From: a virus
Direction: 5' to 3' (one strand)
DNA length: 64,000 nt
Virus record (IMG/VR): IMGVR_UViG_3300045988_053091
In this document: piece after piece, positions 1 to 64,000 of the stretch
Numbering within the stretch: position 1 is the stretch's first letter
How the letters are laid out: every line of letters begins with the position of its first letter
Position numbers and translations under genes: made by a program
Notes under the pieces: generated by a model
What the model saw: the letters and a program-made list of their open reading frames with translations, nothing else
What the model was told of the DNA's origin: nothing
The model's database searches: none

Positions 1-772
1 GCTTCAAGGCAATCTCTAGTTCTGGATAACCGTACTGACCTACTTCAATATCAGCACGTGGGTTACGAACAGCAAAAGCCATTTCACGTTCATTAAATTT
101 GGCTACGATTCGATTGTCTAGTACTTGTACAAATCGTTCTCCCTTTTCAATAATCTTTCCTTTACCGTTAGTAGCTAAGAAGATTGTTGTGGGGTCTACG
201 GTATCAAATTTTATAAAGTTACCATCTTTATCGAATACCTTCTCAAAGTTAACTTGGTCATACATATAAGTTGCACGTACCATCTTCTTACAAAAAGCAG
301 TAAAATTATCCCTATTTTGGTCTTTGAATACTGCGGTATTTTCTAGAAAGCTTTCAATTCTTTTAATATTTGCAATGTCATGTGTGGATGGCTCTTGTTC
401 AATATCTTTCAGCCGAACCTCGTAACCTACACCTGTCTCAGAGTTTCTTGCAGGTTTACAATACATAGATACCTGATTTGACCGTGTATTAATAATTGAA
501 TTAAGAATGATATTATTACCAAACTTCTTCAACATTTTGTGTAAATCCTGAGAATTTCTAATAGAAGGTTTTGTCTTAAATCCGGGGTTTACTGACATGT
601 CACCAATTATAGGTTGCATGTATGCTACTGGTTTACCATTCATACCTTTCTCTACCGTTTCTGTTAACGGCTGTGCTTGAATTTCTTTAAGCAAGGTTTG
701 GTAGACTTCTTCGCTTTTAACGATGTCAGTATCTTCTTCTACACCCAACACTTTATCTAACCATTTTGGCAA
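1..772 (-). CDS. portal protein, N-terminal ~257 codons (gene continues past window start)
   Basis: Uninterrupted minus-strand frame from TTG 772-770 (GAGGT RBS upstream) to position 1. Translation ...RNSETGVGYEVRLKD...RNPRADIEVGQYGYPELEIALK resembles SPO1-like myophage portal proteins. Absent from ORF track because truncated. Confidence 0.45.
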   Translation of the reverse strand, partial: MPKWLDKVLGVEEDTDIVKSEEVYQTLLKEIQAQPLTETVEKGMNGKPVAYMQPIIGDMSVNPGFKTKPSIRNSQDLHKMLKKFGNNIILNSIINTRSNQVSMYCKPARNSETGVGYEVRLKDIEQEPSTHDIANIKRIESFLENTAVFKDQNRDNFTAFCKKMVRATYMYDQVNFEKVFDKDGNFIKFDTVDPTTIFLATNGKGKIIEKGERFVQVLDNRIVAKFNEREMAFAVRNPRADIEVGQYGYPELEIALK

Positions 773-788
773 CTTGATTACACCTACC

Positions 789-1133
789 TCATATATAAAT
801 TTTTATTCTTTGTTTACCGTTGAAGCTACAACCTTCCGGAAGTGTTAGTTCGACTTTGTGCATATCACTATAAAAGAAGCCTTTCTGACTGTCATTGACT
901 ACTTCATAGTCCTCTACAGCAACATTTCCTTCTCTATCAACTAATAAAACCTGTTTGTTATCTAAGATTCGTAGTATGCGGTAATTTTTATTATCTATAG
1001 CAGTATGAACTTGTACATTGTTTCCACCGTTTTCATAGTAGAGGTGAATAATTAGAATCCAGTCTCCTACAAAACCGTTTTGTTTAGCTAACTGTTTTAC
1101 TGCTTGCCATGTATCGTCCTGTAAGTATGCCAC
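789..1133 (-). CDS. hypothetical protein
   Basis: ORF track 114 aa; TGCTATATT-type -10 motif upstream (1218-1226, minus). Confidence 0.6.
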   Translation of the reverse strand: MAYLQDDTWQAVKQLAKQNGFVGDWILIIHLYYENGGNNVQVHTAIDNKNYRILRILDNKQVLLVDREGNVAVEDYEVVNDSQKGFFYSDMHKVELTLPEGCSFNGKQRIKIYI

Positions 1134-1227
1134 GTATTCTTACCCCCAAGCATTTGTACTAGTTTAAGTATACCACAGGTAGCCCTGTAACAATTTTTCA
1201 TCACTGTCTACTAATTTAATATAGCAC

Positions 1228-1252
1228 AAAAAAGAGGGCTATTTAGCCCTCT
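1228..1252 (-). terminator. intrinsic terminator after lysin gene
   Basis: 8-bp stem AGAGGGCT/AGCCCTCT followed on the minus strand by a T-run. Confidence 0.7.
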
Positions 1253-1261
1253 TAAGTCATG

Positions 1262-2206
1262 TTACTTAAATGTACCCCATGCTTTCTTACCTACAGGTCG
1301 TATAGGGATGTAACGTCCATCGTTTGCATAAATCCAGATGTATCCCTCAGCAGACTTCCAACCAAGGTATCTCACAGATTGTCCCGGATACAATGGTGTA
1401 GCTGTTGGAGAAGATAAGCTTGGTTTGTTCTTACGGGTAGTAATAGGAGCATTACCATTAATAAACGTAGCTTCTTCCTTCGTAAATCCGGCAGGTAGTT
1501 TAGGTTTGCTTCCCCCAACTCTATCTGAACCATATCCACCTTCAATGTCTTGGGAAAGAACCCATCCAAGTACTGTTCCTTTATTTACAATCAAGTATTC
1601 TTGATTAGAGTAAGAATAAGAAATTGGTCGTTGTTGTTTAACGTCAAATGTACCGCCTTTGACAAAGCTTGCCATCTTAGAACCTTTACTTGATGGAGAC
1701 CAGTTGGTAGCGTGTTTAAGTACTTTTACTTTTTTAGTGTTTGGTTTTGAAGGAGTGCTTCCACCTTTTAAACGATACACATACCAACCCATGCTATATG
1801 GACAAGTAGTTGCTTCGTTATCTACGTAAACACCGTTAGCCGTTGCTGATTTCCATGTACAGTGAATAATCTGTGTACTACTAATGAAGATAACCACGTG
1901 ACCTGCGGAACCACCACTTGCACCTTTTTTACCAAAGATAACAATGTCTCCACGTTTAGCTGACCATTCCTGATTTTGTGCAATCAGTTTAAAACCATTT
2001 TTTTCTAGCCAACTGTGCATACTATCTGTATTAAGTACCCAACCTGCATCACTAGCCCCTGCCTTACGTAAAGAATCATAGACAGTACCAGAGCAATCCC
2101 CTGTGCCATCTGCACCTGTTCGGGAGTAGTTCATTGAGTAAGTAATACCTCTTGCTTTTAGAGCGTACATGTTCGCAATTGCGGTTTCCATGTTAATGTT
2201 ACTCAT
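1262..2206 (-). CDS. endolysin, Amidase_5-like (phage peptidoglycan hydrolase) N-domain plus SH3b-like C-domain
   Basis: N-terminus MSNINMETAIANMYALKARGITYSM..DCSGTVYDSLRKAG..GHVVIF..IIHC matches the Cys-His phage amidase/CHAP-like fold. Start moved to ATG 2206 behind a GGAAGTG RBS. Confidence 0.8.
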   Translation of the reverse strand: MSNINMETAIANMYALKARGITYSMNYSRTGADGTGDCSGTVYDSLRKAGASDAGWVLNTDSMHSWLEKNGFKLIAQNQEWSAKRGDIVIFGKKGASGGSAGHVVIFISSTQIIHCTWKSATANGVYVDNEATTCPYSMGWYVYRLKGGSTPSKPNTKKVKVLKHATNWSPSSKGSKMASFVKGGTFDVKQQRPISYSYSNQEYLIVNKGTVLGWVLSQDIEGGYGSDRVGGSKPKLPAGFTKEEATFINGNAPITTRKNKPSLSSPTATPLYPGQSVRYLGWKSAEGYIWIYANDGRYIPIRPVGKKAWGTFK

Positions 2207-2309
2207 AGCTATCACTTCCTGCTTGTTTTTAAGTTACAGTTATAATATAGCATAAGAAAAAGACCCCCTAAAAAGAGAGTCTTTTTTTAATCTGTTAGTA
2301 TTTATTATT

Positions 2310-2918
2310 TTAGTACCAACCGTTGGCTAACCAGAAAGCTTGTGCATTTTCCCATGAACCATAACGTCCTGCAACATAAGCATCTGCTACACGTTCTTGG
2401 TTTTCTGGTGAGTAGTCACCGTTTAAGTAAGATGAATCTAGTTGGTAACGTCCAATGTAACGTCCGTTAGTAGCTGAGTAAGAACCACTAGATTCTTTTT
2501 GTGCAATCCATTCTTTTGCTGAGTTAGATGTAACGGCAGGAGCTTGTTCTACTGGTTCTTGAACAACTGGTGCCTGTTCAACTACAGGTGTTTCTTCTAC
2601 TACAGGCGCTTGTTCTACAACTGGTGCTTCTTGCACTGGTTGAGCTACAGGAGCTTGAACTTCACCGTTTAATGGTAATAATAGTTTGTCTCCAACATAA
2701 ATCAAGTTAGCATCTGAAACTTTGTCTGAGTTGGCTTGGTGAATTAGGTTAAAATCAATTCCGTAACGATTACCAATAGTTGATAATGTATCTCCGGATT
2801 CTACTTGCCAGTAAGTTTGTCCATTTTCTTGGATTTCGTCTGCGTGAGCTTTAGCTCCCAATCCTAATGATAATCCTAGTCCTAAAAGTCCTAATGTTGC
2901 AATTGTCGTTTTCTTCAA
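2310..2918 (-). CDS. secreted LysM protein with PVVEQ-type repeat linker and Apf-like C-terminal domain
   Basis: Signal peptide MKKTTIATLGLLGLGLSLG, LysM (GDTLSTIGNRYGI..YVGDKLLLP), APVVEQ repeats, C-terminus AKEWIAQKESSGSYSATNGRYIGRYQL...WLANGWY typical of Lactobacillales aggregation-promoting-factor domains. Confidence 0.75.
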   Translation of the reverse strand: MKKTTIATLGLLGLGLSLGLGAKAHADEIQENGQTYWQVESGDTLSTIGNRYGIDFNLIHQANSDKVSDANLIYVGDKLLLPLNGEVQAPVAQPVQEAPVVEQAPVVEETPVVEQAPVVQEPVEQAPAVTSNSAKEWIAQKESSGSYSATNGRYIGRYQLDSSYLNGDYSPENQERVADAYVAGRYGSWENAQAFWLANGWY

Positions 2919-3040
2919 GTTGTCGTTCTCCTTTGGGTTGTTTTAGTTTTATGTGTTGCTTACAGGAACTAATATAGCAAATTAATATTACAAAGGTAGT
3001 CCTAAATCATTACAGTTCTATTACATATTATTACAGTAAT

Positions 3041-3066
3041 AAAAAAGACCCACCCGAAGGTAGGTC
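3041..3066 (-). terminator. intrinsic terminator after amidase gene
   Basis: Stem GACCCACC/GGTAGGTC with CGAA loop, followed on the minus strand by TTTTTTATT. Confidence 0.7.
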
Positions 3067-3075
3067 ATTGTACTG

Positions 3076-4344
3076 TTACAATTTGTTAGTTCCACCAAGT
3101 TGTAACTGGTCAGAAATTCCTGTATTCCCTAATGGGTCGGAGCAGTAACGACTTAGGATATAGATGTCTTTACCACGTGCAGGAGATTTAGCATCTAGTG
3201 CATGAGCAAAAGCAAATCTACAGTTTCCTCGTTGCGCAATCGTTCCGTCATATAGTTTTTGAATATCAGGAGAAGCCTTGAATGAAGATTTTGTAACGTC
3301 AAAACGTACAATTTCTTTATTCGTTTTCTTATCCATAATGAATAAGAAGTGTTTGTCAGAGTTTCTACGTTTAGAAGATAAGTGCCATCCATGTAGTGTT
3401 ACCTGACCTTTGTCACCTCTGATTACGTCTAAACAACCACGGTTAATTAATGCAGGGGCTTTAAAGACTTTATCTTTTACGTAAAGCTCTTCTTTGCTAT
3501 CGTTGTTGTAACGTAACAAGAAGTAGTACTCTTTACCCATAAGATTTTGTGGAGTTAAGCCGTTAACAGTAAAACCAACTTCTGCCCCGTTAGGGTTAGA
3601 TGGGTATACTTTTTTAACGTCTTCACGAACTACACGTTTACCTTGGAAACGCCCAATTTCTTTGTTTGTAGCTTTATCCATAAAGTACAACCAGATAGAT
3701 TGCCCTTTTGTAGACTTGCTAGGAATGAACCATCCTTGTACGTTAAATGCACCAGAGTTTACATTCACAATATCAAAGAATGCTTTACGACTGTTTGTTT
3801 GACTAGGCTTAGGTGCGCTGTTATTTCCACCTGCCATAAATTGTTTTGCTTGGCGTACAACTTCGTCTACGTTCATACCTCCGGGACATGCTGTTGAAGT
3901 CACTTCGTTATGACCTAAGACATGTTGGCGGTCACATGGGATACCGTAACGTTTACAAATATCTGCTACTAATCGAGCACAGTTTGTAACCGTACGAGGG
4001 TCAATTGACCAGTTAGGAGCACCACTTGAATTTAAGTTTTCGATACCGATTGAGCGTTGGTTAGGGTTAGACATCTTAGGAATATCTGCACCACCAGTTC
4101 CTCCTGCGTGCCACGCTGCATATTGTTCACCTACGCAACCGATAATCTCTGTTGGAGTAACCTCATAGTGAGCAGATGTACCTGCACTACCACCCGCTAC
4201 CCATGTGTTCATAGCAACATCCTTGTTTGTTGTTGCGTTGTGATGTAGAACAATGCGGTCAATAGCAATACCGTTACGACTACCAGAGTTCATCAGTTTA
4301 GGGTTAACGCTTGTAATTAAACTACTAAATACTTCGCCTGCCAT
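3076..4344 (-). CDS. endolysin, N-acetylmuramoyl-L-alanine amidase (Amidase_2/PGRP type) with two tandem C-terminal wall-binding repeats
   Basis: IVLHHNATT..AHYEV..AWHAG..GHNEVTSTACPG zinc-amidase motifs. The C-terminal half holds two related ~110-aa modules (..GW...L.FMDK.TNKEI.RF..). Start moved to ATG 4344 behind an AGGAGG RBS. Confidence 0.85.
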   Translation of the reverse strand: MAGEVFSSLITSVNPKLMNSGSRNGIAIDRIVLHHNATTNKDVAMNTWVAGGSAGTSAHYEVTPTEIIGCVGEQYAAWHAGGTGGADIPKMSNPNQRSIGIENLNSSGAPNWSIDPRTVTNCARLVADICKRYGIPCDRQHVLGHNEVTSTACPGGMNVDEVVRQAKQFMAGGNNSAPKPSQTNSRKAFFDIVNVNSGAFNVQGWFIPSKSTKGQSIWLYFMDKATNKEIGRFQGKRVVREDVKKVYPSNPNGAEVGFTVNGLTPQNLMGKEYYFLLRYNNDSKEELYVKDKVFKAPALINRGCLDVIRGDKGQVTLHGWHLSSKRRNSDKHFLFIMDKKTNKEIVRFDVTKSSFKASPDIQKLYDGTIAQRGNCRFAFAHALDAKSPARGKDIYILSRYCSDPLGNTGISDQLQLGGTNKL

Positions 4345-4445
4345 CTTGCAACCTCCTGTAAAAAAAGTCACAAAAAAAGAGTCTTCTTTCCTTGTGCAAT
4401 GTTAATATAGCACAAGTAAAAAAGACTCTTTTTAATCAGGAAATA

Positions 4446-4802
4446 TTAGTTTTGTTCTAAGAATTGCTCAATTTCATCAATTTTTGTCTCTCCTGTGTAA
4501 TAGAAAATACATTCCAAGATAGTGGAAGACCGTCCATCTGTAAGGGTTACTTTTTCTCCTGCTTCAATTGCCACATCTAACCCAAAAGATTTATCAGCTC
4601 TAATTAAACCGATATTTTTAATAAATTTTAGTACCTCTTTGTCACCATCTGTTACTAAAACATTAGGAATTGGAATCATAACTGACTGGGGTTCTGGTAC
4701 ATGTAGATTGCTTGCAATCAAGGACTCTCTTTTTCCTTGAAGTGCACGCAATTCTTTGATTAATGCTTGGTTTAATGTTACTTTGGTTGTAGGGTTTGCC
4801 AT
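4446..4802 (-). CDS. hypothetical protein
   Basis: ORF track 118 aa; abuts upstream gene. Confidence 0.6.
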   Translation of the reverse strand: MANPTTKVTLNQALIKELRALQGKRESLIASNLHVPEPQSVMIPIPNVLVTDGDKEVLKFIKNIGLIRADKSFGLDVAIEAGEKVTLTDGRSSTILECIFYYTGETKIDEIEQFLEQN

Positions 4803-5630
4803 TTAGAAATACCTCATGCTTTCTTTAATTTGTTTAACGAGTTCTTGTAGTTCGTGTTTTTCTGCGACTTCATCCACTAATTCGTTAATGACAGCCTCAG
4901 CAAGACGTGCAGATTTAACCACGTTGTCTTTTTGGATTGCTAGTTCTTGTTGCTCTTTCTTCTGCTTTTCCATTTCAGCAGTTTTTTCTTCAATCAGCTC
5001 TTCTTTACGCTCCATGTATGCTTTAGGTGCGAATACAATGTTTACACGTACTTCTTGTGCTTGAAGGATAGAACTGCATCCGGATAAGTTAGGGTCTACA
5101 ATGGCATCCCCTAGTGCTAGTACCTCTCCGTTTTGTAAAGCTTCGACAAAGAGTTTATTGATTTTAATATCGTCTAACCCACGGTCAATAGCTAATCGGA
5201 ATAAATACTCATATTCGACAGGGTATTCCTCTCTAAAAACTTGGAACCCTAAAAAATAACCTGACATGAAATCATCGGGTTGTGGGTCTTGACGAAGAAA
5301 TTGATAATTTGAATATAAATCCTTTACAATCTCTGTCAGTTTCTCAATGAACAATTTGTAGTCTGCATCGCTTGCTTTTTCGACTAACAAGTCAGAGAGT
5401 GTTTGTTCGTTAATAATTACGTTTTCTTTCTCTGGCAACTCCTGTACATCCCCTTTCAGTATGTTTGTTAACTTCTTCGTTAGCTCAGTTGCCCTTTCAG
5501 TTAGCACAACTTGTGCCTTTTTTCTCAAATCAAAAATTGTCTTGACTGTTTGAGCTACAAAAAGATTATAGCATATAAACACAGTTGTTGAGAAGGCTAA
5601 AATTAAAAATAACTCAAAAGTTGAAATCAT
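4803..5630 (-). CDS. membrane-anchored coiled-coil protein
   Basis: N-terminal TM (ISTFELFLILAFSTTVFICYNLFV) then long charged helices. Start set at ATG 5630, which overlaps the upstream stop as ATGA. Confidence 0.55.
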   Translation of the reverse strand: MISTFELFLILAFSTTVFICYNLFVAQTVKTIFDLRKKAQVVLTERATELTKKLTNILKGDVQELPEKENVIINEQTLSDLLVEKASDADYKLFIEKLTEIVKDLYSNYQFLRQDPQPDDFMSGYFLGFQVFREEYPVEYEYLFRLAIDRGLDDIKINKLFVEALQNGEVLALGDAIVDPNLSGCSSILQAQEVRVNIVFAPKAYMERKEELIEEKTAEMEKQKKEQQELAIQKDNVVKSARLAEAVINELVDEVAEKHELQELVKQIKESMRYF

Positions 5631-6475
5631 GGCTCCCCAAGCGCTTCCAGTAGGGAACTCTTGGAAATTATATAACAACTACCACTTTTTTTAAGTCCGT
5701 ATTCTTTAAATAATTCTAGTGCTAACGGGTCATCAGTAGCATCAATCTTAGCACCTAAGCCAAGTTTACGAGCACGTAACAATAGTTGTGTAAATGCTAC
5801 ATAAGCCACTCCACTTGTAAGGTCGTCTGATTGGTAGAAAGCTAAATATAAATAGCTACCCTCTTTACGATAACCTGCCACACCACCAAGTTCTCCGGTT
5901 TCTCCTTGAAGAACTAAGTATGAAGAACAATCAGTTGAAAATGCCCCATTTAAACTACCTGCCTCAGTTTTAAGTTTAGCAATTTGTTTTGGGTCTATAC
6001 CATTATGGTCATCTCCAATAATTGTTTTGCTTAAATCTCTAGCATTTCTTGGCTCAACATTTTCCTCTGTTTGAGTGTCCTTATCTAATGGGTTTTTATT
6101 ATCATCATCTTCTCCGGAACTGTCTTCGTAGATAGTAGTCGTCATCATTTTACCATTTCTCATTACTCGTCTTTTAACTGGCTTCAACTTTGATAAATCT
6201 TTTTGACCGCCTTTAATTAAATAGTCATTTAGTGAATCACAACTATCAGCATAGCAGTATAGGTCATAAAAGGAGTTAAAACCATAAGCCTTCACAATAT
6301 GTGAATAGTCTTTTGATAATTTTTCATTTTCTGATATAACGTACCCGTAGTTTAACTTCTTGCCTAGCATACCTTCTAAAAAGGACTTACTGACTGTAGC
6401 TTCTACAGGTTTAAATTCTGCAACAGAGCTAAGAAGATTATCAACAAGAGCTTGGTATTCTTGATTGTCATTCAT
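5627..6475 (-). CDS. hypothetical protein, possible GNAT-like C-terminal region
   Basis: ORF track 282 aa. C-terminus LLLRARKLGLGAKI resembles an acetyl-CoA-binding R-x-x-G-x-G motif (weak). Confidence 0.5.
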   Translation of the reverse strand: MNDNQEYQALVDNLLSSVAEFKPVEATVSKSFLEGMLGKKLNYGYVISENEKLSKDYSHIVKAYGFNSFYDLYCYADSCDSLNDYLIKGGQKDLSKLKPVKRRVMRNGKMMTTTIYEDSSGEDDDNKNPLDKDTQTEENVEPRNARDLSKTIIGDDHNGIDPKQIAKLKTEAGSLNGAFSTDCSSYLVLQGETGELGGVAGYRKEGSYLYLAFYQSDDLTSGVAYVAFTQLLLRARKLGLGAKIDATDDPLALELFKEYGLKKSGSCYIISKSSLLEALGEP

Positions 6476-6578
6476 GTAAACGTCTCCTTTATTGTTATGA
6501 CAAGAAAAATAACTATTGCTATTATTGACAGGTAGTATAATAGCATATTATTTTTTGTCAATCAATAGCTAATTTGAT

Positions 6579-6712
6579 AAAAATGTCCTATTTTAAATTT
6601 TTGTCTCCCTTATATAATATATTATACTATATATACTTAATAACTAGATATAGGTATATAGATATATAGTATTAATATATAAGGACGTAGAAAAATTAAA
6701 ATAGGACATTTT
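6579..6712. repeat. AT-rich element E1 with ~22-nt terminal inverted repeats (AAAAATGTCCTATTTTAAATTTTT ... AAAAATTAAAATAGGACATTTT)
   Basis: Arms 6579-6602 and 6691-6712 are reverse complements. Interior TATATA-rich. Homologous copy at 12042-12179. Confidence 0.8.
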
Positions 6713-6718
6713 GCTTTT

Positions 6719-7540
6719 TTAAGTAAACTGAGTAAAAATATCAGGAGGTGTAGGGTTCAATTGAGTAGAAATCCAATCAGAGTTAAACCCATAGTCATCT
6801 GCCCCTGTAAATACGTTCATCAAATGTTCATAACCTAACATGGAATAAACACTAGCTTGTGAATAGTGGTCATCACCTTTACGTCCGATGGTTTGTCGGA
6901 ATCCTGTAGGGGATTTTTCATCCTCTTCATCACGAATTACTACATTTCCCCAGTGTTCAATGTAAAGCATTAGTTCACTATCCATTTTGTGGTAGAAACC
7001 AATAACTCCATCTTTCATGTTTGAGATGTATCGTTTATTCTGCATTAGCTTATCAGCAGATACCTTGTTACCTTGAACATTCCAACTTGGTACTAAGTTA
7101 CCTGTAGATTTAGGTGTAGATGGATATACACAACCAAATACACGGTCTTTACCATAAATCTGAATCAGTTTAGCAACTTTATCACCAGAGTCACCAACAT
7201 CGGCAACGATAATATCAGGTTCGTATGGTGCTAATTGTAATCGAATTGACTGAATATCTGTATCAATTGCATCAGGGTTTAATGGGTTAGCTTTACCTAC
7301 AGAGAACAATTTAATTAAGTCTACTTGACCATTCGTTCTGACGCCATGAATGGACACCCAGTGTCTGTTTCCCCAGTCAATGCCTACAGAGATAAACTTG
7401 TAATCTCCACGGTCTCTAGGAGATTCTGGGAGGTCTCCACGTCTGTTACGTTCTACGTCACCGGCATTAACAGTAAGTTTTTGGTCAGCATATGGATACG
7501 AATTACCGCTACTTTCGTAGTATTTTGTTACTGCTCTTGG
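6719..7540 (-). CDS. terL: terminase large subunit, exon 2 (nuclease domain); 5' boundary approximate
   Basis: The frame stays open upstream of the track ORF to about 7558. It contains GIDWG...DVGDSGDK...DDHYSQAS, like RNaseH-type terminase nuclease domains. No start codon or RBS of its own. Confidence 0.75.
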   Translation of the reverse strand, partial: PRAVTKYYESSGNSYPYADQKLTVNAGDVERNRRGDLPESPRDRGDYKFISVGIDWGNRHWVSIHGVRTNGQVDLIKLFSVGKANPLNPDAIDTDIQSIRLQLAPYEPDIIVADVGDSGDKVAKLIQIYGKDRVFGCVYPSTPKSTGNLVPSWNVQGNKVSADKLMQNKRYISNMKDGVIGFYHKMDSELMLYIEHWGNVVIRDEEDEKSPTGFRQTIGRKGDDHYSQASVYSMLGYEHLMNVFTGADDYGFNSDWISTQLNPTPPDIFTQFT

Positions 7541-8780
7541 CAGTCGGACTAGACTATATCATCAACCTATTTTTTGGTTTAGGTTGCTCTGCTTTACACT
7601 ACAAGTTTGACTTCCTGTTCTAAGTATGTCGATACCTTTTCTAATGTATCGAGTGAGTAGGGTACTTCCACTAATCGTAGCCCATGCTCACTTGCGTATT
7701 TTCGTTTTCTTTTATCACTTTCCTGTTGAAGTTCGAACCGTTTAGTTCCACCGAAGTGGGCTATTGGTTCATAATGTTGTATACCTTGGTATTCAATCAG
7801 CAACTGCTGACTAGGTATATAGAAATCATAGGATAGTGATTTTTTAAGTTCTAGACTAGGGAAGGTTTGTTGTTCAGTAAAATCCAAACCTATGTTTGTT
7901 AAGTACTTCCGAATCAATGCTTCACCTTTCGATGACTTACATCTAGGACACATGTTTTGGTGTAGCAGATGACTTGCCTTGATTTCCCACTCATTACCAC
8001 AGCGGTTGTGACGTACCAAAACTTTTTTCTTGCTACCCGTGTACTCAGATAGTACTGTATACTCTTTCGGAAAGCGCTCCTCTAATCTCTGAATAAACTG
8101 CTCTGTAGAGTACCTTTGCTCCTGCGCTGTCATGTCTCTTACGCATGTAGGGCATCGTGTTCCTCGAGATAAAAAGCTATTCGGAGAAACTTTCCATGAG
8201 TTACCACATAGTCTATGTTGGATTGCTACTTTGTTAGTAGCCCCTGTATACTCCCCTACAACGATGTACTCGTTATCCGTTAAGTTTGCAACCTCTTCTG
8301 CGAACTGCTCTTGTGTCTTCGGTTTAGCCCCTCGTAGCTTATTTCTACAATGAGGGCATCGGTTGCCATCCAAAAAACCTTTTGGTTTAACTAGATAAGT
8401 AGTATTACACGTTGTGTGAGTTATAGCTATTTTTGTTTTGTTATTTACATATTCACCAACAACTATGTATTCATTGTCAGTGAGTTCAGCTACTCGAGCT
8501 GTAAATGTTTCAGTGGTTTGTTTCCTTGCCATCTAATCACCTCTCAGTAATTATAATAGCATACTTAGAATGTCTTGTAGTTCTTATCTAGTTCTCACTA
8601 ACCCCGTTTGGTTAGCTACCTAGAAATTTAGTCGTTAGGCATTTACAAGCTTACGCTTGATTTAGCACGGGATTCCCTCTTTCCTTTTCAGGAGGCAGGG
8701 TCTCTTATCAGGATATTGGTTATTTTCCTATGCCCGTTTAACAGAGTTTTCGACAATTGTTACCAATTGAAGGGGCGTTA
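7541..8780 (-). mobile_element. intervening sequence in terL (group I intron-like) carrying an endonuclease ORF; boundaries +/- ~15 nt
   Basis: The terL frame is broken by a stop at 8778-8780 and resumes about 1.2 kb downstream. There is a 240-nt GC-richer non-coding 5' part (8540-8777). A possible P1 pairs GGGU with GCCC, giving a U.G at 8784. Confidence 0.6.
7594..8532 (-). CDS. intron-encoded homing endonuclease, three zinc-ribbon repeats plus Vsr/DUF559-like PD-(D/E)XK domain
   Basis: Three repeats of ..DNEYIVVGEY....C...W.V.P..F......CP.C.. then SYDFYIP..LLIEYQGIQHY. Own RBS GAGAGGTG and TGCTATTAT -10 motif upstream. Confidence 0.7.
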   Translation of the reverse strand: MARKQTTETFTARVAELTDNEYIVVGEYVNNKTKIAITHTTCNTTYLVKPKGFLDGNRCPHCRNKLRGAKPKTQEQFAEEVANLTDNEYIVVGEYTGATNKVAIQHRLCGNSWKVSPNSFLSRGTRCPTCVRDMTAQEQRYSTEQFIQRLEERFPKEYTVLSEYTGSKKKVLVRHNRCGNEWEIKASHLLHQNMCPRCKSSKGEALIRKYLTNIGLDFTEQQTFPSLELKKSLSYDFYIPSQQLLIEYQGIQHYEPIAHFGGTKRFELQQESDKRKRKYASEHGLRLVEVPYSLDTLEKVSTYLEQEVKLVV

Positions 8781-9839
8781 CTCACCCAACGTATAGTTAT
8801 AGAACGCTTGTTTCGATAGTGATGTTAGCTCTTTTGTTTTTAATTGGTCAGCAGATACCCAAACAGCGTTCATTTGAGAAATCATGTATCCTCTAATACC
8901 TAAACCATTTTTAGTACGGTCTGGATATTTAGGAACCCATATACCATTGTACCAACGGTCTAATGGTTCTCCACATTTTTGACAAACGAATTGGAAGGAG
9001 CCATCCACAACTGTTTTGGCAATTGGGTCTACCCCTTTAGGGTTTACACAAAGGATGTTCCCTCTACGTTCCACTGGTGCCTCTGGTACATAGTCTTCAT
9101 AGTTCATTTGGTTATAATGATTACACTTATCACATTTGTGTAGATACCAGTATTGGTCAGACTGTTCAAACAAAGCATGGATACCTACATCAGGAGCTGA
9201 TGGAGTAGACCAACGAGTAACAATCTTATATGGAGAAGATGACATAGATTCCAATGCAGAAGCTTCGGCTAATGCAGGAACACGGTCATACTCGTCCATA
9301 GATAGATAGTCAATATCGACCCCTTCTACAGCTCCCGGTTTAGAACTTGAACGGAAGTATAGAAAACTATTACGAATCTTCTTAGCCTTTAATGAGTCTA
9401 CTTCTGGGTCAATAATCGTACTGTAGTAACCACGTTGTAATACTGGGTCAAGACGTGTTTGTACAAATTTAGTCATTTGTTCGTTTGTTGGGAAGGTATA
9501 CAAACACTTAACTGCATCGTAACTATGTGTATCTGCAAAGTGTAGCATGGTTCCTACACCCATTTCTGAAAGCCCCAATTGCCGTGATTTAATAACTGCC
9601 TTTGTTCGATGTTGGTCATTAATAATTTTTACTTGCCAAGGTCTATGCGCTTGGGCTTTTTGTTGGTCACGTCCGGAAATCATAAATGTAATCGGATGAT
9701 TACGAACGGAGTGGTTTCTTAGTAAGTATGTGGACGGAGTTAACATGTCTGTGATGTAGGCAAGCTGTGCAGTTGTTATTTTGTCCGTCCCATACATTTC
9801 TTTTGCCATTTTAGCAATATGTTGTGCTTTATTTGTCAT
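8781..9839 (-). CDS. terL: terminase large subunit, exon 1 (ATPase domain)
   Basis: KSRQLGLSE (Walker A-like), DIDYLSMDEYD (Walker B), ends ..FYNYTLGE then stop. Start ATG shares a base with the upstream stop (TAATG). Confidence 0.85.
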
Positions 9840-10267
9840 TAAAATGTTGCTTCGTTTTCTTTGTTCATTTGGATTTCCTTATCCAATAGCATCTTATCAA
9901 TTTCTTCATCTGATAATTTAGCTAATTCTTCCAACGAAACAACTTCCTCCTCCTCTCCGTCTATGGTAGCCTTTTCAGTGCTTACCTTGTCTGCAATAAT
10001 ATCCTTTTGCGTAGCACTAAGAGCAGGTAACTGACCAGTTCCCTCCTGCATTCCTGCATTGATATTATTAATCTGCATGTAGATTTGGAATAGACGGGTT
10101 AAATCCCCAACGTCATCTATGTCTATTGAACCTGCCATAACTTTAGCCATGAACTGGTTAATTAACGTAAGAGAAGCGTTATTAAATGTGTCACGTAGTC
10201 GTTGTTCGGATGTACGTTCCATTTTCTTTTGTTCAGCATTTTCTTTAATACGGTCTGCCATACTCAT
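9839..10267 (-). CDS. acidic coiled-coil protein translationally coupled to terL (small-terminase candidate by position only)
   Basis: Start moved to ATG 10267 behind a GGGGGAGG RBS; its stop overlaps the terL start. Confidence 0.5.
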   Translation of the reverse strand: MSMADRIKENAEQKKMERTSEQRLRDTFNNASLTLINQFMAKVMAGSIDIDDVGDLTRLFQIYMQINNINAGMQEGTGQLPALSATQKDIIADKVSTEKATIDGEEEEVVSLEELAKLSDEEIDKMLLDKEIQMNKENEATF

Positions 10268-10271
10268 GTGG

Positions 10272-10550
10272 CTATTCCTCCCCCTTTTTACTTGTATACG
10301 CATAGCAAGACCGTATGTCTTCGCACATGTTCAATCGTACTAAATCTGACATCTTACAGCTTACATGTGCTGTAGTAACTATTGCAGAACCATTAGTAAG
10401 AACAAGTCTAGACAACGGTCTTCCACATACTGCACACATCCGTGTAGCACTTGCTATGCGTTTATCCCCTTTTCGTATATTTGTCGTCTTTTGAGCTTTG
10501 CTAAAAATATACTGCCTTTTTTGCTTTATTTCTTCTCTTGTAAGGGACAT
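10272..10550 (-). CDS. hypothetical Cys-rich protein
   Basis: ORF track; start moved to ATG 10550 behind a GGGGTGGAGG RBS. Confidence 0.5.
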   Translation of the reverse strand: MSLTREEIKQKRQYIFSKAQKTTNIRKGDKRIASATRMCAVCGRPLSRLVLTNGSAIVTTAHVSCKMSDLVRLNMCEDIRSCYAYTSKKGEE

Positions 10551-10569
10551 ATCCTCCACCCCTTATTAA

Positions 10570-10839
10570 TTATTTTTTGATTAACGCTTTTATCTCTTTT
10601 AAATCACGCAGTGCTTCATGAAGCTGTTGCTGTAGATTATCTTTCTTTTTCCTCTGCTCATAAGAATCAAAGATAATACTAGCTATCCAAGCCCACAAAG
10701 AACCCCCTACAAGCATTGTTGCTGTAAAGTGTTGTTCTAAGCCTAGCATATCTGCAATCAGCTTACTTGCACAAATCATGATGATAACAAAGATGGTGAT
10801 AAAAATTGATTTGTATAATAATTTTTTCCGTACCTTCAC
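10570..10839 (-). CDS. small membrane protein
   Basis: ORF track 89 aa with two hydrophobic segments. Confidence 0.55.
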   Translation of the reverse strand: MKVRKKLLYKSIFITIFVIIMICASKLIADMLGLEQHFTATMLVGGSLWAWIASIIFDSYEQRKKKDNLQQQLHEALRDLKEIKALIKK

Positions 10840-10957
10840 TTTTTCTCACTCTTCCGTTTATATTTTTTAGCCTACATATTTAATCTAGCACACCTGATTA
10901 TAAAGGCTTTGGTGTACTATATTAAAGATAGCTCTAGGAAAGAAGAGAGGCGATAGA

Positions 10958-11215
10958 ATGTACCGACTAGCATTTATTGCTATGTTATTACTACAGTTGT
11001 TCGTTTACTCAGCATCCTACTATGTCACCCGAGCTATACAGTACAAAAAACTGCAAGCAGATTTAAGTCCTTTGGCATCGTATAAGTATCTTTTGATATT
11101 ATACGGACTTAGTGTTGGTAGCGTGGTTATGCTCTTCATTGGGCTGTATACTCCAATTATTTACCTTGTCGGATGTATTCTGGGCATAGGCGGTTACATG
11201 TGGTTTTCTAACTGA
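10958..11215 (+). CDS. small multi-TM membrane protein (holin candidate)
   Basis: 85 aa, about three hydrophobic helices, directly upstream of an XhlA-like gene. Confidence 0.45.
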   Translation: MYRLAFIAMLLLQLFVYSASYYVTRAIQYKKLQADLSPLASYKYLLILYGLSVGSVVMLFIGLYTPIIYLVGCILGIGGYMWFSN

Positions 11216-11254
11216 CCGGGAGATTGAGCTATACAACCGAGAGGGGGAGCACAA

Positions 11255-11602
11255 ATGAACGATTACCAAGTAGGTGACCTAGTATTAAGACTGCAACGAT
11301 TGGAAGACAAGCTCCAACATGGAGAACTAACTGAGAAGGGCATTAAACAGGACAACACAGAACTGAATAATGCAGTTAGTGAATTGAAGGACATCGTTAA
11401 CAGTCTTGATAAAAGGTTAGCTGTTCATGAAGAGAAATATTCACATCTTACGTACCAGATTACAAAACTGGAAGAAACCATTGATGCTCTCGAAGGTGTA
11501 AACGACAAAGAGTTTGACCATAAAAGGGACATCGTGGAAAACATCTTCATGATTGTTCTCGGTGCGGTTGTGACTTACGTGTTCAGCATTTTTAAACCAT
11601 AG
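11255..11602 (+). CDS. XhlA-like coiled-coil protein with C-terminal TM
   Basis: N-terminal heptad-rich region (LRLQRLEDKL..LDKRLAVHEEK) and C-terminal TM IFMIVLGAVVTYVFSIF, the architecture of haemolysin XhlA family lysis accessory proteins. Confidence 0.45.
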   Translation: MNDYQVGDLVLRLQRLEDKLQHGELTEKGIKQDNTELNNAVSELKDIVNSLDKRLAVHEEKYSHLTYQITKLEETIDALEGVNDKEFDHKRDIVENIFMIVLGAVVTYVFSIFKP

Positions 11603-11656
11603 AATATGTTATACTTATACTGTAATTATAGCATATTCTGAAAGGAGAAATTATAA

Positions 11657-11995
11657 GTGAACTATCCAACACACGAAAAGGTCGCAGAAATTACAGTAGG
11701 TACTGACAAGGTTTACCTATTTCCACGCTATATGGGCGGAACTGTAGTTGATGCACTAACACAAGCTAATGGCTCTGTCAGAGGTAAAGAATTAACTTTC
11801 TTGCCTGTTCATACAGGTACTGATAGAACAACAGGTATTCGATATTTAAATCTACGTCAAGCTACTTTTATTGACTACAAGATGGTAGAGGTACCTACTA
11901 CAATTACTGACTTGTATTTAGCTCCTGAAGATGAAACTGAGGAAGCTAAAGAAGCTAGAGAATATACAATCAAGGAATACTTTGAAACACGGTAA
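11657..11995 (+). CDS. hypothetical protein
   Basis: ORF track 112 aa; GTG start behind an AAGGAG RBS. Confidence 0.6.
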   Translation: MNYPTHEKVAEITVGTDKVYLFPRYMGGTVVDALTQANGSVRGKELTFLPVHTGTDRTTGIRYLNLRQATFIDYKMVEVPTTITDLYLAPEDETEEAKEAREYTIKEYFETR

Positions 11996-12041
11996 GAGGG
12001 CATTTTGCTCTCTTTCTTTTTATCTAAAAGTGAATTGTCAG

Positions 12042-12179
12042 AAAAATGTCCTATTTTAATTTTTTGCAAGTCTTATATATATTAATAATATATAGTCTAA
12101 TATTTATATAATTTAGATATATAGATTTAATATATAGTATTAAGTATATAAGGAGGTCAAAAATTTAAAATAGGACATT
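12042..12179. repeat. AT-rich element E2, homologue of E1 with terminal inverted repeats
   Basis: Arms 12042-12065 and 12159-12179 (AATGTCCTATTTTAA / TTAAAATAGGACATT). The interior shares TAGATATAT..ATATAGTATTAA.TATATAAGGA with E1. Confidence 0.8.
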
Positions 12180-12382
12180 AATTTGAATATTCTGATAATT
12201 TAACTATTTATAATCTTTTTTGAACTTTTTTGCATTTAGTTGTTGTCAGGATGATAAAAATGTTGTATACTTTAGTTAGTGATTGACATACCTCAATTAC
12301 TTCCTCTTTCTTTAAGTCTTTAACTATTGAGTAAGTTGCTGAATCAGTAGTTAAGAAAAAAGTTGTTAAGTTTGTAAAAAAG

Positions 12383-12413
12383 TTGCTAGTTCTATCAGCT
12401 TCTGTGTTATAAT
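12383..12413 (+). promoter_or_regulatory. promoter for tRNA-Asn unit (extended -10)
   Basis: TTGCTA ... TGTTATAAT. Confidence 0.5.
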
Positions 12414-12430
12414 GTTGATAGAACTAAAAT

Positions 12431-12501
12431 TCACCTATGATGAAACGGTATCATGACTGGCTGTTAACCAGTTCTTGTAGGTTCAAGTCCTGCTAGGTGA
12501 G
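12431..12501 (+). tRNA. tRNA-Asn (GTT)
   Basis: Hand-folded cloverleaf: acceptor TCACCTA/TAGGTGA, anticodon arm ACTGG-CTGTTAA-CCAGT, T-loop TTCAAGT. Confidence 0.85.
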
Positions 12502-12592
12502 TTGCTAGTCAAGATTACTTGGTTAGCAGATTCGTGTTTGTTAATAGCATGATAACCTCCCTCTTCCCCAAATTTAGGGAGGTTCCACCTTT

Positions 12593-12664
12593 TGTCAGGT
12601 CGTCTAACAGGTAGGACATAACTCTTTGGAAGTTACGATACAGGTTCGAACCCTGTCCTGACAG
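12593..12664 (+). tRNA. tRNA-Gln (TTG)
   Basis: Acceptor TGTCAGG/CCTGACA, D-stem GTCT/GGAC, anticodon arm TAACT-CTTTGGA-AGTTA, T-arm ACAGG-TTCGAAC-CCTGT. Confidence 0.9.
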
Positions 12665-12737
12665 TTGTACAGTTACGGCTGTACAAACTATGTTTCTATG
12701 TTATAATGGTTGTAGGCTTTTAGAGACATCTCTCTTA

Positions 12738-12773
12738 CCCCTGTTTAATTACAGGGGTTCCCTTTTTGTTTTT
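12738..12773 (+). terminator. intrinsic terminator
   Basis: CCCCTGT/ACAGGGG stem followed by TTCCCTTTTTGTTTTT. Confidence 0.7.
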
Positions 12774-12799
12774 GGAAGGTTACTCAAATGGTTAAGGAG
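12774..12799 (+). pseudogene. 5' fragment (acceptor strand plus D-arm) of a tRNA-Ser gene
   Basis: GGAAGGTTACTCAAATGGTTAAGGAG is near-identical to the first 26 nt of tRNA-Ser(GGA) at 20144. There is no anticodon arm, T-arm or 3' strand after it. Confidence 0.6.
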
Positions 12800-12807
12800 T
12801 GTTTAAC

Positions 12808-13386
12808 TTGGTATCAGCCAAAGATATTGCAAACAATGACAACATCAGAATGCAATTACAGGAGTTGTTAAACTCGAATTTGTCAAAAGTATCAATAGCT
12901 AGAGAACTAGGTTGTACTCCGAAAACTTTAAATAAAGCTTTAAAAGATATGGGTATTAACTACAACTTTTATAAAGCTGTATCCGGTAATAATGGAAAAT
13001 CTAAAATATGTAAAGTGTGTAAAAAGACTAAACCCTTATCTGATTATTACATGTCGGGTTCCGGTAGACAGCTTAATACATGTAAACCTTGTGTTCGTGC
13101 TGAGGAAAAGCTAAAATATGCTAGTAAGCTTAGGTCTTTTAACGATTATAAATCAAGTATCGGATGTCAAAAATGTGGAGACACTAGACATTACGTTTTA
13201 GACTTTCATCATAAAGACCCTAATGAGAAGGAGTTTACTTTAGCTGATAAAGCAAGGGCTTCATTTCTTAATGATGAAGTGCAAAACGAAATCAAGAAAT
13301 GCGTTTTGCTGTGCTCAAACTGTCACAGAGAATTTCATTATTTAGAGAGAACATCAGGTATAACTATTACAGAATATCTTTCATAA
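12808..13386 (+). CDS. HNH homing endonuclease with N-terminal HTH
   Basis: LDFHHKDPNEK...CVLLCSNCHREFHY HNH motif plus two CxxC pairs. TTG 12808 lies 8 nt after AAGGAG (the track start GTG 12799 overlaps that RBS). Confidence 0.8.
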   Translation: MVSAKDIANNDNIRMQLQELLNSNLSKVSIARELGCTPKTLNKALKDMGINYNFYKAVSGNNGKSKICKVCKKTKPLSDYYMSGSGRQLNTCKPCVRAEEKLKYASKLRSFNDYKSSIGCQKCGDTRHYVLDFHHKDPNEKEFTLADKARASFLNDEVQNEIKKCVLLCSNCHREFHYLERTSGITITEYLS

Positions 13387-13414
13387 AAAAATCAAAAAAA
13401 CTTACAAAAAGGTG

Positions 13415-13443
13415 TTTACAACTTTGTAATGTTATGCTATATT
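13415..13443 (+). promoter_or_regulatory. promoter of the large non-coding RNA locus
   Basis: TTTACA, 17-nt spacer, TGCTATATT. The 16-mer GTTATGCTATATTAGT is identical to 21161-21176. Confidence 0.65.
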
Positions 13444-14025
13444 AGTATTACACCACAAGTTAGTGGTTAAAAATTGAAAACTTAATAGATTTTGAACCTA
13501 GTGCAGAAAGTTTGAACAGCTTGCTAGGATAACGTGGCGTGAATCTGGATGTAACCGAAGGTGCGATAGTGCTTTGGGTTGCAGGTAGGTCTTATGGTGA
13601 CATAGGAGTAACTATTAGTAAAAGCTAATATCAGTTAAGCGTTATGTGGAGTATACATGGATTGTAAGGTACAAGACTCTTGGGGGATACAATAGACGTT
13701 CCTGTGGAAAAGAATCCAAGTTAGGTGGAAGTGTGAGAAGCTTGGCAGACCTTGGAAAACTCAAAAGACTCCCTTTGACGAGAACTGTAGAAATACAGGT
13801 TTAACAAGAGACCTTGGTACAAGTAGCTTAAGTCAGCTTTTGATGAAAATATTATAAAAGACATAAGGATATATGTTCATTAATACTTTTAATAGCTGAA
13901 TGTTTAGGTGAACGTTGTTAGCCACCGTGCTAGACCATACATTAAAGGCAGAGAGAAGCTATCGGGTAGCTCCCGATGGTTCAGCCTCTCTGAGTATGTG
14001 ACCGAATGCAGTGAGTGTATATGAA

Positions 14026-14068
14026 GCAGGAAGAAAAGCCCTTAATCTATTAAGTTTTGAGTTTTTAA
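14026..14068 (+). repeat. 43-nt direct repeat, copy A1
   Basis: GCAGGAAGAAAAGCCCTTAATCTATTAAGTTTTGAGTTTTTAA, identical to 14527-14569. Confidence 0.95.
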
Positions 14069-14428
14069 ACATGTCACTGTGGCGGAAGTAGAAAATGCTA
14101 TGGTAGTAAACCTGTTATGAGTAGTTTTTATCTATTAAGTTAACACTTTAATAGGCGTGAGTGGGGCAGTACCACTCCAGTGACTTAAAGAACCTACGGA
14201 AACAATCAATCTTATCGGATGCCGATTGGTTGGCTGAATTAAGCAGTGTGTCTGCGAATCAGTTAATAGGCATAAAATACTAGCACAGACGTGTGCCGCT
14301 CTCAGGTGTAGGTTAGGAGAGAAACATTAGCAACCGAGGGTTGGAAATGGGCGCTCAAAGTACACGAGCAAGGCGATGTCGGTAGTAATCGACGGAATCG
14401 GTGTAGGTTGCTTGATAGAGCTATAACT

Positions 14429-14455
14429 GCATCTCGTTTATGAGATGTGTTTTTT
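14429..14455 (+). terminator. intrinsic terminator
   Basis: GCATCTC/GAGATGT stem followed by GTTTTTT. Confidence 0.7.
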
Positions 14456-14497
14456 ACAGATTAAATCATTCTAAGAGTGGTCTTTTTATCTTACATA

Positions 14498-14526
14498 AAG
14501 GAAAGAATTTTCTCCTTATTATTTTT
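14498..14526 (+). terminator. second terminator-like hairpin
   Basis: AAGGA..TCCTT stem then ATTATTTTT; resembles the terminator at 15223. Confidence 0.45.
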
Positions 14527-14569
14527 GCAGGAAGAAAAGCCCTTAATCTATTAAGTTTTGAGTTTTTAA
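14527..14569 (+). repeat. 43-nt direct repeat, copy A2
   Basis: Identical to 14026-14068; lies 16 nt upstream of the next tRNA-like gene. Confidence 0.95.
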
Positions 14570-14585
14570 CCAAACTTGTATTACT

Positions 14586-14657
14586 GCGGAGATGCTGAAC
14601 GGTTTAGGCACTTGACTCATAACCAAGCTTTAGTGGGTTCGACTCCCACCTACCGCA
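14586..14657 (+). tRNA. tRNA-like, anticodon CAT (Met/Ile2 type), imperfect acceptor stem
   Basis: Good T-arm GTGGG-TTCGACT-CCCAC and loop CTCATAA, but the acceptor GCGGAGA/CTACCGC pairs at only 4 positions plus a wobble. Confidence 0.45.
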
Positions 14658-14784
14658 ATAGGAACCGCAGAGTGGTAAATTGGTATTCCACTCGTACAAT
14701 TTATTGTCTTGAACAATAATGTATAACCAAAAAAACTCACGTAGACGTACGAATCCCCTAGGTGGCGGTGGTTGGGGAAACATT

Positions 14785-14859
14785 GGGCTATTGGAGCAGT
14801 CAGGAGTGCTCGTCTCCCTGTCACGGAGAAGGTCATGGGTTCAAGTCCCATATAGCTCG
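14785..14859 (+). tRNA. tRNA-Asp (GTC)
   Basis: Acceptor GGGCTAT/ATAGCTC, D GAGC/GCTC, anticodon arm TCTCC-CTGTCAC-GGAGA, T ATGGG-TTCAAGT-CCCAT. Confidence 0.9.
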
Positions 14860-14864
14860 TTTAT

Positions 14865-14936
14865 GGCGCATTGGTCAAGCGGTCAAGACACCGGTCTTTC
14901 GAACCGGAATCGAGAGTTCGACTCTCTCATGCGCTA
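14865..14936 (+). tRNA. tRNA-Glu (TTC)
   Basis: GGTCAAGCGGTCAAGACA D-region typical of Glu, anticodon arm CCGGT-CTTTCGA-ACCGG, G1.U72. Confidence 0.85.
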
Positions 14937-15143
14937 TTATTCATTATTATTTTCTCTTTTATTTATTCTGTTTATATCTTAAAACTATCATTATTGGAAA
15001 GGAGGCATATGGACATGCCTAAGAAATTTATTACTCTCTCAGTCACATTTATTAAACAATTATGGCACTCAACACTAGTATCATATGCCTCCCTTTCTGG
15101 GACTATATGACTTACTAAGGTTTATTTCGTGGTATTATTACAC

Positions 15144-15216
15144 GGACTATTAGCTCAGTAGGTCAGAGCCGTCAGCTCATAACTGACAGGTTTGGGTTCG
15201 ATTCCCAAGTAGTCCA
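15144..15216 (+). tRNA. tRNA-Met (CAT), elongator or Ile2 type
   Basis: Acceptor GGACTAT/GTAGTCC, D GCTC/GAGC, anticodon arm GTCAG-CTCATAA-CTGAC. Confidence 0.9.
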
Positions 15217-15222
15217 TTTTTT

Positions 15223-15252
15223 TAGGGAGAAATATTTCTCCCTATTATTTTT
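15223..15252 (+). terminator. intrinsic terminator
   Basis: TAGGGAGAA/TTCTCCCTA stem then TTATTTTT. Confidence 0.75.
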
Positions 15253-15262
15253 ATAAAAAGTG

Positions 15263-15291
15263 TTGACTTTCGGTACAACACATGATACTAT
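15263..15291 (+). promoter_or_regulatory. sigma-A-type promoter
   Basis: GTGTTGACT, 17-nt spacer, TGATACTAT. Confidence 0.65.
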
Positions 15292-15301
15292 AAGTTTACA
15301 A

Positions 15302-15343
15302 GGTAAGCAGTAAGGGCTTGTAAGGTTCGAATCCTTAATTACC
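15302..15343 (+). other. tRNA minihelix-like element (acceptor-like stem plus T-arm, no anticodon arm)
   Basis: GGTAA...AAGG-TTCGAAT-CCTT..TTACC, immediately downstream of a promoter. Confidence 0.35.
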
Positions 15344-15428
15344 TCTTCCACTTTTAATAGTGGTATGTTTTAATCTCTCATTATCTTACATTTTTCGGAG
15401 GGTTGTTAGTCCCTCCCCTCCGAATCTT

Positions 15429-15500
15429 GCGCTGTTGGTGTAGTGGCTATCATTTCCGGCTCCAACCCGGAAGACGGGGGTTCGAATCCTTCACAGCGTG
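15429..15500 (+). tRNA. tRNA-Trp (CCA)
   Basis: Acceptor GCGCTGT/ACAGCGT (G1.U72), anticodon arm TCCGG-CTCCAAC-CCGGA, T GGGGG-TTCGAAT-CCTTC. Confidence 0.85.
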
Positions 15501-15740
15501 TATTCTTGGACAGCGGTGATAGTTATAGTGTACTATCCTTCACAGGAACGAATTACTGGTATGTAGCACTCTACTGGTAATTGTTGAAGAATGTGACGTG
15601 TTTACAAGAGTAAAGTCATCTAAGGCAGTGTTGCCGAGTCTAGGTTCTGATAGCGCAGGTGTAAAGCAGACTAGTGCCCTGTTTTCACTTATCAGTTTAT
15701 GTGAGTCCCGATGCAGATAAAAACCTAGAGGGATGCTAAT

Positions 15741-15813
15741 GCGGGAGTAGCCAAGTGGGTTAAGGCTAGGGATTGCAAACCCCTGAACGTGAGTTCGAAT
15801 CTCACCTTCTGCT
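15741..15813 (+). tRNA. tRNA-Cys (GCA)
   Basis: Acceptor GCGGGAG/CTTCTGC (two G.U), loop TTGCAAA, T GTGAG-TTCGAAT-CTCAC. Confidence 0.8.
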
Positions 15814-15934
15814 TATGACATAAATCTGACTTGTCATCAGATTTTTAGTACCTGTACTCATTTTTGGGTATCCACACTTCAAAGGCATAGGACTTATCTT
15901 AGTAACCACGTGGGGGATAAGTCCAAATTGACAC

Positions 15935-16008
15935 GGAGAGGTAGCTCAGTAGGTTAGAGCACTAGCCTGAAAAACTAGGGGTCGGTGGTTCAATTCCACC
16001 CCTCTCCA
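15935..16008 (+). tRNA. tRNA-Phe (GAA)
   Basis: Acceptor GGAGAGG/CCTCTCC, anticodon arm CTAGC-CTGAAAA-(A)CTAG, T GGTGG-TTCAATT-CCACC. Confidence 0.9.
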
Positions 16009-16025
16009 TTCTATTGAGGGGTTAC

Positions 16026-16097
16026 GCTGATTTAGTATAACGGCTATTACTCCGGCTTTGTAACCCGGGAATGGGAGTTCGATTCTCTCAATCAGCA
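16026..16097 (+). tRNA. tRNA-Thr (TGT)
   Basis: Acceptor GCTGATT/AATCAGC, loop TTTGTAA, T GGGAG-TTCGATT-CTCTC. Confidence 0.85.
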
Positions 16098-16202
16098 TTG
16101 TGAGCGGAAACTCACAAATTAATGTTTTGAATGATTGGCTAGTTATCTGGTTAGTTAGTGCGAACATTGCATACAATTATCTATATAGAATTTTATCAAT
16201 AA

Positions 16203-16277
16203 GCTAGTTTTGTGTCTAGTGGTCTATGTGAGCTTCATAACCTCATGGCGGTTCGATTCCGTAAGGCTTAACTAGCT
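16203..16277 (+). pseudogene. non-canonical tRNA-like element with CAT anticodon loop
   Basis: Acceptor GCTAGTT/AACTAGC and loop TTCATAA are fine. The D-stem is weak and 6 extra nt sit between the T-stem and the 3' acceptor strand. Confidence 0.35.
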
Positions 16278-16289
16278 ATTGGTAATCTT

Positions 16290-16363
16290 ATCTCCTTAGC
16301 TCAGTTGGTGGTAGCACCTGACTCTTAATCAGGGGGTCACAGGTTCGAATCCTGTAGGGGATA
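16290..16363 (+). tRNA. tRNA-Lys (CTT)
   Basis: Acceptor ATCTCCT/AGGGGAT, anticodon arm CCTGA-CTCTTAA-TCAGG, T ACAGG-TTCGAAT-CCTGT. Confidence 0.85.
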
Positions 16364-16365
16364 TT

Positions 16366-16439
16366 CTCGAAGAGTTGGTGTATGGCTTTGGTAACACGCC
16401 TCTTAGGAGGAGCAGGCAGTTCAAATCTGTCAGTCGAGA
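16366..16439 (+). pseudogene. tRNA-like element with aberrant anticodon arm (CCTC-TTAG-GAGG)
   Basis: Normal T-arm GGCAG-TTCAAAT-CTGTC and 5 acceptor pairs, but the anticodon region folds as a 4-bp stem with a tetraloop and reads TAGGAGGAG. Confidence 0.3.
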
Positions 16440-16497
16440 CCCTTAGTTTTTCTATTAGTAACGGTTTTTCGAGAGGGTTATCTTGAAAAACACAACT

Positions 16498-16571
16498 GTC
16501 TTCATAGCTCAATCGGCTAGAGCACTCGACTTTTAATCGAGGGGTTCGGGGTTCAAGTCCCTGTGGAGACA
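16498..16571 (+). tRNA. tRNA-Lys (TTT)
   Basis: Acceptor GTCTTCA/TGGAGAC, anticodon arm CTCGA-CTTTTAA-TCGAG, T CGGGG-TTCAAGT-CCCTG. Confidence 0.9.
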
Positions 16572-16600
16572 TTGGCTAGTACATTGTTACTAACCTAGAG

Positions 16601-16673
16601 CGACAGTTCGTTCAATTGGATAGGATGCTAGACTACGAATCTAGTGATAGAGGTTCGATTCCTTTACTGTCGG
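16601..16673 (+). tRNA. tRNA-Arg (ACG)
   Basis: Acceptor CGACAGT/ACTGTCG, anticodon arm CTAGA-CTACGAA-TCTAG. Confidence 0.9.
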
Positions 16674-16680
16674 TTAGCAT

Positions 16681-16783
16681 ACGGGAGTGGCGTGTAGGGC
16701 ATACGCACCTGTTAGTTCAGGCAGAGGTTAATAATTCATGAATAAACCCTCGAATATCGTAGGTTCGAATCCTACCTTCCGTA
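16681..16783 (+). pseudogene. 103-nt Leu-like tRNA-like element with 6-nt anticodon loop and oversized variable arm
   Basis: Acceptor ACGGGAG/CTTCCGT, D GCGT/ACGC and T GTAGG-TTCGAAT-CCTAC are good. The anticodon region CCTG-TTAGTT-CAGG is 3 nt short, and the variable region is about 36 nt with an internal palindrome ATTCATGAAT. Confidence 0.4.
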
Positions 16784-16789
16784 TAAAAT

Positions 16790-16823
16790 GCGGGTGTCAG
16801 AGGTTCAAATCCTCTCACTGGTA
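16790..16823 (+). other. tRNA minihelix-like remnant (Leu-like acceptor strand fused to T-arm)
   Basis: GCGGGTG-TC-AGAGG-TTCAAAT-CCTCT-CACTGGT. Confidence 0.35.
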
Positions 16824-16929
16824 TTTGCCTTAATTGGAAAACTATGACCTGTCGTTAGTTTACGTCTTACACTTTGGTGAAGAAACGTTTTTCGGGAGGT
16901 AGCTTTTATATATGAATGGAGGGGCAATT

Positions 16930-17349
16930 ATGACATATAAAGTGTTACACGGAGAGGACAGTTTAGCGCCTCTGCTATGGACATTTTTTATTAGAGAAGG
17001 TCTATCCGTGTCAGAAACAGAAAGTTATAAATGTGTTGGTCAACGAGGACTAAATGCAGATTATGTTCCACATGAATTAAGCCTTGATACACCTGTTATC
17101 TTTTATGAAATGAAGAGTACTGTAGTATTTAAATGTGTTAACGGTGTGCAGGAAAAAACACCTTGTTTATTTTTTGATACATCCGAAAAAACTTGTTGTA
17201 TTACGGAAGAACTATATGATATTCTTGAAGAACTATATGGAACTGATATTTATTTCCTAGCTAAAACACTTGACCCAGAATTAGCATTGTCCTCCGTTTA
17301 TTCAGAAGGTTGGTTATCTACTTTTATAGAGTTGAGACAGCAGGTTTAG
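16930..17349 (+). CDS. hypothetical protein
   Basis: ORF track; start moved to the second ATG, behind a GGAGGGG RBS. Confidence 0.55.
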   Translation: MTYKVLHGEDSLAPLLWTFFIREGLSVSETESYKCVGQRGLNADYVPHELSLDTPVIFYEMKSTVVFKCVNGVQEKTPCLFFDTSEKTCCITEELYDILEELYGTDIYFLAKTLDPELALSSVYSEGWLSTFIELRQQV

Positions 17350-17424
17350 CACACAATAATAAGGAGTGGTTCCTGTGAAGAAAGTATTGTCTAAATTGTA
17401 AGTATCTATTAAGGAGGACTTACA

Positions 17425-17676
17425 ATGAGTAGAAGTTACAGAAAACCCTATTACCGTTATGTTTGTATGAAGGACTCAACTATTCGAGACATAAAAAGAA
17501 TGGTTAACAGAAATTACAGGCATAAATTAAATCAAGGTCGTTTTGATGACGAAGTAACATTGACACATCATAAACGAGTAGAAGAAACTTGTTGGACATA
17601 TGACATGAAAAAATTCTATGCCCACGAGGATGATTACAAGAATAATAATTTTTATCAGAAATTGAGAAGAAAGTAG
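17425..17676 (+). CDS. hypothetical basic protein
   Basis: ORF track 83 aa; AAGGAGG RBS. Confidence 0.6.
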   Translation: MSRSYRKPYYRYVCMKDSTIRDIKRMVNRNYRHKLNQGRFDDEVTLTHHKRVEETCWTYDMKKFYAHEDDYKNNNFYQKLRRK

Positions 17677-17684
17677 GTAATATC

Positions 17685-17906
17685 TTGAAAGCAGACTATG
17701 TAGTTGCAGAAGACTGGGAAGGTATTTATCTTGATGATAAACTTCAAATAGAAGGACACAGTATACAAACAGCAGAAGCAATGAAACTTACTATTGAAAA
17801 TGAAGTAACGGAGTTAACTGTTTACGAGATTGACCAAGAGTACATGAAAGAGCTAGGTTCTCTACCCGAAAGTTTCTCTCAATTAGATTCATCAAAACTT
17901 TTTTAA
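17685..17906 (+). CDS. hypothetical acidic protein
   Basis: ORF track 73 aa; TTG start. Confidence 0.5.
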   Translation: MKADYVVAEDWEGIYLDDKLQIEGHSIQTAEAMKLTIENEVTELTVYEIDQEYMKELGSLPESFSQLDSSKLF

Positions 17907-17925
17907 ATAAATTTCTATGTAAGTG

Positions 17926-17954
17926 TTGACTTTCCTTACAAGATGCTGTATAGT
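17926..17954 (+). promoter_or_regulatory. sigma-A-type promoter for tRNA-His unit
   Basis: GTGTTGACT, 17-nt spacer, TGTATAGT; the -10 lies in the loop of an 11-bp hairpin (17932-17969). Confidence 0.65.
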
Positions 17955-17977
17955 AATTCTTGTAAGGAACACATGAT

Positions 17978-18049
17978 GGTGACTGTAGCCTAATGGTAAG
18001 GCAGTGTTCTGTGGAAACATGAATCTCAGTTCGATTCTGAGCAGTCACA
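17978..18049 (+). tRNA. tRNA-His (GTG) with encoded G-1
   Basis: G-1 then acceptor GTGACTG/CAGTCAC, anticodon arm GTGTT-CTGTGGA-AACAT. Confidence 0.9.
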
Positions 18050-18226
18050 TAAGGTTACACTTTTCCTTACTAGATTAACTTGTCCGAAAATTTTGAGGAA
18101 ATACTCTTTTAGCCTCTTTTTCGTTAAAACATATCTTAACCCATTCATAAGAAAAATGTTGATATATAAAGTGGTATTTTTCCAGAAGTGAGAAATCATA
18201 AGTAATCTAGTTTAAAAAGTGATTAT

Positions 18227-18311
18227 GCGAGAGTGTTGGAATTGGTAGACATGTGGCACTTAGAATGCCATGCCTGTGATGGGCGTGAGGGTTCGAATCC
18301 CTCCTCTTGTA
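18227..18311 (+). tRNA. tRNA-Leu (TAG), class II
   Basis: Acceptor GCGAGAG/CTCTTGT, anticodon arm TGGCA-CTTAGAA-TGCCA, long variable arm, T GAGGG-TTCGAAT-CCCTC. Confidence 0.8.
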
Positions 18312-18543
18312 TTAGGTCAACGGAAATTGACCTTTACGTTTTACATGGTTAAGTAGTTTACGTAATGAAGACTGTCCTGTTAGATTTAAGTAAAATACTT
18401 AGGTTAAAGACCGGAACAACTTACCCTTATAGTCCGGTGGTGGAGACGTTACATTTTCCGTAACTCATTTTCATTTTTTAATTGTATACTTTTGATTAGA
18501 CCCTGCCGGAAGGGTAGGGTTAGTCAAAAGAAATTCTTATGTT

Positions 18544-18891
18544 GGGGCTGTTTTGGTTTCGACTGGCGTAAGGAGTATATGAATAGCGGGCAGAGTGATG
18601 ACTTAATCATCGCAGTAAATATAACTGCTAAAAACGAAGAATTATTAGCTGTAGCCTAGTTTTAGACTAGCTACACACTTACCCCTCTAGACTAGGGTCG
18701 GTTCTACCTAGAGGACTCATTAACCGACAACGCTGAGGTAAAAGTGGATAACTCAGGAGAGGCTTTACCACTCAGTTAAGGTAATTTCAGTTATTAGTTG
18801 TAACCTTAACGTAGATTAAAACTAGTAACTACGCCCGTAGAATTTTGTATGGTTCTACGTCAACACAGGGGTTCGATTCCCCTCAGTTCCA
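18544..18891 (+). ncRNA. ssrA: tmRNA (SsrA), phage-encoded
   Basis: The 5' end GGGGCTGTTTTGGTTTCGACTGGCG and the 3' end AGGGG-TTCGATT-CCCCT-CAGTTCC-A form the tRNA-like domain. Internal tag frame is GCT AAA AAC GAA GAA TTA TTA GCT GTA GCC TAG (AKNEELLAVA), 18627-18659. Confidence 0.8.
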
Positions 18892-18896
18892 TTTTG

Positions 18897-19619
18897 TTAT
18901 TTTATATATGACCAACGGTAGCCACATGAAGTGGTTCTGCCCTCATAACCATGTACTGCTCTTGTTATATTACTAGTAGAAGTTCCGATGTATTCTGAGG
19001 CTTCTCTAACAGAATCAAATTCTTTTATAACAACAGAGGTGTCCTTATCAATCATAGCTATTCGTTTCTTTTTGGTTGATGACTCTGTAGCTAACTTTCT
19101 CATAAGTTCACTATATCTTTTAGACTTTTCGGGATTGTCATAAGCTTTAGCAGATGTAGGTAGGTCATAGTCTTTACACCATTTTTTAATAGCGTTTGAG
19201 GATACACCATAGTAGCTAGCGACTTTACTAAAAGAATCAAGCATTAGCTGATTGTAAAGCTTGTCTCTAGTTACACCATATTTTAATTCACGTTTCTTAT
19301 TAATTTCTTCTTTTGAAAGACCATTGCGTGAAGTGATTATCTGGTTGTAACCATTACCAATAGAGTTATACTTTGCAATATACTTGTTCTCGATAGAATT
19401 AAGTTCCGAATGGTTCGGTACAACTTCTAGGATTTCAAATATGAAGTTTTCCATTCCGTGTTTTCTAAATGCACGGTGTAGGGGAGTTTCGTAATCAGTA
19501 GCATTAGTATTAAAAGTACTATGTCTGTGTTCGTTCCACCTACGTTCAATATCCTTTGATTGTCCTACGTAGTGTCTATTGTTAACAATATTTGTAATTA
19601 AGTAAATTCCTTGTGTCAT
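18897..19619 (-). CDS. GIY-YIG homing endonuclease
   Basis: GIYLITNIVNNRHYVGQSKDIERRWNEH.. GIY-YIG core, with C-terminal helix-turn-helix-like repeats. Start moved to ATG 19619 behind an AAGGAG RBS; TGCTATATT -10 motif at 19653-19661. Confidence 0.85.
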   Translation of the reverse strand: MTQGIYLITNIVNNRHYVGQSKDIERRWNEHRHSTFNTNATDYETPLHRAFRKHGMENFIFEILEVVPNHSELNSIENKYIAKYNSIGNGYNQIITSRNGLSKEEINKKRELKYGVTRDKLYNQLMLDSFSKVASYYGVSSNAIKKWCKDYDLPTSAKAYDNPEKSKRYSELMRKLATESSTKKKRIAMIDKDTSVVIKEFDSVREASEYIGTSTSNITRAVHGYEGRTTSCGYRWSYIK

Positions 19620-19666
19620 GTTGTAAGTCTCCTTTTTATATGTTATACTTACAATATAGCACAAGT

Positions 19667-19698
19667 GGAGTTGTAGGGTTCAATTCCCGTCAGCTCCA
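19667..19698 (+). pseudogene. decayed duplicate of the tmRNA 3' end (T-arm plus acceptor strand)
   Basis: GGAGTTGTAGGGTTCAATTCCCGTCAGCTCCA parallels 18860-18891. CAGCTCC complements the tmRNA 5' end GGGGCTG, but the T-stem keeps only 3 pairs. Confidence 0.5.
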
Positions 19699-19862
19699 TA
19701 GACTGCCTTTGTCAAGCAGTCGAATCCTATCTAATTTTTTCATTAAATAAATATCGAATTGTGGCTGATTTCTACGGATTCAGAGCGGAGCATCCCCGCA
19801 GGTTGGGCATACTACAGTCCCCCCCATGATGCTTCATGGGTTATACATAATAAGGAGGTAAC

Positions 19863-20048
19863 ATGATGTATTTAAAATTCATTGGTTTAAACGGAAGTTT
19901 AGGTTTAGTGAAGGACAAGATATACTTTGTTACCTCTGAGATACATGAACATTATATTATTTTGAGAATACATGGTGTTCACGGTAAGACAGTAATGTGT
20001 CCGTACGAAGCATTAGAAAAAGTGTTAGAAAATTGGCAGGTCTGTTAG
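19863..20048 (+). CDS. hypothetical protein
   Basis: ORF track 61 aa; strong TAAGGAGG RBS. Confidence 0.6.
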   Translation: MMYLKFIGLNGSLGLVKDKIYFVTSEIHEHYIILRIHGVHGKTVMCPYEALEKVLENWQVC

Positions 20049-20143
20049 TATGCAGATAGTAGGGTGTGCATAAAGCCTAGGGAACAACATGCACAGAAGA
20101 TTAGGTATTGTGTACTTGACACAAACCCGCCTGCTCCCAAGAC

Positions 20144-20230
20144 GGAAGGTTACTCAAACGGTAAAGAGGCTTGGTTGGAAACCAAGTAGATGTGTAACAG
20201 CATGTGTGGGTTCGAATCCCATGCCTTCCA
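20144..20230 (+). tRNA. tRNA-Ser (GGA), class II
   Basis: Acceptor GGAAGGT/GCCTTCC, anticodon arm CTTGG-TTGGAAA-CCAAG, long variable arm, T GTGGG-TTCGAAT-CCCAT. Confidence 0.9.
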
Positions 20231-20326
20231 TTTGAAATATAAACTACTAAAGCTGTTTAAAGAGTTCGGTTTAAGTAGTTCCGGTTGGCTAGTCAACTAA
20301 CAGTACTAGTCAATCAATTTCTTTTT

Positions 20327-20413
20327 CGAGGAGTATCATAACTGGAAAAAATTGACTCTTGAAAAGTCATAGACGTGTAAAAGCGTTTGGGGGTTCGAGT
20401 CCCTCCTCCTCGG
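20327..20413 (+). tRNA. tRNA-Ser (TGA), class II, D-stem essentially unpaired
   Basis: Perfect acceptor CGAGGAG/CTCCTCG and anticodon arm TGACT-CTTGAAA-AGTCA. The D region TCATAACTGGAAAAAA has no stem. Confidence 0.6.
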
Positions 20414-20439
20414 TTCATTAAAGATAATGGAGGCTAATC

Positions 20440-20808
20440 ATGAGTTTTCGTAAAGGTAAACACAAGGAGCCTTCTAAGTGGCAAAGATTTATTAAATCAA
20501 TCATGGAAGTAGAAGGTGAAAACATGGAGGACACATTGTTTGAAAAAGCTTTTGATTCTTGGAAAGCAGGAGATAAAAGTGAAGAGGTACAACGAGTTTT
20601 ATTAGATTCTGGTTTAGAGCAGTATAAAACTGGTGGTAAGTATAATGTGGATGCTGTTAGAGAAATCTGTGAGAAAGCCCATAAAGGTGAGACTGTTTAC
20701 AGGAAAGACAAGCATATCTTACAAGATTTCTATGAATGTTTAGAATGGGAAAACTTCCATACTGAAATTGAAGCAATTGAATTGTTTACAGGAGTATCCT
20801 ATATATAG
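20440..20808 (+). CDS. hypothetical protein
   Basis: ORF track 122 aa; GGAGG RBS. Confidence 0.6.
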   Translation: MSFRKGKHKEPSKWQRFIKSIMEVEGENMEDTLFEKAFDSWKAGDKSEEVQRVLLDSGLEQYKTGGKYNVDAVREICEKAHKGETVYRKDKHILQDFYECLEWENFHTEIEAIELFTGVSYI

Positions 20809-20837
20809 TCATATTTATAAATTAGGGGGTAGTTGTT

Positions 20838-21002
20838 ATGAAATACACAGTTAAAAAAGGTGACACATTGTATTCTATTGCTAGAAAATATTATGGCAAG
20901 CCTTGGTTATGGAGACTAATTTGGTTACATGGTCAGAATAGGAATATTAAAGACCCTAATAAAATTAGAATTGGTCAAACAATTTATCTTCCGTTTAAGT
21001 AA
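20838..21002 (+). CDS. small LysM-domain protein (54 aa)
   Basis: Not in the track (under 60 aa). ATG behind a GGGGGT RBS. YTVKKGDTLYSIARKYYG...IRIGQTIYLP is a LysM motif. Confidence 0.55.
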   Translation: MKYTVKKGDTLYSIARKYYGKPWLWRLIWLHGQNRNIKDPNKIRIGQTIYLPFK

Positions 21003-21006
21003 GTAT

Positions 21007-21079
21007 ATCTCCGTAGGCTAATTGGATAAACCACAGGATTTCTAATCCCGCATTCTGAGTTCGAATCTCAGCGGAGGTG
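21007..21079 (+). tRNA. tRNA-Arg (TCT)
   Basis: Acceptor ATCTCCG/CGGAGGT, loop TTTCTAA, T CTGAG-TTCGAAT-CTCAG; one mismatch in the anticodon stem and a weak D-stem. Confidence 0.7.
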
Positions 21080-21087
21080 TTTTATAC

Positions 21088-21120
21088 GGGGCATTAGCTC
21101 AGTTGGGAGAGCGCTACCCT
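21088..21120 (+). pseudogene. 5' half of an Ala-like tRNA (G3.U70) ending two nt into the anticodon loop
   Basis: GGGGCAT-TA-GCTC-AGTTGGG-AGAGC-G-CTACC-CT. Confidence 0.65.
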
Positions 21121-21934
21121 ATTTAAATTATTTTTTAGCCAATTCGAACACTAAGATGTAGTTATGCTATATTAGTGTTCGAAGAGGTGGAAAGTATGGT
21201 TAAAGTAAGTAAAGTTTACAGTGTAAGTGATGAAGATTTTAAGCTAGTTGTTGCTAATTCTAACACAATCACAGATATTCTTTGGAAGTTAGGATACAGT
21301 AAATCTTCTGGAACAGGTAACGCCAGAAATTTAATCAAAAAGCGGATAGCTGAACTAGGCATTACCTTCCAGTCACAACCAGTCAAATCTAGCAGAATGT
21401 CAGACGAGAGCTTTTATGTTAAAGGAACTTATCGTAGTAACCTACGAGTAAGAGTTCTACAAGATGGTTTCTTAGAGTATAAATGTTCGGAATGTGGTAT
21501 AACTAGTACTTGGAACGGTAAACCGTTAACTCTACAATTAGACCACGTTGACGGGGATGCTACAAATAATGAAAAGCCGAATTTACGATGGTTATGCCCT
21601 AATTGCCATACACAAACAGAGACGTATGGGTCAAAGAACAAAGGAAGCACAAGGACTAAGCATAGAGGAACTTATGGTGAACGAGAATGTAAGTATTGCC
21701 ATAAAATGTTTACTGCCAAGAACAGAGAATCCATGTTCTGTAGCGGGCAGTGTTCTGGTAAAAGCCGTAAGAAGACTCCACCTGTTTCTAAAGAAGACCT
21801 ACTAGCTTTGTTAGAAAAGGAGTCATTTTTGTCAGTGGGTCGTAAGTTTGACGTTTCAGATAACACTGTACGTAAATGGTGTATGCGTTATGATATACCT
21901 AGTAAGTCTTCTTATTATAAAAAATAATTTAAAT
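21121..21934 (+). mobile_element. 814-bp HNH-endonuclease insertion in the tRNA anticodon loop, bounded by a perfect 16-nt inverted repeat
   Basis: ATTTAAATTATTTTTT (21121-21136) and AAAAAATAATTTAAAT (21919-21934). Only about 82 nt are non-coding. Confidence 0.7.
21196..21927 (+). CDS. HNH homing endonuclease
   Basis: LDHVDGDATNNEKPNLRWLCPNCHTQ HNH motif with flanking HTH-like regions. ATG 21196 behind a GAGGTGG RBS. -10 TGCTATATT at 21165-21173 sits between 12-bp inverted repeats. Confidence 0.85.
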   Translation: MVKVSKVYSVSDEDFKLVVANSNTITDILWKLGYSKSSGTGNARNLIKKRIAELGITFQSQPVKSSRMSDESFYVKGTYRSNLRVRVLQDGFLEYKCSECGITSTWNGKPLTLQLDHVDGDATNNEKPNLRWLCPNCHTQTETYGSKNKGSTRTKHRGTYGERECKYCHKMFTAKNRESMFCSGQCSGKSRKKTPPVSKEDLLALLEKESFLSVGRKFDVSDNTVRKWCMRYDIPSKSSYYKK

Positions 21935-21971
21935 AAGGTAGATGTCAGCGGTTCAAGTCCGCTATGCTCCA
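21935..21971 (+). pseudogene. 3' half of the Ala-like tRNA
   Basis: AA-GGTAG-ATGTC-AGCGG-TTCAAGT-CCGCT-ATGCTCC-A; GGTAG pairs with CTACC of the 5' half. Confidence 0.65.
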
Positions 21972-22028
21972 TAGCTGTACTCTGCGCAAGGTGCAGTGAA
22001 TTTAGTTACCTAGCTAGAAATTAAATAG

Positions 22029-22095
22029 GTATGCGTAGCTTAAGTGGATAAAGTGACCTATGAAGTAGATAGGGGTTCAAATCCCCTCGCATATC
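22029..22095 (+). pseudogene. short (67-nt) tRNA-like element lacking a normal anticodon arm
   Basis: Acceptor GTATGCG/CGCATAT, D GCTT/AAGT and T AGGGG-TTCAAAT-CCCCT, but only 16 nt lie between the D- and T-arms. Confidence 0.35.
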
Positions 22096-22260
22096 ATTAG
22101 GATTGGTCATCCTTGTTCAGGGTTGCAAACCTGTAACAGAATACGAGGTGAATTAACACCATATTGGGCGTTACCCTAGATTCCTGTCAAATCTATTGGT
22201 ACGGTAACTAGACTAGGTGTGTGTAATCGGAAGATGACAGGTACACAAGCCTATCCAATA

Positions 22261-22337
22261 GGACAGTGTTACACGGGTTCGATTCCCGTCCTGCGGGTTG
22301 TCCCTGCGGGTGGCTGAATGGTTAAAGCACACTGTCC
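22261..22337 (+). ncRNA. circularly permuted tRNA-like RNA domain (YrlA-type tRNA mimic candidate)
   Basis: 8-bp closing stem GGACAGTG/CACTGTCC, 4-nt variable, T-arm ACGGG-TTCGATT-CCCGT, 8-bp acceptor-like stem CCTGCGGG/CCTGCGGG (G.U-containing) capped by TTGTC, then TG and D-arm GCT-GAATGGTTAA-AGC. Confidence 0.5.
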
Positions 22338-22372
22338 CGAATGGATAAATTAAAAAAACTTACAAATAGTTG

Positions 22373-22400
22373 TTGACAGCATGTAAGTTTGTGTTATAAT
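22373..22400 (+). promoter_or_regulatory. sigma-A-type promoter for tRNA-Pro unit
   Basis: TTGACA, 16-nt spacer, TGTTATAAT. Confidence 0.7.
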
Positions 22401-22415
22401 GTATGTATAAGTTAA

Positions 22416-22488
22416 CGGGAAATAGCGCAGTTGGTAGCGCACACGCTTTGGGAGCGTGGGGTCGTAGGTTCAAGTCCTGCTTTCCCGA
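22416..22488 (+). tRNA. tRNA-Pro (TGG)
   Basis: Acceptor CGGGAAA/TTTCCCG, anticodon arm CACGC-TTTGGGA-GCGTG, T GTAGG-TTCAAGT-CCTGC. Confidence 0.9.
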
Positions 22489-22661
22489 TTAGAAGTTTAG
22501 TTGGTGGGCAACAGTAAAACCCAATATTCAAACTTCTATAACAAATATCCTTGGTTAAAATGAGTCCTAGCTCAACTCTAGGCAAGGTATTATGGAGTTA
22601 ATAGGAGAATGACAAGACAGGAATGATACTTCGCTGTCGGGTACCCGCCTATTAACATTAT

Positions 22662-22732
22662 GTGGATTTAGTATAAGGGTAACATCTTTGGCTCTCAACC
22701 AAAGGGTGCGGGTTCGAATCCTGCAATCCATA
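22662..22732 (+). tRNA. tRNA with anticodon CTC (Glu by anticodon)
   Basis: Acceptor GTGGATT/AATCCAT (G1.U72), anticodon arm TTTGG-CTCTCAA-CCAAA, T GCGGG-TTCGAAT-CCTGC; D-stem weak. Confidence 0.7.
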
Positions 22733-22928
22733 TATTCGTATCGCCTTGCGCCTCTTAATATGCGTACCAAGGGTGGTCTATTGGGTTGTATGTAGGCATT
22801 GTGTATATAAGACTAGTCACGTGTGAGGCAATACTAGTTGAAGTTATACAATGTACCCCATTAATACACTATGAGAGCTACCTCACTAAAAGTTTTTGTA
22901 CATTGTATTGATATATACATACTTATAC

Positions 22929-23010
22929 GGGGAGTTATACCGTAAGTAGTAGCGGGGCTGACTGTAAATCAGTTGCGAAAGCTCGGGTGGTGCAACTCCA
23001 TCACTCCCCA
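22929..23010 (+). tRNA. tRNA-Tyr (GTA), class II, unusual T-loop TGCAACT
   Basis: Acceptor GGGGAGT/ACTCCCC, anticodon arm GCTGA-CTGTAAA-TCAGT, variable arm GC-GAAA-GC. Confidence 0.7.
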
Positions 23011-23040
23011 TTAAAATAAAATGACCGGAGGTCACATAAC

Positions 23041-23265
23041 ATGTCTAAATTTTATGGAATTATTTCAACAACTTCTACTCGTACAGAAGAGTACGAACAA
23101 AAGTTAAAAAACGGAAAGACGGTTAAGAAAACTCGTGAAATTACTGTGCCAAAAGAAGTTACAGTACAGTCTTCTCAACCAGACCGTTTAGGTGCTCGTA
23201 AAGAGCTAGAAGCTTTTGCACGTAAATGCAAAGGTACTGTTAAATATATTGGAGCTTTTAAATAA
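23041..23265 (+). CDS. hypothetical basic protein
   Basis: ORF track 74 aa; GGAGG RBS. Confidence 0.6.
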   Translation: MSKFYGIISTTSTRTEEYEQKLKNGKTVKKTREITVPKEVTVQSSQPDRLGARKELEAFARKCKGTVKYIGAFK

Positions 23266-23289
23266 GTTTCAATATATTTAAATTAATAC

Positions 23290-23318
23290 TTGACAGTTTA
23301 AATAGCTTATGCTATTAT
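23290..23318 (+). promoter_or_regulatory. promoter of the Y-RNA-like transcription unit
   Basis: TTGACA, 17-nt spacer, TGCTATTAT. Confidence 0.7.
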
Positions 23319-23334
23319 AAAGACAAGATAAAAA

Positions 23335-23515
23335 GGTTTTGACATATGTCATAGTTCCAACCTAACAGGTAGCCGGAACATAAAGAACGCCACAGCAAAC
23401 TTTTAAAACTAATACATCTGGAAAATGTGAGTTGTTGGTTCGAATCCAACTGCCACCCTTGGTGGTATAGCTTAATTGGTAAAGCTTAAAGTTAATGCGT
23501 TCTTGTTACATAAAT
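23335..23515 (+). ncRNA. Y-RNA-like RNA 1 with internal permuted tRNA-like domain (YrlA-like candidate)
   Basis: Conserved 5' module shared with RNA 2. Helix AAGAACGC (23383-23390) pairs with GCGTTCTT (23497-23504). Inner helix 23398-23406/23486-23493. T-arm GTTGG-TTCGAAT-CCAAC. 7-bp acceptor-like stem capped by CTT. D-arm GCTT-AATTGGTA-AAGC. Confidence 0.5.
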
Positions 23516-23520
23516 AAAAC

Positions 23521-23640
23521 GGTTTTAGCATAGCTATAGTTCCATCCTTAATGGGTGCCGGAACATAAAGAACCCTACAGCAATCAACTACTAATATATT
23601 AAAACTATTGAATTTAATTAAGCCTGTGGTTCTTGATATT
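23521..23640 (+). ncRNA. Y-RNA-like RNA 2 (no tRNA-like domain; YrlB-like candidate)
   Basis: The first ~60 nt are homologous to RNA 1, with compensatory changes in two hairpins. Helix AAGAACC (23568-23574) pairs with GGTTCTT (23628-23634) around an AT-rich loop. Confidence 0.4.
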
Positions 23641-23698
23641 GTAATGACAAGTTAAACGGTAGCCGCTAAACCGAATGTTTAACTGTCGGTTATTTGAA

Positions 23699-23726
23699 AC
23701 TCATTCTTAATTGAATGGGTTTTTTA
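23699..23726 (+). terminator. intrinsic terminator
   Basis: ACTCATTC/GAATGGGT stem then TTTTTTATTT. Confidence 0.7.
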
Positions 23727-23739
23727 TTTATAAAAGGCG

Positions 23740-23768
23740 TTGACTTACATAATATTACATGTTATAGT
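23740..23768 (+). promoter_or_regulatory. sigma-A-type promoter of the vWA protein gene
   Basis: TTGACT, 17-nt spacer, TGTTATAGT. Confidence 0.7.
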
Positions 23769-23809
23769 TATGTTAGACAAAACATTACCATACAAAGGAG
23801 AAATGTCAG

Positions 23810-25345
23810 ATGTCGTTTTTAGACAACCTAAAAGAAGAAACAACTGTTGGCTCTACAGAAAATGGAGCTAAAACTTATACATCAACTTTAAACGCTAACT
23901 TAGACTTCTTTGCACAAGCAGGGGCTATGCGTGGTCGTTTAGAAGATGTACGAAACATGTTTTCTAAAGCTTATGCTGAAAACCCAGAGTTAGCATTACG
24001 CAATTTGGTACACTTACGTAATATCCGTTTAGGTGGATTGGGTGAACGTTCCGCTTACCTAGAAGCAATCAAATACTTAGTGGATGGTCGTAACCAAAAC
24101 AAGCAAGTAATCGTTACTTTAATGGAGTACATGGCATATGTTGGTCGTTGGACAGACTTATTTGAAACTATGGAGTACGCACACAAACGTAGTATTCACT
24201 TTGTGGATACAGAAGGCGCACGTATCATCGGTAACCAACTAACATCTGATATTAAAAATATGTCAGAAGGTAAGCCTGTATCATTACTAGGTAAATGGTT
24301 AGCTAATGTAAGTTCTCCAAATAGCAAGAAACGTAATCAAGGTGCTCGTATTGCTAACTATTTAGGTTTTGAAGGCAAAGCAGGTCTAACTCGTTATCGT
24401 AAAATGATTGCTAAATTACGTGATTACTTAAATGTAATTGAAGTTCGGTTAGCAAGCAAGGAATACCATAAGATTGATTTGAACCAAGTATCCTCTAAAG
24501 CATTGTTCAAATACCGTAAAGCTTTGCAATTACACATGCCAGATGAATATGAAGCGCTTATGGAAAAGGTGGAGTCGGGTGAAGGAAAGCTTAATGCAAG
24601 TTTGGTATTACCTCACGAGATTACAGGAGCATACCGTAAAGCACGTGCAGGTCAGGGTGTAAATCGTTCTTTAGAAGCTACTTGGCAGTCTTTAGATGAT
24701 GTTATTAAGGATGTGGAAGATAACGCAATTGTAGTTGCTGATTCTTCTAGTTCAATGACTTGGGAACAAACGAACGGGGTTTACCCTTGGGATGTTGCAC
24801 AAGGTTTAGCATTATACACGGCTGAAAAATTAAACGGTACTTTCGCTAATCATTTCATTACATTTGCATCAGAACCTAGTTTAGTATATTTGAATCCACA
24901 GGATACTGTGTATGACCGTATGAGAGCATATAACAGTGCAAGAGTTGGCTATTCTACTAATATTCAAGCAGTGTTCCGATTGATTCTTGATACTGCGGTT
25001 AAGCATAACACACCGCAAGAAGAACTACCATCCAAGATTATTATTATCAGTGATATGGAATTTAATACTGCTTGTGAACGAGGACAAAGAACAAACTTTG
25101 AGCAAGCAAAACAGGAGTTTGCAAATCATGGCTACGAGTTACCTGCTATTATTTTCTGGAATGTACAATCTCGTCATGATAATGTACCAGTACGGTTTAA
25201 TGAAGATAATGTTGCGTTAGTTTCTGGATTTTCCACAAATATTTTATCGCAAGTACTAGGTGGGGAAGTTACTTCCCCAGAAGAAATGATGTTGTCTGTT
25301 TTAAATAAACCAGAATACGACTTTGTAAAAGAAGCACTTAAATAA
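23810..25345 (+). CDS. helical-repeat plus vWA (MIDAS) protein, DUF2828-like, with Ro60/TROVE-like architecture
   Basis: The N-terminus TENGAKTYTSTLNANLDFFAQAGAMRG..LRNLVHLRNIRLGGLGERSAYLEA resembles the DUF2828 family. The C-terminal VVADSSSSMTW..IIISDMEFN is a vWA fold with a DxSxS MIDAS motif. Confidence 0.55.
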   Translation: MSFLDNLKEETTVGSTENGAKTYTSTLNANLDFFAQAGAMRGRLEDVRNMFSKAYAENPELALRNLVHLRNIRLGGLGERSAYLEAIKYLVDGRNQNKQVIVTLMEYMAYVGRWTDLFETMEYAHKRSIHFVDTEGARIIGNQLTSDIKNMSEGKPVSLLGKWLANVSSPNSKKRNQGARIANYLGFEGKAGLTRYRKMIAKLRDYLNVIEVRLASKEYHKIDLNQVSSKALFKYRKALQLHMPDEYEALMEKVESGEGKLNASLVLPHEITGAYRKARAGQGVNRSLEATWQSLDDVIKDVEDNAIVVADSSSSMTWEQTNGVYPWDVAQGLALYTAEKLNGTFANHFITFASEPSLVYLNPQDTVYDRMRAYNSARVGYSTNIQAVFRLILDTAVKHNTPQEELPSKIIIISDMEFNTACERGQRTNFEQAKQEFANHGYELPAIIFWNVQSRHDNVPVRFNEDNVALVSGFSTNILSQVLGGEVTSPEEMMLSVLNKPEYDFVKEALK

Positions 25346-25388
25346 TCTGTTTGCCCTAGGATTTCCTAGGGCTGTAGTTACATATAGA

Positions 25389-25619
25389 ATGGAGGGGAGA
25401 ATCGTGGAAAGCAAGCCAAAACCCTTGGTGCTGAAACGTGTTCGTGAAGAAAAGCATGAATCCTTGCGTTCTGTAGCTAAAAAACTAGGTGTACACTGGT
25501 CAACTGTATCCTATTGGGAGCATGGAATCAAAAAACCCAGAGCAAATAATCAAGCTAAATTAGCTCGGATTTTTGATATGCCTGCGGACAAGCTATTAGA
25601 ACCTGATGACAAAAACTGA
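25389..25619 (+). CDS. XRE-family HTH protein
   Basis: SLRSVAKKLGVHWSTVSYWEHGIKKP; an alternative GTG start at 25404 is possible. Confidence 0.7.
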   Translation: MEGRIVESKPKPLVLKRVREEKHESLRSVAKKLGVHWSTVSYWEHGIKKPRANNQAKLARIFDMPADKLLEPDDKN

Positions 25620-25646
25620 TTGCCAAATATTTTTTGGCAATTTTTT
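25620..25646 (+). terminator. intrinsic terminator
   Basis: TTGCCAAA/TTTGGCAA stem then TTTTTT. Confidence 0.8.
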
Positions 25647-25658
25647 GTAAGATAGGTG

Positions 25659-25687
25659 TTGACTTTTATAATATGTAATGATATACT
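25659..25687 (+). promoter_or_regulatory. sigma-A-type promoter
   Basis: GTGTTGACT, 17-nt spacer, TGATATACT. Confidence 0.7.
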
Positions 25688-25712
25688 TTGAGTATAGTAA
25701 AGAAAGGGAGAG

Positions 25713-26024
25713 ATGGTCATGAGACTAACAACTACAGAAGTAAAAGAAAAAGAACTAGAGCGCAACTTTAAGGAATACAAACGTGTTCAGGAATTGCTTG
25801 ATTCTTTAAACGAGCAAAGAGATGAACTTAGAAAAGAAATTCTTGAACAAATGATTCAACTTAAGAAAACAAAAGTTGAATCTCAATACGGAACTTTCAA
25901 ACTTATTAGCGCCTATGAACGCATTGGTGTAGACCGAAATACCTTAGAAAAATGCTATCCTAATGTATTTAAAAAGGTTAAGAAGATTACTGAGGTAAGT
26001 CAAAGCATTCAATACAAAAAATAA
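25713..26024 (+). CDS. hypothetical coiled-coil protein
   Basis: ORF track 103 aa; the second ATG at 25719 is equally possible. Confidence 0.6.
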   Translation: MVMRLTTTEVKEKELERNFKEYKRVQELLDSLNEQRDELRKEILEQMIQLKKTKVESQYGTFKLISAYERIGVDRNTLEKCYPNVFKKVKKITEVSQSIQYKK

Positions 26025-26042
26025 TTAAGGGAGAGATGACAG

Positions 26043-26873
26043 GTGTCTAAAGAAAAGAAGCAAGATAAAGCAGTAAAACAGGTCTATGAAACAGCAGACC
26101 TGTCCAAATTCAAACGACTAAAAGGAAACAGACCAGTTAAAATTTCTAAGGCTTTACGGGACTCAATTGCGAAACGTGGGGTTCTTACCGAGATTAAAGT
26201 AAATCGAAAGATGGAAGTTATTGACGGACAACACCGTTTAGCTGTAGCTCGTGAACTTGGGTTACCCATTACTTATACGTTCGATGACAGTGACATTGAT
26301 GTTGGAGAATTAAACAGTACAAGTAAATCATGGAAGGTCGAAGACTACATCCATAAGTATGCTGAATCAGGGTACCAAAGTTATAAACAACTATTGAACT
26401 TGATGTCCACGTATCCGGCATTACGGGTGTCCTCTACTATTGCTACTGCGTTAGGTTATAGTAGTACAGCAGGAAGAAAAACAGATGTTGTACGTGATGG
26501 TGCGTTCCGTTTTCGTAACTATAAAGAATATGTCAAGTTTGCTCAGTCCTATCAAAAGTTTATTGATTCAACAGATTTTAGGTCAAACACACAGTTGCAG
26601 GGAGTTTATTTCTTGTTATATACGCTAGACTCATTTAATGCAGAGCGTTTCACTAAGAAAGTTATTGCACATGACCTTGCTAGTAAACTAGTAGGGGTGA
26701 CCTCCTTCCCTCGATTGTTCCGAGCATTTTTAGACGTTAACAATAATCGTTTGAAACCGAAGTCTCCTTACTGGATTTCCGTGGTAACGAACGAACTTGG
26801 GGAAGCTGTTATTTCTGGAAAGTTCAATAATAAACTTCTTGAAGCTATGCCTAAAATTAAATTAAAAGACTAA
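26043..26873 (+). CDS. ParB N-terminal domain (ParB/Srx-like) protein
   Basis: KRLKGNRPV...VLTEIKVNRKMEVIDGQHRLAVARELGLP. Confidence 0.65.
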   Translation: MSKEKKQDKAVKQVYETADLSKFKRLKGNRPVKISKALRDSIAKRGVLTEIKVNRKMEVIDGQHRLAVARELGLPITYTFDDSDIDVGELNSTSKSWKVEDYIHKYAESGYQSYKQLLNLMSTYPALRVSSTIATALGYSSTAGRKTDVVRDGAFRFRNYKEYVKFAQSYQKFIDSTDFRSNTQLQGVYFLLYTLDSFNAERFTKKVIAHDLASKLVGVTSFPRLFRAFLDVNNNRLKPKSPYWISVVTNELGEAVISGKFNNKLLEAMPKIKLKD

Positions 26874-26884
26874 GAGGTGTAACT

Positions 26885-27154
26885 GTGGCAATTAAGAATA
26901 AAATCGGAGCTTATACAACTGAGGATGGTACAGTTAAGGTGCAAATGTCAGGTAGTCGAGAAGAACTACTAGGGCTTCTAGCTGTACTGAATGCAAAGTT
27001 CTTACTTGATGCGACATCTAGTGCCGAAGAGTACCGTAGAGCTTTTGAAAGACTACAAGTTGAGACTGGTAACAAGTACTTAATGTTTAAGACAGATGAG
27101 TACAAACACAAGAAACCAGATAACGGAGAGGACTTCTTAGGGGAGCTAATCTGA
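26885..27154 (+). CDS. hypothetical protein
   Basis: ORF track 89 aa; GTG start after a GAGGTG RBS. Confidence 0.55.
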   Translation: MAIKNKIGAYTTEDGTVKVQMSGSREELLGLLAVLNAKFLLDATSSAEEYRRAFERLQVETGNKYLMFKTDEYKHKKPDNGEDFLGELI

Positions 27155-27187
27155 GAAAAAATTAATCAATTTGTAATATTTGTTGAA

Positions 27188-27225
27188 AAAGACTACAACT
27201 TAGTTTGTAGTCTTTTATTTTTTGT
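27188..27225 (+). terminator. intrinsic terminator
   Basis: 11-bp stem AAAGACTACAA/TTGTAGTCTTT then TATTTTTT. Confidence 0.85.
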
Positions 27226-27238
27226 TAACAATTACATC

Positions 27239-27267
27239 TTGTAATGTAAGTATTGTTATGCTATACT
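27239..27267 (+). promoter_or_regulatory. promoter of nrdD
   Basis: TTGTAA, 17-nt spacer, TGCTATACT. Confidence 0.6.
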
Positions 27268-27303
27268 AAATATACTAGATATTGTAAGAAAGGCGGAGTT
27301 TAA

Positions 27304-29398
27304 GTGCAAGCAACACAAGATGTAGATGTTAAGACAAAACAGATTTTTGTAGTTAAACGAGACGGAAGAACTGTCAAGTTTAATGAAGGAAGGATTGTAC
27401 GTGCCGTAGGACGAGCTGAGAAGGATGCTACGGGCGCTAAAACAGATTTAGGGGAGATTATAGCTGAACGTGTTAAACGCTTTGTAGTGAAGCATTACAG
27501 CGATACAGGACGTGTCGATATTGCAAAACTTCAAAGTATTGTAGAGCAGGAATTAATGAAGTCTTTTGCTAAAAACGTAGCTAGAAACTATATTGAGTTT
27601 CGTTCTTTACGTGATGCTGAACGTGCAGGTGATACAGACATTAATGTAAGGCTACGTAAGCTACAAGAAAAGGACAAAACTATTGTCAACGAGAATGCAA
27701 ATAAGGACTCAAATACCTTTGCAACAGAACGAGACCTTACAGCAGGTACAGTTAACAAAGTTGAGGGTCTTAAAATGCTCCCTCCCCATGTAGCTAACGC
27801 ACATTTACGTGGAGATATTCATTATCACGATTTAGACTATCAACCTTATCGTCCAATGACAAATTGTTGTTTGATTGACTTTGAATATATGTTGAAGAAT
27901 GGGTTTAAAATGGGTAACGCAGAAATAGGTTCACCTCATTCCATTCAAACAGCTACAGCACAAACAGCACAAATTATTGCGAATGTAGCTTCCAGTCAGT
28001 ATGGGGGTTGTTCATTTGACCGCATTGATGAAGTACTAGCGCCTTATGCCGAAATGAATTATCAAAAACATATGACAGATGCTAAACGTTACCGTATTCC
28101 TGAGCCAGAAACATATGCAATCGAGAAAACAAACAAAGATATTTACGATGCAATGCAAAGCCTAGAGTATGAAATCAATACGTTATTTACATCGAATGGT
28201 CAGACTCCTTTCACGTCTATTGGTTTTGGTTTAGGTACTGGACGTTGGGAAAGAGAAATCCAAAAAGCTATTTTTAAAGTACGTATCCAAGGTCTAGGAA
28301 CAGAAGGACGTACAGCAATCTTCCCTAAATTATTGTTCACTATTAAAGACGGAGTTAACCGTAAACCAGAAGACCCAAACTATGAAGTAAAACAGTTAGC
28401 GTTGGAATGTTCAGCTAAACGTATGTACCCTGATATTTTGAACTATGACAAAATTGTTGAGCTGACAGGTTCATTTAAATGTCCTATGGGTTGTCGTTCA
28501 TTCTTACAAGGATGGAAAGATGAACATGGAAACGAAGTAAACTCTGGTCGTATGAATTTAGGAGTAGTAACCCTTAACTTACCACGTATTGCTATTGAAT
28601 CAGAAGGGGATAAAGAAGTTTTCTGGGAAATTTTTGAAGAACGAGCTAAGGTATTACATGATGCTTTGGTTTATCGAATTGAACGTACTTACGAAGCCCA
28701 ACCAAAGAATGCTCCTATCTTGTACAAACATGGTGCTTTTGGAGCTAATTTAACCGATGATGACGATGTAAAACAATTGTTCATAAATAACCGTGCAACG
28801 GTTTCTATGGGCTATATTGGGCTGTATGAGGTTGCTAGCATGTTCTACGGTGGTGACTGGCAAGATAAAACAGACCCAAGACATGAAGAAGCAAAAGAGT
28901 TTGCTTTAGACGTTCTACGTAAGCTTTATGATAAAAAGGATGAATGGACAAAAGAGACAGGCATCTGGTTCTCTATCTACTCAACACCAAGTGAAAGCCT
29001 AACCGATAGATTCTGTCGTATGGACACAGAAAAATATGGAATCATCGAGAACATTACAGACAAAGAATACTATACAAATAGTTTCCACTATGATGTTCGT
29101 AAAGCTCCAACACCTTTTGAAAAGATTGACTTTGAGAAAGAGTTTCCAAAATATGCTTCTGGTGGTTTTATTCACTATGTAGAGTATCCTAAACTAGTTC
29201 ATAACCTTAAGGCGTTAGAAGCTGTTTGGGACTACAGCTATGATAAAGTTGGTTATTTAGGAACAAACACCCCGATTGATAAATGTCATGAATGTGGTTT
29301 TGACGGAGAGTTTAACCCCACATCAGATGGCTACGAATGTCCACAATGTGGGAATAATGACCCCGCAACATGCGATGTCGTTAAAAGACAGTGTGGGT
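27304..29398 (+). CDS. nrdD: anaerobic ribonucleoside-triphosphate reductase, exon 1
   Basis: ATP-cone N-terminus (VVKRDGRTVKF), class III RNR core, C-terminal Zn ribbon CHECG..CPQCG. The frame ends ..VVKRQCG just before the expected glycyl-radical tail. Confidence 0.9.
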
Positions 29399-30454
29399 TA
29401 AAAAAATAATAGCCTAAAGGCTCACACTATAATAAACCGTGTAAATTGACGGGAACTACCTTATAGCTCCAAACACCAACCTGTAGTAGTAATACATACA
29501 GGGGCTGAACTAACCACTCAGGTATGGTAAAAGAGTTGGAGATTGGTAAATCCGCAACGAAGATTCCTTATTTAAACGTAAAATCAGTTAGTTAGGTTTT
29601 ATGTTATACTAGACATATAAGGAATAACGCTCAACGACTATAATCACGGAGGCTACAAAATGACTAAACAACTTGATAAAAACATACAACAGGAAATAGC
29701 AAAAAAATATGGAACAACTACTGCACAGAATTTAGCAAACCAATATAACTGTACAGTACACCAAGTTTACGAAATAGGGCGTAGGTTTAAGAAGCAACAA
29801 CCCCACAACAAGGAAGTAAACATCAATCCAATACAGCACCAAGTATTATTAGGTGGTTGGTTAGGTGATGGTCGGTTTAAACTTAACGGAAGGCATAATG
29901 TGCAATATTCTGAGTGTCATGCTTTAGGTGAAGCGGATTACTTACGATGGAAATACCAATCGTTAGGTGAACTTACAGAAAACTCGACTATTTACGATAA
30001 GAACCAGAATGATTGCAGATTTTCGGATGCAAAAGAATTTACAACGCTAACTACCCCATCATTACTTCCGTATAAGCAGATGACAAGATTGGAAGTTATT
30101 AAGGAGTTAGACGAACTGGGTCTTATTATCCATTTACTTGACGATGGTTGGTTTGCTTATTCTAATAAGGAGCGGACTAAGGGGCGCTTCTGCATTACAA
30201 CTTACAATTGGACTGACGAAGAGCGCCAAGCTTTAATCGACCAATGGTACGCTAAAACGGGCGTAAGGTTCTATGAACATGGCATTAAAAGAGTAAACCT
30301 AGGTGCTAGCAGTCAAGAGAACGAAAAACTATTTGCTATTGTTGTACGCTATTTCCCGTTATCGTTAGATATTATCAAGAAAAAGTTCAAAGTTTTGTTG
30401 TCTAAGGTATAGTCTACTCCCCTAATAAATATCGGGAAACCGAGGGTATTAAGG
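29399..30454 (+). mobile_element. group I intron in nrdD (1056 nt) with LAGLIDADG ORF
   Basis: P1: exon GTGTGGGU pairs with GCUCACAC (29420-29427), giving U.G at the 5' splice site. The intron ends in G. Splicing gives TGT GGG T|AT TTA GGT = CGYLG. Confidence 0.8.
29660..30412 (+). CDS. LAGLIDADG homing endonuclease
   Basis: Two motifs, LLGGWLGDGRF and IIHLLDDGWF; own RBS GGAGG. Confidence 0.85.
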   Translation: MTKQLDKNIQQEIAKKYGTTTAQNLANQYNCTVHQVYEIGRRFKKQQPHNKEVNINPIQHQVLLGGWLGDGRFKLNGRHNVQYSECHALGEADYLRWKYQSLGELTENSTIYDKNQNDCRFSDAKEFTTLTTPSLLPYKQMTRLEVIKELDELGLIIHLLDDGWFAYSNKERTKGRFCITTYNWTDEERQALIDQWYAKTGVRFYEHGIKRVNLGASSQENEKLFAIVVRYFPLSLDIIKKKFKVLLSKV

Positions 30455-30531
30455 ATTTAGGTCAACCACAAGCTCGTCCTAATGCACACGGACGTAAAAA
30501 AGAAATAGATGCACGTGTGAAACATATGTAA
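30455..30531 (+). CDS. nrdD: anaerobic ribonucleotide reductase, exon 2 (glycyl radical tail)
   Basis: (Y)LGQPQARPNAHGRKKEIDARVKHM*, the conserved class III RNR C-terminus. Confidence 0.85.
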
Positions 30532-30594
30532 GGTTTATTAGAGCCTGCTAGTCAGGCTCTTAATATTGTCAAAAATAAGAAAAAGTTAGAGGAG

Positions 30595-31416
30595 ATGGTT
30601 ATGATAATTACATTAGCCGGAGTTATTGGTGTAGGTAAATCATCAATGACAGAAATATTAGCAAATCTTTTAAATACAAAAGCAGTTTATGAACCGGTAG
30701 AGGAAAATCCAATGCTTGAATTGTTCTACCAAGATAAAGCAAAGTATGGACTACTTTTCCAAATAGATATGTTGTCTAAACGCTTCGAAATGATTCAAGA
30801 AGCTATGAGTGTAGATAATGGTATTTTAGACCGTTCTATTTTTGAAGACAGTATCTTCTTAGACCAACTAGTACAAGAGGGTCATGTCACAGAAATGGAA
30901 CAGGGAGTTTATCACCGATTGCTTAATCGTATGTTAAAAGAATTAGAACCATTACCTAAAAAGACTCCCGATTTAATGATTGTATTAAATTGTTCTTTTG
31001 AAGAAGAAATCAAACGAATCAATGCACGTGCCCGTGAGTTTGAGAAAGTAGAAGAGGGTACTGAATTATATGAATACTTTAAACGCCATCATGAGAACTA
31101 TCAAAATTGGTTACAAAAAGATATGGGATTCCCTAAAATTGTTTTAGATGTAACAGATAAAGACTTTGTGAATGATAAAGGAGACCGTGTTTACTTGTTA
31201 ACAATTATTTTGAGTAAGTTGTGTGAAGTCGGGGCACTATCTACTGTAGATACGGTTAAATGTTTATGTGAGTTAAATGGCTTACCTTGGTGTAAAGACC
31301 ACGCTACACAAGTTGCATTGAAGCTATACAATAGATTAGAGGGTAAACTACCTTTCCATGAATTAAGCAAGTTTACTGACAATCAAGACTTATACACACT
31401 AGAGAAAGCTATTTAA
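30595..31416 (+). CDS. deoxynucleoside kinase with C-terminal extension
   Basis: P-loop LAGVIGVGKSS, YEPVEENP, DRSIFEDSIF motifs of the dNK family; ATG 30601 is also possible. Confidence 0.75.
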   Translation: MVMIITLAGVIGVGKSSMTEILANLLNTKAVYEPVEENPMLELFYQDKAKYGLLFQIDMLSKRFEMIQEAMSVDNGILDRSIFEDSIFLDQLVQEGHVTEMEQGVYHRLLNRMLKELEPLPKKTPDLMIVLNCSFEEEIKRINARAREFEKVEEGTELYEYFKRHHENYQNWLQKDMGFPKIVLDVTDKDFVNDKGDRVYLLTIILSKLCEVGALSTVDTVKCLCELNGLPWCKDHATQVALKLYNRLEGKLPFHELSKFTDNQDLYTLEKAI

Positions 31417-31433
31417 TGGAGGAAAAATAACAA

Positions 31434-32198
31434 ATGGACAAGTTAAAAAAGTTTTGGAAAGATAACAAAGAGAATATTGAAAAATTATTCACTTACGAAT
31501 ATTATAAAGATGGTTTAACTGGTTGGAACAAATCAGCTCGTGTATTATGGTTTGTCGGAATGGCAGTCCAAGTATTTACCGGTATTATTCTACCTATGCT
31601 ACAAGGTCAAGGGTTAACAATGACCGGGTTTACTGCTACAATTGCAGGAATTATTGGATTTACATGTACTGTAACAATTACAATGGGTAAATCAATTAAT
31701 GGTATTTTAGGGTTTATTTCTGCTATTTTATTAATCGGTGTAGCAACTGTAACAGGTAACTACAGTGATATTATTATGCAAACCGCTTATATTGTTTTGT
31801 TAGATATTCCTATCATCTTCTCTAAACAATGGAATGAGGGTTTGAAACCTCGTAAAATGCAACCTGTACACATGCTTAAAACATTAGGTCTTATTGTTGT
31901 TTTCTGGGTCGCTTTATACTTATTAGATACGGTTGTTTTACATTCACCGCAGGCTTTCTTAGATGCAACAAGTGCAATGATTGGTTTAGTTGGAGCTGTA
32001 CTGTGTGTGAAAGGCTTTAGAGCACAATATTACTTCTGGACTTTCCAAGGACTAATGTCAGTAGCTCTATGGATTCAAACAGCTTTACATGGACATGCAG
32101 TTTATGTACTAATGCTAACTTACATGTTATACCTAGCAAATGATGTATTAGCATTTACAAACTCTAAATGGTTTAAAAAGGAGGCTCCTCATGCCTAA
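31434..32198 (+). CDS. pnuC: PnuC-like nicotinamide riboside transporter
   Basis: About 7 TM helices; ..GNYSDIIMQTAYIVLLDIPIIFSKQW resembles the PnuC signature. Confidence 0.55.
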   Translation: MDKLKKFWKDNKENIEKLFTYEYYKDGLTGWNKSARVLWFVGMAVQVFTGIILPMLQGQGLTMTGFTATIAGIIGFTCTVTITMGKSINGILGFISAILLIGVATVTGNYSDIIMQTAYIVLLDIPIIFSKQWNEGLKPRKMQPVHMLKTLGLIVVFWVALYLLDTVVLHSPQAFLDATSAMIGLVGAVLCVKGFRAQYYFWTFQGLMSVALWIQTALHGHAVYVLMLTYMLYLANDVLAFTNSKWFKKEAPHA

Positions 32199-32430
32199 AG
32201 TAACAGTCTACTCAAAAAATGGTTGTGGTCAGTGTACATTCGTGAAACGTATGCTTGAAGGGGAGAAAATTCTCTTTGAAGAACGAAACATTGATGAAGA
32301 CCCAACAGCCAGAGATTATTTAGTTAGTAAGTCCGTAACTTCATTACCTTACGTAGAAACGTCTACAGGTATTAGTTTTACGGGCGTACAAATGGGAAAA
32401 ATTAAAGAAATAAAAAATTCTTACAAATAA
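32191..32430 (+). CDS. nrdH: NrdH-like glutaredoxin
   Basis: VTVYSKNGCGQCTFVKRML CxxC thioredoxin fold, 79 aa. Confidence 0.7.
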   Translation: MPKVTVYSKNGCGQCTFVKRMLEGEKILFEERNIDEDPTARDYLVSKSVTSLPYVETSTGISFTGVQMGKIKEIKNSYK

Positions 32431-32444
32431 TTTGTAAGATAGTG

Positions 32445-32473
32445 TTGACTTAGTGATACTCATAAGGTATACT
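32445..32473 (+). promoter_or_regulatory. sigma-A-type promoter embedded in a terminator hairpin
   Basis: GTGTTGACT, 17-nt spacer, TATACT; the -10 lies in the 5' arm of hairpin 32464-32502, which is followed by a T-run. Confidence 0.65.
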
Positions 32474-32524
32474 TCTTCTTGTAGCAAAGAAGGGTATACC
32501 TTTTTTATTTGAAAGGAGAAACAA

Positions 32525-32902
32525 ATGAAAGATTTATCAAAGTGCAAATACATAGCTATCGACTTTGATGACACTATTGTAAGAAGTGAATTTCCAAATA
32601 TTGTAGGGCTACAACCACATGCGAAAGAAGTGATTAACAGCCTATATAAGTCAGGAAAACAAATTCTTATATGGACATGTCGTGAAGGCGAAGAGTTAGA
32701 ACAAGCAAAAAGGTTTTTGGCAGAATGTGGTATTAACTATCACTACATCAATGAGAATCATCCAGATTTGATGAAAGCATATGGAAATAACAGCCGTAAG
32801 CTTGGTGCAGATGTTTACATTGATGACAAAGGACATACAACAGAATATGTCAATTGGAGAGAAATTCTTAAACAGTTCTTAGGAGGAAAAGCACATGAAT
32901 AA
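32525..32902 (+). CDS. HAD-superfamily phosphatase (nucleotidase-like)
   Basis: IAIDFDDTIV DxDxT motif and a C-terminal DD motif (YIDDKG). Confidence 0.6.
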   Translation: MKDLSKCKYIAIDFDDTIVRSEFPNIVGLQPHAKEVINSLYKSGKQILIWTCREGEELEQAKRFLAECGINYHYINENHPDLMKAYGNNSRKLGADVYIDDKGHTTEYVNWREILKQFLGGKAHE

Positions 32903-32981
32903 AGCGAATACAATTATTGTTTCACTTTATTGCGTACCTAAGAAGTTACATTTAACTTTTCTTGCGGATGCTAGTGAAAAA

Positions 32982-33011
32982 TTGAAAATAACTAGTAAAG
33001 TGTGGTATAAT
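32982..33011 (+). promoter_or_regulatory. promoter of nadR-like gene
   Basis: TTGAAA, 18-nt spacer, TGGTATAAT. Confidence 0.65.
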
Positions 33012-33049
33012 TAATTATAGTAAAAAATACCTAAAAGGAGGAATAAGGT

Positions 33050-34177
33050 ATGAAAAAGTTCGGAGTAGTAGTTGGGAAATTCTATCCCTTACACAAAGGA
33101 CATGTAGATATGATTCAAAAAGCAAGCACACAAGTAGAGACTCTTGTTGTAGTAGTAAGCCACTCAGATAGTCGAGATGACCGTTTATACATGGATTCTA
33201 ACATGAAACGTCCACTAACAGCACGTGATAAGCTACGAATTGTTCAAAAGACTTTCCAAGTTCAACGAGATGTCATTATTCCCGTATTAGTAGACGAATC
33301 AAACATTCCAGAATATCCTAATGGGTGGGAAGCATGGGCAAACCTTGTGAAAGAGACTGTAACAGGTAATCGTGTGTTGGCTGAAAGAGGCTTTGATTGG
33401 GAAGAAGCAACATTCTTTTCAAGTGAACCACAGGATGCGGAAGGCTATCAAAAATACTTTGGCTGTCCTACAATGTTAGTAGACCCAGAGCGTTCTAATG
33501 TTAACATCAGTGCAACAAAAGTACGTAATAACCCTATTAAGTACTGGGACTATCTACCTCGTGCTAGCCGGGAAGCGTTGGCTCCCACAATTGTAATTGC
33601 AGGAGGAGAGTCTAGTGGTAAAACTTTGATGGTAGATAAGCTAGGTAACTACTTTGCTACTACGACTGTTTGGGAATACGGTCGCAACTACTGTGAACTT
33701 GAATTAGGTGGAGATGAGAGTGCATTACAGTACAGTGACTACCAAGCAATTGCTAATGGTCACTATCAAGATGTTAGATTTGCAAGACGTAATGCTAACA
33801 GATTTACTATTTCTGATACAGATTACGTAGCCACACAAGCTTTCTGTATTACGTATGAAGGAAAACCGCATCCGTCTGTGCAAGATAAGATTGATAATGA
33901 CCGATTTGACTTGGTTATTTTGTTAGATAATTCGACTAAATGGGTAGACGATGGTATGCGTTTAATCGGTGATGAAAAACGTAGACAAGACTTCCAAAAC
34001 CTGTTGAAGAAATTATATGCGGAGAATCATATTCCTTATGTGGAAGTAACTGCAAGCGATTATGAAACTCGTTATGAACTTTGCAAGAAAATTATCGAAA
34101 AGTACCTAGAAGGAACTACAGTTGATACATTACAATTATACGTTGACGAAATTTGGACTAACAAGGAGGAAATATGA
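33050..34177 (+). CDS. nadR: NadR-type bifunctional NMN adenylyltransferase / ribosylnicotinamide kinase
   Basis: GKFYPLHKGH nucleotidyltransferase motif, ISATKVR, and second-domain P-loop GGESSGKT. Confidence 0.75.
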   Translation: MKKFGVVVGKFYPLHKGHVDMIQKASTQVETLVVVVSHSDSRDDRLYMDSNMKRPLTARDKLRIVQKTFQVQRDVIIPVLVDESNIPEYPNGWEAWANLVKETVTGNRVLAERGFDWEEATFFSSEPQDAEGYQKYFGCPTMLVDPERSNVNISATKVRNNPIKYWDYLPRASREALAPTIVIAGGESSGKTLMVDKLGNYFATTTVWEYGRNYCELELGGDESALQYSDYQAIANGHYQDVRFARRNANRFTISDTDYVATQAFCITYEGKPHPSVQDKIDNDRFDLVILLDNSTKWVDDGMRLIGDEKRRQDFQNLLKKLYAENHIPYVEVTASDYETRYELCKKIIEKYLEGTTVDTLQLYVDEIWTNKEEI

Positions 34178-34539
34178 TGAGTGAAAAAGAAGAATATTCT
34201 TGGGCAGATGAGTTTTTAAATAGGCTAGTAGAAGAGAGAAAGTTGACAGACTTTAATGCTGAAAGTGCTAGACAGCTCTATGCGAAAGAAAACTATGAAA
34301 AAGAGCTTAATCACATTTTAGGTTTAATCAAGAAACAGGCTCCCCATAGTAGAGAACTAATTTTAGCTTCAAATAAAAATGCGTTAGCGTGGAAGATGTT
34401 TTATAGTCAGGAGCAAGTTCTGTCAGAGGTTTTGGCAGAAAGAGGTTTTACAGTAAATGCTAAAACGCATAGTTACATCAATGGGGAACCGGTAAGAGTA
34501 GTTATAATTTCTTGGGCAAAAACAAAGGAGGAGAAATAA
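34174..34539 (+). CDS. hypothetical protein
   Basis: ORF track 121 aa; ATGA overlap with nadR. Confidence 0.6.
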   Translation: MMSEKEEYSWADEFLNRLVEERKLTDFNAESARQLYAKENYEKELNHILGLIKKQAPHSRELILASNKNALAWKMFYSQEQVLSEVLAERGFTVNAKTHSYINGEPVRVVIISWAKTKEEK

Positions 34540-34540
34540 T

Positions 34541-35278
34541 ATGAAAACATTTATGGACAATATTTCACTAGCCAATGGGAAGTGGCGCAAACAGTACGCA
34601 ATTACTTTGGTGGTACTGGGACTGGTTGTCGGTGTGTTTGTCACCGACTGGTCAGATAAAACTAATTGGTTGTTCTATATCACAGCTTACTGTTTAGGTG
34701 TACCTTGTGTGGTATCTTTAGCAGACCGTTATCCTAAAATGGGAAATATCTTAGGTATTAGTTCTAACGTTGGTGAAATTATTATTAATACTATGTTCGG
34801 GAACTTCGGTTTGGCTTTTGCAGGTATATATTATGGTATTACACACATTATTGGGTTAAAAGAGTGGACTAAAGAGTCTAATCAAGATGAAGATGGGCGT
34901 ATTAAAGTAGGTAAGATGAACGCTTTTTGGGTAGTATTTACTTTAGCGTTCACGATTGTAGGTTTAATTGTTTTAATTATGTACGGAGATAAAATTGGTT
35001 TTACTACAGATGGTTCCCTAATGGGTAACATCATGTATTGGGGTAACATTATTGCTTACTTGCTAGGAATCGTATCACAATTCTTAATGATTATGCGAAT
35101 TGACTTCTCATGGTGGGGATGGTTCGCAAGTAATTTCTTCTGGTTCTTATTAGACTTTGGTTCTGGGAACTACTGGTTTGCAATTCGAGATGTTTTATAC
35201 CAAACAAATGTTGTCACAGCAATCTATGCGTGGTATGATGAAAGTGGCAAATTAACTAAACAAAAAGTTATTGAATAA
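34541..35278 (+). CDS. second PnuC-like membrane transporter
   Basis: Multi-TM; ..GLAFAGIYYGITHIIGLKEW.. and a W-rich C-terminal half. Confidence 0.5.
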   Translation: MKTFMDNISLANGKWRKQYAITLVVLGLVVGVFVTDWSDKTNWLFYITAYCLGVPCVVSLADRYPKMGNILGISSNVGEIIINTMFGNFGLAFAGIYYGITHIIGLKEWTKESNQDEDGRIKVGKMNAFWVVFTLAFTIVGLIVLIMYGDKIGFTTDGSLMGNIMYWGNIIAYLLGIVSQFLMIMRIDFSWWGWFASNFFWFLLDFGSGNYWFAIRDVLYQTNVVTAIYAWYDESGKLTKQKVIE

Positions 35279-35292
35279 ATGGAGGAATTAAC

Positions 35293-35760
35293 ATGATTGA
35301 AAAAGTAGGATTTAACATTACATTAATACCATTAAGATACCGTCCCGAAACAGGGGGTATGGTGTTGCTACACCGAGTTCAAGAAGGGGTATACGAAATC
35401 CCTAATGCTTTCTTAGGAGCTACGGATACACCTGAAATGACTGTACACAGTGTTCTAGAGGAGCTTGGTTTAAATGGTCAAGAAGAATCAATTAGTGCAT
35501 CAACCATCTTCGGAGAACCTTCTAGAGACCCATCAGGACATAATATAGCTCAGTTGTACGTTGCTCAAATGCAACAAGATGCTGAACGTAAAACAGATGA
35601 AACAGACAGTGATTATGTATGGTTTGTTGCTACTTCTCACGAAGCAAAAGTAGACCTTTCTACTGATGATACTACAATTATCTTGTATCGTGATGGTAGA
35701 ATTACAGGAGATGCAACATTAGCCCTAGACCATAGCAACATGTTTACAACAATTTTCTAA
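35293..35760 (+). CDS. Nudix-like protein (degenerate Nudix box)
   Basis: GATDTPEMTVHSVLEELGL resembles GX5EX7REUXEEXGU but lacks the RE pair. Confidence 0.35.
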   Translation: MIEKVGFNITLIPLRYRPETGGMVLLHRVQEGVYEIPNAFLGATDTPEMTVHSVLEELGLNGQEESISASTIFGEPSRDPSGHNIAQLYVAQMQQDAERKTDETDSDYVWFVATSHEAKVDLSTDDTTIILYRDGRITGDATLALDHSNMFTTIF

Positions 35761-35767
35761 TACAGTG

Positions 35768-35796
35768 TTGACTTTATTCCTTACAGATGGTATATT
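35768..35796 (+). promoter_or_regulatory. sigma-A-type promoter nested in a terminator hairpin
   Basis: GTGTTGACT, 17-nt spacer, TATATT; the -10 lies in the loop of an 11-bp hairpin (35776-35812) followed by a T-run. Confidence 0.65.
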
Positions 35797-35834
35797 ACTT
35801 ACTGTAAGGAATATTTTTTTTAGGAGGAAATATC

Positions 35835-36584
35835 ATGACTGAAAACTTAACAACTAAATCAGTAGAGGAACTATCACCTACAGAGTTCTTCGAACGAGTG
35901 AAACAAAGTAAAAAAGAAAATCAAGATGCTGACCTAGACCGTTATTATGCAAATGCACTACGTATGCTAGAGAAAGCAATTAAAACGAAGCAAGACCGAC
36001 AAATATCATTGCTACGTCATCACATTCGAACGATTCAACTAGAAAAAGAAATTCGTGATATGGGTATTACAACCTTTGTATACTCAGAAGACGTTGAGAA
36101 TTTTATTGAAAACGTAGAAAATCGCACAGTTAAACTAGCTGACCTTAAAGATTTTCCTCGTGAAATCCCAGATGAAGTCGTTCCTGTAATTGAACGTGTA
36201 CAAGATAAATTTGACCGTCTAGTTGTCATGTTTACAGACTATACAGATGAAGTAGGACAACAAGTAGCAAAAGATAGTAGAGACAAAGACCCAATTTTAT
36301 TTGGTGTATTCTTAGATGAAACATCAGATTATGTCATGGAGCGTATGTATTTCTTAGCTGACTGGGAAGACGAGTACTGTGATTTGACTCTTGATAAATT
36401 GATTGAAGAAAATAGAGAGCTAACTGGGGAGGAGATTGCTTTTTATTGTGAAACAGTGAACCCTGATGAATTGCTAACACTTGCAGATAATTACAATGAT
36501 AAATTAAAACGTACAAATTCTGAGTACAAGGAACCTGAAAAGAAACCTCCTTTCAGTAAAGTGCGTTCATGGCTAGGTTTGTAA
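35835..36584 (+). CDS. hypothetical acidic protein
   Basis: ORF track 249 aa; AGGAGG RBS. Confidence 0.65.
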   Translation: MTENLTTKSVEELSPTEFFERVKQSKKENQDADLDRYYANALRMLEKAIKTKQDRQISLLRHHIRTIQLEKEIRDMGITTFVYSEDVENFIENVENRTVKLADLKDFPREIPDEVVPVIERVQDKFDRLVVMFTDYTDEVGQQVAKDSRDKDPILFGVFLDETSDYVMERMYFLADWEDEYCDLTLDKLIEENRELTGEEIAFYCETVNPDELLTLADNYNDKLKRTNSEYKEPEKKPPFSKVRSWLGL

Positions 36585-36585
36585 T

Positions 36586-37215
36586 ATGCAAGGTATAGAC
36601 TACACACGAGGACGTTTATTCACAAAGAAAAGACGTAAACGTATAACAGATGTTCGGGTGTTAGCAGACCGAGAAGAACGCAATGTAGTTACTCCGGTAA
36701 TTAGCCCCTCTGGAACAATTAGTTTTTCTTTTAATTTTGATGGTAATGACCCAGTTGGTGTTAAGGTTAAGAAAAACAAAATAGTACTAAGAAAAAGAGT
36801 TAAAATAACTCAAACTAAATTGAGGCTTACACCAAAGTCACCTCGTAAGGGTGTAAATTACTATGAATTTAATTATGGAACTGAGTGCATACGTTGTGGT
36901 AGAACCCTACCAGATTTGAGTGTGCTAAATAGGAAAAAAGAGCCGGAGGAGCTGTGTAAGGGATGCAAAAAGTTATTTCCTCCAAAACCTACTATTTCAC
37001 GATTAATGCTTATAGGTAATACTGGCGGGGTAAACAAGATTATTGACGTCATAGACAAAAACAAACCATTAGTATTCAAACGTAAAAAACGGGAAGAAGT
37101 CAAGAAGTGGTATGGTTCTTTAAAGGCAATTGCGCAGGAAGAGCACAATAGCTACACAGATTGGGTACGCAGAAAAGGGTACACAGATGCTATCAATATA
37201 GTTAGACGAACATAG
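36586..37215 (+). CDS. hypothetical basic protein with CxxC..CxxC
   Basis: ORF track 209 aa. Confidence 0.6.
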   Translation: MQGIDYTRGRLFTKKRRKRITDVRVLADREERNVVTPVISPSGTISFSFNFDGNDPVGVKVKKNKIVLRKRVKITQTKLRLTPKSPRKGVNYYEFNYGTECIRCGRTLPDLSVLNRKKEPEELCKGCKKLFPPKPTISRLMLIGNTGGVNKIIDVIDKNKPLVFKRKKREEVKKWYGSLKAIAQEEHNSYTDWVRRKGYTDAINIVRRT

Positions 37216-37230
37216 AAAAGGAGAGTATAC

Positions 37231-38190
37231 ATGAGTTTTGATAAGATTTACGCTGACCTTGTGTTGGCTATTAAAGAAAAAGGTATTTTGCAAAACCCCG
37301 ATGAGGTACGAGCACATTATGAAGATGGAGAACCTGCTCCTGCGTATGCAATTGAAGGTGTAAGCTTTAAAATTACACCAGACATGGGGCTACCAATTCT
37401 TAAAAGTAAGTTTGTAGGGTCTAAGTGGGCGTTTACAGAGTTAGAATGGATTTGGCAAGCAATGTCTAACGATGTCAAGTGGTTACAAGAACGTGGAGTT
37501 ACTATTTGGGACTCTTGGGAAAAAGAAGATGGGACAATTGGAAAAGCTTATGGTTGGCAGTTACGTAATAAAGAACGATTTGTTGCATCAGGCGATGGGA
37601 TTACGTTAGCTAAAAATCGGTTAGAAGATTGCCCAATTACAAAGTTTGTACCACTGGATGGTTACAATTTAGGTAGTTACCAACCTTATATAAAGCTGAA
37701 TCAGGTAGAGGCAGTTATTGCACAGCTTAAAAACAACCCAAGTTCACGAAGAATTATGACTACTTTATGGGATGTCGAAGACTTAGATGACATGGCTTTA
37801 GAGCCTTGTGTATGGGCTACGCATTGGACTGTACAAAATGGTAAGTTAAACCTACATGTTAAACAGCGTAGTTCAGATTGTTGCTTAGGACTCCCATTCA
37901 ATGTACTACAGTATCATGCTTTACAGGTAGTTATGGCTAAGGTATCTGGTTTAGAGTTGGGTACAATGTTCTGGAATATCGACAATGCACATATCTACGA
38001 CCGTCATATGGAACGAGCTGTCGAACAAGTAACTGCTCCTATGACAGAGGAAGTTTTAAACGCAGAACCTAAGCTAGTATTACCTTGGGAAGAAGCTGAC
38101 ATGACTAACTTCTTTGAGTGCCCACTATCTGAACTTAAGGTTGAAGGCTACAAACATAACGGAAGATTTAATTACGAGGTGGCAATTTAA
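37231..38190 (+). CDS. thymidylate synthase family protein (ThyA-like, divergent N-terminus)
   Basis: SRRIM, LEPCVW (catalytic Cys), QRSSDCCLGLPFNVLQY, NAHIYDRH. Lacks the usual RTGTGT segment. Confidence 0.7.
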   Translation: MSFDKIYADLVLAIKEKGILQNPDEVRAHYEDGEPAPAYAIEGVSFKITPDMGLPILKSKFVGSKWAFTELEWIWQAMSNDVKWLQERGVTIWDSWEKEDGTIGKAYGWQLRNKERFVASGDGITLAKNRLEDCPITKFVPLDGYNLGSYQPYIKLNQVEAVIAQLKNNPSSRRIMTTLWDVEDLDDMALEPCVWATHWTVQNGKLNLHVKQRSSDCCLGLPFNVLQYHALQVVMAKVSGLELGTMFWNIDNAHIYDRHMERAVEQVTAPMTEEVLNAEPKLVLPWEEADMTNFFECPLSELKVEGYKHNGRFNYEVAI

Positions 38191-38483
38191 TGAATACAGC
38201 TTCCTCTTTACAAAATCTTTTAGCTATTGCAGAGTCTGCAATTCTACATGAAGAGCGTAGACATCTTGCAAAGAAAGAACGATTAATCAAGCAACGAAAC
38301 GAAATATTAAATGCGCTACAAAAAGCGTGTACCCACCAAGATGAAGACGGGGAAGACCAAGTGGTTCCGTATAATAATCTAGGGTACAAAGCCTATAAGT
38401 GTGCAATTTGCCAAGCTAAGTTTACCCAATCAGGGTATGACGAAGGCTTACATGTTAAGAAAGAAGGAAATACAGATGAGTAA
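38190..38483 (+). CDS. hypothetical protein
   Basis: ORF track 97 aa; ATGA-type overlap with the upstream gene. Confidence 0.55.
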   Translation: MNTASSLQNLLAIAESAILHEERRHLAKKERLIKQRNEILNALQKACTHQDEDGEDQVVPYNNLGYKAYKCAICQAKFTQSGYDEGLHVKKEGNTDE

Positions 38484-39090
38484 AGACCCAATGACATGGA
38501 CAGCAGAAAGATTGTCTAAGGGTAAATATGCTGATTACAAGTTTCCTGTAATGGTAGACGGTATCGGGGTACGTGGAAGTATCTACGTCTCCGGTTGCCC
38601 TTTTAATTGTTTAGGATGTTACAATAAAAAGGCACAAAACTTTAGTTGGGGAAAAGACTATACCCAAGAAGTAGAAGACCAAATCCTTAAAGATATTTCA
38701 CAAGATTATTGTGATGGTATTACTTTGTTAGGCGGAGAACCTTTCTTAAATACACAAGTCCTATTGCCTTTAGCTAAACGTATTAAATCGGAGCTAACAG
38801 GTAAAACAATATGGTCATGGTCAGGTTACACATTTGAAGAGCTTACAGATTCTAACGCTGAAAACTGGGAAGATAAGCTTGAACTATTATCTTACGTAGA
38901 TGTACTCGTAGATGGGCGTTTTGAGCAGGATAAATTCAACCCTAACCTTGTTTTCCGTGGTTCATGGAATCAACGTATCATTGATGTACAGAGAAGCCTA
39001 GAGAAAGGCTCAGTGGTCTTGTGGGAAGATGGTAAATATCTTGAAGGAGAAGACCATACACCCATTAAATTATTTTCTACAAGAAAATAA
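38476..39090 (+). CDS. nrdG: anaerobic RNR activating protein (radical SAM)
   Basis: VSGCPFNCLGCYN CxxxCxxC cluster motif; start moved to ATG 38476. Confidence 0.85.
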   Translation: MSKDPMTWTAERLSKGKYADYKFPVMVDGIGVRGSIYVSGCPFNCLGCYNKKAQNFSWGKDYTQEVEDQILKDISQDYCDGITLLGGEPFLNTQVLLPLAKRIKSELTGKTIWSWSGYTFEELTDSNAENWEDKLELLSYVDVLVDGRFEQDKFNPNLVFRGSWNQRIIDVQRSLEKGSVVLWEDGKYLEGEDHTPIKLFSTRK

Positions 39091-39098
39091 AAAAGTTG

Positions 39099-39127
39099 TT
39101 GACTTGTTATAAAGTGTACGGTATACT
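39099..39127 (+). promoter_or_regulatory. sigma-A-type promoter
   Basis: GTTGACT, 17-nt spacer, TATACT. Confidence 0.7.
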
Positions 39128-39185
39128 GTTATTTGTAAGGGGAAAACTTACACATAAAAAACTAAATATTGGAGGAATTATTTTT

Positions 39186-40055
39186 ATGAGCGAGAAGACG
39201 TTTAAACGCCTAGTCGTAACCGGAGTGGTTGCAGTTATTTTATTGATTGGAGGTACAATCGGTGCGTTCCGTTTCTTCGAACGAATCGACAACGGTTATG
39301 TAGGTGTACGTTTCTCACCTAACGGTGGTGTTAAATCCGAAGCATTACAGCCCGGCGTTAAATGGGTAGGTATTGATAAAGTAACACAATACCCAATCCG
39401 TTTACAAACTATCCAAGCTAAAGATGTTGCGGTTTCTACATCTGATGGTAAGAAAACTGTAGTTAACATTAAGTATGACTACAAAGTAGACCCTAAACAA
39501 GCAACTAAAATGTACAAAGAGTTCGGTAACGTAACATCTGAGGACATTGAAAAAGGTTGGTTGAAATCTCGTTTACAAAAGACTGCTCGTGAAGTTTACT
39601 CTAAGTACAGCTTGCTAGATGTTCTTTCAGGTAAGTCTTCTGAGGTTGAGGGAGAAGTGCTAGCTCGTTTTTCTGATTCAGTTGAAGGTAAAGGTTTCTT
39701 AGTTGAAAACGTAACGGTAGGTGTACCTGACGTTGACCCAGAAACACAAAAATCAATTGATGCAATCATCCGTTCAGGACAAGAAGCTAAAAAAGCTGAG
39801 TTAGATGCTAAAACTCAAAAAACACAAGCAGAAACTGAGGCTACAAAAGTTACTTTGAAAGCCCAAGCAGAAGCCCAAGCTATTAGAGACAAAGCTAATG
39901 CACAAGCAGAAGCTAACAAGAAAATTGCAGAATCTGTTACGGATGAACTAGTTCGTTACGAAGAAGCACAAGCTCGTAAGGAAAACGGTTGGGTCACTAC
40001 TATTGTAGGAGATAAAAGCTCCGTAATGGTTGATGGTAGCGATGACGGAAAATAA
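39186..40055 (+). CDS. SPFH/band-7 (prohibitin-like) membrane protein
   Basis: N-terminal TM, then YVGVRFSPNGGV..PGVKWVG..YPIRLQT and an Ala/Glu/Lys-rich coiled coil. Start moved to ATG 39186, downstream of the promoter. Confidence 0.7.
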   Translation: MSEKTFKRLVVTGVVAVILLIGGTIGAFRFFERIDNGYVGVRFSPNGGVKSEALQPGVKWVGIDKVTQYPIRLQTIQAKDVAVSTSDGKKTVVNIKYDYKVDPKQATKMYKEFGNVTSEDIEKGWLKSRLQKTAREVYSKYSLLDVLSGKSSEVEGEVLARFSDSVEGKGFLVENVTVGVPDVDPETQKSIDAIIRSGQEAKKAELDAKTQKTQAETEATKVTLKAQAEAQAIRDKANAQAEANKKIAESVTDELVRYEEAQARKENGWVTTIVGDKSSVMVDGSDDGK

Positions 40056-40668
40056 ACTCCCTAAAGGAGTAAAAAATCTCATAGGGTTTACTACAGGAAA
40101 GCTAACAGTGACTGAATTTTCACACTTAGCTAGACGTAGCTACTGGAAATGTCTATGTGAATGTGGAAATACTGTAGTCAAACCGCAAGATAAGCTCACT
40201 TCCGGTGAAGTTAAGAGCTGTGGATGTCTTAAGAATAAAAGTTTTGGACATAAGAAACTTTATAAAGTATGGCAAGGTATCCATTATAGGACTTCCAATC
40301 CTAAGTCAAGTGACTACCATAACTATGGTGGACGGGGAATTAAGGTAGCGCCGGTATGGGCTACCTTTTCACCGTTCCTAGACTGGGCTTTGTCTTCTGG
40401 TTACGAAGAAGGGCTTACTCTAGATAGAATTGATACGAACGGAGATTATTCTCCGGATAACTGCCGATGGACTGACTGGAAAGTACAAGCTTTAAACAGA
40501 AGGCACCGTAAACATGTTGGTATATACAAACGAGGTGACCACTATTCAGCTAGGTTAAAGCGAGATGGTAAGGTTTACTATTTAGGTACGTACAACACGT
40601 TAGATGAAGCTTATCAAGCTAGATGTGAGGCTATTGACTATTACAATGAACATGGAGTGATGCACTAA
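40030..40668 (+). CDS. HNH endonuclease with AP2-type DNA-binding domain (free-standing)
   Basis: YHNYGGRGI..LTLDRIDTNGDYSPDNCRW then VGIYKRGDHYSARLKRDGKVYYLGTYNTLDEAYQA. Confidence 0.75.
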   Translation: MMVAMTENKLPKGVKNLIGFTTGKLTVTEFSHLARRSYWKCLCECGNTVVKPQDKLTSGEVKSCGCLKNKSFGHKKLYKVWQGIHYRTSNPKSSDYHNYGGRGIKVAPVWATFSPFLDWALSSGYEEGLTLDRIDTNGDYSPDNCRWTDWKVQALNRRHRKHVGIYKRGDHYSARLKRDGKVYYLGTYNTLDEAYQARCEAIDYYNEHGVMH

Positions 40669-40871
40669 TGGGATTCTTCATTGCTAAATTCTTTATCGCT
40701 CTAATTATACTGTTGCTTGGGGGTATAGCTTTCTCTATTGGTTACTACTTTGTCAAGAAAAATAAAGAAGAGAAACCAGAGGAAGATGAGCATGTTAATA
40801 TTATTAACATTAAAGGTAAAGAACACTACACAGATGATTCTTATGATAAAGATGATTGGTGTGATTTTTAG
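40668..40871 (+). CDS. small membrane protein
   Basis: ORF track 67 aa, N-terminal TM. Confidence 0.55.
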   Translation: MGFFIAKFFIALIILLLGGIAFSIGYYFVKKNKEEKPEEDEHVNIINIKGKEHYTDDSYDKDDWCDF

Positions 40872-40872
40872 G

Positions 40873-40897
40873 ACAGCAGAAATGCTGTTCTTTTTTT
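40873..40897 (+). terminator. intrinsic terminator
   Basis: ACAGCA/TGCTGT stem then TCTTTTTTT. Confidence 0.8.
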
Positions 40898-40909
40898 GTA
40901 AAAAAAGTG

Positions 40910-40938
40910 TTGACTTACTGATACCATAGAGGTATACT
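40910..40938 (+). promoter_or_regulatory. sigma-A-type promoter
   Basis: GTGTTGACT, 17-nt spacer, TATACT. Confidence 0.7.
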
Positions 40939-41038
40939 GTATACATGAAAGGTGAACAAATCATGAGTAAGGTTTTAGTACCAGATAAATGTCCTTACTG
41001 TGGAGCTAAGAGTGAGAATTTAGGGGAGGAAAATTAAG

Positions 41039-41602
41039 ATGAGTGAGCCGTTAAAATTATATGTTGCAGTAAGAGAAGATGGCTTTTATAAAACAGGATA
41101 TAATACTGCTTCCGGAACGATAGTTAAAGATGCACTAATGTGTAGCTATCTTGGAGCTAGAGATAGACTACGTACCCCAAATGAAGTAGAAAAAGGTAAA
41201 GTAGTCGAGGTTGCTGTAGTAGAAAAAGAGCACTACGATAGTTTAAAACATTCAAATGAACTACGTATGAAAAAAGGCGTAATGGACTACGTGGCACCTT
41301 TCTTTAACTTAACAGGAATTAAGTTCTATGAAGTAACTAGTCCTTATTTTGCTCTTATATCAGCTTATAGTCCTAACAAAGCTTTAGAGATATACAAAGA
41401 GCAAGCTTATGCGGATGATGGAGATGAAATCTCTGTTGAACTAAAAGAGGTTTCCCAAGTTCATGCAATACGGATTTTAGCTAAGACTTATTCCGAGGAT
41501 ACGAATACAGCTATTTCACTGGAAGAAGCAGTTAACCAAGTAGAGGAAACTGTAAAAGATAAATATTCTGGTATATTAAGTATTTCGTTAGAACTTGTGT
41601 AA
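41039..41602 (+). CDS. hypothetical protein
   Basis: ORF track 187 aa; GGGGAGG RBS. Confidence 0.65.
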   Translation: MSEPLKLYVAVREDGFYKTGYNTASGTIVKDALMCSYLGARDRLRTPNEVEKGKVVEVAVVEKEHYDSLKHSNELRMKKGVMDYVAPFFNLTGIKFYEVTSPYFALISAYSPNKALEIYKEQAYADDGDEISVELKEVSQVHAIRILAKTYSEDTNTAISLEEAVNQVEETVKDKYSGILSISLELV

Positions 41603-41615
41603 AGGGGAGACTACT

Positions 41616-41792
41616 ATGCGCAACAAGTATCCGGGTTATTGCTACAGGTGCGGTAATTTTGTAGAGAAAGGTCAAGGTCATTTTGAAAGAAAGAATGGCT
41701 ATTGGAGACTACAGCACGCTGACTGTGCTATTAAGTATAGGGGAACAAAAGTACAAGGAAACGGAACAAGACCAACAAAAGGAAGGAAGTAA
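41616..41792 (+). CDS. hypothetical Zn-ribbon-like protein
   Basis: Start moved to ATG 41616 behind a GGGGAG RBS; CYRCG..HADC. Confidence 0.5.
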   Translation: MRNKYPGYCYRCGNFVEKGQGHFERKNGYWRLQHADCAIKYRGTKVQGNGTRPTKGRK

Positions 41793-41885
41793 TTAAAATG
41801 GAAATATGAACTAAGCCACACAAAGACTTTCGTGGTGTAGAAGTATCTTTTATATTACAAAATATAGTAAATACGGAGGTAACAT

Positions 41886-42152
41886 ATGAAGTACAGAAAG
41901 AAACCAGTAGTAATTGAGGCATTTAAATTTGATGGGGATTTTATGGATTCCACAGGAAACTACTATGTCCCAGAATGGATATTAAATGCAGATTACAGTT
42001 TTGAAGAAGGAGAACTTTATATTAAAACACTTGAAGGTTGGATGCACGTTTCTGTGGGAGACTATATCATTCAAGGTGTTCAAGGTGAAGTTTATCCATG
42101 TAAACCAGACATCTTTGCAGACACTTATGAAGAAGTTGAGGAAGGTAACTAA
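41886..42152 (+). CDS. hypothetical protein
   Basis: ORF track 88 aa; GGAGG RBS. Confidence 0.6.
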   Translation: MKYRKKPVVIEAFKFDGDFMDSTGNYYVPEWILNADYSFEEGELYIKTLEGWMHVSVGDYIIQGVQGEVYPCKPDIFADTYEEVEEGN

Positions 42153-42413
42153 ATGAGCACTCAGTTTGTTATAAGAGCCTATGATACAGAGTGGGAGATG
42201 TATATGTATTATACAGCCGGTTTAACTCTCCATGCGTGGTCTTCTAACCCGTCATATGCTCAAATGTATCCCATGCGTGAATCTGCGGTAGGCAGAAGAG
42301 ACACAATGATTCGAATTTTGCTAAAAGAAGGCAAATATAATAATAAGTATAGAAACCTAGAGGTTGTTCCTGTAGAGGTAACAGCTTCCTTAATCAGGAA
42401 GGTGACAAGGTGA
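42153..42413 (+). CDS. hypothetical protein
   Basis: ORF track 86 aa. Confidence 0.6.
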   Translation: MSTQFVIRAYDTEWEMYMYYTAGLTLHAWSSNPSYAQMYPMRESAVGRRDTMIRILLKEGKYNNKYRNLEVVPVEVTASLIRKVTR

Positions 42414-42979
42414 ACTTGTTTAAATCCCTAAAAAAGAAACCAGAACCGACAGTTAGTAACCGAACTAATATTATCCAATATGACGAAATGGGTTACCCAT
42501 TACGCCTTATTTGGATGAGTGATGGCACTAAACGTTGGCTAGATACAGATGAAGAAGCGGGAGATACAGTTCTTAGGAGAACAATAGAGTATATACCGCT
42601 TAATGAACTAATTGAAGATACCGAGTCTAAGCATACGGAGGAAAAGCAATTGATTAAACTAAATGAACATAAATATCTGTTGTGTAAAAAGACATTTATG
42701 TATGGAAGTAGCACATTGTTTATTAAGGGTGAATGCTACCCTATCGAGTATATTGGGAATAAATACTATATAAAAGATAAGGCAGGTACACAGTGGAATC
42801 AAGACTGGTACGACAAGCTATTATACAAAGCGTTTGAACCAGAAGTAACCGAAGATATTAAAATACCAATTAACACAGTGCTAAATAGAATTAGCCTCTC
42901 GTCAGATATGGATGAACTTGAAGATTGGCTTAAAGCTTACCGAGAAGGTTATCACGATTGTAGGGAGGAACAAGAATGA
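42410..42979 (+). CDS. hypothetical protein
   Basis: ORF track 189 aa; overlapping start. Confidence 0.6.
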   Translation: MNLFKSLKKKPEPTVSNRTNIIQYDEMGYPLRLIWMSDGTKRWLDTDEEAGDTVLRRTIEYIPLNELIEDTESKHTEEKQLIKLNEHKYLLCKKTFMYGSSTLFIKGECYPIEYIGNKYYIKDKAGTQWNQDWYDKLLYKAFEPEVTEDIKIPINTVLNRISLSSDMDELEDWLKAYREGYHDCREEQE

Positions 42980-43326
42980 CACCATATATTACTATGTTTG
43001 TTATGTTAGTAGGAGCACATGCTGTAGGAGACTATGCACTACAAAGTGAATATATTGCAAGAGAAAAAACACGAGACTTGTATGTGTTATTTATCCATGC
43101 AACTATTTGGACTTTTACAATTGCTATGACAGGTTACCTAATTGGTTTGTCTATTACATTAGCACACATTTTACTTGTTCTATGGTTACCACACTTTGTA
43201 ATGGACTATCTCAAAGCACAAAGTACATGGTTTCCTTCAATAGTACCAGACCCAAAAACACAATTAACAATTGACCAAACAGTTCATTACCTTCAATTGC
43301 TAATTCTATTAATAGTCACAACATAA
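42976..43326 (+). CDS. membrane protein, DUF3307-like
   Basis: HAVGDYALQSEYIA motif and 3-4 TM helices. Confidence 0.5.
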   Translation: MTPYITMFVMLVGAHAVGDYALQSEYIAREKTRDLYVLFIHATIWTFTIAMTGYLIGLSITLAHILLVLWLPHFVMDYLKAQSTWFPSIVPDPKTQLTIDQTVHYLQLLILLIVTT

Positions 43327-43353
43327 TCATAATTAAATTGCATAGAGGAGTAA

Positions 43354-43887
<534 letters not shown>

Positions 43888-44463
43888 ATGAGTAAGATTT
43901 GGTTTACATCCGACACACACTTTGGACAAGAACGTACTTTCAAATACTCCATGCGAGGTATGTATTTTGATAATGTAGAACATGCTGATTTAGCTATGAT
44001 AGAACGGTGGAACGATGTTGTAGATGAAGAAGACACTGTTTACCATTTAGGAGATTTCGGTAACTTCGAAGTAGCTAAACAGCTTAAAGGTAAAATTCAT
44101 TTATTATTTGGTAACTACGAACGGGATGGAAAAGGTGGACTTATTACTCCGGAACAAGAAAACTACTTTGAGTTTGTTCGAAAAGGAACAGTTGTCACCC
44201 TTGTAGACCAAAAATTAGTTCTTGTCCATGAGCCTTCCCATATGAGTTATTCAGAAGATAAAATCAAAGATGGGTATTTTGGCTTATTCGGACATATTCA
44301 TGAAAAGCAAAAAGTAAAACGTAATGCTCTTAACGTAGGGGTAGACGTACACAACTTCACCCCAGTTAGTCTAGAAACTGTAGAGTTCTATCGGAATGCC
44401 ATTCAAAATGTATACAATGCAGAGTGCTTCGATAACTTTGAATTGGGAGGGTTGCTAGAATGA
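43888..44463 (+). CDS. calcineurin-like metallophosphoesterase 1
   Basis: SDTHFG, HLGDFG, GNYE, HEPS, GHIHE. Confidence 0.75.
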   Translation: MSKIWFTSDTHFGQERTFKYSMRGMYFDNVEHADLAMIERWNDVVDEEDTVYHLGDFGNFEVAKQLKGKIHLLFGNYERDGKGGLITPEQENYFEFVRKGTVVTLVDQKLVLVHEPSHMSYSEDKIKDGYFGLFGHIHEKQKVKRNALNVGVDVHNFTPVSLETVEFYRNAIQNVYNAECFDNFELGGLLE

Positions 44464-45068
44464 AAACATATGTAATTTCAGACATGCACTTTAATCACCA
44501 CAATATTTGTGGAGAAGATGGCTTTGTAGAAACAAGGCGCAGGTTTGCTGATGTAGATGAAATGAACGCTTACTTAATCAAAACATGGAACAAACGGGTA
44601 AAACCGGAAGATACTGTGTACCATCTAGGTGACTTTGCCATGAACCAGAAACCAAAGGATACTCTAGAGATTCTTCGTAAGCTAAACGGTATCATTATCA
44701 TGGTTAAAGGAAACCACGACAGTACCAAGCTTTTAAAAACAATTAATCGGGATGAGGAATTACGTGAACGAGTATTTTGGAGTGATGTTGGTGTAATACT
44801 AAAGCAGGAAAGAAAAATCATCCATTTAACACACTATCCACTTATTATTGGTAGTCGAGGAAACCGAGTAAACTTACATGGACACATTCACGAAATGGCT
44901 TATCAAGAACCTAACTTATTAAATGTAGGTGTCGATTCACCAGAATTAACTTTACATCCTTTTGGGACACCATACACAATTAAAGAGTGTATTGACCTGA
45001 TTGAAGAAAAGGAAAAGCGTTTCAATGAGTCCGGCTTAACTTATACGAAACATGGTACAATAGAATGA
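44460..45068 (+). CDS. calcineurin-like metallophosphoesterase 2
   Basis: SDMHFNH, HLGDFA, GNHDS, THYP, HGHIHE. Confidence 0.75.
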   Translation: MKTYVISDMHFNHHNICGEDGFVETRRRFADVDEMNAYLIKTWNKRVKPEDTVYHLGDFAMNQKPKDTLEILRKLNGIIIMVKGNHDSTKLLKTINRDEELRERVFWSDVGVILKQERKIIHLTHYPLIIGSRGNRVNLHGHIHEMAYQEPNLLNVGVDSPELTLHPFGTPYTIKECIDLIEEKEKRFNESGLTYTKHGTIE

Positions 45069-45322
45069 GACCGACATACGAACATGTTTTAGGAAAGAGG
45101 TACCGTCCTAAAAAGCGGTACCCTAAATTATTAATGCGAGAAGTCATTCCAACAAGAGTTTACTATGATTACCCTCGCAGGCTTCCTTGGGAACCAATAG
45201 ACCCTCATGCAGTTAAACACAAATACGTTGAGTTTGTATTTATGTACGAGAGTAAGCAGGTTACTGAACGATATGACTGGTATGCGTTCTTTCGATATTT
45301 TGAGAAAGTAGAGGACGATTAA
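45065..45322 (+). CDS. hypothetical protein
   Basis: ORF track 85 aa. Confidence 0.55.
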   Translation: MRPTYEHVLGKRYRPKKRYPKLLMREVIPTRVYYDYPRRLPWEPIDPHAVKHKYVEFVFMYESKQVTERYDWYAFFRYFEKVEDD

Positions 45323-46062
45323 TGAGCAAAGAGAAAGCGTTCGTAGTATCAGATATACATGGTATGTACGATGAATTTATGGAGTTATTAAAAAATTGGA
45401 ATCGTGAAGAACAGGAATTGATTCTTTTAGGAGATTATGTAGACAGAGGTCTCCAATCAAAAGAAGTTCTAGGTTTTGTTTACGAACATATGGCTTCTGG
45501 TGGCACAGCAATTAAAGGGAACCATGACCAAATGCTATTAGATTTTCTTAGTTTCCCATTAAGATTAGAACCAGATTACGAGGACTTGCAAGAGATATAC
45601 TCAGTGTGGTATTATCAAGGAGGTCAAGAGACAGCTAATTCTATTCTAGGAACTAAGACAGCTTCTCTTAGCGCCCTAGCGTTGCGTACAGAGCTTCTTA
45701 ATAACTCTAATGTAAAAGACACCTTGGAACTCCTAGAACCTTACTACGAGTTCGGTAACGTGCTATTTGTGCATGGGGGTATTCCGAGATGGAGACAGCC
45801 AGACTGGAAAACAGCAGAGGAACATGAAATGCTTTGGACTAGACCAAATCCATTCCAAAAGAACGAGACAAGTAAAACTATTATTGTAGGACATACACCT
45901 ACAGTTAACTTCCATAAAGGTAATAACTGTGATATTTATTTAGGAGACCGTACAATATACATTGATGGTGCTTGCGCCTATGGCGGACAGTTAAACGGTA
46001 TTGTTGTAGATAAAGACGGTAATATCCAAGAGAAATATTTTGTACCGAAAAAACATACTTAA
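45322..46062 (+). CDS. PPP-family Ser/Thr phosphatase / ApaH-PrpE-like diadenosine tetraphosphatase
   Basis: VSDIHGMYDEF, LLGDYVDRG, GNHDQ, VHGG, VGHTP. Confidence 0.75.
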   Translation: MSKEKAFVVSDIHGMYDEFMELLKNWNREEQELILLGDYVDRGLQSKEVLGFVYEHMASGGTAIKGNHDQMLLDFLSFPLRLEPDYEDLQEIYSVWYYQGGQETANSILGTKTASLSALALRTELLNNSNVKDTLELLEPYYEFGNVLFVHGGIPRWRQPDWKTAEEHEMLWTRPNPFQKNETSKTIIVGHTPTVNFHKGNNCDIYLGDRTIYIDGACAYGGQLNGIVVDKDGNIQEKYFVPKKHT

Positions 46063-46085
46063 TTGTATGTTTTTTTATTTTATTG

Positions 46086-46115
46086 TTGACTTTTGTAAGG
46101 CTTAACATGTATACT
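46086..46115 (+). promoter_or_regulatory. sigma-A-type promoter
   Basis: TTGACT, 18-nt spacer, TATACT. Confidence 0.6.
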
Positions 46116-46135
46116 GTTTACATGGAGGTGAAAAC

Positions 46136-46456
46136 ATGTTAGACAGATTAAAGAAGCGGTTTAATAAAAAGTTGGATAACTGGGCATTTTCTCGAGTTGG
46201 AAAGAGTCCTCTTATAAAAGAGCCAATAACAGTCACCCATGTACACCAGAAAGTGTTACCTTACAGAGTAAGCTTAGATGTGAGTGTATTTGACAGTGAT
46301 GAACTTGTAAACTTACGAATGCTAGAAGCTTCACATAAGTTAGGAGAAGGACTACTAAGAGAAGGTGTAATCAAGAAGATAAAAGATGAAGTACATGAAA
46401 TAGAACCGATTAGAACCATTGTATTAGAAGCATACGTTGCAAAAGAAGAAAGATAA
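46136..46456 (+). CDS. hypothetical protein
   Basis: ORF track 106 aa; GGAGGTG RBS. Confidence 0.6.
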   Translation: MLDRLKKRFNKKLDNWAFSRVGKSPLIKEPITVTHVHQKVLPYRVSLDVSVFDSDELVNLRMLEASHKLGEGLLREGVIKKIKDEVHEIEPIRTIVLEAYVAKEER

Positions 46457-46465
46457 GAGAGGTAA

Positions 46466-48106
46466 TTGGATGTGGCAAAAGAATCGAAAACTGTTGCAGT
46501 ACACTATAGAAAACACTGCAAAAATATAAACAGACCACAATATGAGAGTGATTTTACTAAACGTATAAACGAGCTTGAAACTATCGGCATAGTTGTTCAA
46601 GACATTTATTTTTCTAAGTCTAGTGAGTCTGTCTACGTAACGTTTACCCTAGGAAATCGTAATGAAAACCGTTTAAATTTAAAAGGTAAACGATATATTG
46701 GGCAGTTTGCTATTTCGAGTCATGAACGTTTCTATGATACGACAATCAGAACATTTAAGACTCAGAAGGCAAAAGATGCAAACGATTTATTTAAACAGAT
46801 TTTGCAAGAGATGAACACCGCTTTAGCTTATGAAAACAAAATCAGTCAGTATGTTGTAACTATTGAGGAACGAGAATTAGAGGCACTTCGTATAATTGAT
46901 AAACTAGGCAGACAAAAACGTGGGTTAGAGGTGGAGCACGAAGCTTTTGTTGAGCAAAAGAACTTCCCTGTCTTCTATATGGAGTATGGTTATAAACAAA
47001 TATTAAAACTTATTGAAGATAAAGCAACGAACGCTATGTTACTTTCTTTGCGATATAAAGGGTGTATTCAAGATTACAACGAAGGTATCAATAGTCGAGG
47101 TAAGGTTACGTTAACCTCAATTGGAAAGCAAATGTTATTGCAATATGGAGAAGACCCAAGTGATACATTATGGAGAGAGTTTTGTCTCCGTAAAACATTT
47201 GATTTATGGGATAATGATTTAGATAACATGGAAGTTGAGGAAGACACGTCTGCTACTATTGATGTTCCAGTAGATGAAGAATTAACTAAACTAAAAATTT
47301 CCGAAGATTGGTATACTGCGTTTGACCTGCTGTTCTATAAACTTCAAAAGAAGGAAGCACTAGTCAAGGACGAGCAGTTCTTATGGAAAGAACTTTTAGG
47401 TAGTTTTATTGAGTCTCATCTGCCAGAAACCCAAGAATTTATCCATGTAGGATTTGTCCCGAGTAGCTTACTAACTACTATTTTTATCGGGGAAGATAGT
47501 GACCTAGAGGGGGCTACTATATATGGAATCTCTTGTGCAAAAGAGGTAATAAATACGTCTGACTATATCAGTATTTCTTACTCTGGTAAGAGACCTGTAA
47601 CCTTCTTAAGTAGCATTGTAGAATGGATAAATGCAGACCATTCAAAATACCAAAAATCATTCTCAGAAGATGACTTGCGATGCTATTTACAGCTTAAGTT
47701 CCTAGAACAATCAAAGGTTGGTTTAACTACTACAGAGTACTTCTTAAATAGTGATACTACAATGAAGTTATCTGCACAAGCAATTCCAATTTATATGGAA
47801 CAACGATTGAAGAAGAAAATAACATATTCTCCGGCTTTAGAAGACGAAAACATTACAAGAATGTTTAAGTTGTTATGTAAGCTAAGTAAAAATCAGGCAA
47901 TTATAGCAAACCCTACGGATAAGAAACGGATACGATTAATAACAACGGGTAGTTCAGATGCTATCTTCCGTTATGTTGAATCAGAGATGCTATATGTACG
48001 AGACAACATCATGTATGAAGACAAAGCAGAGTATCCGATTGTACAGGACGTAGAAAAAGGTTTGATTACTTATATTAACGTAGCTTCCTTATTATCTGTA
48101 CAATAA
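46466..48106 (+). CDS. hypothetical protein (546 aa)
   Basis: ORF track; TTG start after a GAGAGG RBS; no motif recognised. Confidence 0.6.
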   Translation: MDVAKESKTVAVHYRKHCKNINRPQYESDFTKRINELETIGIVVQDIYFSKSSESVYVTFTLGNRNENRLNLKGKRYIGQFAISSHERFYDTTIRTFKTQKAKDANDLFKQILQEMNTALAYENKISQYVVTIEERELEALRIIDKLGRQKRGLEVEHEAFVEQKNFPVFYMEYGYKQILKLIEDKATNAMLLSLRYKGCIQDYNEGINSRGKVTLTSIGKQMLLQYGEDPSDTLWREFCLRKTFDLWDNDLDNMEVEEDTSATIDVPVDEELTKLKISEDWYTAFDLLFYKLQKKEALVKDEQFLWKELLGSFIESHLPETQEFIHVGFVPSSLLTTIFIGEDSDLEGATIYGISCAKEVINTSDYISISYSGKRPVTFLSSIVEWINADHSKYQKSFSEDDLRCYLQLKFLEQSKVGLTTTEYFLNSDTTMKLSAQAIPIYMEQRLKKKITYSPALEDENITRMFKLLCKLSKNQAIIANPTDKKRIRLITTGSSDAIFRYVESEMLYVRDNIMYEDKAEYPIVQDVEKGLITYINVASLLSVQ

Positions 48107-48123
48107 AAAAGTTACCCAGAGTG

Positions 48124-48152
48124 TTGACAGATGCTTTGGGTTTTGATATACT
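48124..48152 (+). promoter_or_regulatory. sigma-A-type promoter
   Basis: GTGTTGACA, 17-nt spacer, TGATATACT. Confidence 0.7.
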
Positions 48153-48181
48153 TTAGGTAACAAATAAGGAGGAGATAAATC

Positions 48182-48445
48182 ATGGCAAGTGGCACAAAGG
48201 AAGAATTTGTACAAATCTGTGAACTATTACAGGAGCTGTATGACTTAAAAGGACATCACACAAGATTCCATCAGTTTATGTATAATGTTAACCATGAGTT
48301 CTATAGACGTATTGGTGTGGACTATGCGTATCATAGAGAACTAGGAGCCGTATATGTTCAAGACATGTTTAATATAGAAAATCCAAGGTACATTAATTTT
48401 TTACAAAGTGAAATTCAAAAAGCGAAGGAGGAGCAATATGTGTAA
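48182..48445 (+). CDS. hypothetical protein
   Basis: ORF track 87 aa; AGGAGG RBS. Confidence 0.6.
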   Translation: MASGTKEEFVQICELLQELYDLKGHHTRFHQFMYNVNHEFYRRIGVDYAYHRELGAVYVQDMFNIENPRYINFLQSEIQKAKEEQYV

Positions 48446-48830
48446 TTGGTGTGAGGGTGGAGCATTACTTTATAATTTAGAGGACGAATCCGGAGGTATC
48501 GGAGTAGACATAGACCATAATGTGCTACGTGTACAATTTGGCTTCCATAGTTACGGGAATGTTCGTACGACAATGACCGCAGAAGCTAGAACATTTATTA
48601 AGTATTGCCCAATGTGTGGTGAGCATCTTAAGGGAGTATTTAACATTGGAGATTGTGTTCTCTACTCACCGTCAGGACTTTATACAAGAAATGAACAACT
48701 AATGGGAGCTAATTTAATAATTATTGGGTATGATGAAGATAAACTTAGAGTAGCAGTTCTCAATAAAGACGGAATTAGGGGTGAAGAACATTATTCAGTA
48801 TCACCAACAGACCTCCTTTTAAGACAGTAG
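48438..48830 (+). CDS. hypothetical protein with CxxC..CPMC
   Basis: Start moved to ATG 48438 behind an AAGGAGGAG RBS. Confidence 0.55.
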   Translation: MCNWCEGGALLYNLEDESGGIGVDIDHNVLRVQFGFHSYGNVRTTMTAEARTFIKYCPMCGEHLKGVFNIGDCVLYSPSGLYTRNEQLMGANLIIIGYDEDKLRVAVLNKDGIRGEEHYSVSPTDLLLRQ

Positions 48831-48834
48831 CAAA

Positions 48835-49005
48835 CCGGGCGTGTCACATTAACGGTATGTATAAGGGTGTGTTTATCCTTAGCCCTTACCTAGATAGTAA
48901 CCTCCGCTGTTAGCGGACAGGTCTAGGTACGAGGCTTTTATCCGAGTCTAATCAAGTAAGCTTTCAGCTAAGGTGTGTATCTTAGACTCTATTCACGCAC
49001 ACCGG
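48835..49005 (+). promoter_or_regulatory. structured GC-richer 170-nt leader / small RNA candidate
   Basis: Closing helices 48835-48843 with 48994-49005, nested hairpins 48889-48927 (inner TCCGCT/AGCGGA), and the 8-bp stem 48944-48951 with 48982-48989. Confidence 0.35.
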
Positions 49006-49017
49006 AAAGGAAAATAT

Positions 49018-49464
49018 ATGGATTTAGGAGCAAATGAAACAGAGAATCGTATTACTCTTCTATTAGACTATACAAAAGACCACCTATATGAAATAGACAA
49101 TCGTCTCAAGATGGCTTACTATAAACCAGTCTTTTATGATGCGCAATATGACCAATTGATTATTCGATTACGCTTTTCTATCTATGATAAATACACAGTT
49201 GAACGAGTCCTCATTATTGGCAGTAATACCATTGACTATTACATGTTAGCTACTGATGAATATTACCTAGCTAAATATGTAGGTGAAAAGTTACGTGCAG
49301 AGATTGACTATTGTTCTTCTCTTGCAGATATGTTTGAACGCCAATCAGACAAGAAGATTCGGCTTAAACGTAAGTATCAGGAAGTCAAGCGCAACACCCG
49401 TGTTTTATCACGTAAATTTAAACCTCATACAGGGAACCAACGAATGAAAAGGAGAGAGAAATAA
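49018..49464 (+). CDS. hypothetical protein
   Basis: Start moved to ATG 49018 behind a GGAAAGGA RBS. Confidence 0.55.
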   Translation: MDLGANETENRITLLLDYTKDHLYEIDNRLKMAYYKPVFYDAQYDQLIIRLRFSIYDKYTVERVLIIGSNTIDYYMLATDEYYLAKYVGEKLRAEIDYCSSLADMFERQSDKKIRLKRKYQEVKRNTRVLSRKFKPHTGNQRMKRREK

Positions 49465-49760
49465 TGTTAAACATGAAAGTACTAGACTACCGTATTACCA
49501 GTGATGCAGACAACGTAACGGTGAGACGAGTGGTTCGCAATGAAAAAGATGAAATTACTTACGATAAAAAAGGAAACGAGAATGTTTCTTTAGTCGGTTA
49601 CCAAACAAACCTTACCAAAGCCTTACACATGATTCAACGTCACTGGGTCTTAGGTGGAAATGGAAAAGAGATTACAACTATCCGAGAATACCAAGAAGCC
49701 ATTGAAGAAATCACTGAAATTGCAAAACGTGAACTTGATTTAGATGAAGCATTTAAATAG
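49464..49760 (+). CDS. hypothetical protein
   Basis: ORF track 98 aa; TAATG overlap. Confidence 0.6.
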   Translation: MLNMKVLDYRITSDADNVTVRRVVRNEKDEITYDKKGNENVSLVGYQTNLTKALHMIQRHWVLGGNGKEITTIREYQEAIEEITEIAKRELDLDEAFK

Positions 49761-49773
49761 GGGGGCTGTACAA

Positions 49774-50004
49774 ATGTATAAAGGAATTATCTTAGAAGAA
49801 AAAGAAATGTATCCGACTTGTCCATTCTGTGAAGAGACTATGAAAGACAGCGAAGACCTGTATCATTCCGGAATCTATGATTCAGATAACGTGGAGGATG
49901 GTGCAAATTGGAAAACAACGTGTCCAAGCTGTAATAAGGTCTTCTATGTTAGAACGCAGGTACATTATTCTTACGAAACGTTTAAAGACAAAGACCATAT
50001 TTAA
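49774..50004 (+). CDS. hypothetical Zn-ribbon protein
   Basis: Start moved to ATG 49774; CPFC..CPSC. Confidence 0.55.
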   Translation: MYKGIILEEKEMYPTCPFCEETMKDSEDLYHSGIYDSDNVEDGANWKTTCPSCNKVFYVRTQVHYSYETFKDKDHI

Positions 50005-50033
50005 GGGCGATTACAATGTCCTAGAGAGAGAAA

Positions 50034-50064
50034 AATCCTAGTAAATACTGGGATTTTTTTTTAT
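50034..50064 (+). terminator. intrinsic terminator
   Basis: AATCCTA/TGGGATT stem then TTTTTTTTT. Confidence 0.8.
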
Positions 50065-50073
50065 TTAAAATTG

Positions 50074-50102
50074 TTGACGTACTGAAAGGTATCTGATATA
50101 CT
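50074..50102 (+). promoter_or_regulatory. sigma-A-type promoter
   Basis: TTGACG, 17-nt spacer, TGATATACT. Confidence 0.7.
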
Positions 50103-50134
50103 ATGGGTATAGATAGTTAAGGGGGGAAGAAAAT

Positions 50135-50617
50135 ATGCTTAAAGCATCAAATTTAAAACATGGAGACACTATTAAATATTTGTCTAGTACCAATGACAAG
50201 TTTATAAAGAACAAAGTATATCTAGTATGGGTAGTTGACCATAGCGGGATTCCAGCTGTATTATCAGAAGAACAGCACTATGTATCTGTCACTGATTTAA
50301 ACCCGCAGAACTGGGAAAATAGTAAAGGGCAGGTAATGGAAAAGATTAACTTGAATGAAGTAGTTACTGAACTAGGTGTTAATAAGAATGATACAGAAGA
50401 GTATACACGTGCTCTATCTGATACACTACGAGGATATATTCACAGCGCAAGAGAAGAGCAAGGGTTATCGCAACGGGCATTAGCTACGAAGGCAGGCATT
50501 ACACAGAAAGCCATCTCTACATATGAAAATGGGTTAACTGTAATTAGCTTACCGTCCTTGTTTAAGATTATGGCTGTGTTAGATATAGAAGTAATAATTT
50601 CAATTCCGGGGGAGTAA
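50135..50617 (+). CDS. protein with C-terminal XRE-type HTH
   Basis: QGLSQRALATKAGITQKAISTYENG. Confidence 0.65.
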   Translation: MLKASNLKHGDTIKYLSSTNDKFIKNKVYLVWVVDHSGIPAVLSEEQHYVSVTDLNPQNWENSKGQVMEKINLNEVVTELGVNKNDTEEYTRALSDTLRGYIHSAREEQGLSQRALATKAGITQKAISTYENGLTVISLPSLFKIMAVLDIEVIISIPGE

Positions 50618-50620
50618 CAA

Positions 50621-50935
50621 GTGACCGTTGTAAATAATACTATACTAGATAACCTGTCCTTTATAAATATGACAGAGCGTGCTTTACTACTACACAGTTA
50701 TCTGTATTATGAATTAGATGCAATTATAATACCAGATTATCAATTTGACCAACTCATGTATAGGATGGTTGAATTGAAAAAGTGGGATGAGTTTAAAGAA
50801 TCGGAATTTTATGAAGAGTTTAAAGACTTCGAAGGTGCTACCGGTATGAACTTAGATTATGATAAACACTTTTGTCGTAAATGGGCACATATATGGGGTC
50901 TGGATAAGGATAAAACAGGAGGAAAGAAAAAATGA
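50621..50935 (+). CDS. hypothetical protein
   Basis: ORF track 104 aa; GTG start. Confidence 0.55.
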   Translation: MTVVNNTILDNLSFINMTERALLLHSYLYYELDAIIIPDYQFDQLMYRMVELKKWDEFKESEFYEEFKDFEGATGMNLDYDKHFCRKWAHIWGLDKDKTGGKKK

Positions 50936-51786
50936 GCAATGAGTCTTTAGTAGGAAAATGGATGTGTGCAAGTGATGCGGATATAGAAGTTTGGAGAGCC
51001 TGTTCTTATTTCGACACCAAAGAAGATGCTATCCATGCAGGTAAACTAGCCGTAGATGCCGTTAGAAATGGGAAAACTTTTGTAGAGGAAATCTGGGAAC
51101 ATGTAGAGGACATTTTAGGTTTTCTTCCAGAAGAACCAATCAACAGTTTTGTAGTTGGAAGGGTGGCTCCAGTTTACCTTCCTGTAGATATTGAGTCATT
51201 ATTGGAACGAACCCAAGAAATCGTCTATGATGAAGTCGGAGAAGTTGCAGATGACTATTGTCTAACAGATGAGATCCCAGAGGAAAAACAAGAGGAGCTA
51301 TGTTCTTTAATTAGCAACTGGTTTGCTAAGAATGGGTATGACTGCCCCTTCACTAAAATCACTAATATTGAACCTGTGTATGTTTCAGGAGAAGATTCCT
51401 TGGTTTTAGTTGGTGTGCGAGTAGATGTTAGACCATCAGAAGTAATCGAAGGGGACTTTACATGTACCACTCGTGTAATGAAAGTCCGAGAAGAAGACTT
51501 GAAAATTACCGAGAAACAGATTGAAAACCGTAGTAAAGAGCCAGACTATCTGTTTAAAACTCGTGTATTAAAGAGTGAGTTAGACTTACCTATTTGGGCA
51601 TTTTGTAAAGATAACATTACTATGTATGCTCTAGTAAAAGAACCAATTGTAAACTTAAAAGTTTCTGAATTTGAAAGTAACATTAAAACGTTGCTAGCTT
51701 TTCATTATACCGAACAAGCTAACATGTTTAACAATAAAATCAAATTGCTAAAACTAGGGAAAGAGATTGGAGTGGGTTTGCAGTGA
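50932..51786 (+). CDS. hypothetical protein
   Basis: ORF track 284 aa. Confidence 0.6.
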   Translation: MSNESLVGKWMCASDADIEVWRACSYFDTKEDAIHAGKLAVDAVRNGKTFVEEIWEHVEDILGFLPEEPINSFVVGRVAPVYLPVDIESLLERTQEIVYDEVGEVADDYCLTDEIPEEKQEELCSLISNWFAKNGYDCPFTKITNIEPVYVSGEDSLVLVGVRVDVRPSEVIEGDFTCTTRVMKVREEDLKITEKQIENRSKEPDYLFKTRVLKSELDLPIWAFCKDNITMYALVKEPIVNLKVSEFESNIKTLLAFHYTEQANMFNNKIKLLKLGKEIGVGLQ

Positions 51787-51882
51787 TGTCAGCAGAAGAT
51801 GCCCGCATATTAGAGCAGATAGAGAAAGCTAAGGAAGCCTCTTTTAAAAATGAGGGACTACAATTTGTAGGAGGGGTACAAA

Positions 51883-52467
51883 ATGCCACTTGTTGATGAA
51901 AAACATTTCGATTTTATGAAGTTTGTAGAAGCTCAGCATAATTTAAATATGCGAGGTGTACATGAAGTTGTTCCATTTGATTACTTCCCATTTAAAGCGG
52001 GTGACATTGTTGAGTACATTGGAGCAGGAGTAGATAAAAGTTTTGAAGATACGGAGGCACCTCTAGTTAAGGGAAGAAAATACGTTATCGCTGAGGCTAA
52101 GTACAAATATGAGGGGAAGCACTCATGGTATCCAAATAGTCCACTCATTTATCTTTATATTGACCGTCCAGATGAAATAGAAAAAGCGAGCGCAGAAAGC
52201 TTACTGCGAAAATCAGGAGCAAGTGTAAGGGCAAGTTACTTTAATATTAGACCTGTACCTACAAAATTAGACATTGACTTAAATAAACTAGACCCAGACC
52301 AACTTATCAGATATGTTGAGTTGATAACTGAATATAAAAAAATACTCAATGCCAGAGTACAGCAAGAACGTATTGAACGTGAACTATGCCAGTTATTTGG
52401 TGCAACAACACCTAAAGACGTTGATGACGTTTTTAATCTTATTAAAAAGAAAACGGGGGAAGAATGA
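51883..52467 (+). CDS. hypothetical protein
   Basis: ORF track 194 aa; GGAGGGG RBS. Confidence 0.6.
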   Translation: MPLVDEKHFDFMKFVEAQHNLNMRGVHEVVPFDYFPFKAGDIVEYIGAGVDKSFEDTEAPLVKGRKYVIAEAKYKYEGKHSWYPNSPLIYLYIDRPDEIEKASAESLLRKSGASVRASYFNIRPVPTKLDIDLNKLDPDQLIRYVELITEYKKILNARVQQERIERELCQLFGATTPKDVDDVFNLIKKKTGEE

Positions 52468-53207
52468 TGGGATGTTTCGGTTATATTTGTCCAGTATGTA
52501 ATACACAGATTGTGGGTGACTGCTTTAACGGTGGGGAACTTTGTCGGTTAAAACATATCAGACAGGGAAAGTTAATTGGAGAAACGGTTGGACATTACAA
52601 TGAATATGGTGGTGTCACGGAAGATAAGGACTATAGAGGGGAAGACTATACAGTAGACGGTGCGCCAAACCCTAATAGCCATTCTGAAATATGTGATTCA
52701 GAGTTTGGTAGGGCGGATTCTCACCATTTTGGTTCTAACAAGATACTTCCAAGTGGAGATATTTTATCTACAAGTTACTTATCTTTATTCGGTATCTCAT
52801 CAGGGGATGCGAAGTATCAATTAGTAGAGTATTTACAAAATGGTATTGATGTTGACCCGATAGCTAAAAACTATGCTAAAAGACTAACTAAAGCAGTCAA
52901 GTATCTTGAATTACAAAGAAAAAATTTTTATGATGCCCCTAGTGAGGAAAACATTGCAAATGCACGTAAAGCAGAATGCGATGTGTATGTCCTAGTCGAT
53001 AACGATGAAGATGAAGACTATAAAAAGTTTAGGGAAGCCATGTGGGAATTGATTAGTGTGTTACCTGTTGCTCAGGGAAGTTCTGGAACTATTGCAGTAC
53101 ACGAGAAGTGCTATCAGAGCTTATCTAAGGAAGAACAGGATAAGCTACCTTTTAGCTTATCAGACCCAGACCAAAGTTGGGGAGAAGTAAGAGAAGAATT
53201 TGTTTAA
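52464..53207 (+). CDS. hypothetical Cys-rich protein
   Basis: ORF track 247 aa; N-terminal CPVC..C..C. Confidence 0.6.
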   Translation: MMGCFGYICPVCNTQIVGDCFNGGELCRLKHIRQGKLIGETVGHYNEYGGVTEDKDYRGEDYTVDGAPNPNSHSEICDSEFGRADSHHFGSNKILPSGDILSTSYLSLFGISSGDAKYQLVEYLQNGIDVDPIAKNYAKRLTKAVKYLELQRKNFYDAPSEENIANARKAECDVYVLVDNDEDEDYKKFREAMWELISVLPVAQGSSGTIAVHEKCYQSLSKEEQDKLPFSLSDPDQSWGEVREEFV

Positions 53208-53295
53208 AAAAGTATAGCAAGTAGTGTAAAAACTGCTTGCTTCTTTTTATCTTACATGATATGCTTTAAGTATAGAAAACAAGGAGGTACTTGTA

Positions 53296-53484
53296 ATGGA
53301 ATTTGAAGCTACACCATTTACACGTAAATTAGAAGAACTAACTACAGAAGAACTATTTGCTTATGCTAAGTATAAAAAACAGCGTGAACACCATGCAAAG
53401 CTAGCTCAGGAACAACAAGAGATTATACAGAGACTAGATGAAAAGATGAAGAAAGTATTAGTGGGGGAGAAGACTGATGAATAA
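53296..53484 (+). CDS. hypothetical protein
   Basis: ORF track 62 aa; AAGGAGG RBS. Confidence 0.55.
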   Translation: MEFEATPFTRKLEELTTEELFAYAKYKKQREHHAKLAQEQQEIIQRLDEKMKKVLVGEKTDE

Positions 53485-53617
53485 CCTAATTGAACTTAAT
53501 GGTAAGTATACCGATGCGAAAATGTTTATTAACACGGTGGATGAAGGCACTATCGGTCAGGTTACAACAATGATTAATGAACCAGTAACAGACGGTGGCA
53601 TGGGGTGGGTTTGCTAG
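53477..53617 (+). pseudogene. N-terminal remnant (46 aa) of an RtcB-type RNA ligase gene
   Basis: MNNLIELNGKYTDAKMFINTVDEGTIGQVTTMINEPVTDGG matches the usual RtcB N-terminus up to just before the metal-binding MPDxH segment, then stops. Confidence 0.45.
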
Positions 53618-53712
53618 TCACCTTGTACTTACTACTTTGAATATTATAGGAATTTATATCTTAGGATATATTTTGTTTATTGGTAATGTAATTTTATTGG
53701 AGGTATACAAGA

Positions 53713-54135
53713 ATGATTGAATTAATTAAACATACTGTGGTCATTACAGAGGCTGAGCACCCAGAGGTAGACAGTGACGACCTAGATGTAATAATGGAAC
53801 ATGCTGATTTCCAAACGAGATATGAGCAACTATATTTACCAGAGGAATTTACTCACGAAAAAATTAAAACATATCTACAAGAACGTGACCTATCATTTGC
53901 TAAATACTACTACAATGTGCAGTTTTTAGCTAGTAAACCTGTTAAAGCCTATATAGCTGACGAACTCGTGGATGAATTAACTGAGGCTATAAAAGATAGT
54001 CTTAATGGTTACCACGTAGGGCATGGGACTTATTATGATAGACAATCAGACTGGACGTATAAATCTCCGACAGAAGAAGAGAAAGCTGAGACTGTTACAG
54101 AAATTCTTAAAGAGGTCGGACTATATGAAGAGTGA
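53713..54135 (+). CDS. hypothetical acidic protein
   Basis: ORF track 140 aa; GGAGG RBS. Confidence 0.6.
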   Translation: MIELIKHTVVITEAEHPEVDSDDLDVIMEHADFQTRYEQLYLPEEFTHEKIKTYLQERDLSFAKYYYNVQFLASKPVKAYIADELVDELTEAIKDSLNGYHVGHGTYYDRQSDWTYKSPTEEEKAETVTEILKEVGLYEE

Positions 54136-54289
54136 GTTATGTTGCGTTAACTGCGGGAAATTAGTAAGTGAATTAGACTGTGACTTCGATTACACCTTCG
54201 AAATCTGTTATAGCTGTATAGACAAAGACATAGAACTACAAGAAGACATGGCTATTTATGAAGAGCAAGAAAGGTACAGTGGTTCGTAA
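54125..54289 (+). CDS. small Zn-ribbon protein
   Basis: Start moved to ATG 54125 behind an AAGAGG RBS; CVNCG..CYSC. Confidence 0.5.
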   Translation: MKSELCCVNCGKLVSELDCDFDYTFEICYSCIDKDIELQEDMAIYEEQERYSGS

Positions 54290-54486
54290 TGAAAGAATTA
54301 CGCATTGTTAACAAGGTTTTCAGTATTGCAGAAGCTAGTAGCTTTATAAGAGAAGAACACCCCTACACTGTACGTTTGTATGAAGTGATAGATTACAATC
54401 CTTACGCTATTATAGGTAGGGACATTCACACACGTAAGGTAGAAGTGTTCCGTCCGCAACAAAATAGAAAGATTTCATGGGTATAG
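54289..54486 (+). CDS. hypothetical protein
   Basis: ORF track 65 aa; TAATG overlap. Confidence 0.55.
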   Translation: MKELRIVNKVFSIAEASSFIREEHPYTVRLYEVIDYNPYAIIGRDIHTRKVEVFRPQQNRKISWV

Positions 54487-54498
54487 GGGGAATTAATT

Positions 54499-55017
54499 AT
54501 GGCTATTGTGCCTTTTTGGGGACATATTGCTAAAAATCCAAACAAAATAGGAAAAGAGTGTTTATCACAATGGTATCCTGCATCATTCACCGCCTTAGAA
54601 GGTACCATATCTTTCTCTACATGCGAACATTTTATGATGTATAACAAAGCTATTTATTTTGGTGATTTTGAGACAGGAAGTAAGATATTACAAGTTGCTA
54701 CACCTAAAGAAGCAAAGGCATTAGGAAGACAAGTGAAGAACTTCGATGAGTCTGAATGGCAACTTGTTAGAGAACGCATTGTTTACTACGGAAATTTTTA
54801 TAAGTTTACGCAGAATAAGGAGCTATTGGACTTCCTGTTGAGCTTTCCGAAGGATACAGTATTTGTTGAAGCTAGCCCTTACGATAGAATTTGGGGTGTT
54901 GGACTAAAAGAGAATGACCTACGTATTAACTACCCAGAACAATGGCAGGGGCTAAACTTGTTAGGTAAAGCTCTTAGTAGAGTTCGAATGGACATAGACT
55001 TTTTAAGCGGAGAGTAA
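54499..55017 (+). CDS. NADAR (DUF1768/YbiA-like) domain protein
   Basis: FWGH....LSQWYP.SF....F.TCEHFMMY.KA..F.D......I....P.EAK.LGR.V..F....W......IV..GN..KF.QN..L...LL......VEASP.D.IWG.GL. Confidence 0.7.
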   Translation: MAIVPFWGHIAKNPNKIGKECLSQWYPASFTALEGTISFSTCEHFMMYNKAIYFGDFETGSKILQVATPKEAKALGRQVKNFDESEWQLVRERIVYYGNFYKFTQNKELLDFLLSFPKDTVFVEASPYDRIWGVGLKENDLRINYPEQWQGLNLLGKALSRVRMDIDFLSGE

Positions 55018-55084
55018 TACACTTTAAGTGTAAGCTACAGCTAATAGCTATTCTAGACATTACAGAGCCGGAGGTATTAAGTAA

Positions 55085-55318
55085 TTGAAACTAACACTTA
55101 GACAAGTTAGAGACATCTTATCAGTTGATGACTCTTTCCGAATTTATATTAAAGACTTTGACGGGGAACCTTATTGCGCAGAACAGTCGTGGTGTACGGA
55201 GTTTTACCCAAAAGATTTCCCAAAACAATTACTGGACTATGAAGTAGACTATATCACATATGACAGTGAAGACTACGGTGCTTGTATCTATATGTGTATT
55301 GTTCTAAAGGAGGGGTAA
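55085..55318 (+). CDS. hypothetical protein
   Basis: ORF track 77 aa; TTG start. Confidence 0.5.
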   Translation: MKLTLRQVRDILSVDDSFRIYIKDFDGEPYCAEQSWCTEFYPKDFPKQLLDYEVDYITYDSEDYGACIYMCIVLKEG

Positions 55319-55319
55319 C

Positions 55320-55547
55320 ATGATTTATATACACAAGCTAACAGGTGAACGTTACGAACTATTAGACACGGAGAAGACTCCATTATTTGTAGTGGACAAA
55401 GATGGAAACTCTCGTGAAGACGGGGAAGAAGTCACATACAAACTAAAACAGGTGACAGGTAGTAAAGAAGGAGAAATCACTTATGTAAACAAATGGGGAA
55501 TCTCCGACTTCTATCTACAAGACCCATTAAATACGGAGGAAAACTAA
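55320..55547 (+). CDS. hypothetical protein
   Basis: ORF track 75 aa. Confidence 0.6.
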   Translation: MIYIHKLTGERYELLDTEKTPLFVVDKDGNSREDGEEVTYKLKQVTGSKEGEITYVNKWGISDFYLQDPLNTEEN

Positions 55548-55772
55548 ATGAAGTATCACACAGAGTTATATGACGTTGTTCAAATAGTCCCGCATTTTGA
55601 TGCTGTATTTGGGGGATGTTTTGCTACAGTAACCGAAGTCAAAGACTGGGGTGTAGTTGCTTACGTATGCTCTCCGGGAGTGTTGGGAGTTAATTATAAG
55701 TATGTAAGGTTAAAAGAAAAGGAATATGTACCATTAAAGGCTAAAGCAAGATTTATATTGGGGGAAGACTAA
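55548..55772 (+). CDS. hypothetical protein
   Basis: ORF track 74 aa. Confidence 0.6.
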   Translation: MKYHTELYDVVQIVPHFDAVFGGCFATVTEVKDWGVVAYVCSPGVLGVNYKYVRLKEKEYVPLKAKARFILGED

Positions 55773-55997
55773 ATGAAGTATCTAATCTATGTTTTATTAA
55801 CAATCGAGGGGGCACTCCTCTTATTTGCTTCCTGTGCACTCGGATATGGCACATACTGGGAGTTAACAAATGAAGCAAGTAGACCTACGCCTTGGCTCGT
55901 TATTATACTATGCGCAGTCGGGATACTAGTGCTAATTGCTACATTTATTCTGCAAATAATCATTTTCAGACAAATAAACAGAATGGACAAATTTTAA
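55773..55997 (+). CDS. small two-TM membrane protein
   Basis: ORF track 74 aa. Confidence 0.6.
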   Translation: MKYLIYVLLTIEGALLLFASCALGYGTYWELTNEASRPTPWLVIILCAVGILVLIATFILQIIIFRQINRMDKF

Positions 55998-56010
55998 GGA
56001 GGAAAAACAA

Positions 56011-56421
56011 ATGGAAAACAAAAAACAAGAAAACTGGGAAGAACGCTTAGAAGGCGCAAAGTATATAGGGAAGATTATCATGCAAGGTAACCGAACTACT
56101 ATTACGCTTCAAGGTATCGTAGACGAAGAAAGCCTAATGGTTATTCTTGGAGGGTTCCATGCAGAAGAGATTTATTCCCATACAGAAGCAGATAACCTAT
56201 GGATGGGCATTCGAGCTAGTCACTTCGCTGTAGAAATTGGTACGATTGAGCATAATCTAGAGTACTTAGGGCTTGATGACTTAGGTGTTAAAGAATCCTT
56301 ACATCACGTAGAGGACGGTATCTACGAAGGAGAGTCCGCACAGTTCTGCTTGGTAACAGGGAACCATAAAGGTACTCGAGTTACTACTATATGGTTATTA
56401 AAAGACACACTTAAATTTTAG
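56011..56421 (+). CDS. hypothetical protein
   Basis: ORF track 136 aa; GGAGG RBS. Confidence 0.6.
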   Translation: MENKKQENWEERLEGAKYIGKIIMQGNRTTITLQGIVDEESLMVILGGFHAEEIYSHTEADNLWMGIRASHFAVEIGTIEHNLEYLGLDDLGVKESLHHVEDGIYEGESAQFCLVTGNHKGTRVTTIWLLKDTLKF

Positions 56422-56438
56422 TAGTTAGGAGCATTAGC

Positions 56439-56711
56439 ATGAAGAAACGATACAGATATTACACATATAGAGGGTTCGACATAAACCTTAAGGATGACAC
56501 CCTTATTAATGGCAAACCTTGTATACGTGTAATTGTGAGATATAGTGACACACAGGCAATCTATGATGAAGAAGTCTACTGGAGGGGAGAACCTATGGAT
56601 GTAGTCAAGGCTCTTGTCCAATCTTCATTAGAGGCGCACCTATATGACCTGTATGGGCATGAACCAGATTTTGTACCCTATGCAGAGGAAATGGTTGTAC
56701 GTAAGAATTAA
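56439..56711 (+). CDS. hypothetical protein
   Basis: ORF track 90 aa; AGGAG RBS. Confidence 0.6.
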   Translation: MKKRYRYYTYRGFDINLKDDTLINGKPCIRVIVRYSDTQAIYDEEVYWRGEPMDVVKALVQSSLEAHLYDLYGHEPDFVPYAEEMVVRKN

Positions 56712-56714
56712 TAA

Positions 56715-56749
56715 AAAGACCTCATCCCTATCAACGGGGTGGGGTCTTT
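56715..56749 (+). terminator. 14-bp hairpin, terminator-like
   Basis: AAAGACCTCATCCC/GGGGTGGGGTCTTT (two G.U); contains copy 1 of ACGGGGTGGGGT. Confidence 0.55.
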
Positions 56750-56766
56750 ATAAGGAGGAAAGCACT

Positions 56767-56979
56767 ATGGTAGAACAAGTAGTGATAGGTAAGGAATACA
56801 GGACAGTATTAGGACATGTAGTGCAGGTGGTCGGTGGAGATGTTTTAAACGGAGAAGTTAGCTCCCTAGAGGATGTCAGTGCTCCTAGGATAATGTTCTT
56901 GGAGTGTATCGTTCTAGAGGGTACGGGTGTGGGTGGTACTATGTATCTATTAAACACGCAGATAGAAGAAACCGACTAG
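56767..56979 (+). CDS. hypothetical protein (70 aa)
   Basis: Start moved to ATG 56767 behind a TAAGGAGG RBS; last plus-strand gene before the convergence zone. Confidence 0.55.
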   Translation: MVEQVVIGKEYRTVLGHVVQVVGGDVLNGEVSSLEDVSAPRIMFLECIVLEGTGVGGTMYLLNTQIEETD

Positions 56980-57171
56980 ATAAAACAACGGGGTGGGGTT
57001 AGTGTAAGGTGTTGACTTTTAGTGTTGACTTTCCAAATTTCTAGAAAAAATTTCTAGCTCCCAAAATTTATACCCGAGGGTGCGCCCTGCCCTGATAGCC
57101 CCGCCCCTAAATACGGTCGCAAAACCACGGGGTGGGGTTAACTGGTATATACCTATAGGACTGGTATAGTC

Positions 57172-57315
57172 CTATTCGGTTACCTCTTCAAGTTCTTCGA
57201 TTAGTCTTTGGAATGCTTGGTAAACTTCTTCCGAATAGTCTTCAATATCCATCAAATCATTTTGTAAGTTTTCTACCTCGTTCAGTAGTTTATTATATGC
57301 TTTGTTAGTTTCCAT
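57172..57315 (-). CDS. small acidic helical protein (47 aa), early cassette
   Basis: Not in the track. ATG 57315 lies behind the cassette leader (AGAGAGTG..) and promoter 57359-57387. Confidence 0.45.
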   Translation of the reverse strand: METNKAYNKLLNEVENLQNDLMDIEDYSEEVYQAFQRLIEELEEVTE

Positions 57316-57358
57316 TCTTAACACTCTCTTTCATTTGTTTTATTTATCTTACAAGTAT

Positions 57359-57387
57359 AGAATACCAAAGTCATTGCTTAATGTCAA
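57359..57387 (-). promoter_or_regulatory. early-cassette promoter
   Basis: Minus strand: TTGACA, 17-nt spacer, TATTCT. Confidence 0.55.
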
Positions 57388-57578
57388 TAAAAAAGACTAA
57401 ATGATTAGATAATAATTTTATAACCCGCTTTTAATACTGTACTAACCTTACAATCTGGCAAGCCTAGCACCTCCATAGCAAAGCCTGCTTTCCATGCTTC
57501 TTTACTCACTAGCCACCTAACGCCCCTATTTTCCACTGTAAGCACTTGTAAGCCCTCCTTAAGGTATTTATATGTAAA

Positions 57579-57602
57579 GCCCGTTAAAACCTCGCTACGG
57601 GC
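57579..57602 (-). terminator. 3' hairpin after early gene
   Basis: GCCCGT/ACGGGC stem, followed on the minus strand by TTTACATAT. Confidence 0.45.
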
Positions 57603-57618
57603 TTTGTATGCCGTTATA

Positions 57619-57927
57619 TTAGTATGCTTCTATGATTGTGTTTCTTTCTGTTAAGTATCTGCTAATGTCTGCTCCTAGTTGTTCCAATTCATACCTAACA
57701 ATTTCGCTAGTTGTGATATTCGTGTAGTTTTTTCCTTTGTGTAGTGTTTTAATATAAACATGCTTAAAATTATCTGTAATAGTGCTAGGCTTCTTGTCCT
57801 TGATAGCTTCTTTTAGTTTAGCATTGATATGGTTAAATAATTCCATAGGTATTTTTACCGTTTGCCGGTATATCGTCCCGTTTTCGTCCCAATCTTTTTG
57901 GTATGAAATAATTATTTTTTTATTCAT
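57619..57927 (-). CDS. hypothetical early protein
   Basis: ORF track 102 aa. Confidence 0.6.
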   Translation of the reverse strand: MNKKIIISYQKDWDENGTIYRQTVKIPMELFNHINAKLKEAIKDKKPSTITDNFKHVYIKTLHKGKNYTNITTSEIVRYELEQLGADISRYLTERNTIIEAY

Positions 57928-58117
57928 TTTTATCAGTCCCGCTTTCTGTAATTTCTGGCATTTGTCTTGCTACGTCTTGTAACGCAAGGTGTACCTGTTG
58001 TAATCGGTCTAGATGGTCAACAAACCATTGTGGCGGTCTCTTACATGCCGTTATGATTAGAGTAGTTTCGTTTATTTCTTCTTGAATAGCTTTCATTGCA
58101 ATTTTTATATTTTCCAT
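57920..58117 (-). CDS. hypothetical early protein
   Basis: ORF track 65 aa. Confidence 0.55.
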   Translation of the reverse strand: MENIKIAMKAIQEEINETTLIITACKRPPQWFVDHLDRLQQVHLALQDVARQMPEITESGTDKNE

Positions 58118-58144
58118 TTTTATTCAGTCCCCTTTTTTTTGTAA

Positions 58145-58166
58145 GTGAGGGGCTTTTCCCCCTCAC
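58145..58166 (-). terminator. 3' hairpin after early gene
   Basis: GTGAGGGG/CCCCTCAC stem, followed on the minus strand by TTACAAAAAAAAA. Confidence 0.45.
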
Positions 58167-58182
58167 TAGTATTATATTATTT

Positions 58183-58449
58183 TTATAGTTTTAACTCTGA
58201 TGATAGTTCTTTCTCGTTTGGATAGATAAGACTTACATTTTTATAAACAAATACTAATTCACTAAGTTCTTTACTTTCTAGTTCCTTGTTTGATATTTCT
58301 ACGCTGTAAGCTCCTTGCATGTAAGCAATCAAAACCGGATTCGGGTCTACTGTGTCCCCTCTAGTCAGTTCATAGCCTCCTAGCTCGTTGTATGCCTCTA
58401 ATGTAGCGCCCTTGGATTCTGCTAGTTTGATAAAGTCTTTTAGTTTCAT
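58183..58449 (-). CDS. hypothetical early protein
   Basis: ORF track 88 aa. Confidence 0.6.
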   Translation of the reverse strand: MKLKDFIKLAESKGATLEAYNELGGYELTRGDTVDPNPVLIAYMQGAYSVEISNKELESKELSELVFVYKNVSLIYPNEKELSSELKL

Positions 58450-58482
58450 TTTTATTAGTTCCCCTCTCTCTTATCTGTGTTA

Positions 58483-58511
58483 AGTATATCAAGTTTATCT
58501 CTTTTTGTCAA
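58483..58511 (-). promoter_or_regulatory. early-cassette promoter
   Basis: Minus strand: TTGACA, 17-nt spacer, TATACT. Confidence 0.65.
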
Positions 58512-58585
58512 TAGAAAAGTATAAATTTTTTTCTTTGTGTGGTCGTGCTCGTTTTCCTGTAAGGTTTAACCCTAACCACACTCTT

Positions 58586-58614
58586 ATATTATCATGTATG
58601 TTTTAACTTGTCAA
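58586..58614 (-). promoter_or_regulatory. second-type early promoter with no ORF directly downstream
   Basis: Minus strand: TTGACA-AGTTAAAACATACATGA-TAATAT; paralogue at 61470-61498. Confidence 0.5.
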
Positions 58615-59030
58615 GCATTAAACTCAACTTTTTTTGTTTTGTTTCTCGTCCGAATAAATGAAGCTCTCTTTTAACTATCTATACTATACCATGTATAGAG
58701 ATGAAATGCAAGTATAAATTATTAAATATTTCAATTTATTTTACGCTATTTTAAAGCATTCTAGCATAGTTCTGTTTATTTATGGATAATTATATATAAA
58801 TCTATGTAAAACCCCGCTACGGGCTTCCTGTGGCTTCCTATGGCTATTGTGTGCCCTCTAGCTTCCTGTTTGTGCTAGAATGATAGAAAAAACAGTGTGC
58901 GCCTCTATAAGCGGGTTCCGAAAAGCTCGACTTTTGAAAATCTGGGGCTTTTTGGTCTTTTTTGTTCTTTACTCCTTTTAGTTTAGGTCTTTGCTCCTTT
59001 TAGTTCTTTGTTAGTCTTTCCCCTCTCTCT

Positions 59031-59240
59031 CTATTCCTCTATAATAAGAAAAAAATAGTCTTCTGTTTCCTTGAGTACGGTTATAACATAAATAGGTATA
59101 ACGCTCCCCGCTTTATGATCGGTTATAAAGATTATATCCCCGTCTGATATTTCCCCCATAATATTATAATCACCGCCGCCCCACGTGTGACAAGTGTCTA
59201 TTTCTTTCTTGTCTAATTGAATAAGTTTAACTTCTTTCAT
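59031..59240 (-). CDS. hypothetical early protein
   Basis: ORF track 69 aa. Confidence 0.55.
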   Translation of the reverse strand: MKEVKLIQLDKKEIDTCHTWGGGDYNIMGEISDGDIIFITDHKAGSVIPIYVITVLKETEDYFFLIIEE

Positions 59241-59323
59241 TGTTTCCCCTCTCTCCCCTCTCTCTTATGTCTCTCTCTTTCCCTTTGCCTTTGTCTGTTC
59301 CCGTGCAGCCTATTCTTTCACGT

Positions 59324-59599
59324 TCATGTTAAAACTCCCAACTCTTTCAAGGCTTTTTTTACCGCTGTTTCGATATGCGCGTCGTTGTAGTCGTCGTTGT
59401 CCATAATATCCATACGTAATTCACTAGGTACACAAGCATAATAAACTTCAAAAATTAAGCGGGTCTCTACGTTTTTTATGTTACTTTCACCAGAAGCAAA
59501 TAGCTCCTCGAGTTGCTCCTTGTATGCTGTTATCTTTTCTACACCAAAAACAGACAACGATTCTTTAATTTTTTCATACTCTCTTTTTGTCATTTTCAT
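59324..59599 (-). CDS. hypothetical early protein
   Basis: ORF track 91 aa. Confidence 0.6.
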   Translation of the reverse strand: MKMTKREYEKIKESLSVFGVEKITAYKEQLEELFASGESNIKNVETRLIFEVYYACVPSELRMDIMDNDDYNDAHIETAVKKALKELGVLT

Positions 59600-59622
59600 T
59601 TTTATCAGTTCCTCTCTTTATC

Positions 59623-59910
59623 TTACAAGTTTATTGTATCAAGTTTATTTCTTTTTGTTTGTTTGTGGTTACATTTAAGAACGTACTCCGCAATCAATTC
59701 AAGCTCCCCGTCAGTATTTGTAGGAATGTATACACGTTTATAGAATTGTGCTGTATGAAATAGGTAACCGCTACGCCCGTGCAAGCGTAACCGAAAAGCA
59801 ATAAACTCCTTTAGGCTTTCTTTTTCCTTTTCTGTGAGTGGTTCTTTTGTTATTGACTCGCAAGCCTTTAAAATGCCACCAATCAAAAGCGCCTCTTTCG
59901 TTTGTTTCAT
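59623..59910 (-). CDS. hypothetical early protein
   Basis: Start moved to ATG 59910 (the track start is a GTG inside the conserved leader). Confidence 0.55.
   Translation of the reverse strand: MKQTKEALLIGGILKACESITKEPLTEKEKESLKEFIAFRLRLHGRSGYLFHTAQFYKRVYIPTNTDGELELIAEYVLKCNHKQTKRNKLDTINL
59633..59661 (-). promoter_or_regulatory. early-cassette promoter with degenerate -35
   Basis: Minus strand: CAAACA, 17-nt spacer, TGATACAAT; overlaps the 3' end of the upstream ORF. Confidence 0.4.
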
Positions 59911-59948
59911 TCTTATCACTCTCTTTCTTTTATTTATCTTACAAGTTA

Positions 59949-59977
59949 AGTGTATCAAGTTTATTTCTTTTTGTCAA
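59949..59977 (-). promoter_or_regulatory. early-cassette promoter
   Basis: Minus strand: TTGACA, 17-nt spacer, TACACT. Confidence 0.6.
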
Positions 59978-60009
59978 TAGATAAACATAAAAATTTTTAA
60001 TTTTAGAAA

Positions 60010-60024
60010 GAGGGGTTTCCCCTC
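60010..60024 (-). terminator. 3' hairpin after early gene
   Basis: GAGGGG-TTT-CCCCTC. Confidence 0.4.
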
Positions 60025-60033
60025 CCCCCTTTG

Positions 60034-60447
60034 TTATGCCTGTACCCGATTAAATTCATTTATAACGGCGGTTTCCCCGTGTTCGTCTAGATAGATTTCT
60101 TGTCTTTCCCCGTCCTTGTAAGTGAATAACCAAAAACCCCCGTTTACCGGTTTAAAACCAAAACCAAAATTTTTAAAACCTAACTCAGATAAGAAAGTTG
60201 CCACGCTATCACTATCGGAACGGCTTTCCCCGTATATCTCTATTAGTTGCATGTTTTCAAGGTCAACTTTTGCGGTTAGTGTTTCATAGTGGTATAAGCT
60301 TATTGTTTTACCGTTGTTTTCTACTCTATAAACTTCTTGTAAGTCTCCCACGCCCCACGTGTCCCGTTCTCTTACTCGTTTGATTGCTACGCCTTTTTTT
60401 TCTGCTCGTTTCATTAGTGTAATAACTGTTTTAAGTGTTTTACTCAT
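60034..60447 (-). CDS. hypothetical early protein
   Basis: Start moved to ATG 60447. Confidence 0.6.
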   Translation of the reverse strand: MSKTLKTVITLMKRAEKKGVAIKRVRERDTWGVGDLQEVYRVENNGKTISLYHYETLTAKVDLENMQLIEIYGESRSDSDSVATFLSELGFKNFGFGFKPVNGGFWLFTYKDGERQEIYLDEHGETAVINEFNRVQA

Positions 60448-60485
60448 TCTTATCACTCTCTCTCTTTTATTTATCTTACAAGTTT

Positions 60486-60514
60486 ATTATATAGTGTTTA
60501 TTTCTTTTTGTCAA
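60486..60514 (-). promoter_or_regulatory. early-cassette promoter
   Basis: Minus strand: TTGACA, 17-nt spacer, TATAAT. Confidence 0.7.
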
Positions 60515-60535
60515 TAACTTTTTTTTAATTTTTTT

Positions 60536-60814
60536 TTATTCGTGTTTATTGACGTTTTTCCCTAGTTCGTTCCCTAGTTGATTCTTTACACTTCTAACAT
60601 ATAATTCCAATGAACATGCAAGATTAGAAAGCTCGTTCATTTCTTTCGCTAATTCTTCCAATTGTTTGGCTACGTGTTCCGGTGTAGCTCCTTTTCTTGT
60701 CTGGTTTTTTAAGTTGTTAATTTCTTGTTTGTGTAGCACTGATAAACGTTTAATATCGTTCATTGGGTAAAAACTTCTCTCTAATTGCTGATATAAATAT
60801 TCTATATTTAACAT
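60536..60814 (-). CDS. hypothetical early protein
   Basis: ORF track 92 aa. Confidence 0.6.
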   Translation of the reverse strand: MLNIEYLYQQLERSFYPMNDIKRLSVLHKQEINNLKNQTRKGATPEHVAKQLEELAKEMNELSNLACSLELYVRSVKNQLGNELGKNVNKHE

Positions 60815-60853
60815 TTTTTAGTTCCCTCTTTCTTTTATTTATCTTACAAGTTT

Positions 60854-60882
60854 ATTGTATCAAGTTTATTTCTTTTTGTCAA
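60854..60882 (-). promoter_or_regulatory. early-cassette promoter
   Basis: Minus strand: TTGACA, 17-nt spacer, TGATACAAT. Confidence 0.7.
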
Positions 60883-60919
60883 TAGATAAACATAAAAATT
60901 TTTTATTTTTTTTATGTAA

Positions 60920-60938
60920 GGCGGGAACGTGTCCCGCC
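60920..60938 (-). terminator. GC palindrome GGCGGGAACGTGTCCCGCC (copy 1 of 3)
   Basis: 7-bp stem directly after the stop of 60946..61329; conserved ~60-nt flank. Confidence 0.5.
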
Positions 60939-60945
60939 GTGTTTG

Positions 60946-61329
60946 TTATGCTTCTTCTAGTTCGTTGAGTTCTTGTATTGCTAGTTCCTCCACCGCAAAC
61001 CATGCCAACAAATTTTGGTTGTTTGGGTCTGCTAACGGGTCTAAGTCGTCCGCCTCTTCTTCGAGTAAGTCTTCCCAATCGTTCCACTTATCACCAAAAA
61101 GCCCTTTTTCGTCTAGTCCTGTATCTTCTTTCAGTTCGTGTAACATTGCGAGAATCTCGTCACGGTGTTCGTTAAAAAATTGAGTTGTTTCGTGATAGGA
61201 AATCAAACCGCTAACCATTCCGCTAATTGCTCCATGTTGTGTTAAGTCTTGTAAGTATGTTTTTCGTTCTTCTGGGTTGTTTAGATTGCTTTCAATAATT
61301 TCGTTGTATGCTTCTTTTAATGTTTTCAT
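60946..61329 (-). CDS. hypothetical acidic early protein
   Basis: ORF track 127 aa. Confidence 0.65.
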   Translation of the reverse strand: MKTLKEAYNEIIESNLNNPEERKTYLQDLTQHGAISGMVSGLISYHETTQFFNEHRDEILAMLHELKEDTGLDEKGLFGDKWNDWEDLLEEEADDLDPLADPNNQNLLAWFAVEELAIQELNELEEA

Positions 61330-61367
61330 TTTTAAGTCCCTCTTTCTTTTATTTATCTTACAAGTTT

Positions 61368-61396
61368 ATTGTATCAGGTCTATTTCTTTTTGTCAA
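61368..61396 (-). promoter_or_regulatory. early-cassette promoter
   Basis: Minus strand: TTGACA, 17-nt spacer, TGATACAAT. Confidence 0.7.
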
Positions 61397-61469
61397 TAGT
61401 TTTGACTAAAAATTTTTATACTCTTTTTTGAGTTCGTCCGAATAAGTGTTTCCCTTGTTTACATGTATA

Positions 61470-61498
61470 ATGTTATCATGTATGTTTTTCTTTGTCAA
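61470..61498 (-). promoter_or_regulatory. second-type early promoter
   Basis: Minus strand: TTGACA-AAGAAAAACATACATGA-TAACAT. Confidence 0.5.
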
Positions 61499-61503
61499 CT
61501 GTT

Positions 61504-61677
61504 TTATTCTCGTTTTTTAATTCCTTTTAGTCGTTTTCTTTCTTCCATGAAATAAAACATTTCTTCTTGTGTATAGTTACCGTTATAAATAAATTCAATT
61601 GGCTTCTCGATTGTCTCACGGGCTAACTTTTCCATTCTAGCCCGTTTCAGTGCCTCTAGTTTCTTGTTCGGTCTCAT
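61504..61677 (-). CDS. small basic protein (57 aa)
   Basis: Not in the track; MRPNKKLEALKRARMEKLARE...; GGGGGACGGTG RBS region upstream. Confidence 0.45.
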   Translation of the reverse strand: MRPNKKLEALKRARMEKLARETIEKPIEFIYNGNYTQEEMFYFMEERKRLKGIKKRE

Positions 61678-61696
61678 ATTGTCACACCGTCCCCCC

Positions 61697-62077
61697 TTAG
61701 TCTCTTTCTACATATACAAGCCCGCCAATAGTGAATACATTATATAGTGCGGTGTATACTCGTATATAATCCCATTTAGTCATGTTTTCGCTGTTTTCCT
61801 CTGTTTCTTCTAAAATAGTGTATAATTCTCCAAAATGTAAGTCGTTAAAAATAGCTTCTAAAATATTTTCGTCTGTTAACTCGAAAAACGTGCTTTCTTG
61901 TGTAGCGCCGTTATAAGTTGATAATGTAATATTTTGAATAAAACCATCTGCTAGTTTTTCATTAAAATCGGTTTGCGCTTCTTCTAGCGTTTCATAGTCC
62001 TGTTTGTAGTCATTCATGTCCTTATAACGTGTAACGCTTCCTAGTGCTAATTGCGTATTAAATTCTTTATTTGTCAT
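61697..62077 (-). CDS. hypothetical early protein
   Basis: ORF track 126 aa. Confidence 0.6.
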   Translation of the reverse strand: MTNKEFNTQLALGSVTRYKDMNDYKQDYETLEEAQTDFNEKLADGFIQNITLSTYNGATQESTFFELTDENILEAIFNDLHFGELYTILEETEENSENMTKWDYIRVYTALYNVFTIGGLVYVERD

Positions 62078-62090
62078 TTTCTAGTCCCCC

Positions 62091-62345
62091 TTAAAATGTT
62101 TCTGTAATTAGTTCCGCTATTACGTCGTTAACAGTTAACAAAGTCCGGTCGCTTTCAGGGTATTTATAGCCCGCAAGCTTTACCGCTTTTTTACTTTTTT
62201 CATAAAAATACTTACTTGTTACGCCGTTGTATCTTAATTCTGAAATTGGTCGACTTGCTAACCATGAATTTTTTACCTCTGCTTTAAAACCTGTAAAATC
62301 TACATTTTCTCTTAAATAGTTTTTTACCTTTGCTTTTTTACTCAT
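62091..62345 (-). CDS. hypothetical early protein
   Basis: Start moved to ATG 62345. Confidence 0.6.
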   Translation of the reverse strand: MSKKAKVKNYLRENVDFTGFKAEVKNSWLASRPISELRYNGVTSKYFYEKSKKAVKLAGYKYPESDRTLLTVNDVIAELITETF

Positions 62346-62383
62346 TCTTATCACTCTCTCTCTTTTATTTATCTTACATGCTT

Positions 62384-62412
62384 ATTGTATCAAGTTTATC
62401 TCTTTTTGTCAA
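62384..62412 (-). promoter_or_regulatory. early-cassette promoter
   Basis: Minus strand: TTGACA, 17-nt spacer, TGATACAAT. Confidence 0.7.
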
Positions 62413-62431
62413 TAACTTTTTTAAAATTTTT

Positions 62432-62671
62432 TTATTCTTCTTCTTCTAACGTTTTCCAACTGTTTTCCTTTATTAAATCTATTTCTAAGCTTTGCAAGTC
62501 CGAAAATAAAAGGTTCAAATCATACTTTTCTAATTCCTGTTCATTGTCTGCCACGTCACCAATATCAATAAGATAGTCTTTGCCTGTTTCTTTTTCGATT
62601 AGGTGATAATTCATGTCCCACGAATTTAATGGATATTTTAATAAATATTTTTCATTTTCTGCAATAATCAT
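62432..62671 (-). CDS. hypothetical acidic early protein
   Basis: ORF track 79 aa. Confidence 0.6.
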   Translation of the reverse strand: MIIAENEKYLLKYPLNSWDMNYHLIEKETGKDYLIDIGDVADNEQELEKYDLNLLFSDLQSLEIDLIKENSWKTLEEEE

Positions 62672-62709
62672 TTTTAGTTCCCTCTTTCTTTTATTTATCT
62701 TACAAGTTT

Positions 62710-62738
62710 ATTGTATCAAGTTTATTTCTTTTTGTCAA
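62710..62738 (-). promoter_or_regulatory. early-cassette promoter
   Basis: Minus strand: TTGACA, 17-nt spacer, TGATACAAT. Confidence 0.7.
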
Positions 62739-62775
62739 TAGATAAACATAAAAATTTTTTATTTTTTTTATGTAA

Positions 62776-62794
62776 GGCGGGAACACGTCCCGCC
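62776..62794 (-). terminator. GC palindrome GGCGGGAACACGTCCCGCC (copy 2 of 3)
   Basis: 7-bp stem after the stop of 62805..63095. Confidence 0.5.
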
Positions 62795-62804
62795 GTTTTA
62801 TATG

Positions 62805-63095
62805 TTAATAATGAATAGCATTGTCTTTATATTGTTTTACTTCTCTTTGTAGTACGTTTTTCGCTTTGCATGTATTTGCTACAATTCCTCTAGTGCTTGC
62901 GGTCATGCTATAAAGCTCGTAAACTGTTCCATCGTTCATCGTTATATATTGATATACGTAGCAACCGCCATAAACTCGTGGTCTTGATTGGATATAGTAA
63001 GATTGTTTTTGATTGATTTGTGTAGTATCTAAGTAACCAGCACCTCTCCATTCTGTAGCCTCTAATAAATGTTTTTTGTCAAATTGTTTTTCCAT
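62805..63095 (-). CDS. hypothetical early protein
   Basis: Start moved to ATG 63095. Confidence 0.6.
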   Translation of the reverse strand: MEKQFDKKHLLEATEWRGAGYLDTTQINQKQSYYIQSRPRVYGGCYVYQYITMNDGTVYELYSMTASTRGIVANTCKAKNVLQREVKQYKDNAIHY

Positions 63096-63133
63096 TTTTA
63101 TCATTCCTTTTCTTTTATTTATCTTACAAATAC

Positions 63134-63162
63134 ATTGTACAACAGTTATTGTTTAATGTCAA
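63134..63162 (-). promoter_or_regulatory. early-cassette promoter
   Basis: Minus strand: TTGACA, 17-nt spacer, TACAAT. Confidence 0.65.
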
Positions 63163-63181
63163 TAAATTTGATTAATTTTTT

Positions 63182-63370
63182 TTATTTATTTTTTACTGTA
63201 TAATCTAAGTCGTCAAAAATCATAAATGATACTAGAAACATAGTTAACCCGATAATCAGTGATACAATGAATGAAAATACCGCCGTAACAACCGAACCTA
63301 GTAAAAACATAATAGCAAAGGCAGCCAACTTTTTATAAAAATCTCTTTTCTTGTATAATTTCTTTTGCAT
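63182..63370 (-). CDS. small two-TM membrane protein, early
   Basis: ORF track 62 aa. Confidence 0.55.
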   Translation of the reverse strand: MQKKLYKKRDFYKKLAAFAIMFLLGSVVTAVFSFIVSLIIGLTMFLVSFMIFDDLDYTVKNK

Positions 63371-63405
63371 GTTTCTTTTTCCTCCTTGTTATATCTTACA
63401 TGTTT

Positions 63406-63434
63406 ATTGTATCAGCTTTATTTCTTTTTGTCAA
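63406..63434 (-). promoter_or_regulatory. early-cassette promoter
   Basis: Minus strand: TTGACA, 17-nt spacer, TGATACAAT. Confidence 0.7.
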
Positions 63435-63439
63435 TAGTT

Positions 63440-63559
63440 TTATATAAGTTTTTTATTTAAATTTTTAAGCTCGTTTATTGCCTTGCTTCTTGTCTGTAAA
63501 ATCTCTTTTACTTCTTTCTTTTCCCTCCTTGCGATTAAAAAGGCTCTTACTCTTTTCAT
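63440..63559 (-). CDS. possible small basic protein (39 aa)
   Basis: Not in the track; ATG 63559 behind the GAGAGGGGAAAAC leader of cassette promoter 63586-63614. Confidence 0.35.
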   Translation of the reverse strand: MKRVRAFLIARREKKEVKEILQTRSKAINELKNLNKKLI

Positions 63560-63585
63560 GTTTTCCCCTCTCTTTCTATGTCTTT

Positions 63586-63614
63586 ATAATATCAATTTTA
63601 TTTCTTTTTGTCAA
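63586..63614 (-). promoter_or_regulatory. early-cassette promoter
   Basis: Minus strand: TTGACA, 17-nt spacer, TATTAT. Confidence 0.6.
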
Positions 63615-63651
63615 TAGATAAACATAAAAATTTTTAATTTTTTTTATGTAA

Positions 63652-63670
63652 GGCGGGAACGTGTCCCGCC
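63652..63670 (-). terminator. GC palindrome GGCGGGAACGTGTCCCGCC (copy 3 of 3)
   Basis: 7-bp stem after the stop of 63681..63956. Confidence 0.5.
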
Positions 63671-63680
63671 GTTTTATATG

Positions 63681-63956
63681 TTAGTTTTCTACAATTAGTA
63701 AAGCATTTTCCAAAGCTTTCGAGGCGTTTTCTTTTTGCTCGTTTGTTCCTAAAAATAAGTTATCAAGTGTTTTACGTGTATAATGTAAGTCCATGGTTAC
63801 AGTGTCGGGATTGATTGTTTTCATTGCTAACTTAATACCGTTATACATGCCAACAAGTTCGCTGTGAGTTTCGTTTTCAGATTTTAAACCTCTGTTTACC
63901 ATTTTAATATTTTTTTCAATCTCTTTTAAAAAGTTTATAATAATTTGTTTTTCCAT
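63681..63956 (-). CDS. hypothetical early protein
   Basis: ORF track 91 aa; its cassette leader and -10 run to the window end. Confidence 0.6.
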   Translation of the reverse strand: MEKQIIINFLKEIEKNIKMVNRGLKSENETHSELVGMYNGIKLAMKTINPDTVTMDLHYTRKTLDNLFLGTNEQKENASKALENALLIVEN

Positions 63957-64000
63957 TTTTAAGTCCCTCTTTCTTTTATTTATCTTACAAGTTTATTGTA

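Follow-up and report, generated by a model that had tools for sequence, protein, structure and literature searches.

ROOL RNAs, a family described in 2017 by Weinberg et al. (PMC5737381), are among the largest structured RNAs of bacteria and phages and build cages composed of RNA only. Cryo-electron microscopy has resolved such cages, including that of an Enterococcus member (PMC12286853, PMC12990946, and PMC12248019; the Enterococcus structures are PDB 9ISV, 9J3R, and 9J3T, as listed in PMC12248019). The Enterococcus and env-120 members assemble into octamers (PMC12286853, PMC12990946), and a disordered, nonconserved linker is held inside the cage (PMC12286853). GOLLD is likewise a large phage or prophage RNA found near tRNAs; some of its members embed a tRNA in their variable region (PMC12990946), which provides a precedent for a physical link between a cage RNA and a tRNA-type element.

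The window analyzed here, a stretch of 64,000 nucleotides (nt) from IMG/VR virus record IMGVR_UViG_3300045988_053091, comes from an Enterococcus Schiekvirus (Herelleviridae, Brockvirinae) and is 99.8% identical to phage Porthos over the locus under study. Positions 13473 to 14059 (+ strand) contain a full-length ROOL RNA, as the match with Rfam model RF03087 (267.9 bits, E 3.9e-60; gathering score, 99.1 bits) covers model positions 1 to 574 of 574. A sequence-only reading of the region had proposed a ROOL- or GOLLD-class RNA, to be checked with Rfam covariance models; among the families that it named, ROOL matched end to end, while a scan of 13380-14800 at E<=10 gave no match with GOLLD, OLE, HEARO, group I/II introns, or RNase P. 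Apart from ROOL, this permissive scan yielded just a weak tRNA and chance-level matches. In the model alignment, the RF03087 consensus motifs ACAAUAGACG, GGUACAAGUAGC, CUGAAUG, and GUGAA and the GNRA-capped hairpins agree letter for letter. All of the short hairpins listed in the sequence-only reading are present, and three of them (13591-13606 with a GTGA loop, 13785-13798 with a GAAA loop, and 13949-13992) align to ROOL consensus hairpins. The core of the locus is almost certainly a ROOL RNA. This core is an ordinary member of the described family, which it resembles in its full model match, its motifs, its closing helix P1, its variable linker, its length (about 590 to 610 nt), and its location in a phage tRNA island.

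Including the whole of P1, the ROOL gene extends from 13464 to 14071 (+ strand). The two 28-nt arms of P1, 13464-13491 and 14044-14071, are 89% complementary, and a 15-bp helix noticed in the sequence-only reading (13477-13491 with 14044-14058) is indeed perfect and forms the inner part of P1; the ROOL-sized domain that it was thought to close coincides with the Rfam match. P1 and other ROOL helices covary between two Enterococcus phage genera. In an RNAalifold consensus fold of the ROOLs of the window, EfV12-phi1, phiEF17H, and Sw5, a small sample of four sequences from Schiekvirus and Kochikohdavirus, 12 of the 189 pairs are changed on both sides between the genera, about five of them in P1. 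At the same position, EfV12-phi1 carries a ROOL that scores 260 bits, and the Kochikohdavirus phiEF17H carries one that scores 265 bits. Because conservation between Schiekvirus and Kochikohdavirus at the locus is limited to 13472-14069 (89% identity), the comparison delimits the functional RNA. Alignment between the genera fails only over a variable, AT-rich internal linker of ROOL (+ strand, approximate limits 13838 to 13893). It falls within an unstructured loop of the ROOL model and corresponds to the disordered, nonconserved linker of the ROOL cage. ROOL is unannotated in the public phage records of the relatives, and no paper linking ROOL to “Enterococcus phage” was found in the literature searched.

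Twenty tRNA/tmRNA genes surround the locus (12430-22733), and we are fairly confident that it represents a noncoding RNA operon within the tRNA island of an Enterococcus Schiekvirus. The longest open reading frame (ORF) on either strand between 13387 and 14629 is 52 aa long, in agreement with the earlier statement that none reaches 60 aa. A predicted sigma-70-type promoter with an extended -10 element (TTTACA, 17 nt, TGcTATATT) is located at 13415-13443 (+ strand), where it had been proposed before; it shows 10/12 matches in the promoter scan, with the TG present, and transcription would start near 13450. As a class, promoter-like sites are no more frequent in the region than chance predicts (5 found versus 7.2 expected). 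The sequence of 13415-13443 is kept in Schiekvirus relatives, and phiEF17H has an equivalent promoter (TTGACA / TGcTATTAT) at the same distance from ROOL, the end of the -10 element being separated from the start of the ROOL model by 30 nt in the window and 29 nt in phiEF17H. This shared spacing in two genera supports the predicted promoter better than the scan statistics do.

Of two terminators proposed in the sequence-only reading, the first one stands: a predicted intrinsic terminator at 14428-14455 (+ strand) was identified by the scan, with a 9-bp stem, a loop, and a six-T run (hairpin 14428-14449 followed by the T-run, -9.0 kcal/mol). The scan did not pick up the second, 14498-14526, whose hairpin is weak (-3.2 kcal/mol). 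The reported elevation of GC content holds against the upstream flank (0.37 to 0.465 inside the locus versus 0.275 to 0.335 just upstream) but not against the downstream tRNA region, which is equally GC rich. A weak tRNA(CAU) with two acceptor-stem mismatches is located at 14586-14657 (+ strand; Rfam, 35.5 bits). ARAGORN makes no call for it, and it is annotated as “tRNA-Pseudo-CAT” in Porthos and as tRNA-Met or tRNA-Ile in relatives. A rule by which a tRNA-type element directly adjoins every ROOL was considered and discarded, given the 113-nt spacer between ROOL and the first tRNA in phiEF17H.

Schiekvirus records that match the locus fall into a long form of 1,274 nt (7 records) and a short form of 773 nt (about 24 records), the latter lacking exactly 501 nt relative to the former. 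The difference consists of a 455-nt insert (14072-14526) and a repeat of the final 46 nt of ROOL, including the P1 3' strand (14527-14572, + strand; 98% identical to 14026-14071), which is a recombination scar. This 46-nt direct repeat was overlooked in the sequence-only reading. Judging from its presence/absence polymorphism, 14072-14526 is an insertion. In EfV12-phi1, window position 14068 joins directly to 14570, leaving a single 46-mer copy of the distal type. Short-form phages thus have ROOL, then 13 nt, and then the weak tRNA(CAU), while the Porthos-type order is ROOL, insert, second 46-mer, and tRNA(CAU). Two carriers of the insert lack the distal arm: in EFP01 the sequence resumes at window position 15226, the switch lying in a repeat of about 27 nt (14500-14526 is similar to 15226-15252), and in CCS1 position 14497 is joined to 14644. 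Across all seven carriers, the insert keeps an identity of at least 98.5%. No terminal inverted repeats bound it, and its 46-nt flanking repeat duplicates ROOL sequence and is not a target-site duplication, so a transposon or MITE origin was rejected. A second, degenerate ROOL copy within the insert was also rejected, as there is no internal similarity except a short 15-mer resembling a P1 arm and no ROOL match at E<=10.

The seven long-form phages differ from described ROOL loci in that a 455-nt cassette of predicted structured RNA is appended 3' of ROOL and is followed by the duplicated last 46 nt. Moreover, one or two terminal pairs of the proximal P1 are lost where it meets the insert, its 3' arm reading AAACA there instead of AACCA. 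Because of this loss, the distal copy pairs better with the 5' arm (13464-13491) than the proximal copy does (93% versus 89% complementarity; pairing energy, -30.0 versus -23.6 kcal/mol). Unlike GOLLD, of which there is no match here at E<=10, the locus has its tRNA-like unit (see below) appended after the closing helix and not embedded in the RNA.

The cassette comprises three modules. The first, unit M (14073-14184, + strand), starts 1 nt after P1 and is defined by homologous units in 81 or more viral contigs, by covariation, and by a covariance model of its own. A stem of 7 bp (GTCACTG/CAGTGAC) is predicted to close it. Within this stem come a segment resembling a D arm, a middle that varies between units, and a 6-bp stem capped by a T-loop-like loop of 7 nt; this last hairpin (14159-14177, one of those listed earlier) abuts the 3' closing strand. 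Fifty-one distinct M units share the plan GTCACTG-TG-GCG(11 nt)CGC, middle, 6-bp stem plus 7-nt loop, and CAGTGAC. Their middles, which take the place of an anticodon arm, are 40 to 110 nt long and nonhomologous between units. The nearest known counterparts are tRNAs and tRNA-like processing signals or scaffolds, such as mascRNA 3' of MALAT1 and the engineered “tRNA scaffold” RNAs.

M resembles tRNA in its predicted topology, in which a terminal stem of 7 bp stacks on a second stem that ends in a 7-nt loop. Further likenesses are a U at position 8, a D-arm-like segment whose loop type switches alongside the T-like loop, linkers of 3 to 5 nt between modules as in tRNA clusters, and, in some sister units, a canonical TTCGATT loop. 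In contrast to tRNA, M has a hypervariable segment of 40 to 110 nt and no anticodon arm, its T-like stem has 6 bp and not 5, the loop in the window (GGCAGTA) departs from the T-loop consensus, and no CCA is encoded. It is also missed by tRNA detection: there is no match with the Rfam tRNA (RF00005), tmRNA, or tRNA-like models at E<=10 in the window, ARAGORN is silent, and the sister units in contigs L049 and L040 gave no Rfam tRNA or tmRNA match.

Comparison of the M units lends support to the scaffold. Of the alignment cells at its paired positions, 98.4% are paired, versus 27 to 44% with slid partners, and the closing stem and the T-like stem abutting it are 98 to 99% paired; four pairs are changed on both sides, and 0 of 500 shuffles attain the observed score. 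The T-like stem is either GAGTGG/CCACTC or GCAAGG/CCTTGC, a difference of three compensated pairs, and one unit has the closing stem GTCGCTG/CAGCGAC. This covariation amounts to few independent events, essentially one subtype switch of the T-like stem and one compensated pair of the closing stem, and the units were sampled by exact 19-mers from conserved blocks, within which variation is hidden. The two loops switch together, independently of the middle, as TTCGATT occurs with a GGGTAGA D-like loop and GGCAGTA-type loops occur with GTAGAAGA; two 88-nt units have an identical middle and a different D-like/T-like loop pair. Such paired switching would be expected if the loops made a tRNA-style elbow contact. 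The M structure is supported rather than proven, and the designation “tRNA-like” rests on topology and a few covariation events. In the window, the M-scaffold covariance model finds one copy as its sole strong match (54.3 bits, E 5e-13), the next best being the T arm of tRNA-Phe; in the loci with homologues (see below), it finds 131 matches, often two in tandem.

The second module, N' (14191-14314, + strand), has a predicted closing stem AACCTACG/TGTAGGTT around three or four hairpins and is defined by homologues in contigs L058 (79% identity) and L089 (88%). Its consensus has 32 pairs, 3 of which are changed on both sides among three lineages. The previously listed hairpins 14214-14226, 14243-14255, and 14283-14296 fall within N', and the last two covary. 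The third module, N (14329-14412, + strand), has near-invariant ends (AGCAACCGAGG ... GTGTAGGTTGCT), whose AGCAACC and GGTTGCT segments are complementary, around an interior that is G rich and variable. Copies that are 94 to 96% identical exist in five loci, and 30 distinct units have common ends with nonhomologous interiors. The closing stem of N is invariant and hence uninformative for covariation. None of M, N', and N matches any family of Rfam 15, and the modules are unannotated in every public phage record checked that holds pieces of them. They appear to be the only potentially new element of the locus.

Folding of single sequences is not decisive for the cassette: the folding-energy z-scores of the insert are -1.98 (+ strand) and -2.99 (- strand), and modules are mixed when the whole 1-kb transcript is folded to minimum energy, so that the case for structure rests on comparative evidence. 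On the basis of the M and N' covariation, the joint loop switching, and the tRNA-cluster-like packing, the cassette is best understood as structured RNA and not as random DNA. A decayed protein gene, which had been named as a possible refutation, was rejected, as no ORF exceeds 52 aa and none of nine stop-free frames of 30 to 63 aa in the insert matches PHROG or Pfam.

Homologues of the cassette exist in temperate phages. Two 19-mers from M were searched against IMG/VR; 14160-14178 matched 17 contigs, most of them 8 to 45 kb long, and 14075-14093 matched 81 contigs. In a scan of species-representative genomes, 7 of 8 matches were from Enterococcus. The homologues in temperate-phage and prophage contigs jointly cover 14061-14511, that is, every part of the cassette: L058 matches 14061-14329 (79%), L089 matches 14186-14331 (88%), five loci (L033, L036, L060, L065, and L068) match 14324-14412 (94 to 96%), and about 39 loci match 14454-14502 (about 82%). 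In the donor-type contigs examined, the homologous region is a noncoding gap of 0.4 to 1.1 kb flanked by a gene encoding an ArpU/RinA-type late activator (phrog_36, phrog_248) and by terS/terL. Modules are separated by linkers of 3 to 5 nt in the manner of a tRNA cluster, and the units occur in tandem, alongside real tRNAs, and on the strand of the neighboring genes. Many arrays end in a common terminator, GATCACTCATTGAGTGGTC followed by a T-run, directly before the ribosome-binding site (RBS) and ATG of the first late ORF. At gathering score, Rfam found neither ROOL nor any other family on 14 donor-type contigs, and a permissive Rfam scan of three donor-type regions gave nothing beyond tRNAs; an abiF-motif match in L049 was set aside as chance level. 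Predicted suppressor tRNAs adjoin the tRNA-like units in the temperate-phage arrays.

The position of these arrays is that of the late-operon control region of Gram-positive temperate phages, between an activator gene and the terminase genes and with a terminator before the first late gene. Members of the RinA/ArpU superfamily are described as protein activators that act at the late promoter region (PMC3753634, PMC3152322). The control so described is exerted by protein activators, whereas the donor arrays place a predicted structured RNA array there. Neither the literature searched nor Rfam 15 contains a structured RNA array at the late-operon control position, and the literature searched holds no description of tRNA-like arrays adjoining arpU.

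The right part of the insert (14454-14511, + strand), recognized by its similarity to the approximately 39 temperate-phage loci, is a remnant of the donor terminator and RBS, of which only the 3' half (GAGTGGTCTTTTTAT) is well preserved. No ORF lies behind this degenerate copy, and the lytic phage presumably acquired the cassette from a temperate phage or prophage by illegitimate recombination. Capture from Enterococcus temperate phages, taken as a whole, is in our view very likely.

We therefore favor an account in which a ROOL operon has acquired a captured cassette. A single transcript, from about 13450 to 14455, would carry ROOL and the cassette from the ROOL promoter; the lack of promoter-like sites in the scan of the + strand from 13443 to 15200 counts for such cotranscription. 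ROOL would fold first, as in the solved Enterococcus ROOL, and may assemble into a homo-oligomeric RNA cage, as expected from the cryo-EM structures of its family members. M, abutting P1, could then act as an RNase P/RNase Z processing signal, whose cleavage would give ROOL a defined 3' end and free the modules as separate stable small RNAs; in short-form phages, the tRNA(CAU) could play this role. The processing step on its own is rather doubtful, and the phiEF17H ROOL, which has no directly abutting tRNA-type element, counts against it. In long-form phages, the terminator at 14428-14455 would be expected to reduce transcription into the downstream tRNAs. The account as a whole, from captured cassette and cotranscription to cage and M processing, seems to us probable.

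An alternative that deserves weight, although we think it unlikely, is that the insert is functionally neutral recombination debris, a hitchhiking fragment of a temperate-phage leader whose folds persist through recent arrival. The near identity of the insert in 7/7 carriers indicates a recent acquisition, the fragment carries useless donor terminator and RBS remnants, its right end has been deleted differently in EFP01 and CCS1, a duplication scar flanks it, and most sister phages manage without it. Given this identity (at least 98.5%) and the variable deletion of the 3' end, any selection for the cassette in this phage is at most putative. On the other hand, three modules and a terminator predicted to work are intact in all carriers, and the EFP01 and CCS1 deletions spare both. 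The module types are also kept with compensatory changes across many temperate phages, so that they are functional RNAs somewhere.

The single ornate RNA of 1 kb that the sequence-only reading proposed, running from promoter to terminator, is far less probable; 14072-14455 would then be an integral 3' domain of an enlarged ROOL. This view agrees with the presence of one promoter and one good terminator bracketing the stretch, and a variant, in which the distal P1 3' strand (14545-14572) closes read-through transcripts, agrees with the more stable pairing of that arm. However, the match to the ROOL model reaches its last position at 14059, and P1 closes ROOL at 14071, ahead of the insert; the approximately 400 nt from there to the terminator are a separate mobile cassette. 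The insert is missing in about 24 of 31 Schiekvirus records and in all Kochikohdavirus ROOL loci, cassette modules are found without ROOL in temperate phages, the terminator sits between the proximal and distal arms, and EFP01 and CCS1 have the insert without the distal arm.

It is similarly hard to credit that the insert represents the decayed remains of a protein gene or functions as a site in the DNA itself (cos/pac, attachment, or recombination): conserved blocks of 25 to 30 bp around variable segments do resemble the recombination “linker” sequences of mosaic phages, and the temperate arrays precede the terminase genes, a location in which cos sites may be found, but the stop-free frames carry no PHROG/Pfam signal, compensatory base changes preserve the stems, the units are arranged in tandem with real tRNAs and in the orientation of adjacent genes, and the lytic-phage copy is kept in a tRNA island, with an RNA gene on one side and a terminator on the other.

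With a ROOL operon and a captured cassette as the preferred account, what is known here is ROOL itself, and the cassette appended to P1 together with the duplicated 3' arm constitutes a variant architecture. Long-form and short-form lytic Enterococcus phages represent natural, isogenic-like pairs, in which ROOL 3'-end formation, the tie of ROOL to its accompanying tRNAs, and the effect of appended RNAs on cage assembly could be tested. The cassette also points to an unannotated, modular class of RNA in the late-gene leaders of Enterococcus temperate phages. We tentatively suggest, as a speculative extension, that M, N', and N are undescribed families of phage noncoding RNA with a common design of near-invariant paired ends and a hypervariable interior, M being a natural “tRNA scaffold” with interchangeable cargo. 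Together with suppressor tRNAs, they might form processed arrays in the temperate late-gene leader; here, they would be fused to the ROOL 3' end in one precursor and perhaps coupled to ROOL through processing, tethering, or encapsulation. Among isolated phages, a search with the insert matched only the seven near-identical Schiekvirus records, and a search with a donor-type array gave nothing but short matches, all of them unannotated, in a few phages of Enterococcus and Listeria.

The promoter of ROOL, the large non-coding RNA at 13464-14071 on the plus strand, lies immediately 3′ of an ORF on the same strand (12799-13386) that encodes a 195-amino-acid HNH endonuclease (phrog_2255, 2e-31). 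The related phage Porthos lacks positions 12789-13313 and does not have this ORF, and in the relatives EfV12-phi1 and CCS1 a tRNA-Ser gene occupies its position. Judged from these genome comparisons, the ORF looks like a homing-endonuclease insertion that would have taken the place of a tRNA.

Downstream of ROOL, the core of the 3′ strand of its closing helix P1 recurs as a third copy at 14127-14141, with 14 of 15 nucleotides identical (TTTATCTATTAAGTT versus TTAATCTATTAAGTT). This copy sits in tRNA-like unit M (14073-14184), the first module of the cassette inserted 3′ of ROOL, within the unit's variable central segment; the resemblance may reflect chance, gene conversion or selection. Because it resembles the P1 3′ strand, it is also able to pair with the ROOL 5′ arm, which is complementary to the region of the copy over 20 nt (85%). 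The TTAAGTT part of the copy is missing from the homologous unit in the temperate-phage contig L055.

In temperate phages of Enterococcus, suppressor tRNAs are predicted within the non-coding arrays. Those with anticodon UUA, reading UAA, were found in L038 (4685-4762, minus strand), L080 (2441-2517, minus strand), and L047 (2130-2207, plus strand), and one with anticodon UCA, reading UGA, was found in L040 (2174-2250, minus strand). Other arrays carry “gutted” versions of these tRNAs in which the acceptor ends, GACGTG...CACGTC, are unchanged. Temperate-phage contig L049 matches the abiF RNA motif weakly, below the gathering score (22.3 bits; E value, 0.25), at 11410-11446 on the plus strand; the matching stretch is flanked by module N on one side and by the array terminator on the other.

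Farther along the window, a tRNA(CAU) is predicted at 14586-14657 on the plus strand with a score of 35.5 bits and two mismatches in the acceptor stem; ARAGORN made no call for it. Its annotation differs among the phages, being a pseudo-tRNA in Porthos and tRNA-Met or tRNA-Ile in relatives. An intergenic, terminator-like element of about 27 nt occurs in two copies, at 14500-14526 and 15226-15252, and in EFP01 the tRNA(CAU)-Asp-Glu-Met block has apparently been lost by recombination between these copies. The tRNA island also contains a phage-encoded tmRNA (18544-18894, plus strand; Rfam, 124.9 bits), for which ARAGORN predicts the tag peptide AKNEELLAVA*. Elsewhere, two copies of an element of about 135 nt, roughly 80% identical, occupy 6579-6712 and 12045-12179; the element aligns with itself in either orientation and is therefore palindromic. 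The copy at 12045-12179 lies in very AT-rich surroundings (GC content, 0.19), with the tRNA island just downstream.

What the first reader, a model, noticed from the sequence alone, without database searches (positions are those of the whole stretch)
18852..19700. GIY-YIG endonuclease gene wedged against the tmRNA 3' end and flanked by a duplicated tmRNA terminus
Seen in sequence: the functional-looking 3' end (AGGGG-TTCGATT-CCCCT-CAGTTCC-A, ending at 18891) is followed 5 nt later by a minus-strand GIY-YIG ORF (18897-19619) with its own TGCTATATT -10 motif. Immediately beyond that ORF lies a second T-arm/acceptor copy (19667-19698, GTAGGG-TTCAATT-CCCGT-CAGCTCC-A). The second copy's acceptor strand complements the tmRNA 5' end better (one wobble instead of two), but its T-stem has decayed to 3 pairs. 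Inference: the endonuclease cassette inserted into the 3' end of ssrA and brought or regenerated a replacement terminus, leaving the old one as a fossil. That is the logic used by elements that integrate into tRNA/tmRNA genes, here applied by a 0.77-kb homing endonuclease cassette.
Basis: partly seen in the sequence, partly recalled or inferred. Interest (0 to 1): 0.65.

Follow-up and report, generated by a model that had tools for sequence, protein, structure and literature searches.

The report
Homing endonuclease cassette splitting phage tmRNA terminus
A selfish 0.8-kb endonuclease gene has inserted into the last 24 bases of a phage's tmRNA gene and keeps the gene working by supplying a substitute copy of those bases, leaving the original ones stranded downstream. 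This trick was known for fungal mitochondrial protein genes but, in the literature I could search, not for an RNA gene in a phage.

Summary
The window comes from an Enterococcus Schiekvirus phage. It has an intact tmRNA gene (18544-18891). Five bases later comes an antisense, catalytically intact I-TevI-like GIY-YIG gene (18897-19619). A second copy of the tmRNA T-arm/acceptor terminus lies at 19676-19699 and matches 18869-18892 at 21 of 24 bases, where chance predicts none. Cassette-free relatives show that the downstream copy is continuous with the native 3' flank, so it is the displaced original. The upstream copy belongs to a different allele family, so it looks donor-derived. The fossil's T-stem has not decayed. 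Its 5' strand was replaced at the insertion junction. The repeat length (23-24 nt) equals I-TevI's cleavage-to-insertion distance. Relatives of the endonuclease (51-95% identity) sit at the same T-stem junction in other phage tmRNA genes, in tRNA-Met, and in two tRNA genes that they simply split. The cassette also carries a 9-nt segment that pairs with the fossil's acceptor strand, forming a stable minihelix, and a conserved outward promoter. Neither has an established function. This is a new variant of known kinds: a SegB-like T-arm-associated endonuclease combined with the replacement-terminus logic of mitochondrial mobile ORFs. Cleavage and mobility remain untested.

The parts
18544..18891 (+). 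Phage tmRNA (ssrA) gene, intact. Its last 23 nt are the upstream (replacement) repeat.
   Evidence: ARAGORN. Rfam RF00023 at 124.9 bits, model positions 1-374. The acceptor and T-stem pair correctly. Compensatory acceptor and T-stem variants across 19 genomes.
18869..18892 (+). Upstream copy of the 24-nt direct repeat (T-stem GGG, T-loop, T-stem 3' strand, acceptor 3' strand, discriminator A, then T). This is the functional terminus, of the CAACAC/CCCCT allele family.
18893..18896 (.). Left junction and spacer. Every cassette in this genus reads TCCAT|TTTGTTA, whereas empty sites read TCCAT|AG.
18897..19619 (-). I-TevI-like GIY-YIG homing endonuclease gene (240 aa), antisense to the tRNA/tmRNA array.
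   Evidence: Catalytic residues are invariant in the family alignment A2. At this site it is present in only 2 of the phage genomes that match the locus (3 of the 35 records; EfV12-phi1 is deposited twice), namely EfV12-phi1 and phage 113.
19628..19634 (-). Ribosome-binding site AAGGAGA, 8 nt upstream of the ATG (ATG is the reverse complement of 19617-19619).
   Evidence: Read directly from the sequence. Phage 113 carries a ribosome-binding-site annotation at the equivalent position.
19621..19649 (+). Outward-facing sigma-70-type promoter, TTGTAA-17-TATACT with TG before the -10. It points toward the minihelix and the downstream genes and overlaps the endonuclease 5' UTR.
   Evidence: Promoter scan. 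Conserved in most cassettes of the family, as TTGACA-17-TATACT in L027, L029, L031 and L032.
19653..19661 (-). Extended -10 (TGCTATATT) for the endonuclease gene. It interlocks with the + strand promoter, so the two are overlapping divergent promoters.
   Evidence: Read from the sequence. Conserved across cassettes. Not called by the consensus scan because the -35 is weak.
19665..19675 (+). Cassette-borne GTGGAGTTG plus TA. The 9-mer is complementary to the fossil's CAGCTCCAT, and TA replaces the T-stem 5' strand. This is the right end of the cassette.
19676..19699 (+). Downstream copy of the 24-nt repeat: the displaced native tmRNA terminus (the fossil), of the ACGGG/CCCGT allele family.
   Evidence: From GGGTTC onward it is identical to the cassette-free ZJGS2 terminus.
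19665..19699 (+). Acceptor/T-arm-like minihelix hairpin: 9 bp, an internal loop, then a 3-bp T-stem.
   Evidence: Folding gives -17.3 kcal/mol, z = -5.5, with 0 of 200 shuffles folding as well. In the 46-nt context it gives -18.3 kcal/mol, z = -5.0.
19700..19862 (+). Native 3' flank of the tmRNA gene (iF6 type), up to the next ORF at 19863.
   Evidence: Alignment A1.

Best explanation
The element is a free-standing, I-TevI/SegB-like GIY-YIG homing endonuclease cassette of 807 nt (18893-19699 including the fossil, or 18869-19675 counted from the presumed cut site). It sits inside the 3' terminus of a phage tmRNA gene.

Shown:
- The cassette is bracketed by a 24-nt direct repeat of the tmRNA T-arm and acceptor terminus.
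- The upstream repeat completes a structurally sound tmRNA.
- The downstream repeat is continuous with the native flank and has lost its T-stem partner strand.
- Presence or absence of the cassette is polymorphic among near-identical phages.
- The same cassette sits in different flank haplotypes.
- Relatives of the enzyme occupy the same T-stem junction in other tmRNA and tRNA genes.

Inferred:
- The enzyme binds the end of a cassette-free tmRNA gene and cuts about 23-25 bp upstream, at the 5' side of the T-loop. This would follow I-TevI geometry and a SegB-like T-arm target.
- Double-strand-break repair then copies the donor's replacement terminus plus the cassette. The recipient's own terminus is kept, starting exactly at the break, as the downstream fossil.
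- The insertion splits the recognition site, so the cassette-bearing genome would be immune, and the tmRNA stays functional without an intron.
- The fossil keeps the presumed binding half-site but has no CNNNG at the cutting distance, and it lies 15-20 bp from the endonuclease's own -10. It may therefore act as an autorepression operator like that of I-TevI.
- The cassette's outward promoter may restore transcription of downstream genes.
- The 9-nt segment that pairs with the fossil forms a hairpin whose function is unknown.
For: Structure and significance of the repeat.

Empty sites, and continuity of the fossil with the native flank.

Allele table:
- Every Schiekvirus fossil carries the CCCGT T-strand, while 5 of 6 cassette-bearing genomes have a CAACAC/CCCC(T/C) upstream copy.
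- Fossil T-loops and acceptors reproduce known cassette-free alleles. The OBHX fossil plus flank equals the iF6 type, and the EfV12 fossil plus flank equals ZJGS2.

Function of the upstream copy: its T-stems are always perfectly paired in four different sequence versions, and the acceptor 3' strand co-varies with the 5' strand (GGGGCTG with CAG(C/T)TCC, GGGGTAG with CTACTCC).

Hotspot: 37.5% of terminus columns vary, against 5.5% in the tmRNA body (odds ratio 10, p = 1e-6). The cassette-linked CAACAC variant costs 13-27 bits against the Rfam tmRNA model (124.9-131 versus 142.7-152.2). This is what a target-site escape variant would look like.

Enzyme: GIY-YIG with intact catalytic residues; the N-terminal domain matches the I-TevI catalytic domain structure.

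Family contexts:
- Of the 11 family members whose contexts were read, 7 (from several phage lineages) lie antisense and directly 3' of a tmRNA gene. Six of these have a fossil. An eighth (P5) keeps a tmRNA-type fossil, but its left flank is cut off.
- Two lie at tRNA-Met with the same architecture.
- Two split a tRNA(CAT)-like gene and a tRNA-Ser gene.
- Wherever a fossil or split T-arm is present, the right junction lies 2-3 nt before the T-loop.

Geometry: the repeat is 23-24 nt, and I-TevI cuts 23/25 nt from its insertion site and represses its own promoter through an uncut operator (PMC2988022). SegB's 27-bp site contains GGTTCRANTCC (PMC2330249), and SegB homologues cluster with tRNA genes (PMC13096335). 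Replacement-terminus logic is established for mitochondrial mobile ORFs (PMC3630166).
Against: - No cleavage, homing or transcript data exist for this enzyme.
- Cassette-free alleles identical to upstream-copy types occur (CYGL equals the phage 113 copy, SHEF13 equals the lgn_P3 copy, and 21C1 differs from the window copy by 2 nt). The upstream copy could therefore be native, with the cassette carrying the downstream copy instead.
- In distant relatives (L027, L009) the fossil's T-stem or acceptor differs from the local gene, as if the whole minihelix travelled with the cassette.
- One relative (L029) lies next to a tmRNA gene with no fossil.
- CAACAC alleles still have a CNNNG at the -23 position, and tRNA-Met has none, so the I-TevI cleavage-motif analogy does not generalise.
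- The association between CAACAC and the cassette is confounded by shared ancestry.
- The minihelix's 5' strand is not explained by this model.
Confidence: 0.78

Rival explanations
1. Mirror model. The endonuclease cassette inserted just past the intact native tmRNA gene (after ..CCAT) and carries its own T-arm/acceptor mimic, the minihelix, at its far end. On this view the downstream copy is cassette cargo, not the displaced native terminus, and the upstream copy is native.
For: - Upstream copies always match the local gene body, and identical termini exist in cassette-free genomes (CYGL, SHEF13).
- The left part of the fossil (GTGGAGTTG-TAGGG) is constant across cassettes.
- In L027 and L009 the fossil's acceptor or T-strand (CCCCT-CAGCTCC) differs from the local gene's.
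- The tRNA-Met fossil's T-strand CCGGT resembles the tmRNA cassette's CCCGT rather than native CCCAA.
Against: - Within the genus, the fossil's T-loop, acceptor and flank reproduce specific cassette-free alleles as one continuous block. OBHX matches iF6, EfV12 matches ZJGS2, and phage 113 carries CTAC like its own 5' end.
- Upstream and downstream copies in one genome belong to different allele families. This is as expected if one is donor-derived and one recipient-derived.
- The two models may both hold at different time depths: homing within the genus, and whole-unit transfer between genera.
Confidence: 0.12
2. Remnant of a segmental duplication. A SegB-like break led to tandem duplication of tmRNA plus endonuclease gene, and the second tmRNA copy later lost its interior. 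What remains is its 5' acceptor strand fused to its T-arm and 3' strand, which would be the minihelix.
For: - The fossil is preceded by a sequence resembling the gene's own 5' acceptor strand. For tRNA-Met, GGACTAATAG matches native GGACTATTAG at 9 of 10 positions. For tmRNA, GGAGTTG matches GGGGCTG at 5 of 7.
- SegB drives segmental amplification of tRNA-plus-segB units through homologous recombination (PMC13096335).
Against: - The junction between promoter and 5' strand (CACAA|(G)TGGA) and the following TAGGGTTCAA are the same in the tmRNA and tRNA-Met lineages. Independent deletions would not give that.
- The complementarity extends past the acceptor to the discriminator and the next base, which is not tRNA-like.
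- No native upstream sequence of either gene precedes the 5' strand.
Confidence: 0.07
3. Group I intron in the tmRNA T-loop, a known gene form, with the endonuclease gene inside it. The two termini would be joined by splicing.
For: [quoted passage not shown] NCBI's family name for the protein is 'group I intron endonuclease'.
Against: - No Rfam intron match even at E <= 1 on either strand.
- The antisense ORF fills all but about 60 nt of the insert, leaving no room for a ribozyme core.
- The upstream terminus is already complete and co-varies with the 5' end.
- The known tmRNA intron endonucleases are LAGLIDADG enzymes encoded in the sense orientation.
Confidence: 0.01
4. Integrase-type island or satellite integrated at the tmRNA 3' end, with the repeats as attL and attR.
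For: Direct repeats of a tmRNA 3' end flanking foreign DNA are the hallmark of such elements (PMC11915505 notes that tmRNA genes are frequent integration sites).
Against: - The insert is 0.8 kb and encodes only the GIY-YIG enzyme. There is no integrase or recombinase ORF in 17000-22000.
- The repeat is imperfect, and its two copies come from different allele families.
- The host is a virulent phage genome.
Confidence: 0.02

Closest known systems
T4 SegB (free-standing GIY-YIG homing endonuclease in a phage tRNA cluster)
   Same: It is a GIY-YIG enzyme without an intron, located in a phage tRNA array. SegB's 27-bp recognition site contains the T-arm motif GGTTCRANTCC (PMC2330249), and its homologues are enriched next to tRNA genes (PMC13096335). 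Here the cassette junction lies 2-3 nt before the T-loop in every host gene that keeps a fossil or split T-arm (tmRNA, tRNA-Met, a tRNA(CAT)-like gene and tRNA-Ser).
   Different: - SegB sits between genes and cuts a neighbouring tRNA gene. It has no flanking duplication and restores no gene terminus.
- Here the cassette lies inside the gene terminus, antisense, bracketed by a 24-nt repeat, and the main target is tmRNA.
- Sequence similarity is closer to I-TevI-type proteins, and orthology with SegB was not tested.
I-TevI (td intron endonuclease of T4)
   Same: - Same domain plan and size (240 versus 245 aa), about 29% identity along the whole length in tblastn.
- The catalytic domain matches 1MK0.
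- The repeat length of 23-24 nt equals I-TevI's 23/25-nt distance from cleavage site to insertion site.
- A remnant of the target lies next to the enzyme's own promoter, like the I-TevI operator (PMC2988022).
   Different: - There is no intron. The job of the intron, keeping the host gene intact, is done by a duplicated terminus.
- The CNNNG rule does not hold at the tRNA-Met site.
- Autorepression here is only an inference.
Fungal mitochondrial mobile ORFs with replacement C-termini (Allomyces atp6; Glomus atp6, atp9, cox2, nad3)
   Same: An endonuclease ORF (GIY-YIG in the atp9 case) inserted near a gene's 3' end brings a foreign copy of the terminal segment, which is the one used. The native terminal segment is left downstream as a duplicate (PMC3630166).
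   Different: - Those targets are protein-coding, and the ORF is often fused in frame and co-oriented with the gene.
- Here the target is a structured RNA, the segment is only 24 nt, the ORF is antisense with its own promoters, and the setting is a virulent phage.
Integrase-mediated islands and prophages at tRNA/tmRNA 3' ends
   Same: The outcome is the same: the element supplies the 3' end of the gene, and the displaced end sits at the far junction.
   Different: No integrase and no site-specific recombination are involved. Spread would be by double-strand-break repair between co-infecting phages.
Group I introns in the tmRNA T-loop
   Same: A mobile element targets the same few nucleotides of the same gene (PMC11915505).
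   Different: No ribozyme is present, so the gene is not interrupted at the RNA level.

Membership tests
GIY-YIG homing endonucleases (I-TevI-like, TIGR01453) | N-terminal GIY-YIG catalytic domain with the conserved Tyr, Tyr, Arg, Glu and Asn residues | tested here: met
   Pfam PF01541 at 1.4e-14. TIGR01453 at 108.4 bits against a cut-off of 56. 1MK0 at 2.9e-11. Y6, Y17, G19, R27, H31, E77 and N92 are invariant in 15 sequences.
GIY-YIG homing endonucleases (I-TevI-like, TIGR01453) | C-terminal modular DNA-binding region (NUMOD / helix-turn-helix) | tested here: inconclusive
   NUMOD1 scores 20.8 bits and I-HmuI_NUMOD-like 17.8 bits, both below their curated cut-offs. The TIGR01453 match does span residues 4-224.
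GIY-YIG homing endonucleases (I-TevI-like, TIGR01453) | Presence/absence polymorphism at an otherwise conserved locus in close relatives | tested here: met
   Three of the 35 matching phage records carry it, from 2 phages. The flanks are 95-99% identical in most records. The same cassette occurs in three downstream-flank types and two acceptor types.
GIY-YIG homing endonucleases (I-TevI-like, TIGR01453) | Site-specific cleavage of the cassette-free allele, and preferential inheritance in crosses | not testable with these tools
   This needs enzyme assays and mixed infections.
Free-standing (intronless) homing endonuclease genes of phages (seg/mob type) | Not embedded in an intron or intein | tested here: met
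   No Rfam intron at E <= 1. The ORF is antisense to the host gene.
Free-standing (intronless) homing endonuclease genes of phages (seg/mob type) | Cleavage site lies hundreds to thousands of bp from the gene's insertion site (PMC2988022) | tested here: not met
   The junctions imply a break 23-24 bp from the insertion point. This is an inference from junction positions, not a mapped cut.
SegB-like T-arm-targeting endonucleases | Located in a phage tRNA gene cluster, with a target containing GGTTCRANTCC | tested here: inconclusive
   Location is met: the window has 20 tRNA/tmRNA genes and 24 T-arm motifs. The target is inferred only from junctions that lie 2-3 nt before the T-loop in four different host genes.
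SegB-like T-arm-targeting endonucleases | Orthology with T4 SegB | not tested
   Only a weak SegE_GIY-YIG Pfam hit, below its cut-off. The best full-length coliphage matches are I-TevI-type.
Intron-form tmRNA genes (group I intron in the T-loop) | Group I ribozyme core between the two T-loop halves | tested here: not met
   Only about 60 nt of the insert is not ORF.
Integrase-borne elements at tmRNA/tRNA 3' ends | Tyrosine or serine recombinase gene in the element | tested here: not met
   The only ORF in the insert is the GIY-YIG gene.
Mobile endonuclease ORFs with replacement gene terminus (mitochondrial mORF type) | Endonuclease ORF flanked by two copies of the host gene's terminal segment, where the proximal copy is used and is foreign, and the distal copy is native | tested here: met
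   That the proximal copy is foreign is inferred from allele families (CAACAC/CCCCT against CCCGT).
Mobile endonuclease ORFs with replacement gene terminus (mitochondrial mORF type) | Host gene is protein-coding and the ORF is co-oriented or fused with it | tested here: not met
   The host gene is an RNA gene and the ORF is antisense.
tmRNA (RF00023) | Full-length match with tRNA-like domain, tag reading frame and G3.U70 | tested here: met
   124.9 bits against a gathering score of 47. Tag AKNEELLAVA. The acceptor pairing includes G3.U.

The most novel reading that the evidence does not exclude
The downstream copy may not be a dead fossil. It may be a working part of a self-contained 'gene-sparing' homing cassette. 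In this reading, the cassette-encoded 9-mer and the retained terminus together form an acceptor/T-arm minihelix placed directly after a conserved outward promoter and beside the endonuclease's own -10. This module would serve as one or more of the following:
- the enzyme's uncleavable operator, giving autorepression and a switch between two interlocked promoters;
- a transcribed tRNA-like 5' module that RNase P or RNase Z could process, or that shields the spare acceptor strand from mispairing with the tmRNA 5' end;
- the right-hand homology arm that begins exactly at the break.

If so, this would be a compact alternative to introns and inteins that lets a homing endonuclease colonise structured RNA genes and move among tRNA-like genes.
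Probability: 0.3. Interest if true: 0.72.

Novelty: new variant of a known kind. Interest (0 to 1): 0.58.

Why it matters
Homing endonucleases are thought to survive inside essential genes only by hiding in introns or inteins, or else by sitting between genes and cutting at a distance. This locus shows a third route applied to a structured RNA gene. The insertion lies within 24 bp of the presumed cut, and the gene is kept whole by a carried replacement terminus.

It links three literatures: SegB recognition of the T-arm, the I-TevI ruler and operator, and mitochondrial replacement C-termini. It also offers a possible explanation for why the last 32 nt of an otherwise 98-99% conserved phage tmRNA are hypervariable, including variants that weaken the RNA. 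That pattern suggests an arms race between a selfish nuclease and an RNA under structural constraint.

There are practical consequences too. The fossil and the split tRNA genes are missed or mis-annotated by standard tools. These Schiekvirus phages are phage-therapy candidates, and this locus recombines during co-infection.

Tried and rejected
1. Group I intron: Rfam searches at the gathering threshold and at E <= 1 over 18400-20000, and over four related loci, gave no intron match.
2. Exact-pattern scan of IMG/VR for the promoter-plus-fossil motif: 0 hits. A tmRNA-body pattern gave only 2 viral and 4 metagenome loci.
3. Profile-guided scan of IMG/VR with the endonuclease family: the 80 loci kept were all distant (about 30% identity over the full length). 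Only 12 had a T-loop motif within 220 nt upstream of the gene, and 10 of those were in sense orientation, so the antisense-plus-fossil architecture is confined to the close subfamily.
4. Snap-back (fold-back) synthesis at the break as the origin of the 9-mer: it predicts TGGAGCTGAC-GGG, but TGGAGTTGTA-GGG is observed. The acceptor part fits, but the outer T-stem positions do not, in either lineage, so the idea is unproven and not adopted.
5. Origin of the 9-mer from another tRNA's 5' end: no gene with GGAG(C/T)T(G/A)TAG exists in any fetched locus apart from the fossils themselves.
6. I-TevI CNNNG rule as the immunity determinant: cassette-linked CAACAC alleles keep a CNNNG at -23, and tRNA-Met has none, so the rule is not general.
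7. Terminator scan: nothing lies between the tmRNA gene and the endonuclease stop codon in the window, unlike the tRNA-Met cassettes, which carry a bidirectional terminator.
8. Literature: no paper in the held library couples tmRNA with a GIY-YIG or free-standing endonuclease in phages.
Full report
**What the window is.** The region matches Enterococcus phages of the genus Schiekvirus (Herelleviridae). The closest is EfV12-phi1, at 98.3% identity over the locus. It lies in a tRNA array of 19 tRNA genes, one tmRNA gene and a ROOL RNA.

**Checking the observation.**
- The tmRNA gene spans 18544-18891 (ARAGORN, tag AKNEELLAVA; Rfam 124.9 bits, full length).
- Its T-stem AGGGG/CCCCU is perfect. 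Its acceptor GGGGCUG/CAGUUCC has G3.U and G4.U.
- After 5 nt, a 240-aa ORF runs on the minus strand (18897-19619).
- The ORF encodes a GIY-YIG endonuclease: Pfam 1.4e-14, TIGR01453 108 bits, and a match to the I-TevI catalytic domain structure 1MK0 at 2.9e-11. All catalytic residues are invariant in 15 relatives.
- The second terminus is real. GGGTTCAATTCCCGTCAGCTCCAT (19676-19699) matches 18869-18892 with 3 mismatches. These are the only two matches in 64 kb, and none is expected by chance.
- Its acceptor strand fits the tmRNA 5' end with only the G3.U wobble.

**Which copy is native.** I fetched the locus from 16 cassette-free sources (phage genomes and metagenome contigs) and from several cassette-bearing genomes and contigs.
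- Every empty site has one terminus followed by CCAT|AG....
- That flank is exactly what follows the downstream copy in cassette-bearing genomes. The window and the OBHX contig have the iF6-type flank. EfV12, phage 113 and lgn_P3 have the 21C1/Bop type.
- The EfV12 fossil plus flank is identical to the cassette-free ZJGS2 terminus plus flank. The OBHX fossil plus flank is identical to iF6.
- The left junction is always TCCAT|TTTGTTA.
- So the downstream copy is the displaced native terminus. Its T-stem is short because the two bases 5' of GGG are cassette sequence (TA). The 3' strand CCCGT is intact, so this is not mutational decay.

**Is the upstream copy brought in?**
- In one genome the two copies belong to different allele families. 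All Schiekvirus fossils are of the ACGGG/CCCGT family.
- Five of six cassette-bearing genomes have a CAACAC-(A/G)GGGG...CCCC(T/C) upstream copy.
- That family is rare among cassette-free genomes (3 of 14 aligned). It scores 13-27 bits lower on the tmRNA model because GGAC becomes ACAC in helix 2a: 124.9-131 bits against 142.7-152.2.
- The last 32 nt are 37.5% variable, against 5.5% for the tmRNA body (odds ratio 10, p = 1e-6).
- Yet every upstream copy keeps a perfect T-stem in four sequence versions, and its acceptor strand co-varies with the 5' strand (CTG with CAG, TAG with CTA).
- I read this as a functional RNA end under conflicting pressure, with a donor-type, possibly cleavage-resistant terminus travelling with the cassette.
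- The caveat is real. Cassette-free alleles identical to upstream-copy types exist (CYGL, SHEF13, and nearly 21C1/SHEF16). They could be donors' ancestors, or scars of cassette loss by recombination between the repeats. 21C1 is what a crossover within TCAG would give, apart from one T-loop base.

**The endonuclease family.** A search of 5.8 billion proteins found 14 relatives at 51-95% identity, and I read the contexts of ten of them. Together with the ZJGS2 paralogue found in the phage collection, that gives 11 members.
- Seven lie antisense and directly 3' of a tmRNA gene, in several phage lineages with different tag peptides. One of these tmRNA genes is seen only by Rfam (129 bits). Six of the seven have a fossil, and one (L029) has none.
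- One further member (P5, L031) keeps a tmRNA-type fossil, but its contig is too short on the other side to show the gene.
- Two lie 3' of tRNA-Met (ZJGS2 and L034) with the same design: intact tRNA, terminator, antisense ORF, promoter, fossil, then the native tRNA-Met flank.
- Two (L028, L033) split a tRNA(CAT)-like gene and a tRNA-Ser gene with no restoration.
- Wherever a fossil or split T-arm is present, the promoter-proximal junction lies 2-3 nt before the T-loop.
- This consistency across four kinds of host gene is the main evidence that the T-arm is the site of breakage.

**Mechanistic frame from known systems.**
- T4 SegB, a GIY-YIG enzyme in a tRNA cluster, recognises 27 bp that include GGTTCRANTCC (PMC2330249). 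Its homologues are enriched near tRNA genes and provoke T-arm breaks and recombination (PMC13096335).
- I-TevI is the closest characterised homologue I could identify (about 29% identity along the whole length). It binds at the insertion site and cuts 23/25 nt upstream. It also represses its own promoter through an operator that resembles the homing site but lacks a properly spaced CXXXG (PMC2988022).
- Here the repeat is 23-24 nt. In iF6-type DNA a CACG|G motif puts a top-strand cut exactly 23 nt from the left junction.
- The fossil keeps the distal 23 nt plus flank but has no C-N3-G at that distance. It lies 15-20 bp from the enzyme's -10.
- The proposal is therefore as follows. The enzyme cuts at the T-stem. 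The left end is repaired from the donor's gene, and repair copies the donor's terminus and the cassette. The right end, starting at GGTTC, pairs at once with the donor's fossil.
- The recognition site is thereby split, which would give immunity, and the tmRNA remains whole. All of this is inference.
- The CNNNG detail does not carry over to tRNA-Met or to CAACAC alleles.

- First, the 9 nt before the fossil (GTGGAGTTG, 19665-19673) pair with CAGCTCCAT, giving a hairpin of -17.3 kcal/mol (z = -5.5).
  - The equivalent segment in the tRNA-Met lineage is TGGACTAA, which pairs with TAGTCCA. Two base pairs are therefore exchanged on both sides between the lineages.
  - Hairpins are significant in 7 of 10 sequences folded (z from -3.2 to -5.9) and marginal in one more, the P2 fossil (z = -2.0). 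No hairpin forms in the P5 fossil or in the split-tRNA lineages P9/P10.
  - Within the tmRNA lineage the 9-mer is nearly constant. It tolerates one mismatch where the local acceptor is CTAC or CATC, so it belongs to the cassette.
  - Pairing extends past the acceptor to the discriminator and the next base, which is unlike a tRNA.
  - Its origin and role remain unexplained. Candidates are a selected hairpin, a relic of a whole-gene copy, or templated repair synthesis.
- Second, a + strand promoter (TTGTAA-17-TATACT with TG, 19621-19649) points out of the cassette toward the minihelix.
  - It is consensus-like in most cassettes, TTGACA-17-TATACT in four of them.
  - It interlocks with the minus-strand TGCTATATT, so RNA polymerase probably cannot occupy both at once.

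**Rivals.**
- A group I intron is excluded (there is no room for a ribozyme).
- An integrase element is excluded because there is no recombinase.
- The mirror model (cassette inserted after an intact gene and carrying its own mimic) and the segmental-duplication-relic model each explain some facts. These include the constant left half of the fossil, fossils in L027 and L009 that differ from the local gene, and the resemblance to 5' acceptor strands. Neither explains the allele-specific continuity of fossil and flank within the genus.

**Novelty.** The components are known, and so is the replacement-terminus logic, which has been described for fungal mitochondrial protein genes (PMC3630166). 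I found no report of this logic for an RNA gene, for tmRNA, or in a phage. I rate it a new variant of a known kind, of moderate to good interest. Interest would be higher if the minihelix-and-promoter module proves functional.

Noticed in passing
window 21089-21975: A tRNA-Ala-like gene is interrupted in its anticodon loop by about 810 nt that carry the + strand HNH ORF 21175-21927. Its features are acceptor GGGGCAT/ATGCTCC with G3.U70, a normal D-arm, T-arm AGCGG-TTCAAGT-CCGCT and anticodon stem CTACC/GGTAG. The insert is bounded by a 24-nt, 96% inverted repeat (21114-21137 / 21918-21941) that extends the anticodon stem. ARAGORN and Rfam do not call the gene, and no group I intron is found at E <= 1. 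Relatives L009-L011 have an intact tRNA-Ala(tgc) after tRNA-Arg(tct). This is a second, different way for an endonuclease gene to sit in a tRNA-like gene in the same window.
   Followed up: partly
L028 (about 1350-2310 in tRNA sense) and L033: Two endonucleases, each 57-59% identical to the window's, split a tRNA(CAT)-like gene and a tRNA-Ser(UGA) gene. The 5' part of the tRNA lies on one side of the antisense ORF, and the T-loop plus acceptor 3' strand lies on the other. There is no replacement terminus and no hairpin. The 5' and 3' acceptor strands still match each other (GGACCTT/AAGGTCC and GGAGGAT/ATCCTCC).
   Followed up: partly
L002, L003, L004, L005, directly after the tmRNA gene (e.g. 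L002 1096-1230): Many relatives, though not this window, carry an uncalled long tRNA-like gene 2 nt after the tmRNA gene. It runs from TCACTGTGGCGGAATAGGTAGACGC to GCAAGGTGCAAATCCTTGCCAGTGACA and has an internal segment of variable length (two size classes). ARAGORN does not call it. VRE9 phages have a tRNA-Tyr annotated at this place.
   Followed up: no
window 15262-15345: A promoter-like TTGACT-17-TACTAT is followed by a short tRNA-like unit: acceptor-like AGGTAA/TTACCT, a 13-14-nt spacer, and a perfect T-arm TAAGG-TTCGAAT-CCTTA. It lies between tRNA-Met and tRNA-Trp and is conserved in ZJGS2 and L034. The fold is not significant on its own (z = -1.2).
   Followed up: partly
window 14636, 16250, 16762, 16802, 22074, 22276, 23437: These are T-arm motifs (GGTTCRANTCC) on the + strand that lie outside ARAGORN-called tRNA genes. 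Several sit in tRNA-like contexts with odd acceptor or anticodon arms. In all there are 24 motif matches in the window, against 0.19 expected. If the endonuclease recognises the T-arm as SegB does, each of these would be a potential target.
   Followed up: no
window 13473-14059: A full-length ROOL RNA (Rfam RF03087, 267.9 bits) lies inside the tRNA array. One is also present in L028.
   Followed up: no
window 18860-18892 and homologous positions in 19 genomes: The tmRNA terminus is a polymorphism hotspot, with six haplotypes and 37.5% variable columns against 5.5% in the body. The C-to-T change that creates G4.U (CAGTTCC) recurs in cassette-bearing genomes of two phage lineages and in cassette-free SHEF13. 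L027's functional copy even has a U.U mismatch in the acceptor.
   Followed up: partly
window 18892-18899: No terminator separates the convergent tmRNA gene and the endonuclease gene. The endonuclease mRNA would therefore run antisense into the tmRNA gene, and tmRNA read-through would be antisense to the endonuclease mRNA. The tRNA-Met cassettes instead carry a bidirectional terminator at this position.
   Followed up: no

Follow-up and report, generated by a model that had tools for sequence, protein, structure and literature searches.

A probable HNH homing endonuclease gene in place of the anticodon of a phage tRNA-Ala gene

How does a protein-coding gene come to lie inside a transfer RNA gene, exactly where the anticodon should be, in an insert that leaves no room for a ribozyme? 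The question is raised by one locus in a 64,000-nucleotide stretch of viral DNA (IMG/VR record IMGVR_UViG_3300045988_053091; hereafter the window), whose source is an Enterococcus Schiekvirus with 95-99% identity to 30 phage records, all of them without the insert. The cassette is likewise missing from the related phage records that match its flanks (best record, 64% query coverage). A first-pass annotation, made from the sequence alone, described an alanine-like tRNA gene split by an HNH cassette and offered three readings of it, namely that the tRNA gene was killed by endonuclease invasion, that its transcript is processed at an A-U helix into tRNA halves, or that it is spliced in some unconventional way.

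The divided tRNA-Ala gene and the layout of the cassette

The cloverleaf that had been drawn from the two halves stands: together they form an acceptor stem with G3:U70, a D arm, an anticodon stem CTACC/GGTAG and a T arm (Table 1), and ARAGORN calls a split tRNA-Ala here only when introns are allowed. The annotation had also counted three nucleotides too few in the anticodon loop and had suggested comparison with uninterrupted alleles of related phages, which does recover the original anticodon. The 5' half is identical to the 5' part of an intact tRNA-Ala(tgc) in phage CCS1, and because that intact allele reads CTACC-CT-TGC-AA-GGTAG, exactly TGC is missing from the split gene; an intact TGC allele is also present in phage iF6. 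The interrupted gene cannot give a decoding tRNA-Ala. A tRNA-Arg(tct) gene ends only 7 nt upstream, so that the cassette lies inside a tRNA operon.

Table 1. Features of the interrupted tRNA-Ala gene (window coordinates)
Feature	Position	Strand	Remarks
tRNA-Arg(tct)	21006..21080	+	upstream neighbour
tRNA-Ala 5' half	21088..21120	+	33 nt, positions 1-33: acceptor strand with G3, D arm, 5' strand of anticodon stem, C32, U33
Probable HNH homing-endonuclease cassette	21121..21934	+	814 bp; replaces anticodon TGC, between U33 and A37
5' arm of predicted terminal helix	21121..21137	+	pairs with 21918-21934; stacks on anticodon stem
Inner inverted repeat / hairpin	21143..21183	+	encloses extended -10, ends beside ribosome-binding site
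Proposed extended -10 TGCTATATT	21165-21173	+	
Shine-Dalgarno sequence AGAGGTGG	21183..21190	+	5 nt before ATG; conserved in relatives L005 and L100
HNH endonuclease ORF	21196..21927	+	243 aa, intact; stop TAA 21925-21927
3' arm of predicted terminal helix	21918..21934	+	overlaps last two Lys codons and stop TAA
tRNA-Ala 3' half	21935..21971	+	37 nt, positions 37-73: A37, A38, 3' strand of anticodon stem, variable loop, T arm, acceptor strand with U70, discriminator A; CCA not encoded

Taking the ATG at 21196 as the start, the non-coding part of the cassette amounts to 75 + 7 = 82 nt, in agreement with the earlier estimate. The leader contains the motif TGCTATATTA(n2-4)TTCGA(n0-3)RGG, which is conserved in five cassette lineages, and an inner inverted repeat with arms (21143-21157 / 21169-21183) of 15 nt that are 93% complementary and are unchanged in L005, where synonymous sites are saturated. 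A simple promoter scan made no call at TGCTATATT because there is no -35. Of the earlier proposal that a -10 sits between inverted repeats, the repeats hold; the extended -10 and the Shine-Dalgarno sequence are conserved in five lineages, and the former points to a putative promoter belonging to the cassette. By eye, a similar hairpin can be made out in the cassette of the iF6 type.

A mobile endonuclease gene and its relatives

The protein encoded by the cassette matches PHROG 10822 'HNH endonuclease' (E = 4e-49); its Pfam HNH match is weak, and a sequence search of the PDB gave only a weak McrA HNH match. Read from an alignment of the family, it consists of an N-terminal helix-turn-helix-like region, an HNH domain with CxxC..CxxC, a second Cys4 ribbon and a C-terminal helix-turn-helix, with C97, C100, H117, N129, C134, C137 and H138 invariant. 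Free-standing homologues such as P0004 align with the ORF over its full length, and the C-terminal end of the protein (...YKK*) is conserved, free-standing homologues included. Compared with the gene of L005, pN is 0.16 and pS 0.84, and near-identical copies differ by 4-8 synonymous and 0-1 non-synonymous changes; by these counts the gene is under purifying selection.

The same cassette recurs in phages that otherwise differ. Copies in the tRNA-Ala genes of L003 and L004 are 99.1-99.3% identical to that of the window and have identical junctions, in flanks that are only about 76-84% identical, the sequence background switching exactly at the tRNA borders. The exact protein occurs on 18 metagenomic contigs, with identical junctions at 8 places among the matches listed, representing several backgrounds, and a variant differing by one amino acid (P0122) has two carriers whose junctions are again those of the window. 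These copies were found only through a protein index; the exact junction and 5'-UTR patterns were not found in IMG/VR, JGI metagenomes or GTDB genomes. Judged from these comparisons, the cassette has moved by horizontal transfer among diverged phages that have no flanks in common but the 33-nt and 37-nt tRNA exons.

The locus thus has an intact ORF with the HNH catalytic motif, presence and absence with precise borders, and copies in diverged backgrounds, all features looked for in a homing endonuclease; it does not have the position between genes expected of a free-standing homing gene, the cassette being inside tRNA-Ala between positions 33 and 37. The observations are probably best explained together by a homing endonuclease gene of the free-standing HNH type, without a ribozyme, that sits in the anticodon loop of tRNA-Ala(UGC) and replaces the anticodon. 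Homing would begin with a cut by the endonuclease in an uninterrupted tRNA-Ala gene, that of another phage infecting the same cell, and the cassette would be copied in during repair; the conserved tRNA sequence would provide a portable landing pad, and the phage would tolerate losing a tRNA that it can do without. The first of the three earlier readings, that the tRNA gene was killed by endonuclease invasion, therefore gains support from the intact tRNA-Ala(TGC) of relatives and the lost anticodon, as well as from the mobility of the HNH cassette, its constant junction in several genetic backgrounds and the lack of space for a ribozyme. The usual view is that a homing endonuclease gene can persist within another gene only where an intron or intein conceals it. 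The cassette points to another route, in which a dispensable and highly conserved phage tRNA gene would serve as both target and homology arms and let the cassette move between phages that are only about 80% identical around the insert.

The association extends to other tRNA genes. HNH relatives with 45-73% amino acid identity occupy the same 33|37 position in a second tRNA-Ala, an Asn-type, a Gly-type and a tRNA-Lys gene, so that the cassette family is found at one anticodon-loop position in at least four tRNA species. One of them, L005 (73%), is located in the syntenic tRNA-Ala; L099, L100 and PEf771 have HNH cassettes at the same loop position of other tRNAs, that of PEf771 in a split tRNA-Lys. 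In PEf771 and L099 every exon nucleotide is kept, as it would be around a true intron, and the insert follows position 36, so that processing is possible for these two; the L099 split tRNA has GTT, perhaps its native anticodon. The first three insert bases (NTT) may have come along with the cassette as the anticodon of a Lys or Asn tRNA. The cassette of the iF6 type has taken the place of 26 nt of tRNA-Pro. For the tRNAs of L099 and L005, intact alleles were looked for and none was found, nor were there close phage relatives. Across metagenomes, 139 of 160 HNH family loci adjoin tRNA genes (within 1.2 kb; 73/80 and 66/80 family loci), and by its locations the family resides in phage tRNA clusters. 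Split tRNA genes of this kind are missed by standard tRNA finders, the tRNA-Lys of PEf771 (in GenBank) and the tRNA-Pro of iF6 both being unannotated, and as a consequence the tRNA repertoires of therapeutic Enterococcus phages may be miscounted.

The helix between the cassette ends

The ends of the cassette form a perfect 16-nt inverted repeat, of which there is no further copy in the window. Together with the anticodon stem it gives 24-nt arms (21114-21137 / 21918-21941) that are 96% complementary, bearing out the earlier view that the repeat would extend that stem, and the duplex runs on from 33:37 without bulges. Minimum-energy fold, centroid and ensemble all contain the cloverleaf and the helix, and the helix dominates the predicted fold. 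Pairing involves 18/19 positions in the window, 17/19 in L005 and 15/19 in L099, and shuffles of the 5' arm paired equally well in only 1, 2 and 12 of 20000 cases, respectively. In L005 a shorter helix, with 11 bp and 6 bp separated by one mismatch, is kept through three compensatory double changes relative to the window; two of its three single-sided changes give G.U wobbles, and the arms of the two lineages are homologous and nearly equal in length. By these tests the helix is not a product of chance, although the covariation comes from two diverged lineages and a DNA-level constraint on both ends fits it equally well. L100 and PEf771 share the insertion site and have no significant helix, and the helix is therefore dispensable for persistence.

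As to what the helix does, we infer that its likeliest role is to keep a tRNA-like fold so that the transcript of the tRNA operon is still processed. More specifically, and tentatively, the conserved helix may act in RNA by clamping the two halves for tRNA processing. In a read-through transcript of the operon the clamped halves would take the shape of a tRNA with a very long anticodon arm. This shape could still be cut by RNase P and RNase Z, and its duplex of roughly 24 bp possibly by RNase III; such cuts would free the adjacent tRNAs and would define the endonuclease mRNA or limit it. The second of the earlier readings, processing at the A-U helix, may thus hold: compensatory change conserves the helix in a diverged relative, and the helix dominates the predicted fold. 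The covarying helix in some lineages is a hint that the element may use the tRNA-processing machinery to control its cost or its expression. Were most of the mRNA to start at the putative promoter, it would lack the 5' arm, and the helix could not form.

The terminal repeat could instead be a feature of the DNA with no role in RNA, which we regard as possible but on the unlikely side. It might be a scar of the original insertion: the self-complementary anticodon stem would have let the broken 5' exon end (...CTACCCT-3') pair with the wrong strand at the 3' junction of the donor, and about 17 nt would have been copied before a template switch. Such a strand switch predicts the resemblance that is in fact seen between the reverse complement of the 3' junction (CTACC-TT-ATTTAAATTATTTTTT) and the 5' junction (CTACC-CT-ATTTAAATTATTTTTT), and since the 3' arm is ancestral coding sequence, shared as ...YKK* with free-standing homologues, the 5' arm would be the derived copy. 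Alternatively, one protein may bind both ends, or the A/T-rich 5' arm may be a UP element of the cassette promoter, lying as it does about 30-50 nt upstream of the -10. L099 and L100 are identical at 15/16 positions of the 5' end; because that end has been kept while the 3' arm drifted and pairing was lost, it appears to be conserved for a reason other than pairing. A one-off scar, however, should decay at a pS of 0.84, yet in L005 the pairing has been kept by the double changes, with wobbles at most of the single ones, and arms that are homologous and nearly equal in length argue against independent scars. Neither a target-site duplication nor a transposase is present, and a transposon or MITE was rejected despite the inverted repeats, as 3 nt are deleted rather than duplicated, the only ORF is the HNH gene and the repeat has no other copy in the window.

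Less probable again is that the long A-U duplex is an RNase III site separating the endonuclease mRNA from the tRNA halves, by which expression of the endonuclease from read-through would be held low, with a two-piece tRNA-like RNA lacking an anticodon as by-product. The 24-bp duplex with its one mismatch is predicted at high probability and contains the stop codon in its 3' arm, so that a cut would also truncate the ORF. There is precedent in segB, which is trimmed by tRNA processing, and in a similar proposal for the F-Tfl genes of T5 (PMC2330249). The shorter, interrupted helix of L005 and its absence from L100 and PEf771 speak against this use of the duplex.

It is quite improbable, in our estimation, that the cassettes are distinct 'protein-only' tRNA insertion elements in which the helix has replaced the ribozyme and the tRNA-processing enzymes excise a tRNA-shaped unit around the endonuclease mRNA. 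If they were, the mRNA ends would be locked in an alanine-type acceptor stem (G3:U70) and the excised mRNA might be CCA-tailed and charged with alanine, a tmRNA-like topology that could stabilise or regulate the message; after a cut by RNase III, a two-piece alanine-accepting RNA unable to decode would be left.

Introns, splicing and known systems

The family also includes shorter HNH relatives, whose genes lie in inserts of 0.7-1 kb that interrupt other phage tRNAs in the anticodon loop. A conserved 3' RNA segment with a covarying hairpin is common to some of the inserts, and others have group-I-like R/S-type ends (read by eye); Rfam gave no group I call on the ~1 kb HNH-bearing inserts. They bear on the idea that the cassette is the remnant of an HNH-bearing group I intron at the anticodon-loop position which later lost its ribozyme. 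That idea is favoured further by the true group I intron in the neighbouring tRNA-Leu(UAA) of L040 and by the complete exons of PEf771 and L099, but we think it improbable. The window's HNH protein has the full four-domain architecture of free-standing members, of which the intron-borne members match only the first ~150 residues, and there is no trace of a ribozyme core. A search with group I (RF00028) and other ribozyme models over positions 11000-25000 gave no match at E <= 1, whereas the L040 intron scores 64 bits. In group I introns U ends the 5' exon and G is the last intron base. The 5' exon here ends in T as required, the insert ends in ...TTTAAAT rather than G, and, with 82 nt outside the ORF, the catalytic core (P3-P9) is absent; a present group I intron was rejected.

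It is very improbable that the insert still functions as an intron whose removal, with the help of a protein or by some other route, leaves a functional tRNA: the insert occupies the canonical intron position, its ends are brought together in the predicted fold and two relatives have the complete exons that a true intron would have, but UGC is missing by comparison with the intact allele, no ribozyme was detected, the continuous duplex offers no bulge-helix-bulge, no Rnl2-type RNA ligase was found in the window and the iF6-type relative deletes part of its tRNA. Joining the exons would leave the tRNA three anticodon bases short, and its function could not be brought back by splicing. As had been noticed at the outset, bases taken from the insert ends give AAU or AUU in every 7-nt loop, and the ends of L005 give different triplets, so that borrowing of an anticodon by splicing was rejected and the unconventional splicing earlier put forward finds no support, end joining being unable to restore UGC and the two tRNA-Ala lineages giving differing anticodons. 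A bulge-helix-bulge intron, with its two 3-nt bulges and 4-bp helix, was also rejected, given the 18/19 paired positions, as was tmRNA, with no RF00023 match over 21088-21971; the phage's own tmRNA is at 18544-18894 (Rfam). An Rnl2-type RNA ligase adjoins the L100 cassette.

Several known systems resemble parts of this arrangement. Archaeal split tRNAs and bulge-helix-bulge introns likewise have halves joined by a helix that continues the anticodon stem; unlike in those systems, a single transcript here contains both halves with a protein gene between them, the duplex is bulge-free, the host is bacterial and there is no anticodon. To our knowledge, the archaeal tRNA splicing endonuclease is not known in bacteria. 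Bacterial group I introns, for example in tRNA-Leu(UAA), interrupt the same tRNA region, are mobile and may contain an endonuclease ORF, but the cassette has no ribozyme and no terminal G, and the anticodon is missing from its exons. With tmRNA the likeness is one of topology alone: an alanine-type acceptor end (G3:U70) and T arm made from the 5' and 3' ends, a long helix in the place of the anticodon arm and an ORF between the ends. Unlike in tmRNA, the cassette ORF comes with a ribosome-binding site and a start codon, and probably with a promoter, of its own, and pseudoknots and a resume codon are absent.

In the literature searched, no account was found of an HNH gene that lies in the anticodon loop of a tRNA and lacks a ribozyme. 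The nearest counterparts are SegB (GIY-YIG) of T4/T6 and F-TflI/II/IV (HNH, 'hegA') of T5, which are likewise endonuclease genes within phage tRNA arrays, with presence/absence polymorphism among related phages and horizontal spread; the T5-like 'hegA'/HNH genes are sequence homologues of the window's HNH gene at about 30% identity. The association of SegB with tRNAs has been shown statistically (PMC13096335), and limitation by tRNA processing has been proposed for the expression of endonuclease genes in phage tRNA clusters (PMC2330249). SegB and F-Tfl genes lie between tRNA genes or overlap their ends, whereas the window's cassette is inside the tRNA at the anticodon, which it destroys, and its ends, unlike theirs, form a conserved helix restoring a tRNA-like fold. 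A paralogue in the Schiekvirus Bop is annotated 'F-TflIV'.

An HNH gene in place of a tRNA-Ala anticodon

The window covers the tRNA region of a Schiekvirus (Herelleviridae, Brockvirinae), a phage of Enterococcus. It shares 95-99% identity with 30 GenBank phages, CCS1, EfV12-phi1 and EFDG1 among them, and carries 20-22 tRNAs, one tmRNA and one ROOL RNA by ARAGORN and Rfam, neither of which calls an uninterrupted tRNA-Ala in the window. A tRNA-Ala with a G3:U70 pair lies there in two parts, bases 21088-21120 and 21935-21971; the first-pass annotation had recognized these halves as a gene split in its anticodon loop, and ARAGORN, which makes the call only when introns are allowed, agrees. Comparison with the intact allele of CCS1 (...GCGCTACC-CT-TGC-AA-GGTAGATG...) shows that 814 bp (21121-21934) stand in place of exactly the TGC anticodon, the sole loss, and so bears out the earlier count of three missing nucleotides. 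No decoding tRNA can come from this gene, and with its anticodon replaced by a mobile HNH cassette the proposal that it was killed by endonuclease invasion stands.

The insert is a protein gene rather than a ribozyme. Only 75 + 7 nt of it are non-coding, as the earlier estimate of about 82 nt had it, its final base is T, not G, and a search of Rfam families including group I introns gave no match over the insert at E <= 1, where as a positive comparison a true tRNA-Leu(UAA) group I intron at a related locus (L040) scores 64 bits. In an alignment of HNH homologues (n=15) the CxxC...CxxC, His and Asn residues are invariant, and we read from it a four-domain protein in which a helix-turn-helix-like region is followed by HNH, a Cys4 ribbon and, C-terminally, a helix-turn-helix. 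Free-standing intergenic homologues such as P0004, whose gene is flanked by an HU gene and a tRNA, can be aligned with the ORF end to end. Judged from its substitutions the gene is under purifying selection: relative to the 73% identical HNH protein at locus L005, pN is 0.16 and pS 0.84 (saturated), and near-identical cassette copies show 4-8 synonymous versus 0-1 non-synonymous differences.

The first-pass annotation had also placed a cassette promoter, its -10 between inverted repeats. The inner repeat is present and extends to 15 nt; its arms are the same in L005 as in the window, it runs up to the Shine-Dalgarno sequence, and for the related cassette of phage iF6 a comparable hairpin can be drawn, by eye. 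The -10 itself fared unevenly, the extended motif being kept in five lineages but a simple promoter scan making no call at the site; in phage PEf771 the motif is wholly absent and the ORF starts 20 nt past the junction. The conservation speaks for an extended -10 promoter, perhaps accompanied by an operator or RNA hairpin.

Coordinates of features in the window and in related loci
Feature	Position	Details
ROOL RNA, full-length	13473-14059	inside phage tRNA region; 268 bits
Rfam-only tRNA match	14586-14657	35.5 bits; no ARAGORN call
tmRNA	18544-18894	tag AKNEELLAVA
GIY-YIG homing endonuclease gene	18897-19664 (-)	Pfam GIY-YIG 1.5e-14, NUMOD1
Inner inverted repeat, 15-nt	21143-21157 / 21169-21183	
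Extended -10 candidate	21165-21173	TGCTATATT; within inner repeat
HNH endonuclease ORF, 243 aa	21196-21927	PHROG 10822 E = 4e-49; weak Pfam HNH matches
tRNA-like modules, weak YrlA (Y-RNA-like) matches	21990-22400, 23405-23512	29-33 bits, below threshold
Sigma-70 promoter, perfect	22373-22400	TTGACA, 16-nt spacer, TG, TATAAT
Rfam-only tRNA match	22931-23008	27.7 bits; no ARAGORN call
511-aa DUF2828/DUF7788 protein ORF	23810-25345	after YrlA-like regions
PEf771 split tRNA-Lys(CTT) (L102, MN241318.1)	1098-1932; compare window 16289-16364	759-nt HNH cassette, PEf771_65
iF6 HNH cassette in tRNA-Pro (L002, MT909815.1)	1500-2340	48-50% related
tRNA anticodon-loop inserts, ~0.94-1.03 kb, shorter HNH		L038, L044, L049, L062, L066, L068, L086, L096, L132, L136, L148, L163, L164

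Mobility of the cassette and its family

Identical cassette junctions are found in two contigs of different phage lineage (L003, L004), where the 814 bp are 99.1-99.3% identical to the window and the flanks only ~76-84%; in the alignments the sequence background changes exactly where the tRNA-Ala gene begins and ends, so that the 33-nt and 37-nt exons are the sole flanks in common. Such a 99% cassette in diverged flanks is the signature of homing; that the empty allele is cut we infer. The window's exact HNH protein occurs in 18 metagenomic contigs, with the same junctions in the 8 places shown, which represent several backgrounds, and in 2 contigs with a one-residue variant (P0122), while the insert is absent from every related GenBank phage record matching the flanks. 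The cassette is a mobile endonuclease gene, active-looking, with the tRNA gene as its site. It would have spread by homing, with co-infecting phages supplying the intact tRNA-Ala genes, the dispensability of phage tRNA genes presumably making insertion tolerable and the identity of tRNA sequences across diverged phages presumably aiding its passage.

The family to which it belongs is specialised in phage tRNA genes. Among loci encoding relatives, a tRNA lies at most 1.2 kb away in 73 of 80 from IMG/VR and in 66 of 80 from JGI metagenomes, and the T5-like 'hegA'/F-Tfl genes are homologues of the cassette HNH. In L005 the 73% identical relative occupies the same place in the syntenic G3:U70 tRNA of a far more distant phage, and relatives at 45-49% identity split an Asn-type tRNA (L099), a Gly/Glu-type tRNA (L100) and the tRNA-Lys(CTT) of PEf771 between positions 33 and 37, PEf771 being a GenBank Schiekvirus in whose record the split tRNA carries no annotation. 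The anticodon is absent from the exons in the window and in L100; in PEf771 the insert follows position 36 and no exon nucleotide is lost, and all may likewise be kept in L099, for which an intact allele was looked for and not found. The triplets after U33 in five lineages are ATT, TTT, GTT, ATT and CTT, an NTT pattern suggesting that a Lys- or Asn-type anticodon was carried along with the cassette into new tRNAs. By recombination in the loop flanks, which are conserved as CU...AA, cassette and NTT could have moved together, and this would explain the replacement of exactly three bases.

The iF6-type cassette replaces 26 nt of tRNA-Pro, from D loop to anticodon stem, and its junction is invariant in iF6 and in 8/8 metagenomic places examined (L006-L013), the protein being listed in 44 contig-index blocks. 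Ala and Pro cassettes occur together on one contig (L193). The 5' end of the iF6-type cassette shares 11 nt (ACCCTAGATTC) with a structured RNA region at window 22168-22180.

The terminal helix

The perfect 16-nt inverted repeat described in the first-pass annotation as bounding the insert was found again, correct in every detail; with the anticodon stem it forms 24-nt arms that are 96% complementary, and the 16-mer has no second copy elsewhere in the window. The helix begins with U33:A37, stacked on the anticodon stem, and its 18/19 Watson-Crick pairs are equalled by 1/20000 shuffles of the 5' arm; the helices of L005 (15 Watson-Crick, 2 G.U) and L099 (14 Watson-Crick, 1 G.U) are reached by 2/20000 and 12/20000, and in L100 and PEf771 terminal pairing is not significant in the same test. 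The predicted fold of the 884-nt transcript is a full cloverleaf with the long helix as anticodon arm (minimum-energy, centroid and ensemble; z = -4.3), as is that of the L005 and L099 transcripts. The 3' arm comprises the final Lys codons together with the stop; free-standing homologues, too, conserve this end, and on this comparison the arm is old coding sequence and the 5' arm its derived complement.

We favour an RNA-level role in read-through tRNA-operon transcripts, in which the helix would keep RNase P and RNase Z supplied with a tRNA-like substrate and would present RNase III with a ~24-bp duplex containing the stop codon. A rival account places its origin or role in DNA, as a scar left by strand switching through the anticodon stem, which is self-complementary, or as a shared protein-binding site or an UP element. 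Between the window and L005 arms there are three compensatory double changes (A-T to T-A, A-T to G-C, T-A to G-C), with single changes yielding two G.U pairs and one mismatch; arising despite saturated synonymous sites, the compensatory changes indicate that the pairing is maintained and is no leftover.

A second rival is descent from a group I intron with its core lost. Group I introns are known to occupy the anticodon loops of tRNAs. Shorter HNH relatives lie inside 0.7-1 kb inserts of such loops, and the listed ones of ~0.94-1.03 kb have a conserved 3' RNA segment (…GACGAGGCGCAAGC…GCAGCGTGACAGACTAAAC…GGATGCAATAGTC), with a hairpin bearing compensatory changes upstream, that looks like a group I core; read by eye, the insert ends in L138, L141 and L150 are more typically group-I-like. 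Rfam called none among these 0.7-1 kb HNH-bearing inserts. Unconventional splicing to a functional tRNA, also raised earlier, is very unlikely: no joining of the ends gives back UGC, the loops that could form are not the same from lineage to lineage, a bulge-helix-bulge is absent, and the sister cassette removes a third of tRNA-Pro.

The favoured role resembles the trimming by tRNA processing proposed for T4 segB and T5 F-Tfl messages (PMC2330249). Endonuclease genes such as SegB and F-Tfl are known from phage tRNA clusters (PMC2330249), and PMC13096335 reports their association with tRNAs and a role in the amplification of tRNA genes. The literature searched held no account of an HNH gene that lacks a ribozyme, sits at the very anticodon, recurs across several tRNA species and is bounded by a covarying helix by which the tRNA fold is restored. 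The case gains importance only if the RNA proves to undergo processing or charging in the manner of a tRNA-like molecule.

Neighbouring features

The phage has a true tmRNA in addition to the split tRNA-Ala with its tmRNA-like topology. Between this tmRNA and a tRNA-Ser lies the GIY-YIG gene, the second homing endonuclease of the region, whose C-terminal helix-turn-helix (…VSSNAIKKWCKDYDLP…) resembles the domain at the C-terminus of the cassettes' HNH proteins and suggests a common DNA-binding module. In L100 (2848-3696) a gene for a T4 Rnl2-type RNA ligase is found ~650 nt downstream from the HNH cassette that splits the Gly-type tRNA; its homologue is absent from the window. The two tRNAs matched by Rfam only may be degenerate or unusual. 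The sigma-70 promoter, directly upstream of tRNA-Pro (22416), marks the start of a new transcription unit ~400 nt past the split tRNA-Ala. The tRNA-like modules and YrlA-like matches lie just downstream of the split gene; the YrlA match reaches 46 bits in L003, and together with the DUF2828/DUF7788 protein the region could represent a Y-RNA-like RNA of the phage and its partner.
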